From Paraphysomonas bandaiensis (lineage: Eukaryota > Protista > Chrysophyceae), in NCBI GenBank assembly GCA_965644295.1, contig CBFFRP010000036.1, positions 78,050 through 142,049 on the forward strand: a stretch of 64,000 nt of DNA. The letters run 5' to 3'. Below, piece after piece: positions 1 to 64,000 of this stretch (the stretch's first letter is position 1; every line of letters begins with the position of its first letter). The notes beneath the pieces were generated by a model. The model was not told the DNA's origin. It made no database searches and saw only the letters and a list, made by a program, of their open reading frames with translations. The position numbers and the translations under genes are program-made.

Positions 1-511
1 ATCCTCTCGGTAATAAAATCCTTTCCCAACTTCCCAATTACTTTTTTATTAGGAAGAGATGGAACACATATTCCAAATGGAGTGTATTTTGCCTATAAAA
101 AGTATAAGGCTTACATAACATATATATCTTATAACATACATATGTAATATTTATGACATGTATATACAATTATATATACCATACATAGATAACATACATA
201 TATACCGTGTATATATCATACATATACATACATATATATATAAATCTCTCTCTGTAATTGGGACAAACCAGACCCATTCATCTACACACCTTTAATACAT
301 CTCTTAAAGCACAGAACTCACTAAATCGATGTCTAACACCAATCAATTCACTATCCGATGATTTTAATAATACACGAAATGTTGTATATGATTTCGCCAT
401 AAATCCTGAATCTTTAACTGTTTCAGGATTTTCAACCCATATCTTCACATCTGTATTAGTAACATGATGTAACCATGTTTGAATTGTTTCATCGGTAATT
501 TTTGATGTCAT
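1..511 (-). CDS. PX-domain (sorting nexin-like) protein, 5' part; exons 511-290 and 92-<1
   Basis: Exon 1 has ...SYTTFRV...VRHRFSEFCALRDVLK. A GT..AG intron (289-93) joins in frame to AKYTPFGICVPSLPNKKVIGKLGKDFITER, giving the PX pattern (Y, R-x-S-E-F, PxLP-KK, F+xER). Truncated by the window edge. Confidence 0.85.
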
Positions 512-601
512 TGTTATGTATTGAATTACCTTAATATCTTAATTGCATTGGAGTTAGTGTATATAGAGGGGTATGTGGATGGAAGATTGCAACAGCAGGA
601 G

Positions 602-672
602 ATGTATGTATGTATGTATGTATGTATGTATGTATGTATGTATGTATGTATGTATGTATGTATGTATGTATG
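602..672. repeat. (TATG)n microsatellite
   Basis: Perfect tetranucleotide run in the intergenic region between the divergent PX and MLF genes. Confidence 0.97.
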
Positions 673-1124
673 ATGTGGCATATATATATATATATCTACT
701 GTATACTATCAGTATTCTCAAGGAGATCTAGCAGATCCACAGATCCATATATTCCATACCATACTTGCGTGGGACACCCATATGGAACCTTATGGTATCT
801 TAAAAAGACCTCTCTTTTCAGTTTATTAATTTTCTTTTGTTTTGTGGTACAGAAATAAACACCTGATTTCTAAGAAAATGCTTGATATTTCCAGACGAAT
901 CTCTGAAATATATCAGAAAAAGCCGATTTCTAGAAATCAAAAGCACTGTGGCCAGTGTATGCAGTCAATAAAGGAGTCATTTCTATGAAAAGTCCAACCG
1001 AAATTTCGAGAAACAGTGTATAAATCCGTGTATTTATAAGAATATAAACCAAAACACAGCATATCAAAACACTCATAATTACATACACCAGACAAGACAG
1101 AAGGATTTATATATACTACAAGAA

Positions 1125-1673
1125 ATGCTATCAACAAGAAGAAACGATATATTTGGTGATGATTTCTTTGATGATGACATGTCAAATGATATGTTTGGAG
1201 GGAGTTTGGCTAAGATGATGTCTCGATTTGATAATATGGACAGTGATATCATGACTACAGGCTTTCCCTCAGGTTCCAAGGGACAGTGTTACCAATCCTC
1301 CTATAGTATGTCTTATTCATCAGGAGGGGGGGGACAAGAGCCTATTAAAGTAACCAAATCATCTGTACAGGTGAGTAACAGTGATGGTTATGCTGAGAGA
1401 AGGGAAACATATAGCAACTCGAAAGAAGGAGTGGAGAAAGCTTCTGTCAGTAGGAAGATTGGTGACCGTGGAAGAAAGATAGAAAAGAGCAGAAATCGAC
1501 ATGGAGAAGAGAATTGTGTTGATACACTCTTCAATATGGATGAGAATGAAGCGAAACGCTTTGATAATGACTGGGAGGCGTATGCTGGAAATAATAATCT
1601 TCGTCTAACTGACGCTGCAAAGCCCAGTGGAAGAACAAAAGCTCGGAATTCTCCGAAGGCCCTGAAATATTAA
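1125..1673 (+). CDS. MLF: Myeloid leukemia factor (MLF) family protein
   Basis: 182-aa ORF with F/D/M-rich N-terminus, YQSSYSMSY, ERRETYSNS..G.EK....RKIGDRGRKIEKSRN..GEE.....FNMDE.EA..FD.DW. This matches the MLF family signature as I recall it. Confidence 0.85.
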   Translation: MLSTRRNDIFGDDFFDDDMSNDMFGGSLAKMMSRFDNMDSDIMTTGFPSGSKGQCYQSSYSMSYSSGGGGQEPIKVTKSSVQVSNSDGYAERRETYSNSKEGVEKASVSRKIGDRGRKIEKSRNRHGEENCVDTLFNMDENEAKRFDNDWEAYAGNNNLRLTDAAKPSGRTKARNSPKALKY

Positions 1674-2342
1674 CATGATGAGGTTTACAATGTCCACTTT
1701 TCGCTTTTACATTGTTACAGGAAAATGCAGTATTATGAAATATACCTCATCATTATTGACTTATAATTATTAGGGTACTTTCACAACAAATTGAATACGC
1801 AATTTTCAAATTGATTAAATAACATAACAACTTTTTTCATTTCATATGTACTATTTTATGCGAATTGATTGCTCACTGTCTACCACTTGAGAGCTGTCAT
1901 TATCCAGGAACTATGTGCTACATATTCCAGTACTCATAACGCATTCACTCATTTTAATCGACATTGTATTGTTTTATCCACAATTGTCTGATGAGGTGAA
2001 TTCTTTCATGGAGGTATATACTCGACAACGAAGTGCCAAATTCATTGTTCAACTAACGGTAGTAAACACATACACACCAGTAAACAGTGTACGTGTTATA
2101 ACAAGTATCCAAAGGAGAAGCAATAGCAGCGCTAGGAGATCGGCAGTGTCACATATAGCAACACAGAGAGCTATTGATTGCAACTTAAGAGCACACTTAC
2201 TTTTATTTTACTTCCCACTGTTTATGCGAGAAGCCTTGTACACGTTTCTGATGTATGATATTATACTACTTTAACCCTGTTAATTAAGAATCAAGGATGT
2301 CTTGATTGATTTATTGAGAAGTAATAGTGTTATATTTAAAGT

Positions 2343-2649
2343 TATTGAACTACAACCAACTCCTACGTGCGTACTTGAAGTTTGGTAAAGTCAATCGCTA
2401 GTAGTTATCCTGTATTCTATGTAGCAATGAAATACAGAATATACATGACTACAGTATAGGAGTAGCTATTACAAGTATACAAAGAAACTGAAAATATAGT
2501 AGCTGTTAAAGATATGATTTGTAGAACAGAATGTTGATGTTGGTGAATGACGTGGTTCCTAACTCACAGGGCTACAACATCATAAACTTACTATATCTCC
2601 TATAATATCAATCAGTCAATATTGCACTAACTAAAAGCGTAAATTAATA
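2343..2649 (+). repeat. Copia-A 5' LTR (TATT...AATA)
   Basis: Identical by eye to 7158-7464. Confidence 0.95.
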
Positions 2650-5600
2650 TGGTAGCGGATGGTAGTTTCACGAATGTCGCCTCAGGCTCAAAGGTACCTC
2701 CCTTCGAGGAACTGAACTTCAAGAAATTCAAGAAGTTCTTCACCTCATTCCTCATGAGACACAATCGAGCTCATCTTGTCCTCTCAAAGGATAAACCAAG
2801 GCACATTCATGATCTAGACTCTACAGTCCCAGCGGGAGCTCATATGACTGATGCACAGAAGAAGCGACTACGCAAAGCGAAGAAACTCTGGAACACCCGG
2901 AACGAGACCGCGTACTCCTTCCTGATGGAAGTGTGCAATGCTCACCCAAAAGCAGGCACAACAGCGGCTCTCTACGAAGGAAGTACAGCAAAAGGGTTAC
3001 TACAGGCACTGGAAGAGAGATTTCTCAACGTTGAAAAGAATACAGTACAGGCAGAGGTCACAAAGTTCAATTCAATGAAGATTACCTCAAGTCAGTCAGG
3101 AGCAGAGTTCGTCGACAGCGTTGAAGCCCAGGCCAAGATTCTCGAGAATCTAGGTCGTGAAGTCACGGAAGACGACAAGCTCACTCGACTAAAGGAAGGT
3201 CTCACAGACAAGAGATATTCCCAACTAGCACACAGCCTGTATACAGCAAACGATGTGACATACGCAAGAGCAAGCAGCCTAATCAAAGGGTATGAAAACA
3301 CATCATTCGGCAAGCATGCGTTGCAAAATTCAGGGGAAGACAGTGTCAATCAAGCAGTGGATGACAGTAAATGGAAAGAGCACAAGAGAAAGGGCAGATG
3401 CAATAAGTGCAAGAAACTTGGCCACTTTGCTAGGGAGTGCAAGACTCCAGAGCATGTCATAAAGAGGATGAAGGGGACAAGATCACAGAGAAAAGATAGA
3501 GATCACAGAAACAGGGGTGATAACAAAACAAAGCTACCTGTGTGTGAGATATGTGACATCCCAGGCCATCAGACTAAAGACTGCTTCCACTTGAAGACTG
3601 CTAAAGCTGCAGTGGTCAGTTCTAAACGGGGGCGAGACTCTAGAAGGGAAACGGCACCCTACAAGAACAAGAAGAAACCGCGAGTGTCTGTACATGATTC
3701 AGAAGATGAAGCGGGATACGAATCGATGATATGTGTGGAAGAAGAGGTGAATCTAGCACAGAGCATGTCAGATGTTATTTATTTAGACAGCGGGTGCAAC
3801 AAGATGATCCTTACCTCCAAAAACCACATGACCAACCTTCAGCGCGCTGATAGGCAGATGTCCACAGCGAACAAAGGTAAACTGTCAATACACAGTGTTG
3901 GCGATGTAGGAAGCTTTAAAAAGGTGTACTACGCACCTGAAGCAAGTAAGAACCTCGTAGATATGAAGAGCATCACAGATAGGGGTTGTGTTGTGACGTT
4001 CGATAATGATGAAGTCGTCATTCGAAATAAGACTACGAACAAGACACTCATTAGACAGAGAAGTGTTAATGGATTATATCCAGTTCGACTCGAAGACTTA
4101 CTTCAGCTTGGAGAAGAATCCTCAGCAGCACTTGAGGAGCAGGGGTTTGATGACCAGCGAATTCTATGGCACAAAAGACTTGGCCATGTCAACTATGATA
4201 AACTGACTGAGTCCGACCGCCGAGGCCTAGTTGATGGAATAAATCTGGACAAGAAATATTTCAGAAAAAAACACAAAAAAACGATATGCAAATGTAATAC
4301 CTGCATGCGATCGAAACTCACGAGAAAGAACTTCAGGACTCCACGCCAGTTGATGAACTTAGACAACAACCCAAAGGAGAGAGGGGTGCTCAGTGCAGAT
4401 ACGATGGAAGTCCTAAACACGCCATCGATGGAAGGCTACAAACATGTGTTACTATTCAAGCACAGTGATGCAAAACATGTATGGGCTTATGGGTTGAAAA
4501 ACAAGACTGGGAGTGAAGTGTTAAAGTGTATGAAGGACATGGTAGAGACCCAACTTGTCAAAGAAGGATTGCAACTACGACGATATCATGCAGATGGCGC
4601 AGGAGAACTAGTAGGGCAACATGTCAGGCAGTACTTACGTGAAACCACCAGCACAAGGACTGTACAGGTTACTTGGACTCCACGTGACACACCCGAAATG
4701 AATTCGCTATCGGAACGCACTAATCGTACAGTGAAGGAGATGGCCCTTGCTATATTGCTCGATAGTGGCATGCCATCAGTATTTTGGTTCAAAGCAGTCT
4801 TGCATGCTGTATATCTGATCAACAGGTTACCTACGAAGACAACGAAAGGATACATCTCACCTTTTGAGTATATTACTGGAACCGCACCAGATGTGAGTGA
4901 CTTGAAGATCTGGGGCTGCAAGGCATGGGCTATTGTGCCGAAGGAGCAGCGCCGCAAAGAGTGGAAAGAAAAGGGAAAACCTGGATACTATATGGGACAA
5001 TGTCAACAACCTGTTGGACACCAAATATATATTCCAGACCTGAATGCTATTATTGTTGCAGTCAATGCACAGTTTGATGAGTCAATTCCAGAGCGTTCAC
5101 AGGAGTATTTCGACGAAATAGATAATCTACAAATCGACACCTCAGAAACAGCAGAGAGTGTAAATGACTATCAGTACCTGGTGGGCCTCAGACATCTTGA
5201 TGGACACCTGTGTTATGTTACCACCAGAGTGATAGAGAGAAGAGGAGTCATTGTTGCATATAGGAGATTAGATATGAAAGGAAATACTACCGAGGAGCAA
5301 ACTCCAATTCATATCAAAGATGTAGTAAAGATGACTCACTCTACAAAGTGTCAGACCGACAAGTTTAATAGTTTGCGAAATGAGTTGGATCAGACTTGTA
5401 ATGACAGTGACAATGAACAGAGGACTCCTGACCGCTCAAATCGGGGCGCATCTTCAACAGGTGGGGCAGATCGAAATCCCAGAACTGAAAAACGACCTCG
5501 AAAAAAACGGCACATTGTTAACGTTGGTGTCCTCGGCGATGTCTCATTGTTTCTTGATTCCTCCAACAGCACAATTAAAGAGCCACAGACGCTGGCAGAA

Positions 5601-7109
5601 GCAAAGAAGACTCCACAGAGAACATACTGGATTGAAGCTACCAGGAAGGAGGTGCACAAGCTTGAACGAAGGACATGCTGGAAGATTGTCCGAAGGCCGA
5701 AACACCGAAAAATCATAAAATCTAAATTGGTCTTTAAAGTAAAGCGCGACCATCTTGGAAAAATTAAGAAGTTCAAAGTTCGACTTGTGGCGAAAGGGTT
5801 TACTCAAGAACAAGGAGTCGACTATAATGAGACATTCTCCCCAGTAGCTAAAGGTGTATCATTTAGGCTAGCACTGGCACTGGCTCTGCGATACAATCTG
5901 CAACTCCGTCAACTCGATGTAGAAACGGCATTTCCGTATGCAGATCTGGACGAAGACGTGTTTATGTCTCCACCTGCAGGAATAGATATTCCACAAGGCT
6001 GTTGTTTGAAGATTCTGAAGAGTTTGTATGGCCTAAAACAAGCGCCTCGAAATTGGCATTCAATGCTGAAGGACAGTATAAAGGCGATGGGGTATAAACA
6101 ATGTGTTCTTGACCCATGTTTATTTGTACTCAAGGGTACTGATGATAACCTACATATGATACTTGTGTATGTAGATGATATCATTGTGCTCAGCTCTGAC
6201 AGCCGTCATATTGAAGAAGTCATCAGCGCCTTTAAGACTCAATATGCCATGCAAGATATGGGGGACCTTAAGCATTATTTAGGTCTTACCATTGAGCGTC
6301 ATAATGGCCAGATTAAGTTACATCAGTCTGCATATGCTAAAGATGTTGTGGCCAGATTCAATCACTTGTTGTCAGAAAAGAAGAGACGGTGCAAGGCAAC
6401 CACACCTCTACCACCTGGCCTAAAGTTGTCCAAGGATGCAAAAGAGGAAGAAACTCGAAAACAGAGAGAATACGTTGATGCATTTCCCTATCAATCTGTT
6501 ATTGGTGCCTTAATGTATTTGGCAGTGCATACTAGACCAGACATGGCATATACAGTAAATCTTCTCTCCCGGTTCACCACAAGACCCACGTACGCTGCAT
6601 GTCAAGCTGCTCTGCATACTTTATTGTATTTAGAAAATACAGTTGATCAAGATTGGGCCGGAGATCTGGATACATGCAGATCCACTACAGGGTATATCGT
6701 ATATCTGTGGGGTGCTCCAATTGCATGGCAGTCCAGACTGCAGCCAACAGTGGCTACGTCGACTATGGAAGCTGAATATATGGCTGCATATGCTGCAATT
6801 CAGGAGATTGTATGGATACGAGGGGTGATGACAGAGCTCGGAATTCGTGGATTTGAGCTCAGTAAGAATGCGTCTCCAACAATCTTGAATATGGACAGCA
6901 AGAGTGCGATTGATCTAGCTCAGAACCCGGTAAATCATAAACGTTCCAAGCATATTCGGATCAAGTATCATTGGATTCGAGAGCAAGTGGGAGGCTGTAT
7001 CGTCAGGCTGAATCATGTGCCAACGGCAGAGATGACAGCAGACGTGATGACTAAAGCCTTGTCCGAGAAGCTGCACTATCAGCATGTGCACACTATGGTA
7101 TCGCACTAA
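2649..7109 (+). CDS. Copia gag-pol polyprotein (in-frame deletion at RNase H start)
   Basis: Two CCHC knuckles (CNKCKKLGHFAREC, CEICDIPGHQTKDC), protease YLDSGC, integrase HKRLGH..CNTC and D-D-E, RT YVDD, RNase H DWAG..EAEY..KHI..ADVMTK. Confidence 0.95.
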   Translation: MVADGSFTNVASGSKVPPFEELNFKKFKKFFTSFLMRHNRAHLVLSKDKPRHIHDLDSTVPAGAHMTDAQKKRLRKAKKLWNTRNETAYSFLMEVCNAHPKAGTTAALYEGSTAKGLLQALEERFLNVEKNTVQAEVTKFNSMKITSSQSGAEFVDSVEAQAKILENLGREVTEDDKLTRLKEGLTDKRYSQLAHSLYTANDVTYARASSLIKGYENTSFGKHALQNSGEDSVNQAVDDSKWKEHKRKGRCNKCKKLGHFARECKTPEHVIKRMKGTRSQRKDRDHRNRGDNKTKLPVCEICDIPGHQTKDCFHLKTAKAAVVSSKRGRDSRRETAPYKNKKKPRVSVHDSEDEAGYESMICVEEEVNLAQSMSDVIYLDSGCNKMILTSKNHMTNLQRADRQMSTANKGKLSIHSVGDVGSFKKVYYAPEASKNLVDMKSITDRGCVVTFDNDEVVIRNKTTNKTLIRQRSVNGLYPVRLEDLLQLGEESSAALEEQGFDDQRILWHKRLGHVNYDKLTESDRRGLVDGINLDKKYFRKKHKKTICKCNTCMRSKLTRKNFRTPRQLMNLDNNPKERGVLSADTMEVLNTPSMEGYKHVLLFKHSDAKHVWAYGLKNKTGSEVLKCMKDMVETQLVKEGLQLRRYHADGAGELVGQHVRQYLRETTSTRTVQVTWTPRDTPEMNSLSERTNRTVKEMALAILLDSGMPSVFWFKAVLHAVYLINRLPTKTTKGYISPFEYITGTAPDVSDLKIWGCKAWAIVPKEQRRKEWKEKGKPGYYMGQCQQPVGHQIYIPDLNAIIVAVNAQFDESIPERSQEYFDEIDNLQIDTSETAESVNDYQYLVGLRHLDGHLCYVTTRVIERRGVIVAYRRLDMKGNTTEEQTPIHIKDVVKMTHSTKCQTDKFNSLRNELDQTCNDSDNEQRTPDRSNRGASSTGGADRNPRTEKRPRKKRHIVNVGVLGDVSLFLDSSNSTIKEPQTLAEAKKTPQRTYWIEATRKEVHKLERRTCWKIVRRPKHRKIIKSKLVFKVKRDHLGKIKKFKVRLVAKGFTQEQGVDYNETFSPVAKGVSFRLALALALRYNLQLRQLDVETAFPYADLDEDVFMSPPAGIDIPQGCCLKILKSLYGLKQAPRNWHSMLKDSIKAMGYKQCVLDPCLFVLKGTDDNLHMILVYVDDIIVLSSDSRHIEEVISAFKTQYAMQDMGDLKHYLGLTIERHNGQIKLHQSAYAKDVVARFNHLLSEKKRRCKATTPLPPGLKLSKDAKEEETRKQREYVDAFPYQSVIGALMYLAVHTRPDMAYTVNLLSRFTTRPTYAACQAALHTLLYLENTVDQDWAGDLDTCRSTTGYIVYLWGAPIAWQSRLQPTVATSTMEAEYMAAYAAIQEIVWIRGVMTELGIRGFELSKNASPTILNMDSKSAIDLAQNPVNHKRSKHIRIKYHWIREQVGGCIVRLNHVPTAEMTADVMTKALSEKLHYQHVHTMVSH
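2650..2669 (+). promoter_or_regulatory. Primer binding site, initiator tRNA-Met type
   Basis: TGGTAGCGGATGGTAGTTTC directly after the LTR. It is complementary to CCA, A73, an acceptor stem ending GCU, the T-stem and the GAAA T-loop typical of eukaryotic tRNAi-Met. Confidence 0.8.
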
Positions 7110-7148
7110 GTAGACTTGCTCATCACAGTATATTCTGATATGTTCATT

Positions 7149-7157
7149 GAGTGGGAG
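7149..7157 (+). promoter_or_regulatory. Polypurine tract of Copia-A
   Basis: GAGTGGGAG immediately before the 3' LTR. Confidence 0.8.
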
Positions 7158-7464
7158 TATTGAACTACAACCAACTCCTACGTGCGTACTTGAAGTTTGG
7201 TAAAGTCAATCGCTAGTAGTTATCCTGTATTCTATGTAGCAATGAAATACAGAATATACATGACTACAGTATAGGAGTAGCTATTACAAGTATACAAAGA
7301 AACTGAAAATATAGTAGCTGTTAAAGATATGATTTGTAGAACAGAATGTTGATGTTGGTGAATGACGTGGTTCCTAACTCACAGGGCTACAACATCATAA
7401 ACTTACTATATCTCCTATAATATCAATCAGTCAATATTGCACTAACTAAAAGCGTAAATTAATA
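7158..7464 (+). repeat. Copia-A 3' LTR
   Basis: Direct repeat of 2343-2649, followed by TSD AAAGT. Confidence 0.95.
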
Positions 7465-8039
7465 AAAGTAATTGTCGCAGTTACTTTCTTTAAACAAATT
7501 AAACTTGAATTATTGAAATGGTAACACCAGTATAAAAATCCTAATGTTAAAGAATCGTATACATATACATATCAGCTTGTGAGGCACTTCATATTACACT
7601 TACATATCTAAATATAGTTACATTATTAATATCATCGTATTATGAACCCTTACAGATGCACCTCAATAGAATTGTCCTCGGAGATGTATAATAGTCAGAA
7701 TGATATGGAGTGCACTACAGAATATATTGCACCAATTTTTACAAAGATTAAAGCCCGTCGTGCATTCTTTTATGTAAATAGAACTACAATCATTTATCTT
7801 CTGTTGATTCGACTTTTGATATATCGTCATAGAACTAAGCTGTGCATCTCATACCAAAGCTGGCGTTGTCCCTCCTCTCCGCACCATTGTATTTATCATA
7901 GATATAGACGTGACGATGATCTGCGAGCATCAGCAAGGTAGCGCAATGATTTATTGTAATGATATTTGCAAGGATTCTGTATGCAAAAGAAATTTGTTGG
8001 CAATATAATTCTTGCCTACAAGGTGATGAGCAAATTGTA

Positions 8040-8370
8040 GCATAGCTAACCGACTCCTCTATTATTACACCATAAGAAGTTGATGCATCAAGATCGGAGA
8101 GTAATGGCCGTAACCATAAATCCTCTTTATATACACAAACGTAGAGTAACAGTAGTGTGCAACGATATTGCTGAGATATTACAGTATTGCGAATAAAAAA
8201 GGTGAAAGCTGTGGGTGAACGGAGAGTTAAATGACTACTAGGCGAATCACTCTATATGCCATCCAAATAGCATTGCAAACACTCCTGGGCATGCCAAACA
8301 TAACTACACTTCATGTGACTTTCAGGTACCTGAAAATATGTCTGTTAGTATTCCATGTCTATAGGTTCGA
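8040..8370 (-). pseudogene. Decayed copia RT/RNase H fragment
   Basis: Minus-strand translation with stops: WNTNRHIFRYLKVT (cf. HW.A.KRI.RYLKGT), DGI*SDSPS...RSPTAFTFF...VIS (cf. G+.DSD.A...RSTTG+.F...IS), KEDLWLRPLLSDL. Boundaries are approximate. Confidence 0.7.
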
Positions 8371-9312
8371 CATGTTCGATGAATCATAAATCAAGTAGTC
8401 TAAAGGGAAAAGTAGAGCTTATCTAGTGCGGGGTTTTCCATGGTGACAATGTGGTCTCATTGACGCTTATAAAAATTTATAACACGCCTATCCTCCATAG
8501 ATTTTAAAGCTGACTGTAATATACGTACCCACTATTGTGTGCACATGTACATCATAAGTGTAACTATAAGTGCCACTACTTGGAGAAAACTAAACTAGAT
8601 AGTATTAATGTGGTAAGACTGCACAGTATGTGATTTTGTGCTGTCATTGCCATTCCCATGCATCCATGTATGCATGTATGCATGCACGTTGCCCCTGGTG
8701 CGGTCATTGACTGTTACTTATGGTTGGAATGAATGCTGTTTTTTGCATTTCGTCGTACAGCTGTTATAATAACTGGTGAAGGAAATATTAGATTTTTACA
8801 TATAGAAACTTTCAATTTTTGTATAAAAATCATATGAATTCTCTATGCTTACCAACCAGAATCGTAAGTTTTTATGCAGCAATTTATGTGATTTTTCCAT
8901 ATGAGAAGTGAGTTTCCTCATATGTATCGTACTCCATAGTCTTCCCTTGTACGCTATGTACTACATGTACCACGTACGACAACTCGTATATCCAAGTGCA
9001 CCTACACAATAATGTACCAGTGCGTATCCATGAAAATTTGACGACAGTCCAGGCCTATATATATACGTAAGTTTGTATATGGTTGTATATACCGCAAAAC
9101 AAAGTAGTGGACATACATACATACGTACACATACATACATACATACATACAGATACTATCACCATATATATACATGGTAAACACCTCTCAATATCGTCTA
9201 TTCCCCTCATATATATACAGTTATCATGAAGAATATAATTAAACTGTAAATAACTGAACTTTTCTTATTCAAATAGTCATATCATATCCATCCATACGCG
9301 AATATTACAGAA

Positions 9313-12300
9313 ATGCTTTTACAATATTTAGTTATTTGTGTAATCAGTTTTGCTAATGGACAAACACCCACACAAGCCCCTACACACTTACCTACTCAAT
9401 CACCAACATTTCATCCAACATCTGCACCAATTGAAGGTTTGATTGTTTATATATATGGCTCTTATATATGATTTTATTATTACAGAGTGTGGTAATAGAT
9501 CGACGGATGTTATTAATATGATATCAAAGACAGAGCAAGAGAATGTTTGGATTGAAGGTGGTTTTACGACTGCAGGAGATCAGGATTGGGTTTCAGTATC
9601 TACTATTTTTGATACTTTTCAAAATGCAGTTGTATTCATTAGTCTTCCAGAGATTTCTGGTGAAACATCAAATGATGGGTACCCTGCCATTGCACGCGTG
9701 CGTAACGCAACAACTTCTGGGAGGATTAATTTCGAGTTCAAGTTATATCAAGCCAACGATAGTTACTGTTTGAAAACTTGGAGAGTCCCTGAACCGATAT
9801 CTCCTGAAGTAAAGTTATCTTGGATAGTCGTCGAGCAGGGTGCATTCAATCTCACTGGTAGCTTTTTTATGATCGGAAAAGGACCGATTAATCGTGTTAG
9901 TTCGGCATCGTCTGACCAAGATAATTTTGTGACATTGGACTACCCAGTTGGTTGTGTGTCGACCAGTGAAAGGTGTGCATTTCCGCAAAGTGCTAAAGTT
10001 GGTATCATTCTTCAACTTCAAACTCTTGTGTATGACCGTTTATTGATTCCTCGTGGCTTCAATATTGCCAAACGGTTTGCAAGGATTGTATTGCAGCCGC
10101 ATGACTCCATTGACGAAAGCTACTATGTGATGCCTAATCATGAGCAGCTCGCATTCATGGCTTTCGAAACTGGGTTCTTAATCAGCTGTGTTGAGCGTAT
10201 GTCTTTCGAAACTCACTATTATACAGATGTTACAAACATTAAGCTGGACATCGACTATGCTTTCACCTATGTTCTTCCTCCTGGAGTTTACGGCACGGTT
10301 AGTACATCCAGAAGTCTTGCGGATTCCACTGGATTGCGTGCTTTCGACCGCACCGTAAGCGGATCCAGCATTATTACCCAGGAGGATCAGTGTTATGATG
10401 AGGAAACTGATCATACAACTGGGGAGGGAGTTTCAGTAATGATTGTAGGAGAACAGCAATTCGTGGTGTCTTGTACACTGTGTAAAGCGGTATTTACTCC
10501 TGATGTCACCAGCGCTCCAACCAGAGCTCCAACTAGAAACCCGACATTCACACCGACCTCTTCACCCACCTTTCTCCCAACTAAGGCACCTACATTTTCC
10601 CCAACGGTGTTACCCACACATGCGCCTACGTCCGCTCCTACCGTTGCCCCCACAAACAACCCGACTGGTCTGCCGACAGGACTTCCTTCCAGTGTTCCAA
10701 CCAAAACACCAACAGGACTCCCTTCCAGTGCTCCAACCAAAACACCAACAGGACTCCCTTCCAGTGCCCCAACTAGAACACCAACAGGACTCCCTTCCAG
10801 TGCCCCAACTAGTACACCAACAGGACTACCTTCCAGTGTTCCAACTAGTAAACCAACAGGACTCCCTTCCAGTGTTCCAACTAGTGCACCAACAAGACTC
10901 CCTTCCAGTGTTCCAACTAGTAAACCAACAGGACTTCCTTCTAGCAGCCCTACAGCAATACCTACTGGTGTTCCGACTGAAGCTCCGTCGAGCGTGCCCT
11001 CGGCACTGCCAAGTGCTGGCCCCACATCCGACCCTACGTTCTTTCCAACGCGTAGGCCGACCGCTGCACCAACTAGCGTTCCAACCTCGGCTCCTTCTTT
11101 GGCGCCATCATCATCAAGTCCAACACTGATACCCACTGCTGCGCCATCTATTTGTACTGAAGTTTTTAATAGAAGCGCTGATGTGATAGATATGATATCT
11201 AAGAAAACACGGGAATCGGTTTGGATTGAGACTGGATTTTTTTCTGCTGATGACCAAATATGGGTGTCGATTACGTCCACAGTGAGTACTTTTAGTTCCC
11301 CTGTTGTATTCGTCAGTCTTCCAGAAATCCCGGGCGATACTTCTAGTGAAGGAATTCCTTCCATTACACGCGTCAGAAATGTGCAACAAGTAAATGGTAA
11401 TGTTGTATTTGAGGCGAAGTTATATCAAGCGAACGATAGCTTTTGCTCTAAGCAGTGGAGGGTACCTGAGCCGATTTCACCTCCAGTCAGTTTGGCATGG
11501 ATGGTGGTAGAACAAGGTGCATTCAACCTCTCCAATCATTTTTTTATGATTGGAAGTGGGCCTATTACTCGTCAAAACGACGATGTGAAGGATCTATCCA
11601 ATTTTGTAAGGTTTGACTATCCTGTGAATTGTGAGTCCTCCACAGTGAGTTGCGCGTTCCCGAATGGTGTGCAGATCGGGATTGTTTTACAGCTTCAAAC
11701 TCTAGTATACGACAGGCTGATAATACCTCGAGGTTATTCTATCCAACGACGGCACTCCAAAATTGTACTTCAGCCCCACGACTCGAGTGACTCAAGCTAT
11801 TATGTGATGACAACCCCTGAAACTCTCGCGTACATGGCCTTTGAAACGGGGGTTGCGATCAGTTGTGTAGAGAGAATGACTTTTGAGACAATTAGGTGGG
11901 GTTCCGTCACACATATTAAACAGGATTTCGAGTATACCTATTCGTACGATGTTCCTCCTGGAGTGTACGGGACCATCGGAACGTCAACAAGTCTTGCTGA
12001 TAGTACAGGTCTTAGAGTATTTTCGAGAACAATCGACGGGGCTAGTATAATAACCCAAGAAGATCAGTGTGTCGACGAAGAAACGACACACACAACTGGG
12101 GAAACGGTCTATGCAATGGTTGTTGGTCAGCAGAGTACGCGTTCTTCTTGTACCATTTGCAGTGCTGTATATAATGGGGAGTCGACTTCAAACGGTCCCA
12201 GTCATTCCCCAACGAAAAGTCCAACTCGAAACCCCACTGTTTCACCAACCCGTCGTCCGACATCCCAACCAACGCGAAACCCGACTTCATCACCTACCCG

Positions 12301-15300
12301 TCGACCAACATCTTCTCCAACGAGAAGCCCCACTCGAAAGCCGACAGCCCAACCTACGTCATCGCCAACCCGCTTGCCGACGTCTTTTCCGACGAGACCA
12401 CCCACAGGTTTGCCGACGTCACAGCCTGCTGTTGTGCCAACCCACTTACCTACATCCCCACCCTCGCGTTCTCCAACAGTTGTGCCGACATCTGCTCCCA
12501 CTGTTAGCCCTTCCTTTGTCCCAACCAACTCACCAATCCTATGTCCTACGACGAAACCTACAAGTGTACCTACCATTGCACTAACGGATTCACCAACTTT
12601 CAGCCACACAGTTTCGCCGAGCCTATCTCCAACGCAATTCCCAACAAACGCACCGACTGCATTCCCTTCCACAGAGCCAACAGTTGTACCAACATCTTCA
12701 CCATCGTTTTCACCAACTTTTGTTCCCACTACTTCACCAACCCATGTACCGACAACGAAACCCAGCGTTTCGCCCACTACTGCACCAACAGCCTCATCAA
12801 CTGTATCTCATCATCCAACAGTTGCCCCTACTCCTTGTCGGGAAGTTACGAACTCTACGACTGATGTTATTGATATGTTTACTGGTCTTCCATTTACTGA
12901 TTTCTGGATGGAAGGGGGATTTACTACTGCTGGCGACCAGGAATGGGTTACTATATCAACGATACTGGATTCGTTTAAGGACGCTGTAGTATTTGTTAGT
13001 CTTCCCGAGATTCCTGGTTCCACCTCAGATGATGGATATGCTGCAATAGCCCGTGTGCGCAACGTAGTAAATACAGGGAGGGTATCTTTCGATACCAAAC
13101 TTTATCAGGCGAATGACAGCTACTGTTCGAAGGAATGGCGTATTCCTGTGCCTATTAGTGGTATAAGCTTGTCTTGGTTGGTTGTTGAGAACGGTGCATT
13201 CAATATGAGTGGCCAGTATTTTATGATTGGAAATGGTGCAATAACACGGCAGAACAGTGATCCAACTGATTCATCTAACTTTCCTCGTTTCGATTACGCG
13301 TATGGTTGTGGATCTTCGACGGAACGCTGTGCATTCAACGAGGGTACCGATGTTGGAATAATTATGCAGCTACAAACGGTAGTGTATGATCGATTGCTTA
13401 TACCTCGTGGGTTTAATGTGAAACTTCGGTTTGCGAGAATTGTTTTACAGCCCCATGATTCCAGCGACCCTAGTTATTACGAGATGCATGATCCCGAGAC
13501 TATCGCATATATGGCGTTTAGTACTGGTTTAGATGTGAGCTGTGTGGAGGGATTGACCTTTGAAACTCGGTTGTATGAATCCGTGACGAATATCAAACGT
13601 GATATCGATTTCCGGTATACATATGTTCTTCCTCCAGGCATATACGGTTCGTTGGGTACGTCGATCAGTTTGGCTGATTCTACCGGTCTCCGCGCTTTTG
13701 ATCGCACGGTAACCGGTGCTAGTATTATCACACAAGAAGACCAGTGCGTGGATGCTGAGACAGATCATACCACTGGTGAGACGGTATTCACATTGGTCGT
13801 TGGTGAACAGAATACTGAGGCTTCGTGTGTCGTATGTAAGGCATTGTTTACTCCTGAGATCAATCGAGATCCTACGGCTAATCCTACTATAATTCCGACT
13901 CAGATACCGACGTCTAGTCCAACACTACATCCAACTTCTGTTCCAACAGTGCTCCCAACTTCTGTTCCAACACTACATCCAACTTCTGTTCCAACACTAC
14001 ATCCAACTTTTGTTCCAACAGTGCTCCCAACTTCTGTTCCAACACTACATCCAACTTCTGTTCCAACATTGTTGCCGACTGGGTCTCCATCTTTGAGCCC
14101 TGTATCCTCTCCAACAGTATTACCCACGGCTAGTGATTATGCGATGTCTTGTGTCTCCGATTGTCCTGATATTAGCATTGAGAATAATGAGACGTGTTTG
14201 TATGTGGCATTAACTGATACATTTGGTGATGGCTGGGGTGAGTCTGTGAATTTTACGTACACGAGATTTTTAGGTGGTCAGGAACTAGATGCGCAAGCTT
14301 TTTCTCTAAATTGTGAGTGTCCGAGAGTAGTAGGTTGCGTACCAGCTCTTGATTCATCTGCTGAGCAGCTACATGTATTTTCAATGGTCACTGATACTGT
14401 TCCTGATTACTTTTGGGAAATTCAATGGTCAGTTCAGCTTGTTGAGAATGGTGATTTTGGAAAGACGTATTACGGAGGATTTAATACAACTGCTACTTTT
14501 GATTATGCATCCTCTAGTAGTCAATTCAGCTTGTTGCACTCAGAGAATCTTTGGTCATATCCTGAAAGCTGTTCCTTCGATAAGTATGACATGTCCGATG
14601 ATTTGACAGCAGATTTTATTTTGAATTTGTATGGGGGAAATGGAAGTCGGTTCTACAGCAATGCAGACGAAGAGATGGCCTATTTGAGCTCTGCATATTA
14701 CATTACCCCTGCTGATGACAGAAGTATGTTGAATGGTTTCAGTTGGGCAGCGTGTGAGCTGAATTCTTCATATACGAGTCTCGAATGTTTGGAGAACGGA
14801 ACATACATATTCCGAACTACAGGTGTATGTGATAGGAGTGCTGATAATTATACTTGGTCATTTTGCGGAGAATCGGGAGGGCCTCAAGTACAGTTGGAAT
14901 TTTCTGTTGTTAACGGTGATTGCATTGCTGGAGAGAAGCAATCTTTTAGTGAGGTTTGTGGAGAATCTTTTGTGCCTAGTGGGCTACCTTCTCATATTCC
15001 CACAAATTCGCCGAGCCTATCTCCAACGCAGTTCCCAACAAATGCACCGACTGCGTTCCCTTCCACAGAGCCAACAATTGTACCCACCAATGCACCAACT
15101 GCATTCCCTTCCACAGAGCCAACAGTTGTACCAACATCTTCACCATCGTTTTCACCAACTTTAGTTCCCACTACTTCACCAACCCATGTACCGACAACGA
15201 AACCCAGCGTTTCGCCCACTACTGTACCTACAAGTGCCCCAACCCATGAACCGACAACAGAACCCAGTGTTGTTCCAACGAGAACGCCAACGCATGTACC

Positions 15301-18300
15301 GACAACGAAACCCAGCGTTTCGCCTACTACTGCACCAACAGCCTCATCAACTGTATCTCATCATCCAACAGTTGCCCCTACTCCTTGTCGGGAAGTTACG
15401 AACTCTACGACTGATGTTATTGATATGTTTACTGGTCTTCCATTTACTGATTTCTGGATGGAAGGTGGATTTACTACTGCTGGCGACCAGGAATGGGTTA
15501 CTATATCAACGATACTGGATTCGTTTAAGGACGCTGTAGTATTTGTTAGTCTTCCCGAGATTCCTGGTTCCACCTCAGATGATGGATATGCTGCAATAGC
15601 CCGTGTGCGCAACGTAGTAAATACAGGGAGGGTATCTTTCGATACCAAACTTTATCAGGCGAATGACAGCTACTGTTCGAAGGAATGGCGTATTCCTGTG
15701 CCTATTAGTGGTATAAGCTTGTCTTGGTTGGTTGTTGAGAACGGTGCATTCAATATGAGTGGCCAGTATTTTATGATTGGAAATGGTGCAATAACACGGC
15801 AGAACAGTGATCCAACTGATTCATCTAACTTTCCTCGTTTCGATTACGCGTATGGTTGTGGATCTTCGACGGAACGCTGTGCATTCAACGAGGGTACCGA
15901 TGTTGGAATAATTATGCAGCTACAAACGGTAGTGTATGATCGATTGCTTATACCTCGTGGGTTTAATGTGAAACTTCGGTTTGCGAGAATTGTTTTACAG
16001 CCCCATGATTCCAGCGACCCTAGTTATTACGAGATGCATGATCCCGAGACTATCGCATATATGGCGTTTAGTACTGGTTTAGATGTGAGCTGTGTGGAGG
16101 GATTGACCTTTGAAACTCGGTTGTATGAATCCGTGACGAATATCAAACGTGATATCGATTTCCGGTATACGTATGTTCTTCCTCCGGGCATATACGGTTC
16201 GTTAGGTACGTCGATCAGTTTGGCTGATTCTACCGGTCTCCGCGCTTTTGATCGCACGGTAACCGGTGCTAGTATTATCACACAAGAAGACCAGTGCGTG
16301 GATGCTGAGACAGATCATACCACTGGTGAGACGGTATTCACATTGGTCGTTGGTGAACAGAATACTGAGGCTTCGTGTGTCGTATGTAAGGCATTGTTTA
16401 CTCCTGAGATCAATCGAGATCCTACGGCTAATCCTACTATAATGCCGACTCAGATACCGACGTCTAGTCCAACACTACATCCAACTTCTGTTCCAACAGT
16501 GCTCCCAACTTCTGTTCCAACACTACATCCAACTTTTGTTCCAACAGTGCTCCCAACTTCTGTTCCAACACTACATCCAACTTCTGTTCCAACATTGTTG
16601 CCGACTGGGTCTCCATCTTTGAGCCCTGTATCCAATCCAACAGTATTACCCACGGCTAGTGATTATGCGATGTCTTGTGTCTCCGATTGTCCTGATATTA
16701 GCATTGAGAATAATGAGACGTGTTTGTATGTGGCATTAACTGATACATTTGGTGATGGCTGGGGTGAGTCTGTGAATTTTACGTACACGAGATTTTTAGG
16801 TGGTCAGGAACTAGATGCGCAAGCTTTTTCTCTAAATTGTGAGTGTCCGAGAGTAGTAGGTTGCGTACCAGCTCTTGATTCATCTGCTGAGCAGCTACAT
16901 GTATTTTCAATGGTCACTGATACTGTTCCTGATTACTTTTGGGAAATTCAATGGTCAGTTCAGCTTGTTGAGAATGGTGATTTTGGAAAGACGTATTACG
17001 GAGGATTTAATACAACTGCTACTTTTGATTATGCATCCTCTAGTAGTCAATTCAGCTTGTTGCACTCAGAGAATCTTTGGTCATATCCTGAAAGCTGTTC
17101 CTTCGATAAGTATGACATGTCCGATGATTTGACAGCAGATTTTATTTTGAATTTGTATGGGGGAAATGGAAGTCGGTTCTACAGCAATGCAGACGAAGAG
17201 ATGGCCTATTTGAGCTCTGCATATTACATTACCCCTGCTGATGACAGAAGTATGTTGAATGGTTTCAGTTGGGCAGCGTGTGAGCTGAATTCTTCATATA
17301 CGAGTCTCGAATGTTTGGAGAACGGAACATACATATTCCGAACTACAGGTGTATGTGATAGGAGTGCTGATAATTATACTTGGTCATTTTGCGGAGAATC
17401 GGGAGGGCCTCAAGTACAGTTGGAATTTTCTGTTGTTAACGGTGATTGCATTGCTGGAGAGAAGCAATCTTTTAGTGAGGTTTGTGGAGAATCTTTTGTG
17501 CCTAGTGGGCTACCTTCTCATATTCCCACAAATTCGCCGAGCCTATCTCCAACGCAGTTCCCAACAAATGCACCGACTGCGTTCCCTTCCACAGAGCCAA
17601 CAATTGTACCCACCAATGCACCAACTGCATTCCCTTCCACAGAGCCAACAGTTGTACCAACATCTTCACCATCGTTTTCACCAACTTTAGTTCCCACTAC
17701 TTCACCAACCCATGTACCGACAACGAAACCTAGCGTTTCGCCTACTACTGCACCAACAGCCTCATCAACTGTATCTCATCATCCAACAGTTGCCCCTACT
17801 CCTTGTCGGGAAGTTACGAACTCTACGACTGATGTTATTGATATGTTTACTGGTCTTCCATTTACTGATTTCTGGATGGAAGGTGGATTTACTACTGCTG
17901 GCGACCAGGAATGGGTTACTATATCAACGATACTGGATTCGTTTAAGGACGCTGTAGTATTTGTTAGTCTTCCCGAGATTCCTGGTTCCACCTCAGATGA
18001 TGGATATGCTGCAATAGCCCGTGTGCGCAACGTAGTAAATACAGGGAGGGTATCTTTCGATACCAAACTTTATCAGGCGAATGACAGCTACTGTTCGAAG
18101 GAATGGCGTATTCCTGTGCCTATTAGTGGTATAAGCTTGTCTTGGTTGGTTGTTGAGAACGGTGCATTCAATATGAGTGGCCAGTATTTTATGATTGGAA
18201 ATGGTGCAATAACACGGCAGAACAGTGATCCAACTGATTCATCTAACTTTCCTCGTTTCGATTACGCGTATGGTTGTGGATCTTCGACGGAACGCTGTGC

Positions 18301-21300
18301 ATTCAACGAGGGTACCGATGTTGGAATAATTATGCAGCTACAAACGGTAGTGTATGATCGATTGCTTATACCTCGTGGGTTTAATGTGAAACTTCGGTTT
18401 GCGAGAATTGTTTTACAGCCCCATGATTCCAGCGACCCTAGTTATTACGAGATGCATGATCCCGAGACTATCGCATATATGGCGTTTAGTACTGGTTTAG
18501 ATGTGAGCTGTGTGGAGGGATTGACCTTTGAAACTCGGTTGTATGAATCCGTGACGAATATCAAACGTGATATCGATTTCCGGTATACGTATGTTCTTCC
18601 TCCGGGCATATACGGTTCGTTGGGTACGTCGATCAGTTTGGCTGATTCTACCGGTCTCCGCGCTTTTGATCGCACGGTAACCGGTGCTAGTATTATCACA
18701 CAAGAAGACCAGTGCGTGGATGCTGAGACAGATCATACCACTGGTGAGACGGTATTCACATTGGTCGTTGGTGAACAGAATACTGAGGCTTCGTGTGTCG
18801 TATGTAAGGCATTGTTTACTCCTGAGATCAATCGAGATCCTACGGCTAATCCTACTATAATGCCGACTCAGATACCGACGTCTAGTCCAACACTACATCC
18901 AACTTCTGTTCCAACACTACATCCAACTTCTGTTCCAACACTACACCCAACTTCTGTTCCAACAGTGCTCCCAACTTCTGTTCCAACACTACATCCAACT
19001 TTTGTTCCAACAGTGCTCCCAACTTCTGTTCCAACACTACATCCAACTTCTGTTCCAACATTGTTGCCGACTGGGTCTCCATCTTTGAGCCCTGTATCCT
19101 CTCCAACAGTATTACCCACGGCTAGTGATTATGCGATGTCTTGTGTCTCCGATTGTCCTGATATTAGCATTGAGAATAATGAGACGTGTTTGTATGTGGC
19201 ATTAACTGATACATTTGGTGATGGCTGGGGTGAGTCTGTGAATTTTACGTACACGAGATTTTTAGGTGGTCAGGAACTAGATGCGCAAGCTTTTTCTCTA
19301 AATTGTGAGTGTCCGAGAGTAGTAGGTTGCGTACCAGCTCTTGATTCATCTGCTGAGCAGCTACATGTATTTTCAATGGTCACTGATACTGTTCCTGATT
19401 ACTTTTGGGAAATTCAATGGTCAGTTCAGCTTGTTGAGAATGGTGATTTTGGAAAGACGTATTACGGAGGATTTAATACAACTGCTACTTTTGATTATGC
19501 ATCCTCTAGTAGTCAATTCAGCTTGTTGCACTCAGAGAATCTTTGGTCATATCCTGAAAGCTGTTCCTTCGATAAGTATGACATGTCCGATGATTTGACA
19601 GCAGATTTTATTTTGAATTTGTATGGGGGAAATGGAAGTCGGTTCTACAGCAATGCAGACGAAGAGATGGCCTATTTGAGCTCTGCATATTACATTACCC
19701 CTGCTGATGACAGAAGTATGTTGAATGGTTTCAGTTGGGCAGCGTGTGAGCTGAATTCTTCATATACGAGTCTCGAATGTTTGGAGAACGGAACATACAT
19801 ATTCCGAACTACAGGTGTATGTGATAGGAGTGCTGATAATTATACTTGGTCATTTTGCGGAGAATCGGGAGGGCCTCAAGTACAGTTGGAATTTTCTGTT
19901 GTTAACGGTGATTGCATTGCTGGAGAGAAGCAATCTTTTAGTGAGGTTTGTGGAGAATCTTTTGTGCCTAGTGGGCTACCTTCTCATATTCCCACAAATT
20001 CGCCGAGCCTATCTCCAACGCAGTTCCCAACAAATGCACCGACTGCGTTCCCTTCCACAGAGCCAACAATTGTACCAACAATTTCAATTGCACCTACTAT
20101 TTTTCCTACGTCAGAGCCAAGCATATCACCTGCTACTGCACCAACTGCTCTACCGACTATCTCATTTGCACCCAGCACTTTACCGATAAGCGCACCATCG
20201 CTTGGACCTACATCATCTCCAACATGTACACCAACACTTTCTTTAAGTATTCCAACTTCTGGACCAACGATTTCGCCGACAACTGAACCAACCATTTCTC
20301 AATCAACTGTTCCAACTACTGTATCGACGTGTACGCCAACTTGTGCATCGTCAGCTACATCGCTTTCACCCACGAGTGAGCGGACCACTTTCCCGACGAG
20401 TGCACCTACCATCCCGCCCACTTCTGCACCAACTGCTGTATCAACTTCGCCAACAAGTGCACCGACATCTGGACCAACCAGTGCTCCGCCCACGTCGCCA
20501 ACATCTACACCAACAAGTGCACCTACTTGTGCACCAACAATTTCACCTACGAATGAGCCGACAACTTCACCGACGAGTGCTCCAACCGCTTTACCATCAA
20601 CTTCGCCAACAAGTGCACCGACATCTGGACCAACCAGTGCGCCGCCCACGTCGCCAACATCTACACCTACAAGTGCATCTACTTGTGCACCAACAATTTC
20701 ACCTACGAATGAGCCGACAACTTCACTGACGAATGATCCAACCGCTTTACCATCAACTTCGCCAACAAGTGCACCTACTTGTGCACCAACTATTTCACCT
20801 ACGAATGAGCCGACAACTTCACCGACGAGTGCTCCAACCGTTTTACCATCAACTTCGCCAACAAGTGCACCGACATCTGGACCAACCAGTGCTCCGACCC
20901 CGTCGCCAACATCTACACCAACAATTTCACCTACGAATGAGCCGACAACTTCACCGACGAGTGCTCCAACCGCTTTACCATCAACTTCGCCAACAAGTTC
21001 GCCAACTTGTGCACCAACTATTTCACCTACGAGTGGGCCGACAACTTTGCCGACGAGAGCTCCAACTGCTTTACCATCAACTTCTCCAACAAGTGCTCCG
21101 ACCCCGTCGCCAACATCTACGCCAACAAGTTCACCTACTTGTGCACCAACAATTTCACCTACGAATGAGCCGACGACTTCACCGACGAGTGCTCCAACCG
21201 CTTTACCATCAACTTCGCCAACATCTACACCAACAAGTTCGCCTACTTGTGCACCAACTATTTCACCTACGAATGAGCCGACGACTTCACCGACGAGTGC

Positions 21301-24300
21301 TCCAACCGCTTTACCATCAACTTCGCCAACAAGTTCGCCTACTTGTGCACCTACATCTGGACCAACCATTTCGCCGACAATTTTTCCCTCTCTATCACCA
21401 ACATGTGCACCTACTTGTGCACCAACCAACTCACCTTCGAGTGTACCTCCTACTGAATCACCTACGGTATCTCCTACTATGGTTGGTGATACGAATTCCC
21501 CAACTGTAACGCCTACAGTGTCTCCTACTGTAACAGGTGCTACGAATGCTCCAACTGCGTCACCCACAGTATCTCCTACTGTAACAGGTGCTACGAATGT
21601 TCCAACTGAATCGCCTACAGTGTCTCCTACTGTAACAGGTGCTACGAATGCTCCAACTGCATCACCCACGGTATTTCCTACTATGGTCGGTGCTACGAAT
21701 GTTCCAACTGAATCACCTACGGTGTCTCCTACTATGGTTGGTGCTACAAATGCTCCAACTGCATCGCCCACGGTATCTCCTACTATGGTTGGTGATACGA
21801 ACGCACCTACCGCATTTCCCACCGTGGTTAATGAAACGAACATACCTACTATATCTCCCACGGTTTCTCCTACTATAGTTGGTGACACGAATGCTCCAAC
21901 TGCGTCACCCACAGTATCTCCTACTATGGTTGGCGATACGAATTCTCCAACTGCATCACCTACGGTATTCCCTACTATGGTTAATGAAACTAATGTACCT
22001 ACTGAATCTCCCACTGTATCACCTACAGTGTCTCCTACTGTAACAGGTGATACGAACGCACCTACCGCATTTCCCACCGTGGTTAATGAAACGAATGTAC
22101 CTACTGCATCACCTACGGTTTCTCCTACTATGGTTGGTGATACGAATTCCCCAACTGTAACGCCTACAGTGTCTCCTACTATGATTGGTGATACGAATGC
22201 TCCAACTGCATCACCCACGGTATTTCCTACGATTGTTAATGAAACGAACGCACCTACCGCATTTCCCACCGTGGTTAATGAAACGAATGTACCTACTGCA
22301 TCACCTACGGTTTCTCCTACTACGGTTGGTGATACGAATTCCCCAACTGCATCACCTACGGTATTCCCTACTATGGTTAATGAAACTAGTGTACCTACTG
22401 AATCTCCCACTGTATCCCCTACTATGGTTGGTGATACGAATGCTCCAACTGTATCACCTACAGTGTCTCCTACTGTAACAGGTGATACGAACGCACCTAC
22501 CGCATTTCCCACCGTGGTTAATGAAACGAATGTACCTACTGCATCACCTACGGTTTCTCCTACTATGGTTGGTGATACGAATTCCCCAACTGTAACGCCT
22601 ACAGTGTCTCCTACTGTAACAGGTGCTACGAATGCTCCAACTGCATCACCCACGGTATTTCCTACGATTGTTAATGAAACGAACGCACCTACCGCATTTC
22701 CCACCGTGGTTAATGAAACGAATGTACCTACTGCATCACCTACGGTTTCTCCTACTACGGTTGGTGATACGAATTCCCCAACTGCAATGCCTACAGTGTC
22801 TCCCACTGTGGTTGGTGCTACGAATGCTCCAACTGCATCACCCACAGTATCTCCTACTGTGGTTGGCGATACGAATTCCCCAACTGTATCTCCCACGGTA
22901 TTTCCTACTATGGTTAATGAAACGAATGCTCCAACTGAATCTCCCACAGTATCCCCTACTGTGGTTGGTGATACGAATGCTCCAACTGTGTCACCTACAG
23001 TGCCTCCTACTGTAACAGGTGCTACGAATGCTCCAACTGCATCACCTACGGTATTTCCTACTGTGGTTGGTGATACGAACGCACCTACCGCATTTCCCAC
23101 GGTACCCCCTACTATGGTTGGTGATACGAATGCTCCAACTGTATCACCCACAGTGTCTCCTACTGTAACAGGTGCTACAAATGCTCCAACTGCATCACCT
23201 ACGGTATTTCCTACTATGGCTAATGAAACGAATGCTCCAACTGTATCACCTACAGTGTCTCCTACTGTAACAGGTGATACAAATGCTCCAACTGCATCAC
23301 CCACGGTATTTCCTACTATGGCTAATGAAACGAAAGTACCTACTGCTTTTCCGACATTATATAATGAGACTGGCGGTATTTCTCTTTCACCTACCTTCCA
23401 GCCGAGTATATCTTCCTCGTCATCGTCAGTTGGTAACGTTTTGTGTCGAATTGCTGGGCAGTTCAATCTTAGTACACGTCCTGTAAATGGTTGGACTTGC
23501 ACGGATGATATGAATCCGATAACTGAAAATGGACGCGATGTGTGTGATGATAACTGGACTGGCATTTTATGCGATGATGGTGGGAAAATTTCATCTCTTG
23601 ATCTTTCAGGTCTTGGCTTATCTGGTACTGTCTCTTCGGATATAGGCCAACTTACTGCTCTTCAAAGTCTTGATTTGTCATCGAATAGCCTGCGAGGTCC
23701 TCTTCCGATTGAATTGGGACAATTAACTAGTCTAGAAGCTTTCGATATACATTCAAATGAATTTGGTTCATTAAATCGAAGGCTTGGACAATATTCTCCT
23801 TATAATCGCAAACTTCAAACTTCCTTCGTGGATGAAAGTTTTACAGTTATCGCGAATATGTCGTCACTTACATTTCTAGATGTCGGGTCAAATGGCCTGA
23901 CGGGCAGAGTTCCATCATCGCTGTGTGCTCTCCCACTGAGAACTCTAATTCTGGTTTCTACCACCGCAACAACAACCGCTAGAAATAGTTTTGACTGTAT
24001 CGCGGAGTGTTTGACAGAAAAGGAAGATTTAACGTTGGTTGTTTCTGGTCTTTCCCCCTGTGTAGATACTGCTTCCCCGACTCCGAATCCTACTCGCAGC
24101 CCAACTGTAGAAGGAAATCAAGCTAGGTCATCTGGTTCCGAGCCTGTGTTGGGCCAGAACGGGGTGAGTTTTGTGTCTGCTGCAGCGGCATTGTTTTTGC
24201 TGCTTTTGCTGTGCTGCTGTTACACATTTTGTATTCGGCGACGTAATCAGCAAGATGTCATTCGAAAGTATAGAGATGACTCTATTGTAGCCCGGCCTAC

Positions 24301-24973
24301 ACAGGTTAATTTAATGACCCTTCGAAATGCTGAGAAGAAGCAAGCGTCCGTTTCTTCGTCATCGTTCTCGTCATCTTCGGAAAGCTCGGATTCCAGTGAT
24401 GAGAGTGCTGATATTGATGACATTGGAGTTCTTGAGCCAAATGCCAAGCAGAAATCTATCGCTGTCACTGTGTGGAACAATGAGCTTTTGGATTTTCATA
24501 AAGGTAATGTAAAAGTATCTTCTGACGTGGCAAAAATGCAACAAAAGGACAAAATATTTAGTTTTGCCGACGTCTACAGTTCAAGTGATGAGCCTGATGA
24601 GGATGATATCCCAATGGCGGATGTTGATGACTTAACGCAGTATTCTGACTCTGTTGATGAGTTCGGTGTCCCTTACAGTAGGGATACCTTGACATATAAT
24701 TCGAGAGGTGGTAGTTATTCAACATATAGGTCTAGAGAAAGCTATATGACGCAAAGTGTCAGGGAGGGGCCTTCAGATGCAACTCGATCAACCTACACGG
24801 AGTCTTTACGAGAAACTTATAAAATTCCATCAGTTTCCTCAATGGACAGTGCTACACTCACACGAGGTACAGACGACCAGGATGAGCGCGATTCGACGAG
24901 GAAAACTTTGACGAGAAAGTCTTCTTCAAGAGCTGAAATGTACAGGCAGCCCTCGGAAACATTTGATCTTTAA
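9313..24973 (+). CDS. Giant type I membrane protein (~5203 aa): signal peptide, 5x triple H-lectin-like module, 3x DxFGDGW module, PT mucin stalks, LRR, TM, Ser/acidic tail; exons 9313-9436 and 9486-24973
   Basis: Upstream exon MLLQYLVICVISFANGQTPT... splices via a 49-nt GT..AG intron (phase 1) into the 5176-aa ORF. LRR with C..W.G+.C cap at about 23440-24060. Hydrophobic TM VSFVSAAAALFLLLLLCCCYTFCI followed by RRR. Confidence 0.9.
12613..20075 (+). repeat. Three near-identical ~2.4-2.55-kb intragenic tandem repeats
   Basis: Identical antisense and alternative-frame ORFs recur at 12811/15361/17779 and 14349/16875/19341. Units differ mainly in the copy number of short PT-coding repeats. Confidence 0.95.
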
Positions 24974-25334
24974 ATGATGATAAGTTGTTAACTGAAGTTT
25001 TGATACCAGTATACGTTCGGAGATATCTGTGTCTCTGTAGTAGTAGAATAATTTTATTGCGGAATATATTGACATGATTTCAATATTTGTCACAACACGT
25101 TACTGGGAAATGATTTATGGTAGTGTATGCATTTAACAATGTAATGAAACAATATGAGGTCGTTTATGTCATCAACTATGTAGCTTTATTGAAGATAATA
25201 TTTAGGGACTGCTAGAATCGGACATTAGAATGAGCTTAACCTTACACCCAAACCTTAAACTTGCTTGGTTGACGCTTCGTAGTTGCAAGTAAAAGAATTC
25301 TAATTATTATTCTAAACACTTCAGATGTAGCTAC

Positions 25335-25374
25335 GAGGGCTGCGTAACAATAGTCAATTAATTGACGCAGGCTG
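25335..25374. repeat. hAT TIR fragment (same family as the 49-50 kb element)
   Basis: AGGGCTGCGTAACAAT matches the MITE TIR at 49430, followed by AATTG motifs and a degenerate reverse TIR (ACGCAGGCTG). Confidence 0.6.
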
Positions 25375-25766
25375 TAGTCAAATATAATTGTAATAATTTA
25401 TTGCTGTCTCAATTAATTGCTATTAATTAATACTTAATACTAAACTACATATGCTCAGGCGCTCAGGCACACCAGCGGGGACATAAGATGTAGACCTGCT
25501 TATTGCAGAACAGGCAGGTCAATGAGTATTCTTTATTGTAAGCTCGTGCAGTTTACACCGCAGTTGTAAACATGCATTTATTTCTGACTAGATTTTTTTC
25601 GAGATAGTTGTATAGGAAACAGACAGTAGGAGAAATACTGTGCAGAACTGTCACAGCCTGTTGTCGTTGTATGCTGCAAGACAGCGACAATGATGACGTG
25701 TGATTGCAACTGTACAGTTGCTTTCATATGTTATGTTTCTGTTGTATCTCACTTTCTGTTTATGTT

Positions 25767-26085
25767 TGTTGAGTTCTGCTATATGAGAGCAATTGAAAGC
25801 TGTAGTTATAAGGTATTTAAATTACTGTATTATACAGTTGTAGTCTTGTTAATCGTATTGTGAGAATGAATGACGATAAGCACATAGCGGTAAAACGGAA
25901 TATTGTGACGATGCAAGTTGTAGTGACGATGTAAGATCGTCGTACGAGAAATGAGTGGTAGTGGAGACAACATGATATTGATGAATGATAAGAGACATTG
26001 ATTATAATTTATAATTCTCAGCTTTGAGTATAAGTTACCTTCTGTTGTTAAGTTAATACTTCTCATATAATGTCAAACCTTGACA
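25767..26085 (+). repeat. Copia-B 5' LTR
   Basis: Identical by eye to 30980-31298; the same 78-aa antisense ORF appears in both. Confidence 0.95.
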
Positions 26086-29000
26086 TGGTAGCAGACGGTA
26101 GTTCCGCAAGTAGTTCGGAATGGAAACACCTTCCGAAGTTCGATCAGTTCGGTGTTGTGAACTGGACGAAGCGATTGAGAGTTTGGCTTATGAGAAAGAA
26201 TCGGAACCATCTTGGGTTGGAAGAGCGACCGCATCGACCTGCTGACAATGCGTCCACAGCTGTGAAAAACAAGTATAAGGAAGACCTCGACAAGTGGTTG
26301 GAGAGAAAAGACACCTGCATCAGTTCCATCTTCGAAGCTGTTCAACCTGTTGCGGAGGCGCTTGAGATTGTTGATCAATACTTCCGAGAGAAGGACATGC
26401 TTCCACCTGATGATCCCGATAAGGAGATGTTAGCAAGTGAATTGGTAAATAAATTGGTTATTAGATTTCGTGGGGAAACCCAGTACGAATTGGTGGAACT
26501 GAATAAACAGTTTGCGTCATTTAGAATTCTACAGGGGGAGCTGGTGTGTACAGCCATTGATCGACTGAACGGAATTGTCCAAAAAATGACGGAACTTGGT
26601 GAGCCGCCAACTGACGTATCCAAAAAAACGAAGCTGCAGACTGCGCTGGAAACGAGGAAGGATCTGGAGCAGCTGTACACAAACATCTACCTGAAAGGTG
26701 ATATTTCATTTAATGAGATGATCACCATTTGTAGGCGCTTCGACCAGGCAAAGGGTCTACCACAGGAGTCTTCTGCACCGGAAGTACATTGGAATTCTTC
26801 TGATCAAGAGGTAACATGCTCATACTCTAAATGTGGAAAACGAGGTCACACGCAGAAGAACTGCTGGATGAAGAAGAAAGATCTGAAGATCTCCCAAATG
26901 AAGCGCAATGGTAAAAACAAGCATCGAAGCCAACAAGCAGAATCCAAAAGAAGTAAGTCAAAGAATGGCGCTGATGATGATGGATGTTTTGTGTGTGGCG
27001 TATCTGGACATCGAGCTCATGAATGCAGACATCGAGCTCAAGTTCGAAAAACAAGGAAAGCGGAGGATTCTGTTAACAAAAAACGACTTTTTTCCGAAAA
27101 AAACGGTACGATGGAAAGGCCCATCAAAAAGAGCTCGGACTGGAATCGTTATCTTCAAAGAGACGAGCAAGAGGATGATTCTGTGCACATGTTGTTATAT
27201 GATGAATCGAGTAACTTAGAAGTGAATGTTGCAGATGAGGTGCTGCATACTTCTGAAGACATTGTATTTCTAGACAGCTGCGCGTCGAAACAACTCTTCA
27301 TCATCAAGAACAGTGATATTCTACAGACATTTGTTGCAGACGAAGGAGCCATTCAGACAACCAAAGCGGGATCCAGCTTACGATATACTGGCTCAGGCAA
27401 CTATGGTGACTGGACAAAATTAAAGGTATGCCCCGACTCAGTCAAGAATATTTGTTCGGGAGGGATGCTTCGTACGCTTGGATATGGACTTCAGCTGCTA
27501 GAGACCCCAAAAATAGTGCGATTGGATAATGCAGAAGTTGTTCTTGAAGCTAGGTATTCAGATAATGGAATGCCCTTCGTTGATCTAAAGGACTTGTTGG
27601 AGTTACCTGACTTGACGAGTTTAGCTGCAGAAGTACATCTATCGGATAAAACAAATGAAGACCCTCTGGAATTGCTTCACAAACGATGCGGGCATGTCAG
27701 CAAGCGCAAGCTATTAGAAGCTTTCAAACATCGGTTGTTCACAGGGAGTGGCCTTAACAGATCTCATCTGAGTAAGAAGAGTCTTCAGAAAACCAAGGGT
27801 ATCTGCAAAGCCTGTGCAAAGTCGAAGATTACCAGAATCTCGTTTCCTGGGAAGAGTGATGAAGAGCTACAGGCGACAAGGTTTCTGGAAAAAGTAACTG
27901 TCGATATAGGAGTATATTTCAATTGTCCATCTCGACAGGGATACCGGTATGTATTAGCGTTGACAGATGTGGCCACCAAGGAATGCTGGGAGTTTCCGTT
28001 GAAAACTCGGACCGCAAGTGAGGTGTTGGAGCACATTAGGAATTGGGTCGAGGTTCTTCTTCCCAAGTATCCAGGAGTTCATCGACTATCTGTGTATCAT
28101 GCCGATGGGGGAGCCGAACTCATTGATAAGTCTATTCAGGAGTATCTTCACAGCAAGTTTGGCACCTCAATTACGTGGAGCTCTACGGACTCACCTGAGA
28201 TGAATGGCGTGTCTGAGAGACGTTTTCGAACCGCGGGAGAGATGACTCTTGCAATGCTGTCAGATGCTGGATTCCCAGTTCCATTCTGGTGGGATGCCTA
28301 CGTATATGCATCTGAAATTATTCGCATGATGCCCACTCGGACCTACCGCGGATGGATGTCTCCCATGGAGTGTGTACCTGGAGGTTCTGTTCCGGATTTA
28401 TCCAGTTTACGTCGATGGGGGTGTAAAGCTTATGTGAAGACTCCCAGGGGTGATCGTCGAAAAAATTGGCAAGGCAAATCGCAGATTGGATATTTTTTAG
28501 GTCTCTCCAAAAAGAAGAGGGGATACAGAATATGGCTAGGAGAGTCCGAAGTTGTGTCAATACATGTGTTATTCGACGAAAGCATTCCCCCCAGAGAGAA
28601 GGAGTATTTCGAGGAGCTGGAGGCTGCGTTAGTTAAACATGATCCCCAGGCTCGACAGGTTGAAGAGTTCAACCATTTGATTGGATCTTACCATACCGAT
28701 GAGGGTTTCCTGTTTAGGACTACGAGAGTCGTGGTTCGGAAAGGTTTGATCGTGGCTTATAGAGCCTTAGTAACTGCTGGTAGAGAGCAGTTGGAGGAGA
28801 AGACTCCGATACATATAGCTGATGTAGTGAAACTAACTCAGTCGTATAATTTGCGCAGGTGGCACGAAAATCCTGCGACCCGTGACGATGGGGCAGGTGG
28901 TGAGGAGCGATCGATGCCGGCTGGGGGTGGGACACCCAAACAGTCTACGGCAGATGACTCATCAGGGAGTGAGCAGACTCCATGTGCCTTACCCGAGAGA

Positions 29001-30836
29001 AGCGTGAGCACTTCGTCTAGAGAGACAAGTGTGTGTGTCCCTAGTAGTCAAACTGCTAACCCGCCAGCTGCTATAAGCAAGAGGGTACGAACCCAAAGAG
29101 TGATGACCAACGTGTCTACTCTGGGTGAAATCAACTTCCTGTGTGGGGAAGATGCCGTTAATATGTGTAAGGCAAGTGATGACTCATTGATTACTGACCC
29201 GTCTGATTATAGGGAGCCTGAGTCATACGAAGAGTCTCTTCAGTGTAGTGATGCAGACAAATGGAAGGAGGCGCGCAGATTAGAACGGAATGCACTTTTT
29301 CAGCGTGAAGTGTTTGAAGTAGTAGAAACTCCGCCTGATGCACGACCTCTTAAATCTCGTTACGTATATAAGCGAAAGTACAATAAGGATGGCTCCATCA
29401 AGAAGCATAAAGCACGACTTGTAGCACTTGGGTACGGTCAACAATCTGGCGTCGATGTGGACAACACATTTGCCCCTGTAGTCAAGAGTATATCTGTTCG
29501 GTTGATTCTGGCGTTGGCTCTTGTGTTCAGTATGTTTGTGCATCAACTCGATGTCTCCAGTGCGTTCTGTTATGCCGATATTGAAGGCGACGTTTACATG
29601 AATCCTACTCCAGATTTTCAACTTCCACCTGGACATTGTTTTAAATTGAAGAAATCTCTATATGGACTCCGTAGTTCACCACGATCATGGTGGAAAACCA
29701 TAAACAAGTTCATCAAATCCTTGGGATTTCGACCGTGTGTGTTAGAACCTTGCTTGTATCATGCTGTATATAAAGGTCATAAAGTGTATCTCACCATATA
29801 TGTGGATGACATCGTCATCGCATGTGCTGACCTTAATATTATTACAGAAATAAAAGCTAGATTCTGCGAACGATTCGACATGACGGATATGGGAGCCGTT
29901 GAACATTTCCTGAATGTTCGTGTCACGCGAGGACAGGATTTCATTCAGCTGGATCAGCAGACATATGCGGAGAAAATTCTTCTCAAATTCGCTGATTTCC
30001 TCGGTCCCTCATCAAAAATCCGAAAGTCGCCGCTACCCCTCGATGCAATGGACAGAATTAATCAAGCAGACAGCGATCTCACACCTGAGGAGAAAGAGGG
30101 AGTAGATAATTATCCTTATCGCAGCCTACTGGGTGCCATGTTATATCTATCTATGAATACTCGCCCTGATATTGCATATGCAGTTGGTTTGTTATCTAGA
30201 TATGCATCTAAGCCTACCCGGGCTACATGTTATTTAATGACGTACCTATTGCAGTACGTTAGGGGTACAGTTCGAAAGGGTATTCGGTTCAGTAGTAAGC
30301 ACTTCGACATGCACATCTTTACTGATGCAGACTGGGCTGGCGATGTGGTGTCACGCCGATCTACGACTGGATACATAGTATTTGCCGCCGGTGGACCACT
30401 TATCTGGCAGTCCATTTTACAGGCTACCGTTTCAACGTCATCAATGCAAAGTGAGTATCAGGCTATGTATGCTGGCATGCAAGAACTGGTATGGCTTCGG
30501 GGGGTGTTGGACGAATTAGGACTCCGTCTACGCGAACCCACACCATTTTTCTTGGATAGCCAGAGTGCTCGTGACTTAGCATTGAATCCGGTGTTCCATA
30601 AGCGTTCAAAACACATCGAGATCAAATACCATTGGGTTAGGGAACACGTAGATCCAGATGGCCTCTTTAACACTGCCATATTGTACCACGTTGGAACAGA
30701 TGATCAGACAGCAGACATATTCACGAAATCGTTGTGTGGTGTAACTTTCGAGAAACACAGGAAGAGATGCCTAGGAGAGGATCGAAAATCATCTGTTGAG
30801 GTTATTAGAGAAAAGACGTTCAAACGACGTAAGTGA
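26070..30836 (+). CDS. Copia gag-pol polyprotein
   Basis: Knuckles CSYSKCGKRGHTQKNC and CFVCGVSGHRAHEC, protease FLDSCAS, integrase HKRCGH..CKAC and D-D-E, RT YVDD, RNase H TDADWAG..SEY..KHI..ADIFTK. Start is either 26070 (inside the LTR) or 26085. Confidence 0.95.
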   Translation: MSNLDMVADGSSASSSEWKHLPKFDQFGVVNWTKRLRVWLMRKNRNHLGLEERPHRPADNASTAVKNKYKEDLDKWLERKDTCISSIFEAVQPVAEALEIVDQYFREKDMLPPDDPDKEMLASELVNKLVIRFRGETQYELVELNKQFASFRILQGELVCTAIDRLNGIVQKMTELGEPPTDVSKKTKLQTALETRKDLEQLYTNIYLKGDISFNEMITICRRFDQAKGLPQESSAPEVHWNSSDQEVTCSYSKCGKRGHTQKNCWMKKKDLKISQMKRNGKNKHRSQQAESKRSKSKNGADDDGCFVCGVSGHRAHECRHRAQVRKTRKAEDSVNKKRLFSEKNGTMERPIKKSSDWNRYLQRDEQEDDSVHMLLYDESSNLEVNVADEVLHTSEDIVFLDSCASKQLFIIKNSDILQTFVADEGAIQTTKAGSSLRYTGSGNYGDWTKLKVCPDSVKNICSGGMLRTLGYGLQLLETPKIVRLDNAEVVLEARYSDNGMPFVDLKDLLELPDLTSLAAEVHLSDKTNEDPLELLHKRCGHVSKRKLLEAFKHRLFTGSGLNRSHLSKKSLQKTKGICKACAKSKITRISFPGKSDEELQATRFLEKVTVDIGVYFNCPSRQGYRYVLALTDVATKECWEFPLKTRTASEVLEHIRNWVEVLLPKYPGVHRLSVYHADGGAELIDKSIQEYLHSKFGTSITWSSTDSPEMNGVSERRFRTAGEMTLAMLSDAGFPVPFWWDAYVYASEIIRMMPTRTYRGWMSPMECVPGGSVPDLSSLRRWGCKAYVKTPRGDRRKNWQGKSQIGYFLGLSKKKRGYRIWLGESEVVSIHVLFDESIPPREKEYFEELEAALVKHDPQARQVEEFNHLIGSYHTDEGFLFRTTRVVVRKGLIVAYRALVTAGREQLEEKTPIHIADVVKLTQSYNLRRWHENPATRDDGAGGEERSMPAGGGTPKQSTADDSSGSEQTPCALPERSVSTSSRETSVCVPSSQTANPPAAISKRVRTQRVMTNVSTLGEINFLCGEDAVNMCKASDDSLITDPSDYREPESYEESLQCSDADKWKEARRLERNALFQREVFEVVETPPDARPLKSRYVYKRKYNKDGSIKKHKARLVALGYGQQSGVDVDNTFAPVVKSISVRLILALALVFSMFVHQLDVSSAFCYADIEGDVYMNPTPDFQLPPGHCFKLKKSLYGLRSSPRSWWKTINKFIKSLGFRPCVLEPCLYHAVYKGHKVYLTIYVDDIVIACADLNIITEIKARFCERFDMTDMGAVEHFLNVRVTRGQDFIQLDQQTYAEKILLKFADFLGPSSKIRKSPLPLDAMDRINQADSDLTPEEKEGVDNYPYRSLLGAMLYLSMNTRPDIAYAVGLLSRYASKPTRATCYLMTYLLQYVRGTVRKGIRFSSKHFDMHIFTDADWAGDVVSRRSTTGYIVFAAGGPLIWQSILQATVSTSSMQSEYQAMYAGMQELVWLRGVLDELGLRLREPTPFFLDSQSARDLALNPVFHKRSKHIEIKYHWVREHVDPDGLFNTAILYHVGTDDQTADIFTKSLCGVTFEKHRKRCLGEDRKSSVEVIREKTFKRRK
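26086..26103 (+). promoter_or_regulatory. Primer binding site, initiator tRNA-Met type
   Basis: TGGTAGCAGACGGTAGTT directly after the terminal CA of the LTR. Confidence 0.8.
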
Positions 30837-30979
30837 TCAGTTGACTGTGCTGTGAGACTAGCTGAAATGTCGGAGTCATACGTCCACCTGTTTGTCCTGT
30901 TTGGTTTCGGTGGTTGCGTATCCGTCAGTTATGTCTTGTGATGTGAAGAGTCTATCTACAGCTTTGAATTGAGAGGGAG

Positions 30980-31298
30980 TGTTGAGTTCTGCTATATGAG
31001 AGCAATTGAAAGCTGTAGTTATAAGGTATTTAAATTACTGTATTATACAGTTGTAGTCTTGTTAATCGTATTGTGAGAATGAATGACGATAAGCACATAG
31101 CGGTAAAACGGAATATTGTGACGATGCAAGTTGTAGTGACGATGTAAGATCGTCGTACGAGAAATGAGTGGTAGTGGAGACAACATGATATTGATGAATG
31201 ATAAGAGACATTGATTATAATTTATAATTCTCAGCTTTGAGTATAAGTTACCTTCTGTTGTTAAGTTAATACTTCTCATATAATGTCAAACCTTGACA
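30980..31298 (+). repeat. Copia-B 3' LTR
   Basis: Direct repeat of 25767-26085, followed by TSD ATGTT. Confidence 0.95.
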
Positions 31299-31448
31299 AT
31301 GTTAACATACTTGGGTACTAGCGACCTGTCATGCCATAAGAGTTCAGGAGCATCTGAGCTGTAGTGAAACTGTGAAAACAACTATCTATTTATCATTAGA
31401 CTTATGTAGAACTCTGTGGAGAGATGCTTTAACCAAAGAGTGGTACAA

Positions 31449-31687
31449 GGGACACCAATAAGTGTCACTTGTGTAGACGTCTTTGGGCCCTGACGAATAA
31501 ACAGGCATCCGGAAATGGGACGACCTCAAGGGCATCCGGGACAGGGCCCACCTGAAGGGTAACCGGGGTATTGGGCTGCCTGCTGAAGTCAAGCATCCGG
31601 GATGTTCACCTTAAGAACTCAGAACGGAAGTGGTTGCACCTTGGTGCTTGCGGCGACGCACAAGCAGCTTTCGTAGCGTTAAATAGT
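31449..31687 (+). repeat. Dispersed decayed repeat, copy 1 (probable gag relic)
   Basis: GTGTCACTTGTGTAGAC...GAATAAACAGGCATCC...GTCAAGCAT is shared with 32160-32340 and 59108-59235. It reads CHLCRR.G..RIN (degenerate zinc knuckle) followed by ~27-bp GHPGxGPPx repeats. Confidence 0.65.
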
Positions 31688-32023
31688 AGGATAATGGAGT
31701 TTGTACTGATTAGTTACAGGTAGAGGTCTAACTAGTATGTCTAGCATTCATCTAGCTACTATATCGGTGCAGGTTTTTAACGCCTATTGCTAAATAATAA
31801 GACTTTCAATATATACGTTGCAGTCATGCTACTGAAGTTGACCTCTCACAACATAAACCTTCAAATTCTTCCTAGAGCTAAAATAACAAACTTCTACTAT
31901 ACTTTCACTTCCCCAATTGCACATCAATAACTCCTCGTTCAATGTTGGAATACGTGATGTAGTGTATAATTACATAATTACCGTCTGAAATTACGTAGTG
32001 TATAATGCAGGGCTCTCAATAGA

Positions 32024-32340
32024 GTCGAACTCGCATCATTTCGTGGTTTCTGCTGGGGGATAAGTACCGGAGACATTTCTCCGCCAAACTAACGTGAGCC
32101 GCATATATAGTCAGCAGATAATTTTCTGCCCACTCATAGCTTAGAGTGCTTGTGTGCTTCAAGGGACACTAATTTGTGTCACTTGTGTAGACGTCATTAG
32201 GCCTTGGCGAATAAACAGGCATCCGGGAATGGGCCCACCTCAAGGGCATCCTACTAAAGTCAAGCATTAGGGCTGTTCACCTTAAGGACAGAGAGCGAAA
32301 GTGGTTGCACCTTGGTGCATGTGGTGACGCATTTTGTAGC
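32024..32340 (+). repeat. Dispersed decayed repeat, copy 2
   Basis: Shares ACTCGCATC..TTCGTGGT..CTGGGGGATAAGTAC.GGA.ACATTTCTCC and the downstream block with 58976-59235. Confidence 0.7.
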
Positions 32341-33177
32341 GCCAAGTAGTAGAATATCAGAGCTAAGCACTAGATAGTTAAATTGTTTCGCTACATTAGT
32401 TCTGACTCCTAACTCTTGCACCCCTATTGCTGATAACCAGAGATTCACTGCTATAATTATGCAGTGATAGGGAACAATATACTGATTGGCGGACCGGCCA
32501 AAAATTCTGATAAAGTAGCTCATTATATATTGCAATCAATGTATTATACAGAAAGCTCCTCAACTGTTGGGGGCAAAATATAAGTCAATATATATAAAAT
32601 ATAAGTATCCGGAATTTTTTTTGATTTTATTTTCTAGTTTTTATGTATCGCCAGCTCAAACAGTCTCCCCTGGTATAATGTATGAGCAAGAAATGACAAA
32701 TAACAAATAACTAGATATACAACGATTATTAGAAGTATTATGAAAACTGGCGAGGATGGTAACACTTTACAACAGGGTTATATTTAGAAACTGGCAACCT
32801 GGTTAATGGCGAAAATAGAGAAAAAATTACATCTAAGGTGTAGAATATAATGCATAAAACACGCATTAGACTGTTGCGAGCTCTCGGGAGTCTTTACGAC
32901 ATGAAAATACAAATACGTGCTGCTTATTATTTCACTCTTATCAAGTACTCATTGGCAGAGTTTTTCGAATAATCACTTTATTACAGAACAAGTAGCCCAC
33001 TGAAATGAATAGCATATAACAACGATATATGGACTCGTTATACACAAGAAATTTAGGTGGCTAGCTGCGGTGAAACAGAACAAATAGGATATAAATATAG
33101 CATGGGCGCGCACGATATCATTATCTTGATAAAAATATATACAAAATAATACAATTCATGGTGAGAGTTTCAGTATA

Positions 33178-33732
33178 TTAATAGTACAGCATATATTGCT
33201 CAACAGAACCGCAGCGAGTGCAGTGAAGCCGTGCTACTTCACGGTTTGAGTGAGCCTGCAGACAGGACCACGTTGAAAACATCGAATAACATGTATTCAT
33301 CACACCTGTTGCCGTATAAGACGTGGATTTCCGATATTTTCTGCACTGATCATACACTCCGGACGACCACATCTGAATAGTTCTGAATAAATATAGAGAT
33401 AAAATTATACAATAAACATACCGAAAATTTCGAGCTGCAGCTCGATAAGCTCTTTCTCGGGCATCTAGTCGTAAGTCTTCCCTTTCATTTTGAGATGGGA
33501 ATAGATTATTTGCAGGACAATCTGTTAATGGAGAGCGGCGATTATTATCTCCAAACCCGCATAATGGTGGCAGAATATCAATATCTGGAAAATTATTATC
33601 ATCATCACTGTCATTACTTTCAATAATAACATCACTGTCCCATATATCGGATGGTCTTATGTTCCGTATGTGTCCTGTATGACCATTAGATGGATTGGTT
33701 GTATGTGTTTTAGTTGGTGTTGTGTATGGCAT
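33178..33732 (-). CDS. Hypothetical ~151-aa protein with C-terminal putative zinc ribbon; exons 33732-33422, 33372-33306, 33255-33178
   Basis: Two GT..AG introns (49 and 50 nt) give ...AARNFRCGRPECMISAENIGNPRLIRQQAHSNREVARLHCTRCGSVEQYMLYY* (CxxxxC...CxxC). The exon structure is predicted by eye. Confidence 0.6.
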   Translation of the reverse strand: MPYTTPTKTHTTNPSNGHTGHIRNIRPSDIWDSDVIIESNDSDDDNNFPDIDILPPLCGFGDNNRRSPLTDCPANNLFPSQNEREDLRLDARERAYRAAARNFRYVYCIILSLYLFRTIQMWSSGVYDQCRKYRKSTSYTATGVMNTCYSMFSTWSCLQAHSNREVARLHCTRCGSVEQYMLYY

Positions 33733-34791
33733 TATGAGGGAAGAGTAATCTACAGGAGAGATATATGAGTTAGTGTATAGAGTTATAGTGATGATAGTGT
33801 AGATAGATAGATGGGTACATGAGACGTGTATGGAATGAGCATAGTGACACTGGATGAATAGGCTACTGTATATATGAGAGTTACACTGTGTATGATGAGG
33901 TAAGAGAGAGGGAAGTAGTGGTGAGTTAAGGTAAGTGGAAGAGAATTATTGAAGCATTCCTTATATATGACTGATAGTGTTATGTATGCGGTATGCAGCA
34001 TATGGTGTAGAGATGTACTGTATGTAGAGGGGCCATATGATGTACTGCTGTATACGGTATATATATACAGAGTACATGTATATGGACATCTTCTATATGA
34101 GTGTGTATGGACCAGTCGATGGCATAACGTACACCAGTACACTACGAATAATCATATATACGGCAGAACTCATAGACGACTGTACTGGCTACGAGAAATA
34201 GGTCCCTATGCAAAAAATAGGTACCAGAATTTTATGTATGCATCAGCTGACGGTATACCACAGTGCACCATCGTATGTATATGTGGCATATAGAGAATGT
34301 CTTGATTTTTGGTATTTTTTGAGGGAAGAAAAATATTCAAAAACTAGTACTTTCTGTACAAAAACTAGTATTTATAGCTATATTTCATGTCTAGATTTTT
34401 ATGTTTGTTGAAGTTCGATATTGGATGATGAAAGTTTATTTTTGTGACGTTAGTATTTAGGTTGATGTACTCTCGCCCGTCTTTACGTGCATATTCATAT
34501 GTAGGATAGTCCATATGATAGATCCATATATTGGCAGTACATAGGCAGAGTGTTAAGGTATAGATATCAATGAGCAGAGTGTTAAGGTAACTTATAGATA
34601 TCAGTGACATCAAGTGAAACTACATGACACTTTAAGACTAACCCTTCTCCCCATTATATCGTGTATCAAAGACTGTATATAGAACTCTATCAGTATATAC
34701 ATAAAGACTCAGACATGCTTATATACAGTTACTTCTAGTTACTTTCATACACCATTTACGGATAGAACAAGCAAGTAAAGATATACGCATA

Positions 34792-37700
34792 ATGTGTTTA
34801 CGCTTCTATACATATATTATTACTTGGAGTTTATTGAAATCTGTCGTTTGTAATACAGAAGAGGGTAACAAGCACTTAAAGTGTGTACCTGGATCAGAGG
34901 AGTGCTGTAATTATCAAGGTGTATGTAATTCGGATGGGACAGTGTGTGAATGTTATGATCAGGAGCACTTCTGGGCGTCTGATATGTGCTCCACCTGGCA
35001 CACAGGCCCCCAGTTAAACCATGGCCAATATTGTGTTCCAAATACCAGAAATTATTACTGTAGTTTTAAGGGTATCTGTAATTCAGAGGGCACCGCTTGC
35101 GTTTGCGACGATCCGATGAACAGATTTTCTTCTGAGCGCTGTGCAATATGGCATGATGTGTCTGAAGGTATGGATATTACTTGTTCCACTGAGTCTAGGT
35201 TGTATTGTTCCAACGCGGGCCATTGCAATCCTACCAATGGGAAGTGTGTTTGTGATGATCCAGACCATGCTTGGTCCTCCGAGAGGTGTGCAATATGGCA
35301 CCCCGGACCAGAACTCGCAGAAGGTCTTTTCTGTACCCCTCTCGAGAACAATTACTACTGCGGTCATGTCGGTACTTGCGCCGCCGATGGCCTTTCGTGT
35401 AATTGTGTAGACCATCATCACAGGTTGGTGACTTTTCATTGTGTAAACAGAGTGTTAGCTGTAAATACTTGGGTGGCAGATTTGTATGTACTTTTGTGTC
35501 ATTAATTGTGATCATCTTTACCTGACATTTGTTTCAGACGATCGTACGAACGGTGTAGAATATGGCACAGTCCTAACCCAGTTGAGTGCATTTATAGTGG
35601 TTCAATGATATTGAATAATGCATTCACACCCAACCAAGAAATGCTGTCAGTGGACCCGACTGTTGTTTCGCTGGGCTCGACACCATCTCCAGCGGGAATG
35701 GTCGGTTCGACCACGCCCCCAACTCCAACAGTGGGTGGCACACCATCCCCAAGCGATGTACCGACTGCTCGCCCAGAGTCAGCTCCTAAACCAGCTCCTG
35801 AACCTGCTCCATCTTCATCAGAGCCGCCGTTGTTTGAAACCACACTTCCGCCGACTCTGGTCCCTACTATTTCCTTATTTACGACATTACCCACAGCACA
35901 CATAGCGACTTATAAACCGTCAATGTCGCAACCACCTGCTACACCACCAGTAGTAGGTGAATCAAGTGCTCCCACATCAAACATTGTTTCCAATGCTCCA
36001 TCATTGGTTCCCACGGCTGTAGCTGCAAGTGCAACTCCAACTACGCCACCGAGAATAGCAGATGAAATGAATACCCCGACTACTGCACCCGCTGCTATTG
36101 AAACATATTTTCCCACGGAATTTCCTACTGTTAGTCTAGATACTCGCACTCCAACAATATCACCAGCATTTTTCTCTCCAACGGCATCTCCTACCTTAAT
36201 TGGATTAACCAACGACCCGACTATGCTTCCTACTTCTGAAGTCGTCACGAGTACTCCTACCGTGCAACCTACAATAGAGGATGATATTGGTACTCCATCA
36301 GTCGTACCTACAATAGAGGATGATAGTGGTGCTCCAAGCGCGAATCCAACATTGGAGGGAGTAAATACCCACCCGACGATGTTACCTACTTCTGATGCCA
36401 TCACTAGTATTCCTACAATGCAACCTACAGTGGAGGATGATACTGGTGCTCCTAGCGCGAATCCAACATTGGAGGAAGTAACTACTCACCCGACGATGTT
36501 ACCTACTTCTCAGGTCGTCACGAGTGTTCCCACTGTGCAACCTACAATAGATGGTGATATTGGTACTCCGTCAGTCGTACCTACAATAGAGGATGATAGT
36601 GGTGCTCCAAGCGCGAATCCAACATTGGAGAGAGTAACTACTCACCCGACGATGTTACCTACTTCTGATTCAATCACTAGTATTCCTACCGTGAAACCTA
36701 CAGCGGAGGATGATAATGATACTCCAAGCGCGAATCCAACACTGGAGGAAGTAACTACTCCCCCGACGATGTTACCTACTTCTCAAGTCGTCACTAGTAC
36801 TCCTACCGTGCAACCTACAATAGATGGTGATACTGGTACTCCGTCAGTCGTACCTACAATAGAGGATGATAGTGGTGCTCCAAGCGCGAATCCAACATTG
36901 GAGGGAGTAAATACCCACCCGACGATGTTACCTACTTCTGATGCCATCACTAGTATTCCTACAATGCAACCTACAGTGGAGGATGATAATGGTACTCCAA
37001 GCGCGAATCCAACACTGGAGGAAGTAACTACTCACCCGATGATGTTACCTACTTCTGATGCCATCACGAGTGTTCCCACTGTGCAACCTACAATAGATGG
37101 TGATATTGGTACTCCATCAGTCGTACCTACAATAGAGGATGATAGTGGTGCTCCAAGCGCGAATCCAACATTGGAGGGAGTAAATACTCCCCCGACGATA
37201 TTACCTACTTCTGATGCCATCACTAGTATTCCTACAATGCAACCTACAGCGGAGGATGATACTGGTGCTCCTAGCGCGAATCCAACATTGGAGGGAGTAA
37301 CTACTCCCCCGACGATGTTACCTACTTCTCAGGTCGTCACGAGTGTTCCCACTGTGCAACCTACAATAAATGGTGATACTTGTACTCCGTCAGTCGAACC
37401 TACAATAGAGGATGATAGAGGTGCTCCAAGCGCGAATCCAACATTGGAGGGAGTAAGTAATGATCCAACGATGTTACCTACTTCTGATGCCATCACTAGT
37501 GTTCCCACTGTGCAACCTACAATAGATGGTGATATTGGTACTCCGTCAGTCGTACCTACAATAGAGGATGATAGTGGTGCTCCAAGCGCGAATCCAACAT
37601 TGGAGAGAGTAACTACTCACCCGACGATGTTACCTACTTCTGATGCCATCACTAGTATTCCTACAATGCAACCTACAGTGGAGGATGATAATGATACTCC

Positions 37701-40700
37701 AAGCGCGAATCCAACACTGGAGGAAGTAACTACTCCCCTGACGATGTTACCTACTTCTCAAGTCGTCACTAGTACTCCTACCGTGCAACCTACAATAGAT
37801 GGTGATACTGGTACTCCGTCAGTCGTACCTACAATAGAGGATGATAGTGGTGCTCCAAGCGCGAATCCAACATTGGAGGGAGTAAATACCCACCCGACGA
37901 TGTTACCTACTTCTGATTCAATCACTAGTATTCCTACCGTGAAACCTACAGTGGAGGATGATAATGATACTCCAAGCGCGAATCCAACACTGGAGGAAGT
38001 AACTACTCCCCCGACGATGTTACCTACTTCTCAGGTCGTCACGAGTGTTCCCACTGTGCAACCTACAATAGATGGTGATACTGGTACTCCGTCAGTCGTA
38101 CCTACAATAGAGGATGATAGTGGTGCTCCAAGCGCGAATCCAACATTGGAGGGAGTAAGTAATGATCCAACGATGTTACCTACTTCTGAGGTCGCCACGA
38201 GTATTCCTTCTATGATACCTTCTGTCCAGGGCACTGGGCATATTGATACTGTGCAACCCACGGTAGAGGACGAGACAAGGACTCCCACCGTAGTTCCTGT
38301 AATTGTTAGCGATACGATTTCTCCAACTCTATCGCCGATTGATCTCGATGTTACACATGTCCCCTCTGCTGTACCAATGATATCTAATGACGGAGATTCG
38401 CCGACAATTTTCCCCTCTGTTTATAATGTGCATACTTCAGAGCCGACACTTTTTTCTTTTCAAGATTCACAGTTTCTGCAGTCTCTCAGTGGAGAATATG
38501 ACTTGTATGTTACTTATGTAACCAAATCTGATTTTGATTTAGAGAGTATGGAAGAATCATGGCGCTATTTTGCTGATAATCTACTTGACATTCCCTTTGA
38601 TGTTGATTATTATGAGCTTGCGTTACGAGGAGTCGTTTATTACCCTGAAGATGGGACGTACAACACACTCGAAGCATCTTGTCCGGACTCTTTAACCTCG
38701 AATATGATTGTATCCATGATATCACAAAGAGGAGATATTTCGCGGCAATGTGGCGGAAGTGTCTGGAATGTTATTGATGGAATACTTTGTATCAATTGCA
38801 CATTGAATTCTACCTGTGTTGAGTATCAGGAAAATATGTTCTCCGTTGCTCCTGCAAGTAGGTGCGTTTCTGAAGGAAGTGCGGTTGCCTTGTATGGCTA
38901 TGCGTTTGGTGCAAATATTCATCAAGTTGTCCCACCCACAGTACCGCAGATTCAGGACATTGAGTTAGTTGAGTCTCGAAATTCAATGCTTCGTATTGGT
39001 GTGCATGTCAACACTACAGAACTCGGGGGTACACTTTATTGTGGAGCATTCTCACCCGGCTACTTACCGTCAAGCCCAGAAGAAATTGCGTCACAGGGAA
39101 ATAGTGCTTGGTCGCCATCTATACGTGACACCAATGCATTCTCTACAGTGATTACTGTCGATATCAGAGGGCTTCCTGCCAACACATATTTTGATGTGTA
39201 CTGTACGGCAGAAGATTCATTGGGAAATTTTTTAAGTAGTGAAGACTTTTTATTGTTAGCTGCCTCAACTGAGTGTTGTCACAGCATTTTAGTCCGCCAA
39301 CCACCTTATGCGCTTTCGAATTTTGAATCTTACACGGGCTTAACATTTAGAGAATTGCAAAAGCTCTCATTTGTATTGTCAGTTTCCAATTCTCCAGCAA
39401 CTCATGTAGCTGTGCGTCCTTATACCACTAATACATCTATTGTATTTTACCCCTCAGTTGTATATTTTTCTGCTAGTGCCAATGTGAAATCGGCATCGTT
39501 TCTTATGTATGGAGCAATTGGTGAACAGAAAGTGTTGTTCAGTATTGAGGGTGAGAATGCCACGCAGTATTCACCTATCAACGAAGTTATTGTTGAAGTC
39601 GTTAACAATGACACTTCTCCTATGGGTTTTGTAAAAGTAGAAGGTGCTGTATTTTCCGAAGATGGGACAGCGATGTTCATATATTTCGACAAGTCCACTG
39701 ATAAAGGGCAAAGTTACTCGGAAAATGTACTTTTTCAGAGCTGGCAATGTAGTATTCTTTTCAATTTCAGTGCAGCGCATTCTTCCTCTTGCGCTTGGGT
39801 CAATGATACCACAGTTCGGGTATTGCTCTCTGTTGAGCCCAATGGCGTCGAAATGATTGAAGGTGAAAGTGTACAACTAATTGGCGATCGCGTGAAGCTA
39901 CTGTGCGTCATTGCACAGTGCAGTAGTTATCCCTTCTCACCGTCTTCAGAGACCGTAGTCACTTATCCAGACAAATTTCATCGTCCGCATCCTATAATCC
40001 TCGTTCCTTCGGCGATTAATATTGGAGACGAACTTACTATAGATATATCACTTTCTTATGGTGCTTTAGGTAGACCTTGGGGTGTTGTCTTGTGGAGAGT
40101 AACTTCCAGTGATGGTAGTAATTGCTCGCAAATAGAAGGAATTCTCAACGCCGCTACCGCGTATGCGCCTATTATAATTCCACCCTACCTTCTTCATAGT
40201 ACAACTTATTTTTTCAGTTTAGGCATCAGGAATTTCATGCAGGGTTCAGATTATGAACCTATATTTCGCACTGCTCAGGTTACAGTGCAACCATTTGACC
40301 CGGTTGTAGTATCTATTGTGCTGGCCGCCCCAGAACTGTTATATGCCAGCTATTTGCAGAATATTGATGTTTCCTCGTTTCTTGTTTTATCATTTCATGA
40401 CAATGTATCTATCACGAAAACGGAGCTCTTTGGTACTGGGACGCCGAACTATGACATTAAATTTTATGAAAATTTAGTGTTTCAACCGTTAATCGCATCA
40501 ACTTCAAGAAATCCCTCCCGATTGGTCGTTCCACAGAAGGTGTTGAGACCTCTCAATACGTATCATGCGCATTTCGAGATGACCTCTCCGAACCAGTTAC
40601 ATAGTGCATCATCCTATCTTAAAATATTTGTGGAACGTGGACATGTTGAGGCGAAAATATCTGGCGGCTTTGATGTTAAGCTCAATGTACATTCTAGACT

Positions 40701-43700
40701 TGTTCTTAATGCATCACTATCGTATGAAGAAAGTGGACAGAATCTGAGATATGAATGGGAATGTAGAGTTAGGTCATTGGCGAATTACAATGATATCTGT
40801 GACGATTTTTTTTCCAGCCAATATACATCAGCATCTAGATATGATAGCGTTGTAGTTTTCTCTGGCGGTGTACTACCTCCTGCGGTGACATATCAGTTTT
40901 ATGTAACTGTTACAACAGCTGACGAAAGAAGTGATACGACCAGTGTCTATGTCACTCTGGTTGAGTATGAGAATTCAACGCTGCCGTTGCCGAATACTTT
41001 TGTGAGTACATCTGAGTCGAAGTTAACTTTGAGTGGTACAGTTTACTCTTCTGAAAATTCAGTGTTGGCATTTTGGTCCGGCGAGAACGTATACGATTTA
41101 AATATTGAGAATATAAGCCTAACTCCTACTCAAAGTGTATTTACTTCTACCCAATCTCGTACCGGTATTGACTTCGCCTATGCAGCCTATCTACAACATT
41201 TTAACAGTGAGCTCCCGTTTGTATTCCGTTTGACGGTAGTGGATACCACAACTTCAAGCGATGTGTACTCAAGCATTTCGTTCACTAGAAATGCGGCGCC
41301 TTCTGGAGGGAAGTTTATTGTTTTACCTGAAGTCGGAATTTCTTTATCTACTACATTTGAATTCAGCGCTATTTATTGGAGTGACATGGAAGGAAATTAT
41401 CCACTCACTTATCAGTTTAGTTATCAGCGGACAGAGGAAGAGATTTCTCTGTCTGTGGCCTCCTTCAGTGTATTTCCTCATCAACACACGGAGCTATATC
41501 CGGGTTTATCATCAGCAAGCTATATCATTTCATGTAGAGTTATAGTATCCGACTCCTTGTCGGCGCCAGTAGATGCCATTACTTATGTCCAATCACACCC
41601 AGGTGGGACTATCACTGATATTAATGTGACTAAATTGGAGGGTGATTTAGCAACACTATCCGCAAATTTTAGAAGCAGTGATATTCTCCGCGTTGTGCAG
41701 CGCACTGCAGTAATTATGAACTCACAGAACTGCAGTAAATCTCCGAACTGTTCTTTTTTGAATAGGTATGACTGCTATCGTTGGAAAGATACATGTGGAC
41801 CATGCATCAAAGGCTTTACGGGAATCTCTGGGCCATCTAACTCAAGATGCTATGATGAGAAAAGTACCAATGTTTCAGTTGCTATATCCGGCAGTTTGAG
41901 TTGCATTTCGAATTGGGATTGTGTCCTTGGTAATTGTGACAATAACAAGTGTTCAGTACCACATAAATCATGCCCCGGATCTGCCGTTGATAATATTTGT
42001 TCTGGCAACGGGGTGTGTACATTCTATTCGTCCTTGGGTGAAGTGCTTGCAGATTGTCTGGAGACCAACAGTAATTGTTACGCAAGCTGTGACTGTTTTT
42101 CAGGTTATGGCGGCCATGACTGCAGCTTGAGTTACCATGATGTTGTCGCTAGAGAGAAAGTACGAGGAGTACTTTGTGATGCATTGTATATGTCCACTAC
42201 CTATACAGATTATTCTAGCGAAATGCTGGAACAAATTGCTGAGACAGTTGAGATACTGTATAACCCTAACGAGCTTGTGTCTGATGAAAGTCGAATTATT
42301 TGTTCAACTCTATTACCAGTTGTGTCTGACTTGTTAGATTCTGAATATTTATCAGGTGCAGCATTGAGCACGCCGTCCGATGCTCTCGAATTAGTATCTC
42401 TATTTCTGGGCCCTCGAGTTTATGTCAGTACTGGCGTTGGGTTTGCAGGTCGTTTCGATTCGAGACGAGCACTTACTGTTACAACGGATATAGTTAACTT
42501 GCGTGTTATCTCTCTTGCAGACAGCATTGTTAGTGCGTTACACAGTGATATGGCACCTAGTCAATATCGACAGGATGTATTTTCGGATATGGTTCGATTA
42601 TCAGTGCACTACGAAAATCAACTAAACCTTTTAAGAGCTGTTCTAGCACCCCCTATTACACAGAGAGAAGAAGCTTTAGGATATCGTGTCCCATCGTTTT
42701 CTTTGCCTACTAATGGGCTAATGTCTTGTGGATCTCCTAGTACGCATGCTAGGCTGGCTGTTATTCTTTGGGAATATCCGCCTTTCGAGTCGACGGAAGA
42801 AGTAGTGAGCAGTGTGTTACAGTTTTCGTTGCTACCTACACTTGATAACATTGTTACCGAAGAAGAATTGGGATCATATACCATTCAATTAGTCTTCCCG
42901 GCATCAGTAACTTTTAATGGTACGCAGCCAGTGTGTAGAAAATATACCGACTCGATCCCATCGGATAGTGAATGTCACTGCGACATTCTTGAATATTCGT
43001 CCGCAAATTTTACTGTCGAATGTATGAATTTTAGCAATCATTGCCCCTTGAGTGATTATAACCCTAATGGAGCTGCTGAGTTTGCATTGTCCAGCGAAGA
43101 TTCGATATCTCGTTTCTTAAAGAATTCGAACGGTTATTTAACCACCTCGTATTATGCCGTGAGCACTGATGTTGACGCGCCGGCCCAAGCATTGGGTGAA
43201 ATTCCTTCTGTCATTCCAGACACAAGAGTTGGTATTGTATTCATATGCTTGTTGGCATTTTTTATGGTCCTGGGATTCTTTCTGTTCAGAAAGTGGGACA
43301 AAGATGACGCTCGAGTACTTCTTTATCACAGACAGATGGATTCTGACCCTTCACAATTCAATCTAACATCAGCGTTTGATAACAGAGGTATTGGCATATC
43401 TGGGTTTGAGAATATTTCTTATATGAACACGTCTGGCTCCAATAAAGAGGATGATTCATCAGCAACGCCATCGTTTATGTCAGACGACTGTGAAGCAGAT
43501 ATAGTTGTAATCCCAACTCACCCTATGAATGCACTAGAAAGAGGACTTTCGAATGATAGCCTTGGTAAAACATGGGGACTACAATCATTTGAAGGTGCTT
43601 CGTTATCACCTGCACAGATGCAATCTGTTTTCAGTCCTAAGAATGAATTTTTAGACCCTTCCGTGACGTCGACTTCTTCTGATGCATCCATTGAAGCATC

Positions 43701-46700
43701 CAGGATTACAATTGATACTGGTGGCCTCTCTGACGAGCAGTATCTTGCCGCAGGAGAGTCGATTGTCTCTCAAATGAAAGGGGATTCTCAATGGAGCGGT
43801 TTAGCAGTCACTATTCGGTCTGCGCCTCCATCTCCAAGCGGGTCAAGTGACTTAAATAAGTCAGTGAAGAAGATATCACATTTTTCTTACGATGATGATA
43901 GTGACGATAAAATGTTTTTTGATACAGTGCGACCGTCGTCGATTTCTTCTTGTGCTGATAAATTAGAAGTTCCCCAAGTTAGCATGTTAAAAGATTGTAG
44001 TTCGTGGCAGAAGTTTAAAGACGCTGTACGAAGACACCACCGATGGATTCGAGTTTTTACGTATCCATCTGTGTATCAACCACGACAAATCAGATTTCTT
44101 AGCGCCTGCAGTGATCTGTTGGTATTGATATTTGTCGATGTTACTTTCTACAGTGTGTTTTATCCTGACGACAACACGTGTGAGCACTGGAGCGGAACTT
44201 CCAGAAGTGTTTGCACTGAAACCATGTCAAAGTTTGAGCGTCACCTCCCCATGTGTACGTGGAATGCCGAAAGTGAGAGGTGTTCGCTCCGTTCTCCGGA
44301 CACAACTATTGAGTTTGTTGTTTCTGTGAGCATCGCTCTTATCGTCTTGAGTATAGTTCCAAAGACATTGTTGCGCTATATACTGGAAACGTATTGCCGA
44401 TGTTCCGCACACTACCTTACAATAAATAAACATCGGAAAGATGGTGTATTGGCAGCTGACCCAGACTTGAATACCCATCCTCTGACGTCACTGTCAATGA
44501 CGCAATCTTCTAATAGACTGGCAGCTAATTATAGGCGAGGTGCCCGTGAAGCAAATCAAACTGTTGCTGATACTGTATCTTTCACAAAGAAGTTCGCGGT
44601 TTTATACAAGCGGTATGATGATGTCAGTCCAAGTGTAGAGGCTCGGCGTGCCATTGAAATGACCAGAACGTACCTTCAGCACAGCACGTTACGAATAGCA
44701 GTTCCTTGGAAGAAGTTGGGTGTCTCTGCGGAAAAAATTGCGCGAATAGAATCGATATTTTATCGAATGGGATTAAATCTAGATGGCACCGAGCGCCCGT
44801 TGACGTTACTAGAACGCTGTAAGTATGGTACACAGGCAGATAAATTCATATATAAAATAACGAAGGCTAGAGTGATGGGTAAGAAAATTGGGCAGGAATG
44901 TCTGCTCTATAGGAATGCTGTATTTCAGAATATATACCTAGTACAGTCATTTGTCGCTGAATGTCTTTCTCCTATAAAGCGCTTCGCTGTACAACTCGAA
45001 ATGGGTAAATATGATCAAGCATCCCCGCATCTACTCCCATTTTCGTATTTGCTTGCCTCGTGGTTTTCGGTGTTCCTGTGTTGGGGCTTCATGGCCTACT
45101 GGTCACTTAACTGGGCCTTTACAAACGGCGAAGCAGTTCGCAGCCACTGGGGCCGAGTTCTCATTCTAGTATTTGTGATAGACAGCTTCGTTAATGAAAT
45201 GGCACAGATATACGTTATATACGTCATGTGTCTAAATCGTGTAAAACCTCAGCTGCAGCAGATATATTTTGTTTTGAATGACTTAATATTGACTCGCCAC
45301 GAACTAAGGTCTAGCCGTTTATCTGCCAGATGTGTAAACCTTATTCATCATTTGTCGGGAGCGTGTCGCGCGGCCAGGCAGACTGAACTTGGAACGTTAA
45401 TTGCTGCAGAGCTGCTCATGCACATGGATGACTACGCTCTTGCTATCTGTCGACAACATTCAGGAGCAGTACTTGACAGTCTTTCCTATCTAATTCTAGC
45501 GTGTCCCGTTTACCTCGGCTTCGGTATTGAGTATATAGAGAAAGCTCTGTTGGATCTGTTTTTACCATCGTGTTTTTTTTTATTCGTGGTGATAAACGCC
45601 TTCATGTACAGATTCTCAACAGTTTTACTTGTCTGCTGCTACTTATTTTTTGTGACTTATTTGGTACTGTATGTATATATCATTCCACGCTTGAATAAAA
45701 GTCGGACAACCCCTTCTAAGTACAGTGGTACTAAATACCCTAGTGTTAAGGGCTGGCTCAAGGCACGTGATAAGAGTAGCCACTGGTATGTTCCGCTTCA
45801 TAAAGTTCTCTGGTCAACAATATATCGAAGTCGGCACAAGAAACGCGACCAGATTTTTCAGTGGAGAAATCAAAATATGGCACATTTTAATCAAGGATGG
45901 GTTGATCCTGTGGGTGGTTTATCACAGAGTTTAGATGCGTACCCTTCATTTTCTACTGTCGGGTTCAAGGAATCCAATGAGAAAATTCCTATAGAGTTAC
46001 GGAACTACGAGACAAAGGCTTTGACGTCGTCGAATTCATTCGTTGACGGCTCCCATCAACGCCGTGTGTCTCCAACAAAGGTGGATCGAAGTATGGATAT
46101 CTCATCGTGTACTGATTATTCTCGGAGCGAAACATCTAACATTTTGTCAGGCGCGTCAGATATATTTATGAATGATTCAATAACCCAAACGAAGTCTTTT
46201 GATTTACTTCCGGATATTCCACGAAACAAATCCCGTGTAGCGATTGGAATTCCATTCGGGGATCGCTGGGAGGCTGGGCTCTCTGCAAAGGCTTCAGTGT
46301 TTCAAAGCGAACCAGTCTTGCGTCGGCATATTTCTTTTGTGACATCTGATGTTAGACTGGTTTTAGCACGTGCTGCGAAGATGTTTCATCTAATTGTTGA
46401 TCAAGATTTAGGAGAAGAGACGAAATGTGAAGATGAAGTCCGGGATGTTGCTGATGTATCTCAATTGGCATTGTTAGTGAATTGGCTTTTGAGCACGTTT
46501 CAGCCATGTGGGTATTGCTTAGATCAAGATGAACTGAATGCTATCGTTGGAGATTTTATTCGATACGTCGATTATCACAGTGACAAATTTCCTAGTAGAA
46601 GCATGGATTGTGATAATTTTTGCTTTTGGTTGAAAGAAACACTGGCAGCTATAAAGCTCCGTAGTGAAACTGTAGTGGACGAAGCCAACGACGACGATGT

Positions 46701-48696
46701 TGTCCTGGATAGTAATCCATTCGAAAATGGGTTATTTAGTAGGCGTCTTGGAAGTAGAAGTTATCGATCAGCTTTGTCCTATTCCTCTGCTGATAGTGGA
46801 ATATCAGCGTTAACGACGCCGTCGCGATTTGGTACGAATTTAGATGTCATCACGGAACCGCCCATTTCAAATGGTAGAAATAGTGAGAAACGAGGTGGTC
46901 ATGTCATCATTGATCGTCCTCATGGACAGCGATCATGGGTTGAGACAATAGGAAGCTGGGGGTCATTGAATTTAACATTGAGCTCACACGACTCCGATGA
47001 AAATGATGCTCCTGTTGAAAGTGACGATGCTCGATTAGACGCATTTTATACTCTGCCGGAGGGTGAAGATCATGCCATTGTTAAAACAAACGATGTTCAT
47101 AAAACTACCTCTGTTGGAGATATCGCCATTGTGGATGGTTCAGTTCAGGTAGGCAACCGCCCTTCTCTTTTACGAAGCATTTCGAATGGTATCGTTTCTG
47201 TTGCATCGGTTGTGCTTCGGAAAATGACAAGCGATCAAGGAATGACTGTATCACCGGAAGACCAGCCCTACGCGCCACAAGATTATTCTCAACGTGGAGC
47301 ACGGGTGAGTGAATTTGACGGGCGTGTTGATTCAATATCGTCAGATCAAAATCTAGAAAATCTACCGAGACCGCTTTTTGTTCGTGCTTATAGGAATTCT
47401 AAAAACAGTGCCAGGGTTCATGAAGCTACTCTTGCTAGTCGACGAAGCTCTCGCAGTAGTCAGTCCAGTGTGTATTCTATATTGTCTAGTTCCAGTCGTG
47501 ATTCCAAGATATCCAAGGAATTAGGAGAATTGCACGTTAGATATAGTGGACGTCGGCGTCAGTTTAGCCAAGCAGATAGAGACAGCGTAAGAGAAAGTCG
47601 TTCGAGGGAGTGTTATGTGGCGACCCCACGTGGTACCACACCGCGCAGTACTCCTCGTGGTTTCTGGTCTCCTCGCGGCTCTAGGAGATCAGATATATGG
47701 AAGGAAAAGGAGAGGACTCGTGTGAATATTAAGTCACTTTCGTCACAAGAAAGTGCATCCGCCAGCAGTGGTAGTTCTGGGACTCGGAGTTCCCACTGGC
47801 GTAGTGTGTTGACGAGAAGCAGTGATACCTCTATCACTCGAGAGAACGTGATATGGCCCAGTGATGGATCGGCTACGACTTGGAGTACTGATGAACGGAA
47901 TACACAGAGAAAATATTCAGTTGCTGATTCTATTTTTACGACAAGTAGTTCTAATGGAAAACAATCTAAAAGTGAAGGAAATAGTTTTTCAGACTGTACT
48001 GAAGATTCGACTCCTTCCGAGCAGCATTCTTCATTGACAGACTCAAAGACTATAAACTTTTCAGCGTATCCACATACGAAGTCTTCCACTAATCAGCCGG
48101 AAGACTCTAACCAGCGTAGCAATGTTAGCCATCCCACTGTTTCTGGGGATTATCAACAAGAAGTGTTGCGGCTGCAATCTCTGGAATTCTCTCCAGAGAA
48201 GCCTGGTCATTTCTCGAGTAAAGGAAATGAAAGCAGTTGGGCTGACATTTACAACAGCTCACCTCTTGGGGAAAAATATCCTCTAAATCAAACTATAACG
48301 AGACCACCCCGACGCTTGTCTATTCCCAGCGAATTAAGGCCCAAAATATCTCGTAGATTCAGCCGATCGTCTACTGTGGAGAGCCCACGAGTTGGGAGAC
48401 TCCTATCACCGCAAGGTGATTCTGATATCGGGATTCCTGATGATATATCAGAATTGTCCTTTTCTATTTCTAGTGACCCGTCAATGGAGACTGGGAGTGA
48501 ACGAAAGAGCGGCGTTGACGCTGAATACACAGGAGAGATGGAAGCTAAACAAAGTTTTCGTTCTGTATCCAGTCGGAAATCTGGAGCCGCACAGAGTGAT
48601 GACAGCCGAACGGCAATGGCTAACACTGCGGATATGTTGAATGAGTGTAGTTCTAGTCGCTCTGCTCAAGTCAAAGCTCCTGTGTTTTTTTTATGA
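34792..48696 (+). CDS. Polycystin-1/REJ-like multi-pass membrane protein (~4596 aa) with N-terminal EGF-like repeats and acidic PT mucin region; exons 34792-35423 and 35538-48696
   Basis: Signal peptide and 4 Cys-rich EGF-like repeats. The 114-nt GT..AG intron completes repeat 4 (HHR|RSYERCRIWH) in frame with the 4363-aa ORF. REJ motifs LNAS.SY...LRYEWEC and NAAPSGG.F.V.P..G....TTF.F....WSD...YPLTYQF; then EGF, degenerate GPS, TM, HHRW+.+F, further TMs and a long Ser/Arg tail. Confidence 0.85.
36200..38220 (+). repeat. Coding higher-order tandem repeat (39-bp units grouped mostly into 273-bp blocks)
   Basis: 13-aa units (PTIEDDSGAPSAN, PTLEGVNTHPTML, PTSDAITSIPTMQ ...). GTCGTACCTACAATAGAGG recurs at 36301, 36574, 36847 and 37120. 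Confidence 0.9.
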
Positions 48697-49081
48697 TAAT
48701 TTCAATATGATCTAACGAATATTTTCCAATTAGCATTGCGTAGCTATTGTATACCTTATGGTCTTGAAATGGTTGTATTATTAGATGTGTAAAATTGTAT
48801 AATATAACTCTTTTCATGAATGTGTCGCATTTTTAATTAATAAAAGTCTGTATATTTACCTTTACTCTCATTGCAGCTTGGACTCTTGAATTTTGAAACA
48901 ATGTTTACGTCCTTCTCTATTGAGCTCAATCTGGACAGTCATTGGCTCTATGCTCTACTAACACATTCATATTTCCTCTTAGTATTCAGATTTCACATGA
49001 GTATGTAAAGCTTGTCCACAAGGAGTAAAGTTCACTTGATCATCGTTTCCCCTATTAGAATATGGATTATATTCTAGTATG

Positions 49082-50790
49082 CCGGGCTGCGTATCAATTA
49101 ATTGTCAATTATTGAAATTGCAACAATTGAAATTGGGACATCGATACATAATTGTAATTATAATTGACTCCAGCTTGCTTCACTTAATTGATATTAAAAA
49201 ACACCTTTTTATGCTAAAAGGTTGTTAAAAAACGGCATTTTTATTGAAAATCCATATTTAGGATAAAAATCGAAAATTGGTGAAAGACTATATAATATCC
49301 ATATAGGAGTATCTCACATTGTAATTCATTTACTTCATTAGCGATATGAGCGATAAACTGGTACCAGAAGTCATTGCACGAGTGTGCTTTGAGAAAATAA
49401 ATGATAATAACGAAGAGGTTGCAATAGAGCAGGGCTGCGTAACAATTAATTGAATTGCAATTAATTGTAATTGCAATTAAATTGCATGGAACATACGTAA
49501 TAATTGCAATTATAATTGCTCGCTGTAAGGTTGCAATTAAATTGCAATTAATTGGCAATTATTAACTATATAGTATAAGAGCATATATATAATATTAGAA
49601 TTAGAAGTTGCAAAACATTAACGACGATGGCCATTGATTGCCCTTAATGGCTATTACAATAGTGGGAAGGTTGGCCTCTCATTGTAACGTTTTCTTTACA
49701 TTAAGAAAGGTACTGTTTTTTTAACGGGCGATTATGTGTCTTTTCTCTTGATTTTGAGCTACAAAACTTAGTTCACTTAGTTCTGCTCGGTCCATAGTGT
49801 ATATGTAATGCTCAATACCCCTCTAGTTGAAGATATATATAGTGTGGCAATCATGTTCTTCCGATCTTGGATGCCTTACAGGACACTGCAGGGTTACATT
49901 GCACTACGAACTGGATGTGCAGCGCTATGGACATTCTACTACTGATTTTTGCAGACGAAAACCTGGATATTTAGAGTTTTGACCAAGTAAATATCATACT
50001 CTGTCAATAATATCATCATACTGTTGAAGATGCTATACGTGTTTGCAATGAGTAACCAAGTTAATTAGACAATAATTGGCACAATTAAATTGCAATTAAT
50101 TGCAATAATTGCAATTATAATTGCGCGAGCTATAACTAATAATTGCAATTTAATTTCAAAAAAACATTTGCAATTAAATTGCAATTAATTGTTACGCAGC
50201 CCTGCAATAGAGACTTGGCAATGCCGGGAGTGTCCTGAAGCAAAAGAAGGGTTATGGGTGGAGCAACCTGTTGCAGCATGCCATCAAACACGAGGGATGG
50301 AAAGAGAATGGTTTGGCTGCCCAGCAAGGTGGTGGTGCGATAGATAAATATGTCGAGCGTAAAGTATATCGCCTCAATCGTGGAATGCGTATCACTGGTT
50401 AGTGTGGGTGATAATGGTGGATGACCTTCCTTTTTCTTTTGTGGAGAAACCGTTGACACGAAAGGGCACCAAATGGAGTAATATATCGAGATCAACATTG
50501 ATGAAGTATATGGAAGCCTTGGACTTAGAGGTCGAAAGCAGGATCAAAGCAATGCTTCCAATGCATTTCGGTTTGATTGTTGATGGATGGAATTGCAGCA
50601 AGGAACATTACTTTGCTGTTTTTGCGACATGGACCGATGCCAATGAGGTACAGGAGGTGCTACTTTGCTGTAGTGTGCAAGATGAAGACTCGGACATGGA
50701 TTTCACTGCTGATTCACTAGAAGATTACTTATTCGATGAGCTGCAGCTGGTTGGATTTCCATGCAATTGAATTCATATCGGGTGATAATA
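49082..50790 (+). mobile_element. Decayed hAT-like DNA transposon, 5' half (left TIR plus disrupted transposase)
   Basis: TIR-like CCGGGCTGCGTATCAATT at 49082. ORF from ATG 49346 (MSDKLVPE..EVAIE) resumes after the MITE as TWQCREC..GYGWSNLLQH..H (BED finger) and WVIMVDDLPFSFVE..TR...IS..TL..YM...LP.HFGLIVDGW...HY, with frameshifts. Truncated at the solo LTR. Confidence 0.8.
49430..50204. mobile_element. Non-autonomous hAT element (MITE), 775 bp
   Basis: TIR CAGGGCTGCGTAACAATTAATTG at both ends, 8-bp TSD CAATAGAG (49422-49429 and 50205-50212), many subterminal AATTGC/GCAATT motifs. Confidence 0.93.
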
Positions 50791-50791
50791 C

Positions 50792-51076
50792 TGCCCCATA
50801 TTGACAGCGTAACTAATCACTGCGTGCGGCCCTCTAGTGGGTGCGGCTGAGTGCTGCGACCGCGCACCTCTACCTATGTACACATTGCTTAGTTCAGCAG
50901 TTCCCCACTCTGGGTTCTCACAGCATATTCAGCGCTGAATACCATGTGATAATGATGTAGCTAGTTGGGTTTAGTAGGTAGCTAGCAAATAACGTATGGG
51001 ACTTAAATCAAGTATTAGTTAGGTACCCACCCGGCCCCCACCCGGCTCTACCTAAGTACGCGCTCAGAATGGGGCA
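50792..51076. mobile_element. Probable solo LTR (TG...CA, 285 bp)
   Basis: Ends TGCCCCAT...ATGGGGCA (8-bp inverted termini). The first 64 bp recur at 58452-58515. No matching TSD on its own flanks. Confidence 0.6.
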
Positions 51077-51649
51077 TGTATGCTACTGGAATACTTAAAT
51101 TGCCCTGTTAGTAAGAAATATATGCCTGTAAAATGAACTCTTATACGATTTATTCTTATCGCTAACAGGTAATGCGTATATAGTTTGTAATGAATGTTGT
51201 TTCGTCAACAATACTCCGATGGTTACGACATACTTCTACAGAAGATTCACTACAACTACACGCCTACTTGAGTTACGTCACTCTGTGCTTTAGATAAACA
51301 TCTGTGAATTAAATAAATCAGGGCTAGGAAACAATATACTGTATATATATTGATTGGTGGACAAATAAATATATGAAAAATTTAGGAATTGTCGGAGTAC
51401 GCAAGCAAATAGTACGATATACGATAGATATTATAAATTGTTTTTACTATACAGCTGCACACTACACTGATTGGAGCCAAGTCCTACATTCATTCTCACG
51501 AAGCCTTAGACATTAGAGTATCATGGGATTAGTAAATTACCGACTCGAAATTGATCATTAATCTTAATATGAATATATGTATAGTGTATAGAGGTATAAA
51601 CGTATATAAACAACATACAACACAAGCAATATATAAAAAAACACGACTA

Positions 51650-52081
51650 AAGTCGGGGAGAGAACCCGTTAAGGAATAGTATTGTAGACGGAGGTTAACA
51701 AGAGAAGTCATCTGACCCAATAATGAGGGTAGAGGACCCGTTAAGGAATTGTGATATAGATAGAGATAACCAAGAGAAGTCATCTGACCCCCAATGATGA
51801 GGGGAGGTGCCGGTGAGAGAGTTGTCACCAATATTCAAATATGTCAGTGCAGTCATATCACCGATAGATGACGGGAGAAGGCCTGTGAATGAATTGTAAT
51901 AGAGACGGAAATCAACAAGAGAAGTCACTCGACCCAATGACGAGGGCAGGGTGCCAGTGAGAGAGGTGGAACCAAATTGCAAATATGTCAATGAAGTCAT
52001 ATCACCGATAGATGACGGGAGAGGGCCTGTGAATGAATTGAAATATATACGGAGATAAACTAGCGACGTCAGCTGGCCCAA
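51650..52081 (-). pseudogene. Frameshifted fragment of a plant-specific-type LRR gene (~6 x 24-aa repeats)
   Basis: GQLTSLVYLRIYFNSFTGPLPSSI-type repeats split between ORFs 51695-52081 and 51529-51831. No start, cap or TM visible. Confidence 0.75.
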
Positions 52082-52270
52082 AGATAAATGGGGTGATCCA
52101 GATTGTTATTTGCTACTGTAATACAGTTTATTATAAATGATGAAGTTAGTAGTGAGACTGGCTTATCACTGTTTGAGTTCACTTTTGGTACTGCCGCGAA
52201 ACCCTATTTTAAACTTCCAGATAATTGTGATATCTTAGAAGGTTCGGCAACTTATATTTCCAAATTTAAT
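52082..52270 (+). pseudogene. Fragment of Ty3/gypsy-type integrase
   Basis: IQFIINDEVSSETGLSLFEFTFG resembles the gypsy integrase +Q+A+N....S.TG.SPFEL.FG motif. Confidence 0.55.
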
Positions 52271-52273
52271 GTT

Positions 52274-52349
52274 TCAGCATTGAGTATAAGTTTACCTTCT
52301 GTTGTTAAGTTAATACTTCTCACTTCTCATATAATGTCAAACTTTGATA
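52274..52349 (+). repeat. Diverged fragment of the Copia-B LTR 3' end
   Basis: TCAGCATTGAGTATAAGTTTACCTTCTGTTGTTAAGTTAATACTTCTC(ACTTCTC)ATATAATGTCAAACTTTGATA aligns to about 26018-26085. Confidence 0.85.
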
Positions 52350-52610
52350 TAGTCTTCATTATATATCTGTTATCTCTTTGTCTGTTTCTATTTTATACCA
52401 ATTCACATTTATCATATCATTTGTCATAATATTATTCAATAGATCTTGATTTATAAAGGGCCATAATAATTGTATCAGTTTGAACATATATTACGTACAA
52501 GGATAAGCATATACACCAGAGAGCTCATAGTATAAAATAACCCAATAGCTGGTTAGTACGTTGGTACACAGTCCAATTAACTGAAAACTATTGCCAATAA
52601 ATTGAACACC

Positions 52611-52634
52611 AAAATTAATTGTTACGCAAGCGTG
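52611..52634. repeat. Degenerate right hAT TIR
   Basis: AATTAATTGTTACGCAAGCGTG vs the MITE right TIR AATTAATTGTTACGCAGCCCTG. Confidence 0.5.
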
Positions 52635-52727
52635 TAATTTACACCATCCAAATAACAGTTTCGGATAATTTACAACAGTTCAACATTCTAGTTGACAGAA
52701 TGTCGTTTGTCTATACCGGTATATCCT

Positions 52728-54425
52728 TCACGCCAGACTACGTACTAACTCATTCACCTTGTCCTGCATTTGTTCACGAGCACTCTCTATAGTTTCCACT
52801 GTAGTAACAGAGGCCATATCTATGAGTACCGGTTTCATGTCAACTACAGTCTCGCTATTATCGCTACTGCTGTCGAGCATAGGCATGAGCGCGACATGCC
52901 TCCACTCAATGTCTCTATGCACAAGTTTTTTTTCTGACAGACTATCGACTGCATTTGTAAGTGCCTTCTTCACTGTATATTCTTCTGACTCAGCCATATA
53001 GTCGACAAATTTCGTCGTCCAATCATTAAAGCGTTCATCGTCCAAAACTGAGCTCTCTTCGCCCCTTCCCCAATATGACATATCAAATTCAAAGACAATG
53101 TTGCCACCTCGTTCAATACAATGAAACACAAAAGGCATAATGAGAGAATGTGAGCCGACGATTTTGGTGATAAGTACATCTACTCCATAAGCAGCTTTCC
53201 ACATGTTGTACTCCCTCTTACAAACATCGGCACTGTAGAACTTCTTAAGTACAACTAAGTGGAAATCCTCAGTCAGTGCAAGGCAGACCTGGCCGTCTGC
53301 CCCTCCGTGAAACTGCCGCAACACTATCAAATGAGTTGGTTCTAGCTGAGGTAGCGTGAGACGAATATTCGGGTATGTGTTTAATACTACTTGCGAGATG
53401 TTGCTCCAATGCCATTTATCCGTACTCAGAATGGGATAAGCTCTCCGAGAGGAAAGGAGTGGTACCACACGATAGTGTGCCCTCATGGACTTCAATAAAA
53501 CGGAAGCAATCAACTTGAACAGCAGCGCGTCGTCCCAACTGTACTCTTTACTACAACTCAGAGATCGTTGCAAGGTGCTTTCCACAGGAAACTGCACGAT
53601 TGAATCTTCGAATTTTGGCGGGTGGAGGTCTTCTGAAGCGGCAAAAGCGTCAGTATCAGGAAACCAGACTACACGCCACTGGTCCAATGTGGTAACTATC
53701 CCGAATACTTCACATTGTCCATAAGAATTGCGTAGATTTGACATGTAGTCAAACATTTGTCCGAGCACATGTGAGTTGGACAGCTTTGAATTCCCAGGTT
53801 GTTTTACCTCGACAAGTGAAATAGGAACACCAGAACGTGACTTCACAACCCAAATGTCTGACCTAGACTCCATAGAACTATTTTCCATTTTATACATCAA
53901 TCGTGTCTGATAGTCCAGAACTACTTTCCTATCAATACCCAAGAGTGTCAATACATCTTGGAGAAGATTTCGTACATGAGCTTTAATCTGTGGCTCATTA
54001 GAATACACTATATTCTTTTGGTTTTCCAGTTTCTGAAGTTGCAACAAAAACATGCTTGTTGTTGATAGATTTTGCCCATCAATCGTATCAATAACATGAA
54101 AGTGTTTCTCTTGAAAATAATCTATAGAGTTATGTGAAGACGTGTGAGTGGCTAGAAAATTCTGTTGCCGAATTAATCTCAGGCCTATAAGTCCGTCCTC
54201 TAAAAGTTTCTGAATGGAACAAGCCCTATAATTTGCTAGCTCCTCATCCTTTCTTGCTTGCTCCTCATCCTTTCTTGCTAGCTCCTCATCTATTCTTGCT
54301 ATCTCCTCATCCTTTCTTGCTAGCTCCTCATCTATTCTTGCTATCTCCTCATCCTTTCTTGCTAGCATCTTCATTAATTGTAATCGAACACTATCGGGCA
54401 AGTTGGCATCATCTAAATCTTCCAT
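52728..54425 (-). CDS. Crinkler-like protein: heptad coiled coil + PD-(D/E)xK nuclease fold + kinase-like domain
   Basis: First in-frame ATG at 54425. ARKDEEL/I 21-bp repeats; RSDIWVV....PISLVEVKQP....LGQMFDYM..L.......FGIVTT..QWRVVW; kinase-like GGADG.V, VVLKK, HRDIEWRHV, LIDM. Confidence 0.75.
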   Translation of the reverse strand: MEDLDDANLPDSVRLQLMKMLARKDEEIARIDEELARKDEEIARIDEELARKDEEQARKDEELANYRACSIQKLLEDGLIGLRLIRQQNFLATHTSSHNSIDYFQEKHFHVIDTIDGQNLSTTSMFLLQLQKLENQKNIVYSNEPQIKAHVRNLLQDVLTLLGIDRKVVLDYQTRLMYKMENSSMESRSDIWVVKSRSGVPISLVEVKQPGNSKLSNSHVLGQMFDYMSNLRNSYGQCEVFGIVTTLDQWRVVWFPDTDAFAASEDLHPPKFEDSIVQFPVESTLQRSLSCSKEYSWDDALLFKLIASVLLKSMRAHYRVVPLLSSRRAYPILSTDKWHWSNISQVVLNTYPNIRLTLPQLEPTHLIVLRQFHGGADGQVCLALTEDFHLVVLKKFYSADVCKREYNMWKAAYGVDVLITKIVGSHSLIMPFVFHCIERGGNIVFEFDMSYWGRGEESSVLDDERFNDWTTKFVDYMAESEEYTVKKALTNAVDSLSEKKLVHRDIEWRHVALMPMLDSSSDNSETVVDMKPVLIDMASVTTVETIESAREQMQDKVNELVRSLA

Positions 54426-54840
54426 TATTACACTAATATGATCCAATTCTTAATTAAACTGAATTGCAAACAAACAAACAACGTAGACGGTAGAGCGTAA
54501 TAATGATTCAGTGTACAAGCAAATCTTCGAGTGGTGTGACTGTCAGATAGCTATGAGTGTAGATGGATGTACAGTACAGCCGAGATCTGAGATCGCTCTG
54601 GCCAAAAAATACAGGAAAAAAAATCGCGAAAAAGTACCTTTATGTTTAATTCCCTAACTTTTTCATTTTAGCAATCAAAATGCTGCGGTTTTAACACAAA
54701 ATAGTCCATTAAATGCTAAATATTTCGTTATATTGGACTTTATAGTGACCAGGTCTGCGTCGTGAGATACAGTATTCCAGTACTGTATAGGCATTCCAAA
54801 ATAAAAAACGTTGTTGTTGTTTTTTTGACTGACCCTGTTC

Positions 54841-55007
54841 ATACATATACATACATACATACATACATACATACATACATACATACATACATACATACAT
54901 ACATACATACATACATACATACATACATACATACATACATACATACATACATACATACATACATACATACATACATACATACATACATACATACATACAT
55001 ACATACA

Positions 55008-55037
<30 letters not shown>
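54841..55037. repeat. (ATAC)n microsatellite, ~200 bp
   Basis: Long near-perfect tetranucleotide run. Confidence 0.97.
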
Positions 55038-55038
<1 letters not shown>

Positions 55039-55077
55039 TAATACATACACACACCGTACAGTACAACAATAATTTTG

Positions 55078-58000
55078 TATGTATACCGACAACAGCATCG
55101 GAGGGGCAGCACCCACATCGGAGGGGCAACATCCGTAGTCCCGTTTTTCTGTTCTGTACGTGAATATTAGTATGATCGAATGGGGATGGCGGGCTCTTCA
55201 TATCTACACACCACATCCAAACAATAAGCATATCTTCATATTTAAACTATTCGGAACATACTCTTGTGTTGTTGTGCCCACTGTAGAAACTTAATTTCAT
55301 CGATTTTATGCTGTAATGATGCAGGAAGTTCACCCAAATATTGACCACAGTTTGGACCACACAATCCCATTATCATGAAGTGCTCGTTACAATCATACAT
55401 CCCTAGTGGATGAAGACTGTCCCCTGGATGATTTGTCATTAGATATATTTTGAAGGAGCTTCAGAAAGAGCTACCAGCGGATGATGCATACGACTAAAAG
55501 TGTTTACATGAAGCTCTTCTGCAGCAGTGCAGGGCAACTATGAAAGGAAGGATATATGCAAAGATATCCAAAGAGAATGGGGAAATGGAGGGAGAAACAA
55601 AACTAGGAGACAAGATTTGAAGATAGGTGGCATTGAATATATATCATTATGCTTTATCATGAAGACTTTAAAGCGAACTAGAATTTAAGGACATACATAC
55701 TTCCCTTGCAGTAAGTTGTAAGACGAAGTTGTTTGTGAGTATGGATTTCATGATATATACAACTAATGTGGTGTACGTTGTAGATCGCCGTAATGATATT
55801 GCATTTCGGTCAATAGTACATACTTAAATCATCGTATGCCTTATTTGCATAAACCATTTGATGTAACCTAAAACTGTAATGATGTATGTTATACTTTCCG
55901 TGTAGTAAGCTATTTATGCATGTATATTGCATGATGTAACAAGTGTAATGTATACTGTAGGCCGCTGCAATGATATTCGAATTTGTTTTTGTTAATTGCA
56001 CATACTCAAACCTTCGTATGTCACAACTATTTGTCTAACGTTATCTCGCAGCAGCAATTTCTAGCGAGCGTGTGCAAGCAAGCTAGGGACTATTTATTAT
56101 AGTTTACAGACAATCGTTTCAATATACTCATGCTAAGGTATAGCAAGTAGCTATGTAACGCTTGTAAAATGTTTATATGTGCGCGAATAATAAGACGAAG
56201 AGCCGTTGCATCTAACACTATTATAAAACGGGACAACCTCACTCCTGTACGTCATTTGTCTAAATTTTAAAGTCTAAAATTATTACTACCTGCCAAACTG
56301 TGTCTAGGTACAAGTAGGAAAAGGCTTGTTAAGCCCCTGATATAGTGGAGAAATTTTGCAAGGAGGAGGGGTGAGAAGAAAGAAATAATGCCGCAGCTTT
56401 GGCGAAACATGCGAAGGCGGCTTAGGCTCTGTTGGGAAGGTAATCAGAGAAGGACAGGTTTAATTCCTTATCTCCAGAGCAGTATAAGGCTGAGAAAGTG
56501 ACCAAGAAAAGAGTAGAAGCTGAAGCAATAAGACAGAAGTTTGAAGCAGTCGCTGGAGAATTAGCTGAAGCTCTTGTTTTCCTTGAAACATATCATCGTT
56601 GAAGAGTATCTGAGTTAAACGTTTATGAAGTATATTAGTTGAAACATGTTTTGTTTGAAAAGTGTTTCAGCTGTAACATGTCTTGTTTGAAAAGTGTTTT
56701 AGTTGTAACATGTCTTGTTTGAAAAATATTTTAGTTTTAACATGTTTTGTATGAACAAATGAGAAGTATTCTAGCTGAACCATGTTTTGTTTAAAAAGTG
56801 TGTTAAGTAGAAACGTACTAACCTTTTTTAAAAGTATCTGAATTGAAACAACTTTTGAAACATCTACACGATGTATGAAATAAATTGCCCAGGAATAGTA
56901 TGAGAAAAATTCCATGTACTTGCACGAAACAGATTGCTTACGAGGCCAGGCAGCAAGCAGTATAACCGTTTTTCGTCTTATTATTCGCGCACATATAAAC
57001 ATTTTACAAGCGTTACATAGCTACTTGCTATACCTTAGCATGAGTATATTGAAACGATTGTCTGTAAACTATAATAAATAGTCCCTAGCTTGCTTGCACA
57101 CGCTCGCTAGAAATTGCTGCTGCGAGATAACGTTAGACAAATAGTTGTGACATACGAAGGTTTGAGTATGTGCAATTAACAAAAACAAATTCGAATATCA
57201 TTGCAGCGGCCTACAGTATACATTACACTTGTTACATCATGCAATATACATGCATAAATAGCTTACTACACGGAAAGTATAACATACATCATTACAGTTT
57301 TAGGTTACATCAAATGGTTTATGCAAATAAGGCATACGATGATTTAAGTATGTACTATTGACCGAAATGCAATATCATTACGGCGATCTACAACGTACAC
57401 CACATTAGTTGTATATATCATGAAATCCATACTCACAAACAACTTCGTCTTACAACTTACTGCAAGGGAAGTATGTATGTCCTTAAATTCTAGTTCGCTT
57501 TAAAGTCTTCATGATAAAGCATAATGATATATATTCAATGCCACCTATCTTCAAATCTTGTCTCCTAGTTTTGTTTCTCCCTCCATTTCCCCATTCTCTT
57601 TGGATATCTTTGCATATATCCTTCCTTTCATAGTTGCCCTGCACTGCTGCAGAAGAGCTTCATGTAAACACTTTTAGTCGTATGCATCATCCGCTGGTAG
57701 CTCTTTCTGAAGCTCCTTCAAAATATATCTAATGACAAATCATCCAGGGGACAGTCTTCATCCACTAGGGATGTATGATTGTAACGAGCACTTCATGATA
57801 ATGGGATTGTGTGGTCCAAACTGTGGTCAATATTTGGGTGAACTTCCTGCATCATTACAGCATAAAATCGATGAAATTAAGTTTCTACAGTGGGCACAAC
57901 AACACAAGAGTATGTTCCGAATAGTTTAAATATGAAGATATGCTTATTGTTTGGATGTGGTGTGTAGATATGAAGAGCCCGCCATCCCCATTCGATCATA

Positions 58001-58093
58001 CTAATATTCACGTACAGAACAGAAAAACGGGACTACGGATGTTGCCCCTCCGATGTGGGTGCTGCCCCTCCGATGCTGTTGTCGGTATACATA
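55078..58093. mobile_element. Foldback-like structure: 1122-bp inverted arms (55078-56199 and 56972-58093) around a 772-bp spacer
   Basis: Mirror ORF pairs share coordinate sum 113171. Ends read TATA-CCGAC...GTCGG-TATA. Paired subterminal CATCGGAGGGGCA repeats. The inverted repeat is certain; its element status is inferred. Confidence 0.7.
56636..56803. repeat. ~32-bp degenerate tandem repeat, ~5 copies
   Basis: TAGTTGTAACATGTCTTGTTTGAAAAGTGTTT-like units inside the foldback spacer. Confidence 0.85.
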
Positions 58094-58451
58094 TACAGCT
58101 GTATGTGCGAATACAGTACAGTACAAGATGAGGCAGCAGTACAGTGCAATCGTATAGTATCTATATACGATCTTCACACTAGCTATAGAGGCTGTAGAGA
58201 ATTGCTTAGTATAGCATACAGAGGGCGATGAAGACGGTGAAGATATGCTAGGTAGCATTGAGAAGGAAGTAAAGGTGAAATGGGTTGGTATTTTAAGTGA
58301 ATGTTTCATATGAGGAGTAAGAGGACTGTATTAAGTATTAAGTTAAGTACAGTCACTGTAGTGGTTGTGCTGTAGGTGTTGTGTATATGCACAGGGATTG
58401 TACAGCTACAGGAGACAACCGAATACTCAGCGACAGAATGTATGCATGTAT

Positions 58452-58515
58452 TGCCCCATATTGACAGCGTAACTAATCACTGCGTGCGGCCCTCTAGTGG
58501 GTGCGGCTGAGTGCT
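58452..58515. repeat. Truncated copy of the 50792 putative LTR
   Basis: 64-bp exact match beginning TGCCCCATATTGACAGCG. Confidence 0.9.
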
Positions 58516-58569
58516 ACAACTACACTATGGTAATCATCAATGTGGCAATAATCAAGGAACTGTGAGAAC

Positions 58570-58955
58570 TACCTCAGAAAAAATGAGGACATCTTCGGAC
58601 CCGAAGTAAATAAATTTCTTGTTCTGTTAGACCAGTTAATTTTGGATTCCGCCTCTGAATTTGTTTATCAATTTCTGCCTTAGTTTTTTGCCAACACCTC
58701 ATTGTTTCATGGCCATCTGGTAGCATCTTCTTTTCCAGTATGTACTGATCAACAGTTTCGAGTGCTTCGGGTACACATGGACTGAATCTAGATTACATTC
58801 ATTTCCTGTATGATGATTTCTGCTTTCCTCATCAACCACGTCGTCATGCGCTTAGCCCAATTGGGCACTCCGAATTGTTGATCAAAGATCAGTAACCACT
58901 TCATGCCACTTTTGTTATAACTATCACTCGCTACTATGTTCGAATTTGACATTTG
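58570..58955 (-). pseudogene. Decayed Copia-B-related LTR end/PBS/gag fragment
   Basis: Minus strand reads ATGTCAAATTCGAACATAGTAGCG (cf. ATGTCAAACCTTGACATGGTAGCA), then FDQQFGVPNWAKRMTTWLMRK and PEALETVDQYILEKKMLPD..EVLA...KLINKFRG, aligning with Copia-B Gag. Confidence 0.85.
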
Positions 58956-58975
58956 ACATATACCCCTTCAATAAA

Positions 58976-59235
58976 GTCGGACTCGCATCTTTTCGTGGTG
59001 CTCTGGGGGATAAGTACTGGAAACATTTCTCCAGAAAAATTACGAGTCAGCAGATAATCTTCTGCCCATACATAGCCATATTCTTGTGTGGGACAATGGA
59101 CACTATATAAGTGTCACTTGTGTAGACATTTTTGGGCCTTGACGAATAAACAGGCATCCAAGAATAGACCCACCTCAAGGGCATCCGGGGTATTGGGCTG
59201 CCTGCTGAAGTCAAGCATCCGTAGCGTTAAATAGT
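58976..59235 (+). repeat. Dispersed decayed repeat, copy 3
   Basis: Aligns with 32024-32270 and 31457-31687. Confidence 0.7.
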
Positions 59236-60055
59236 GGGATGCCATAGTTAAGCACTGACTCTTGAACTCCTATAGCTAATAATAAGACATTCACTACTGC
59301 ATATCAGGATAAATCCTTCCAAGAAAGAATTCACTTTACAACATATATATTTATTTCATAAGTTTCACCTATGATGTGAACAAAAAGTAGTCCTATAATG
59401 TTTAATTATTAGTAATATATCAATATAGAATATAGCATTTGTTGTCTTCTCTTTTGAAATGGTATGATATTAACTCTTATAAACATTTACTTAAACACCA
59501 TAAAATCTCCTCGATTTTCCAATTCCCACACAATTGCAATATGTTTATCTCTTAGACAAACACGCACCATAAATTGAAATTATATCCTTTGTAACTATAT
59601 TCATGCTGTTTCATCTATTGCACATAAAAAATCATATCGTACAGCGGACTTAACATTGAACAGACAAAAATTCCAGTTATGATGAGAAGTTCTTAGGTCT
59701 TATCCTTTTAATCTCATCATACGGTCACTATATACCATGCTCTATGATATACATTTTGTACTGTAAGTGGTACCATTCTCATTGGAATCTTAATGACCAC
59801 TTTAGTATACAGTGGAAATCTAAACATACTTTAAGCTACCAAAGAATTATTACAAGAATGTGCAGTTTATGATATATATAACGGTATAACGCTCTTCTAA
59901 AGCATCAGGTGGGGGCTAGAAGTTTACTACATAGCAGCATAGTACTCTCTGGGCATCTGGTCACATCGAGTAAGATTCAAAGTTATAAGGCAACGGGATA
60001 TTAATTGACCACCACAACTTGTACTATACAGAACTTAGCTATTAGTTTTGTTTAT

Positions 60056-61148
60056 CTATTTGCTACTTGATGTGTCGCTGCTTAAGAATAACGAATCGAT
60101 ATCGTCGTTAAATTGTCGAAGTTGAGCTTCCAATTCTCCCATATTCTTTTCCAGATTCAACCCATCGTTCAGGACCTACTCAAATTCCGACAATACACAT
60201 AATAATACAAGGCCATCGGCTTAAAAAGAACAATAAAATACCTCTTGGTCATCTCCTTGAGCGTTTGACTCCTCACGCGCCTGTGACATTATTTCATTTG
60301 TTCGCTCTCATCAACAAAAGAATACGTAGAGGGTTCAATTATGTCAATATAAAATGTACGATCTACTACGTAGCCAAATCAATTTCATAGCCTATATTGC
60401 ACAGAGATATCACGCACAGGTACCCATTCCATTATTCTATTGTGACAGTCCGACGCATACAGTACCTGTAATTCAATTTTTTTGAACTTCGTTGTGTACT
60501 CACTCTCGTTTCGTCGCTTCTCCTGTTTTTCATCGTCTTCTTCATCCTGGTTGCTGCGAGGGGAACGCAAAAGGGTCTCAAGTGACTGCAGCTACATGAT
60601 GTGTCACATATTTACAATTGAGGTTACGTCTACCCTGCTGCAGAAGTACCTTTGCTGTATTAGCAGTGTGTATTCTCGCTGCAACATTCGCTTCATCTTC
60701 AGTGTAAGGGTACTCAAAAGTTGGAATATCCTCAGGAAGCTCATCGCACTCATATTGGCTTCTATTCTCTTTCCACCTCTTCAAGTCTTCAAGTGCAGAG
60801 TCCATGTCACTGAGAAACATGCGATGCTCTAAGTCATCTCCTCCCTGCAGCAGAAACTATAACATATATACTACATCGTAAACATCACCATACCATGTTA
60901 ATTTTATCTTGTAATATATCTTCAATTAAGCTTGAATCATCAAGATAACCTTTACTTTCAGTACATGAGCTGTCTAGAGCCTGTGCTCCCACTAATCTTA
61001 AACGTGGTGTAGAAACAAACATTCCATCTGCTTCAAACTCATCATTTTTATCATCTCCATTCCAATCATCACTCCTTTCCGCTTCATCTTCAAATTCTTT
61101 TTCAATATCACTATTATTTTGATGTATATCTTCATTGTTTTGACTCAT
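60056..61148 (-). CDS. Hypothetical acidic protein (~242 aa); predicted exons 61148-60894, 60844-60650, 60585-60466, 60280-60242, 60175-60056
   Basis: Consecutive minus-strand ORFs can be joined by phase-0 GT..AG introns into one open frame ending ...DDIDSLFLSSDTSSSK*. The middle exons are uncertain and no domain is recognised. Confidence 0.55.
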
Positions 61149-61945
61149 TCTAACACTACTTTACTATTAAGTTACTAGAGATGAGAACTATGAAATAACT
61201 GGATGGTAAGTTAATTATAATGATGAAACGATGATATGTAATGTGTCCCGCATGATAAGGGAATGGAATTAATCACTCTTAGTTTAGATGGAGTGATATC
61301 TAGTTATATATATGTCGTTAATACTTAAGAGGAAACTGTGAGTTGATATCTTGTACACACACATATAGAGCAGTCAGTACATCAACTGTACATACAGTAT
61401 TTTCCCGTTATTTTGTATATTTTGTTTACTTTAAAGCCTATAAAACTTATATTTTCTTACTTTTCCATAATTTTCTACTCCAAAAGCCATAATTCTTATC
61501 ATTTCTAGATTCAAAATCGAAATATTAGATGCAAAAATCAAAGTACGTACGATATATCCTCAATTCACATTTCTTACGAATTTCCCAGAGTTTGTATGAA
61601 CTGAAAATATCCATTCAAGATACTATCAAAAGTGTTGTATGCCTCGAATTCACTGACACTCATATGGTCTTGAAGGAATAAAAAGAAGTTCAAGATGAAC
61701 CCATACTTCCGTCATCGCCAATATACACTTTCATCATATGATACTACGGAAATTTTGCAAGTAGGTAAATATACATAGAAATCAACTGAAATTTTCAAGT
61801 TTAGGTTGTCATAATTACCATAATTAACTGATAGATCGGATATCTTCTATAAATTTATTACCTATCAAGTAGTACATTCATAGTGGGATATATGCCACTT
61901 TTATGAGATAGATGATGATGATTTAATTGATTTTATTGGGATACA

Positions 61946-64000
61946 ATGACTGATGAAGGGAAGACAAGTATCTATGAAGGGGCAGATGTATGGAGTCTCT
62001 CAGATGACACAGAAGCTGTATGGAAGAAAGCAATAGTTAGAGATATTGGTGATATAGGAGATCTTGGAGGGAAAATAGAAGTTCATGTGGATTATTTGAA
62101 TGGTGAAAGGGATATAATTAAGACCAGATATGAGGAGGATGAGGTCGATGAATTTCAGCATATTAAACCAAGAAGCTGTTGTCAATTTGATCAGATACCA
62201 GGATTAGATTTATCAGCATTACCAGTTATTAATGAACCGGAGATTGTGGAGTGTATGCAGCAATGTTTTAATGATAATATTCGTTATTTGTCTGTTGGTC
62301 CGGTGTTGATATCAATTAATCGACATGAGGTTATTCCTACTGTTGTCAACGAAAAGATGTACAAATCTTACTTTTTGATTGACAAAGCACAACAAGACAT
62401 GGTGAATCCTGTGCGTGCTGATGTGATAAACCTGGCCTATAGAAAGTACCTTAAGTTACATCCCGCCAACACTCCACTTCAGAGTGGGGGTAATCAGGCG
62501 GTCATAATGCTAGGGGAATCTGGAGCTGAAAGTCCCGCTGTGCGCGGGAGCTCTGTAACCACATTGCCTTCATTGCGAATAAGCTTCGACGGCGCTCATC
62601 AACCGATACCTCATTTACTCCTGATATAAAGTTCTTCGATCAAGTCAATACCATTTTGGAGTCATTTGGTCACGCACAGACGGTGAAAAACTCAAGCTCG
62701 TCAAGATTCTCCAAAGCGGTGAAGTTAACTTTCGATGAGAACACAGGGGCAATTAAAGGAGTCTTATTCCGCTGTTTTCACTTGGAAATAGGTCGTGCGA
62801 CCACTCAGTATCCTGGGGAATCAAATTACAACGTCTTTTTCGATGTATTCGACGACATATACTTCGCGGCCCAGGCGATGAGTAAGTACGGTATCGACAA
62901 CCTTACGACTTTTAGATACGCTATGCACCGCCCTAAGACGGTGTTCCGTCCGGGTAAGTCGAGTTACAAGGATTTAGCTGCTGCATTGGATACGATCGCG
63001 AAAGTTCCCAAGGTGAAGCAGAATGCGTCAATTTTTGCTGTTTTAGCAGGAATTTTGCATCTTGGACAAATTGAGCTTGAGGAAGTAGATAACTATGGTG
63101 ACGTGTCTACAGTTCTTTCTTCTGATCCGGCTAGTGTAGATCATATGAATAGAGTTTTTAAGTTACTGGGCATTTCACTGGAGGCACTTCTTGCTGTGAT
63201 AGCGAAAAGGAATCTCAACTTCGCAGGAAACATCGTGGAGAAGAACTTAGACCTTGCAGAGTCCTTAGCAGCACGTGATAGCTTTGCGAGCCAGATGTAC
63301 TCCGCACTGTTCCGATGGGTGATAAGCAAAATGAATTCGGGGATTGCGGAGTTGTTCAACTCTACAGATGAAGCCAGTGGTGGAGGTAGTCCTAGGAAGT
63401 CGGAAACCTCGTTCTCTGACAATGGAGATGCATTTGACAGTCCAGAATCATCTTTAGATAAGAACCAGTTCAGTATCTATGACTTTACTGGGTTCGAATG
63501 CTTCGACAAGAATTCTCTTGAGCAGTTATGTGTCAACTACGCCAATGAGCGCCTGTATCAGTTCCTTAACCAAATGGTTTTTGTGCTTGACAAGGAGCTC
63601 TTCTACTCAGAGAATGTTAATGTAGGAGCCCTCACGTTCATAGACAATGCTTTAACTATACGCCTTATCGACAACAAATCAAATGGCATCTTTACAATTT
63701 GCGATGACCAATTGAAACTGAAATCTTCCACCTCTGATGAAAAGTTGGCGAGTATATTATACGCGCAGCACTCAAATAACAAAATGTTCATCGCTGGTCG
63801 AAATGAGCATAAGAACTGTCAATTTTTGATTCGGCACTACGTGTCGTTCGTTCGTTATGATGTAAATGGGTTTACAAATAGTAACAAAGTTGAGCCGGCT
63901 CAGGAAATACTGGAGTGTCTTCGATCGTCCACTATATCCTTTGTCCAGGAGGAGTTAGCCACATTTTGTGACATTCGGTCCTTGTTTAACCAGGCCCACT
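61946..64000 (+). CDS. Divergent myosin heavy chain, motor domain (5' part), with a 1-nt frameshift in the P-loop near 62528
   Basis: DLSALPVINEP, GPVLISIN, NQAVIMLGESGA. After a one-base shift: [G]KS, ILESFGHAQTVKNSSSSRFSK, ILHLG, RDSFASQMYSALFRW, DFTGFECFDKNSLEQLCVNYANERL, FLIRHY. Open to the window end. Confidence 0.85.

Follow-up and report, generated by a model that had tools for sequence, protein, structure and literature searches.

A single gene fills positions 9313-24973 of the plus strand in the window, the whole 64,000-nt stretch of DNA that was analysed. It consists of two exons, and the spliced product (~15.6 kb) encodes 5203 amino acids with a predicted mass of about 551 kDa prior to glycosylation. 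The ORF listing and translation revealed a frame from 9443 to 24973 (5176 aa) that is open throughout without a stop. The true start is the ATG at 9313, as the original prediction had it; this ATG heads a signal-peptide exon, which the intron joins to exon 2.

9195-9312, + strand: minimal 5′ UTR; transcript-derived contigs start at 9195-9228
9313-9436, + strand: exon 1, with the ATG, the signal peptide MLLQYLVICVISFANG and then a 25-aa Pro/Thr spacer
9437-9485, + strand: intron of 49 nt, GT..AG, absent from contigs of X8, X9 and metatranscriptome X12
9486-24973, + strand: exon 2 (15.5 kb), including the stop at 24971-24973

The intron was removed in RNA-derived contigs from these three runs, and contigs from a marine plankton metatranscriptome (X14) matched the gene at 99-100% identity. 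The transcript contigs span 9195-12700, i.e., the first 3.4 kb of the gene only, and the same search found none in the region 8900-9153. The expectation of a transcript was thus borne out for at least these first 3.4 kb, where the gene is transcribed and spliced. From the open frame, the splicing and the 5′ transcription we conclude that 9313-24973 is a real, expressed two-exon gene. The minus strand and the other frames also contain long ORFs across the gene (e.g., 20299-23565, 1088 aa), which we attribute to the Pro/Thr repeats.

Two types of globular module, which we name H3 (a triple H-lectin-like module of ~341 aa) and G (a Cys-rich module of ~284 aa), recur in exon 2.

9486-10501, + strand: H3 module 1, a single-chain triple H-lectin-like head
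10502-11149, + strand: Pro/Thr/Ser linker, containing a 36-nt tandem repeat (x 7.4)
11150-12178, + strand: H3 module 2
12179-12832, + strand: Pro/Thr/Ser linker
12712-20100, + strand: three tandem units (H3 + linker + G + linker) of 2.4-2.55 kb, starting at 12712, 15262 and 17680
12833-13855, + strand: H3 module 3, the copy used for structure modelling
14132-14983, + strand: G module 1, Cys-rich, with an FGDGWG motif
15383-16405, + strand: H3 module 4, protein identical to module 3
16658-17509, + strand: G module 2
17801-18823, + strand: H3 module 5, protein identical to module 3
19124-19975, + strand: G module 3

The five H3 modules were found within a few bases of where they had been predicted, and all five carry the predicted ending EDQC.D.ET.HTTGE.V. 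At the protein level, module 3 shares 60-64% identity with modules 1 and 2, which in turn agree with one another at 62%. The three tandem units, each with one H3 (modules 3-5) and one G (modules 1-3), share 98.7-99.3% nucleotide identity. Indels among them are confined to the Pro/Thr linkers, and in the H3 coding parts every nucleotide difference is synonymous. The gene hence documents an intragenic, cassette-wise expansion by three 2.4-kb units of 99% identity, with the copy number as assembled and dependent on the assembly. The G module was absent from the original prediction, whose inventory was right in its five lectin-like modules but overlooked all three copies of this second type. In a structure model of G module 1 the N-terminal half is a well-modelled beta-sandwich and the C-terminal half is less confident; sequence comparison suggests that G is built of two related halves. 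Neither a Pfam scan nor structure comparison found a family or fold relative of G, and we conclude that the G modules are lineage-specific Cys-rich modules.

The rest of the protein leads to the membrane and beyond it.

19976-23434, + strand: mucin-like stalk of 1157 aa (T 25.6%, P 20.4%, S 14.8%)
23435-24169, + strand: juxtamembrane ectodomain, a Cys-rich cap followed by plant-type LRRs (LxxLxLxxNxLxGxLP)
24170-24232, + strand: transmembrane helix FVSAAAALFLLLLLCCCYTFC, 21 aa and hydrophobic, with RRR next
24233-24970, + strand: cytoplasmic tail of 246 aa (S 17.5%, D 11.8%)

Pro, Thr and Ser together make up 61% of the stalk, which carries 13 N-x-S/T sequons and is composed of repeats of 12, 24 and 96-228 nt, followed by a 51-nt unit present ~37 times. 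As in membrane-tethered mucins, long Pro/Thr/Ser tandem repeats thus separate the globular domains from the membrane. The LRR region scored 31.8 bits with Pfam LRR_1 (cut-off 20.6), and is short, with two clear LRR motifs flanked by degenerate ones. A Pfam scan of the 246-aa tail found no domain and no kinase. The protein thus has the extracellular LRRs, single transmembrane helix and kinase-less tail of an LRR receptor-like protein. The anatomy proposed originally, in which 15 lectin-like units stand on a stalk longer than 1000 aa, with an LRR, a transmembrane helix and a kinase-less tail, therefore holds. Its sequence features mark the 5203-aa product as a type I membrane protein, with predicted glycosylation. 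From tip to membrane the order would be signal peptide, H3 heads with G modules, stalk, LRR cap, transmembrane helix and tail, with one G module after each of H3 modules 3-5 and Pro/Thr/Ser linkers between modules.

The AF2 model of H3 module 3 (pLDDT 95.5, pTM 0.93) revealed three consecutive units, at residues 24-120, 121-231 and 232-327, with a like order of about six strands. After strand e, a motif recurs in register (LYQANDS, VLQPHDS and ITQEDQC). Comparison of the sub-alignments with hhalign was in register but weak (S1/S2, E 4e-4; S2/S3, E 4e-3), and gave no match between S1 and S3, so that the claim of three subrepeats stands chiefly on structure. In the ESM Atlas the module matched a 328-aa bacterial cluster with PF09458 (TM 0.86 over 315 aa), and clusters combining H_lectin with Reprolysin, Big or glycoside hydrolase domains (TM ~0.7); a language-model search gave 0.97 to the same 328-aa cluster. 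One of the ESM Atlas match rows is labelled Bacillariophyta. In structure comparison the whole module also aligned to the single-chain trimers of adiponectin, APRIL/BAFF and Cbln1, and to the PCSK9 C-terminal domain. The fold check proposed with the original prediction thus yielded a confident three-unit model, but a Foldseek search of the PDB with the whole module returned nothing at E<=1e-3, only weak rows for the PCSK9 C-terminal domain. On the model, each H3 head would be one chain of three H-type-lectin-like, six-stranded beta-sandwiches, i.e., a built-in pseudo-trimer.

To Pfam the module is invisible: a scan matched no model of any kind, none of the H3 modules of the gene matched H_lectin (PF09458) even at E<=1 (gathering score, 24 bits), and only 2 of 49 family members reached E 0.054 with that model. 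Likewise, the PDB sequences gave 0 matches to the H3 module profile and to an S3 plus bacterial profile. Homology to proteins that carry PF09458 is nevertheless significant. With H3, phmmer found 225 relatives, and the weakest among those listed are bacterial proteins with Pfam H_lectin (3.6e-41, 2.8e-16, 7.3e-11 and 4.2e-6). Matches of phmmer or the HMM with an H_lectin domain of their own are P0139, P0141, P0143 and P0133. The H3 HMM hit tandem units of bacterial proteins with i-E values down to 3.5e-17, and its alignments cover whole triplets (e.g., HMM 36-326 on residues 1310-1555 of P0139); the Pfam H_lectin stretches of the bacterial relatives coincide with the S1-, S2- and S3-like units. 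These matches show that H3 is homologous to bacterial PF09458 proteins. Both sequence and fold support the original prediction that the module is a triple unit of H-type-lectin-like kind with relatives among the tandem H_lectin proteins of prokaryotes.

The H-type lectins known so far are small and soluble, and form homotrimers or hexamers. Among the members of PF09458 are Helix pomatia agglutinin (2CCV), Dictyostelium discoidin I/II (2W94) and octocoral SLL-2 (3WMP). H3, by contrast, would combine its three sandwiches, which have diverged from each other, in a single chain; the Pfam model is unmatched, and the units are heads on a 5203-aa membrane protein. Profile searches gave no residue-level alignment of H3 to the GalNAc-binding residues of HPA or discoidin. 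Bacterial tandems occur in a GDSL esterase of Desulfoplanes formicivorans (WP_083254587.1, P0169; its 90%-cluster representative, P0139, is the sequence used in the analysis), and in the ESM Atlas clusters with Reprolysin, Big or glycoside hydrolase domains. They share with H3 the motif EEQ..D.E..H, yet their identity to it is just 21-30%, their units are attached to enzymes and lack the eukaryotic disulphide framework, and their arrays are not always triplets.

The gene is not a singleton. In the host genome H3 is matched at least 92 times, and the gene has roughly 20 or more giant paralogues. H3 occurs on three chassis, namely LRR-TM, REJ/multi-TM and small signal-peptide-bearing proteins; the last carry a single H3, stand in a tandem array and are probably secreted, as judged from the signal peptide. 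A 4092-aa homologue from another assembly shares the overall build. Since no description of the H3 family, and nothing linking H-type lectins to stramenopiles, was found in the literature searched, and the homologues are without exception annotated as hypothetical protein, the claim of an undescribed architecture stands for a family rather than for one gene, and we conclude that H3-headed receptors are a large undescribed family. The H3 core is nearly invariant across the paralogues of the genome, and invariant polar motifs sit in equivalent loops of all three subunits. A comparison of 34 distinct paralogous modules found no hypervariable loops, which would be a sign of diversifying specificity, and variation at the module ends only. 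The family seems to have evolved in its valency and in the chassis used (LRR-TM, REJ/multi-TM or secreted), and not in specificity.

Searches of the host genome found no matches to LHC or PsbO. Silicon transporters are present at no fewer than 7 loci; with one of these the transporter of Paraphysomonas MMETSP1103 shares 91% identity. A diatom host, considered because of the silicon transporters and the Bacillariophyta-labelled row, was therefore ruled out. Paraphysomonas bears silica scales. It is a marine obligate heterotroph (bioRxiv 10.64898/2026.10.27.762293), and we place the host close to Paraphysomonas, as a colourless marine chrysophyte with silica scales that feeds by phagotrophy.

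Lectin-type "feeding receptors" have been proposed in phagotrophic protists (PMC3768488). We consider it fairly probable that this expressed 5203-aa type I receptor with five H3 heads is a glycan-binding feeding receptor or adhesin; its sugar binding and its role in prey capture are inferred. After the example of H-type lectin trimers, each H3 head would bind carbohydrate between its three subunits. A chain would then present up to 15 low-affinity sites some hundreds of nanometres off the membrane, and such multivalency would permit high-avidity capture of glycan-coated particles. Because the host is a phagotrophic, silica-scaled chrysophyte, the likeliest targets would be surface polysaccharides of bacterial or algal prey. 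The LRR, the transmembrane helix and the acidic, Ser-rich tail, which has no catalytic domain, would hold the protein in the membrane and might also bring in cytoplasmic partners. Only tentatively do we extend this to the H3 giants as a whole, as the prey-recognition system of a bacterivorous marine flagellate, in which a lineage-specific lectin repertoire arose from a bacterial-type triple unit and avidity was tuned by very recent intragenic duplication of whole head cassettes.

An unlikely alternative is that the protein is a structural extracellular-matrix or scale-anchoring mucin, by which the plasma membrane holds on to siliceous scales or to a glycosylated coat of the cell itself, with H3 and G as cross-linking or self-binding units instead of prey receptors. 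The many silicon transporters of the host, its silica-scaled closest named relative, the very long Pro/Thr/Ser stalk with many Cys-rich modules and the small, probably secreted single-H3 proteins are all consistent with it, and an invariant H3 core fits a constant self ligand. However, paralogues carry H3 heads on a REJ/polycystin-like multi-pass chassis and look more like sensors than anchors. We give rather little credence to a second alternative, in which H3, though still of H-lectin-like fold, has a protein, mineral or lipid as its ligand, or else acts only as a rigid spacer or a knob for oligomerisation. A common fold by itself shows no function, the Pfam H_lectin threshold is not reached, no alignment to the known binding residues was obtained, and ligands vary among phage fibre tips and other trimeric knobs that share the fold, e.g., the receptor-binding tips of contractile-tail fibres (R2 pyocin PA0620 foot, 6CL6; phage AP22 gp53, 4MTM, Pfam Gp53-like_C). 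Against this, the closest relatives in sequence and fold are bacterial H_lectin units on glycoside hydrolases, esterases and proteases, a typical carbohydrate-binding-module context, and the polar motifs are invariant in all three subunits. It is highly improbable that assembly or annotation produced the giant ORF as an artefact, or that it is a pseudogene in decay among transposons: the gene has Copia elements to either side and 99%-identical 2.4-kb repeats are hard to assemble, but a 15.5-kb frame is open, three runs show the intron correctly removed, substitutions between the H3 repeat copies are all synonymous, and the same build recurs in many paralogues and in the homologue of another assembly.

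As a candidate feeding receptor, the protein has features of several known systems. The sea-urchin REJ protein suREJ and PKD1 are receptors with C-type lectin and REJ domains. H3 paralogues, here and elsewhere, likewise stand on REJ plus a multi-pass membrane region, whereas the gene at 9313-24973 has no REJ and a single transmembrane helix, and the lectin type differs. As in plant-type LRR receptor-like proteins, Cys-capped plant-type LRRs adjoin a single transmembrane helix without a kinase; here, in contrast, the LRRs are few, they stand at the base of a ~4700-aa ectodomain, and the tail has no homology to those proteins.

With these results the superfamily of H-type lectins comes to include membrane receptors of stramenopiles, and a fused form, predicted to be a pseudo-trimer, is documented as common to bacteria and the host. 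Grazing by marine heterotrophic flagellates controls the stocks of bacteria and picoalgae, although the molecular basis of their prey recognition and selection is largely unknown. The gene and its giant paralogues, with a highly conserved, confidently folded lectin-like head on a surface-display build, are concrete candidates for prey recognition, and these candidate receptors are expressed both in culture and in ocean metatranscriptomes.

The gene at 9313-24973 of the window contains a single open frame of 5176 codons on the plus strand (9443-24973). An ATG at 9313, in another frame upstream of this large ORF, opens a typical signal peptide (MLLQYLVICVISFANG), which is followed by a short Pro/Thr spacer; an intron bounded by GT (9437) and AG (9485) separates the signal-peptide exon from the 5176-codon ORF, and its removal joins the two in frame. 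As an RNA check, contigs from four public runs were aligned to 8900-12700. An identical 49-nt GT..AG skip was observed in two cultured-organism runs and in one marine metatranscriptome recorded as RNA; a second metatranscriptome gave pieces matching the gene at 99-100% in this interval. Transcript contigs started at 9195-9228 and extended to 12700, and none from any of the four runs covered 8900-9153. These contigs show that the gene is transcribed and its intron spliced out, the RNA having been examined over the first 3.4 kb, and the spliced product has 5203 aa (about 551 kDa).

Five ~341-aa modules (H3), each composed of three lectin-like subrepeats, were confirmed where the original prediction had placed them. 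Modules 3-5 are protein-identical, and modules 1 and 2 each share 60-64% identity with module 3 and 62% with each other. One copy of a ~284-aa Cys-rich module with an FGDGWG motif (G), absent from that prediction, follows each of H3 modules 3, 4 and 5. The unit H3-linker-G-linker (2.4-2.55 kb) occurs three times with 98.7-99.3% nucleotide identity. Indels and length differences between these units are confined to the Pro/Thr linkers. The three H3 copies differ by a few substitutions (12916, 13621, 13636 and 13654), every one of them synonymous. This pattern fits recent duplication, or gene conversion, with the copies kept under constraint. The heads are followed by a 1157-aa stalk (61% Pro/Thr/Ser, with several tandem repeats), a Cys-capped plant-type LRR stretch (LRR_1, 31.8 bits against a cut-off of 20.6), one TM helix and a 246-aa Ser/Asp-rich tail in which no domain was found. 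Long ORFs that overlap the Pro/Thr repeats at 20299-23565 (minus), 10411-11364 (minus) and 20733-21509 (plus, other frame) are most likely by-products of repeat composition, not genes.

Pfam gave no match to H3 at E<=1. When 1.84 billion representatives were searched exhaustively with phmmer, 225 relatives were returned (81 below 1e-30), and those bearing a name are called only 'hypothetical protein'. The weakest among the matches listed were bacterial proteins with strong Pfam H_lectin, one of them a Desulfoplanes GDSL esterase (3.6e-41). A profile built from 49 eukaryotic modules matched the tandem units of bacterial H_lectin proteins with i-E down to 3.5e-17, the alignment in some cases covering the whole triplet, and the bacterial Pfam H_lectin stretches coincide with units equivalent to each H3 subrepeat. 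In pairwise alignment, bacterial EEQS.D.E..H and H3 QEDQC.D.ET.H form a common motif after the last-but-one strand. The proposed resemblance to H-type lectins thus stands as homology to bacterial H_lectin proteins, although not as a direct Pfam match.

AlphaFold2, with a 49-sequence alignment, predicted H3 as all-beta, with three successive units of identical strand order (pLDDT 95.5, pTM 0.93). In ESM Atlas the model matched a 328-aa bacterial PF09458 cluster (TM 0.86 over 315 residues), and H_lectin clusters fused to Reprolysin, Big or glycoside hydrolase at TM ~0.7; a language-model search agreed (0.97). These matches support an H-type-lectin-like fold for the module. The whole module also aligns to engineered single-chain trimers and to the PCSK9 C-terminal domain. 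Homologues of G were found exclusively within the same protein family, and Pfam gave no match. The beta-sandwich N-terminal half of G was predicted well (overall pLDDT 75), and fold searches returned no convincing relative.

Genome-wide, the module profile matched at least 92 H3, mostly in open frames of 2300-5700 aa. The paralogues examined, and homologues from elsewhere, show the following builds.

Architectures containing H3 in the host genome and elsewhere
Genome: H3-Gx7-stalk-LRR-TM
Genome: H3x4-stalk-LRR-TM
Genome: H3x4-G-REJ-multi-TM (REJ 3e-32)
Genome: H3x3-G-multi-TM
Genome: H3x6 arrays
Genome: small signal-peptide+H3 ORFs in a tandem array, at least 6 (G000:C380:1-10000)
Elsewhere: SP-H3-G-TM, 860-1100 aa, the commonest form (one is a Paraphysomonas transcript)
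Elsewhere: H3-G-LRR-TM, 1267 aa, a single-copy version of the window gene
Elsewhere: 8xH3 protein, 4092 aa
Elsewhere: H3-REJ forms

The small ORFs, on another contig of the host assembly, are near-identical (417 aa, period 1257 nt), carry a signal peptide and one H3 apiece, and may encode soluble forms of the head. Across 34 distinct H3 modules of the host genome, the core with its polar motifs is almost invariant and variation is found at the ends only; this invariance argues for one ligand class rather than a diversified recognition repertoire.

Other ORFs lie in the window.

Neighbouring ORFs
2649-7109, copia-type LTR retrotransposon polyprotein, 1486 aa (gag, zinc knuckle, integrase, RVT_2)
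26070-30836, copia-type LTR retrotransposon polyprotein, 1588 aa (gag, zinc knuckle, integrase, RVT_2)
35605-48696, second giant ORF, 4363 aa (REJ domain, 5e-35)
52728-54446, minus strand, 572 aa (DUF5898 match, 1.2e-14)

Both copia ORFs look intact, and one lies on each side of the H3 gene. The second giant ORF is without an H3 head. Its translation begins with Pro/Thr-rich repeats and also has the REJ domain, stretches rich in Cys and several hydrophobic segments, features that make it resemble a polycystin-1-type receptor. A 237-aa ORF directly upstream (34792-35505) may be a further exon of the same gene.

The assembly (669 contigs, 62.6 Mb) looks like that of a non-photosynthetic silicifying chrysophyte. 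At least 7 silicon-transporter loci were found, one transporter being 91% identical to that of Paraphysomonas MMETSP1103 and 66% to an Ochromonas one, and a search of the whole genome for light-harvesting (PF00504) and PsbO (PF01716) proteins gave no matches. Judged by these genes, the host belongs to the colourless chrysophytes and is Paraphysomonas or close to it; a diatom was rejected on the same two counts. Paraphysomonas is silica-scaled and phagotrophic. It is a marine genus and an obligate heterotroph (bioRxiv 10.64898/2026.10.27.762293).

The H-lectin domain superfamily is already known, and the fused triple unit is present, unremarked, in bacterial annotations. No description of the eukaryotic H3 receptor family, its architectures or its expansion was found in the databases and literature searched; these appear undescribed, in keeping with the original claim that the architecture is not known from described proteins.

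In H-type lectins (HPA, discoidin), the sugar is held at interfaces among three subunits. By analogy, a fused H3 triplet would provide up to three putative sugar sites per head, 15 per chain, and these would be shown on long stalks that are probably O-glycosylated. The main alternative is that the protein is structural and secures the coat or scales of the cell itself. Anatomy, splicing, homology, fold and family expansion are shown by the data above; the mechanism that we infer is sugar binding and particle capture. The geometry of multivalent heads displayed on stalks would suit high-avidity binding of particles coated with glycans. For phagotrophic protists, feeding receptors of the lectin type have been proposed (PMC3768488), and in another marine flagellate lectin-domain adhesion genes are regulated according to feeding state (PMC7852580). 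In a bacterivore, the most likely ligands of such a capture receptor would be prey surface polysaccharides.
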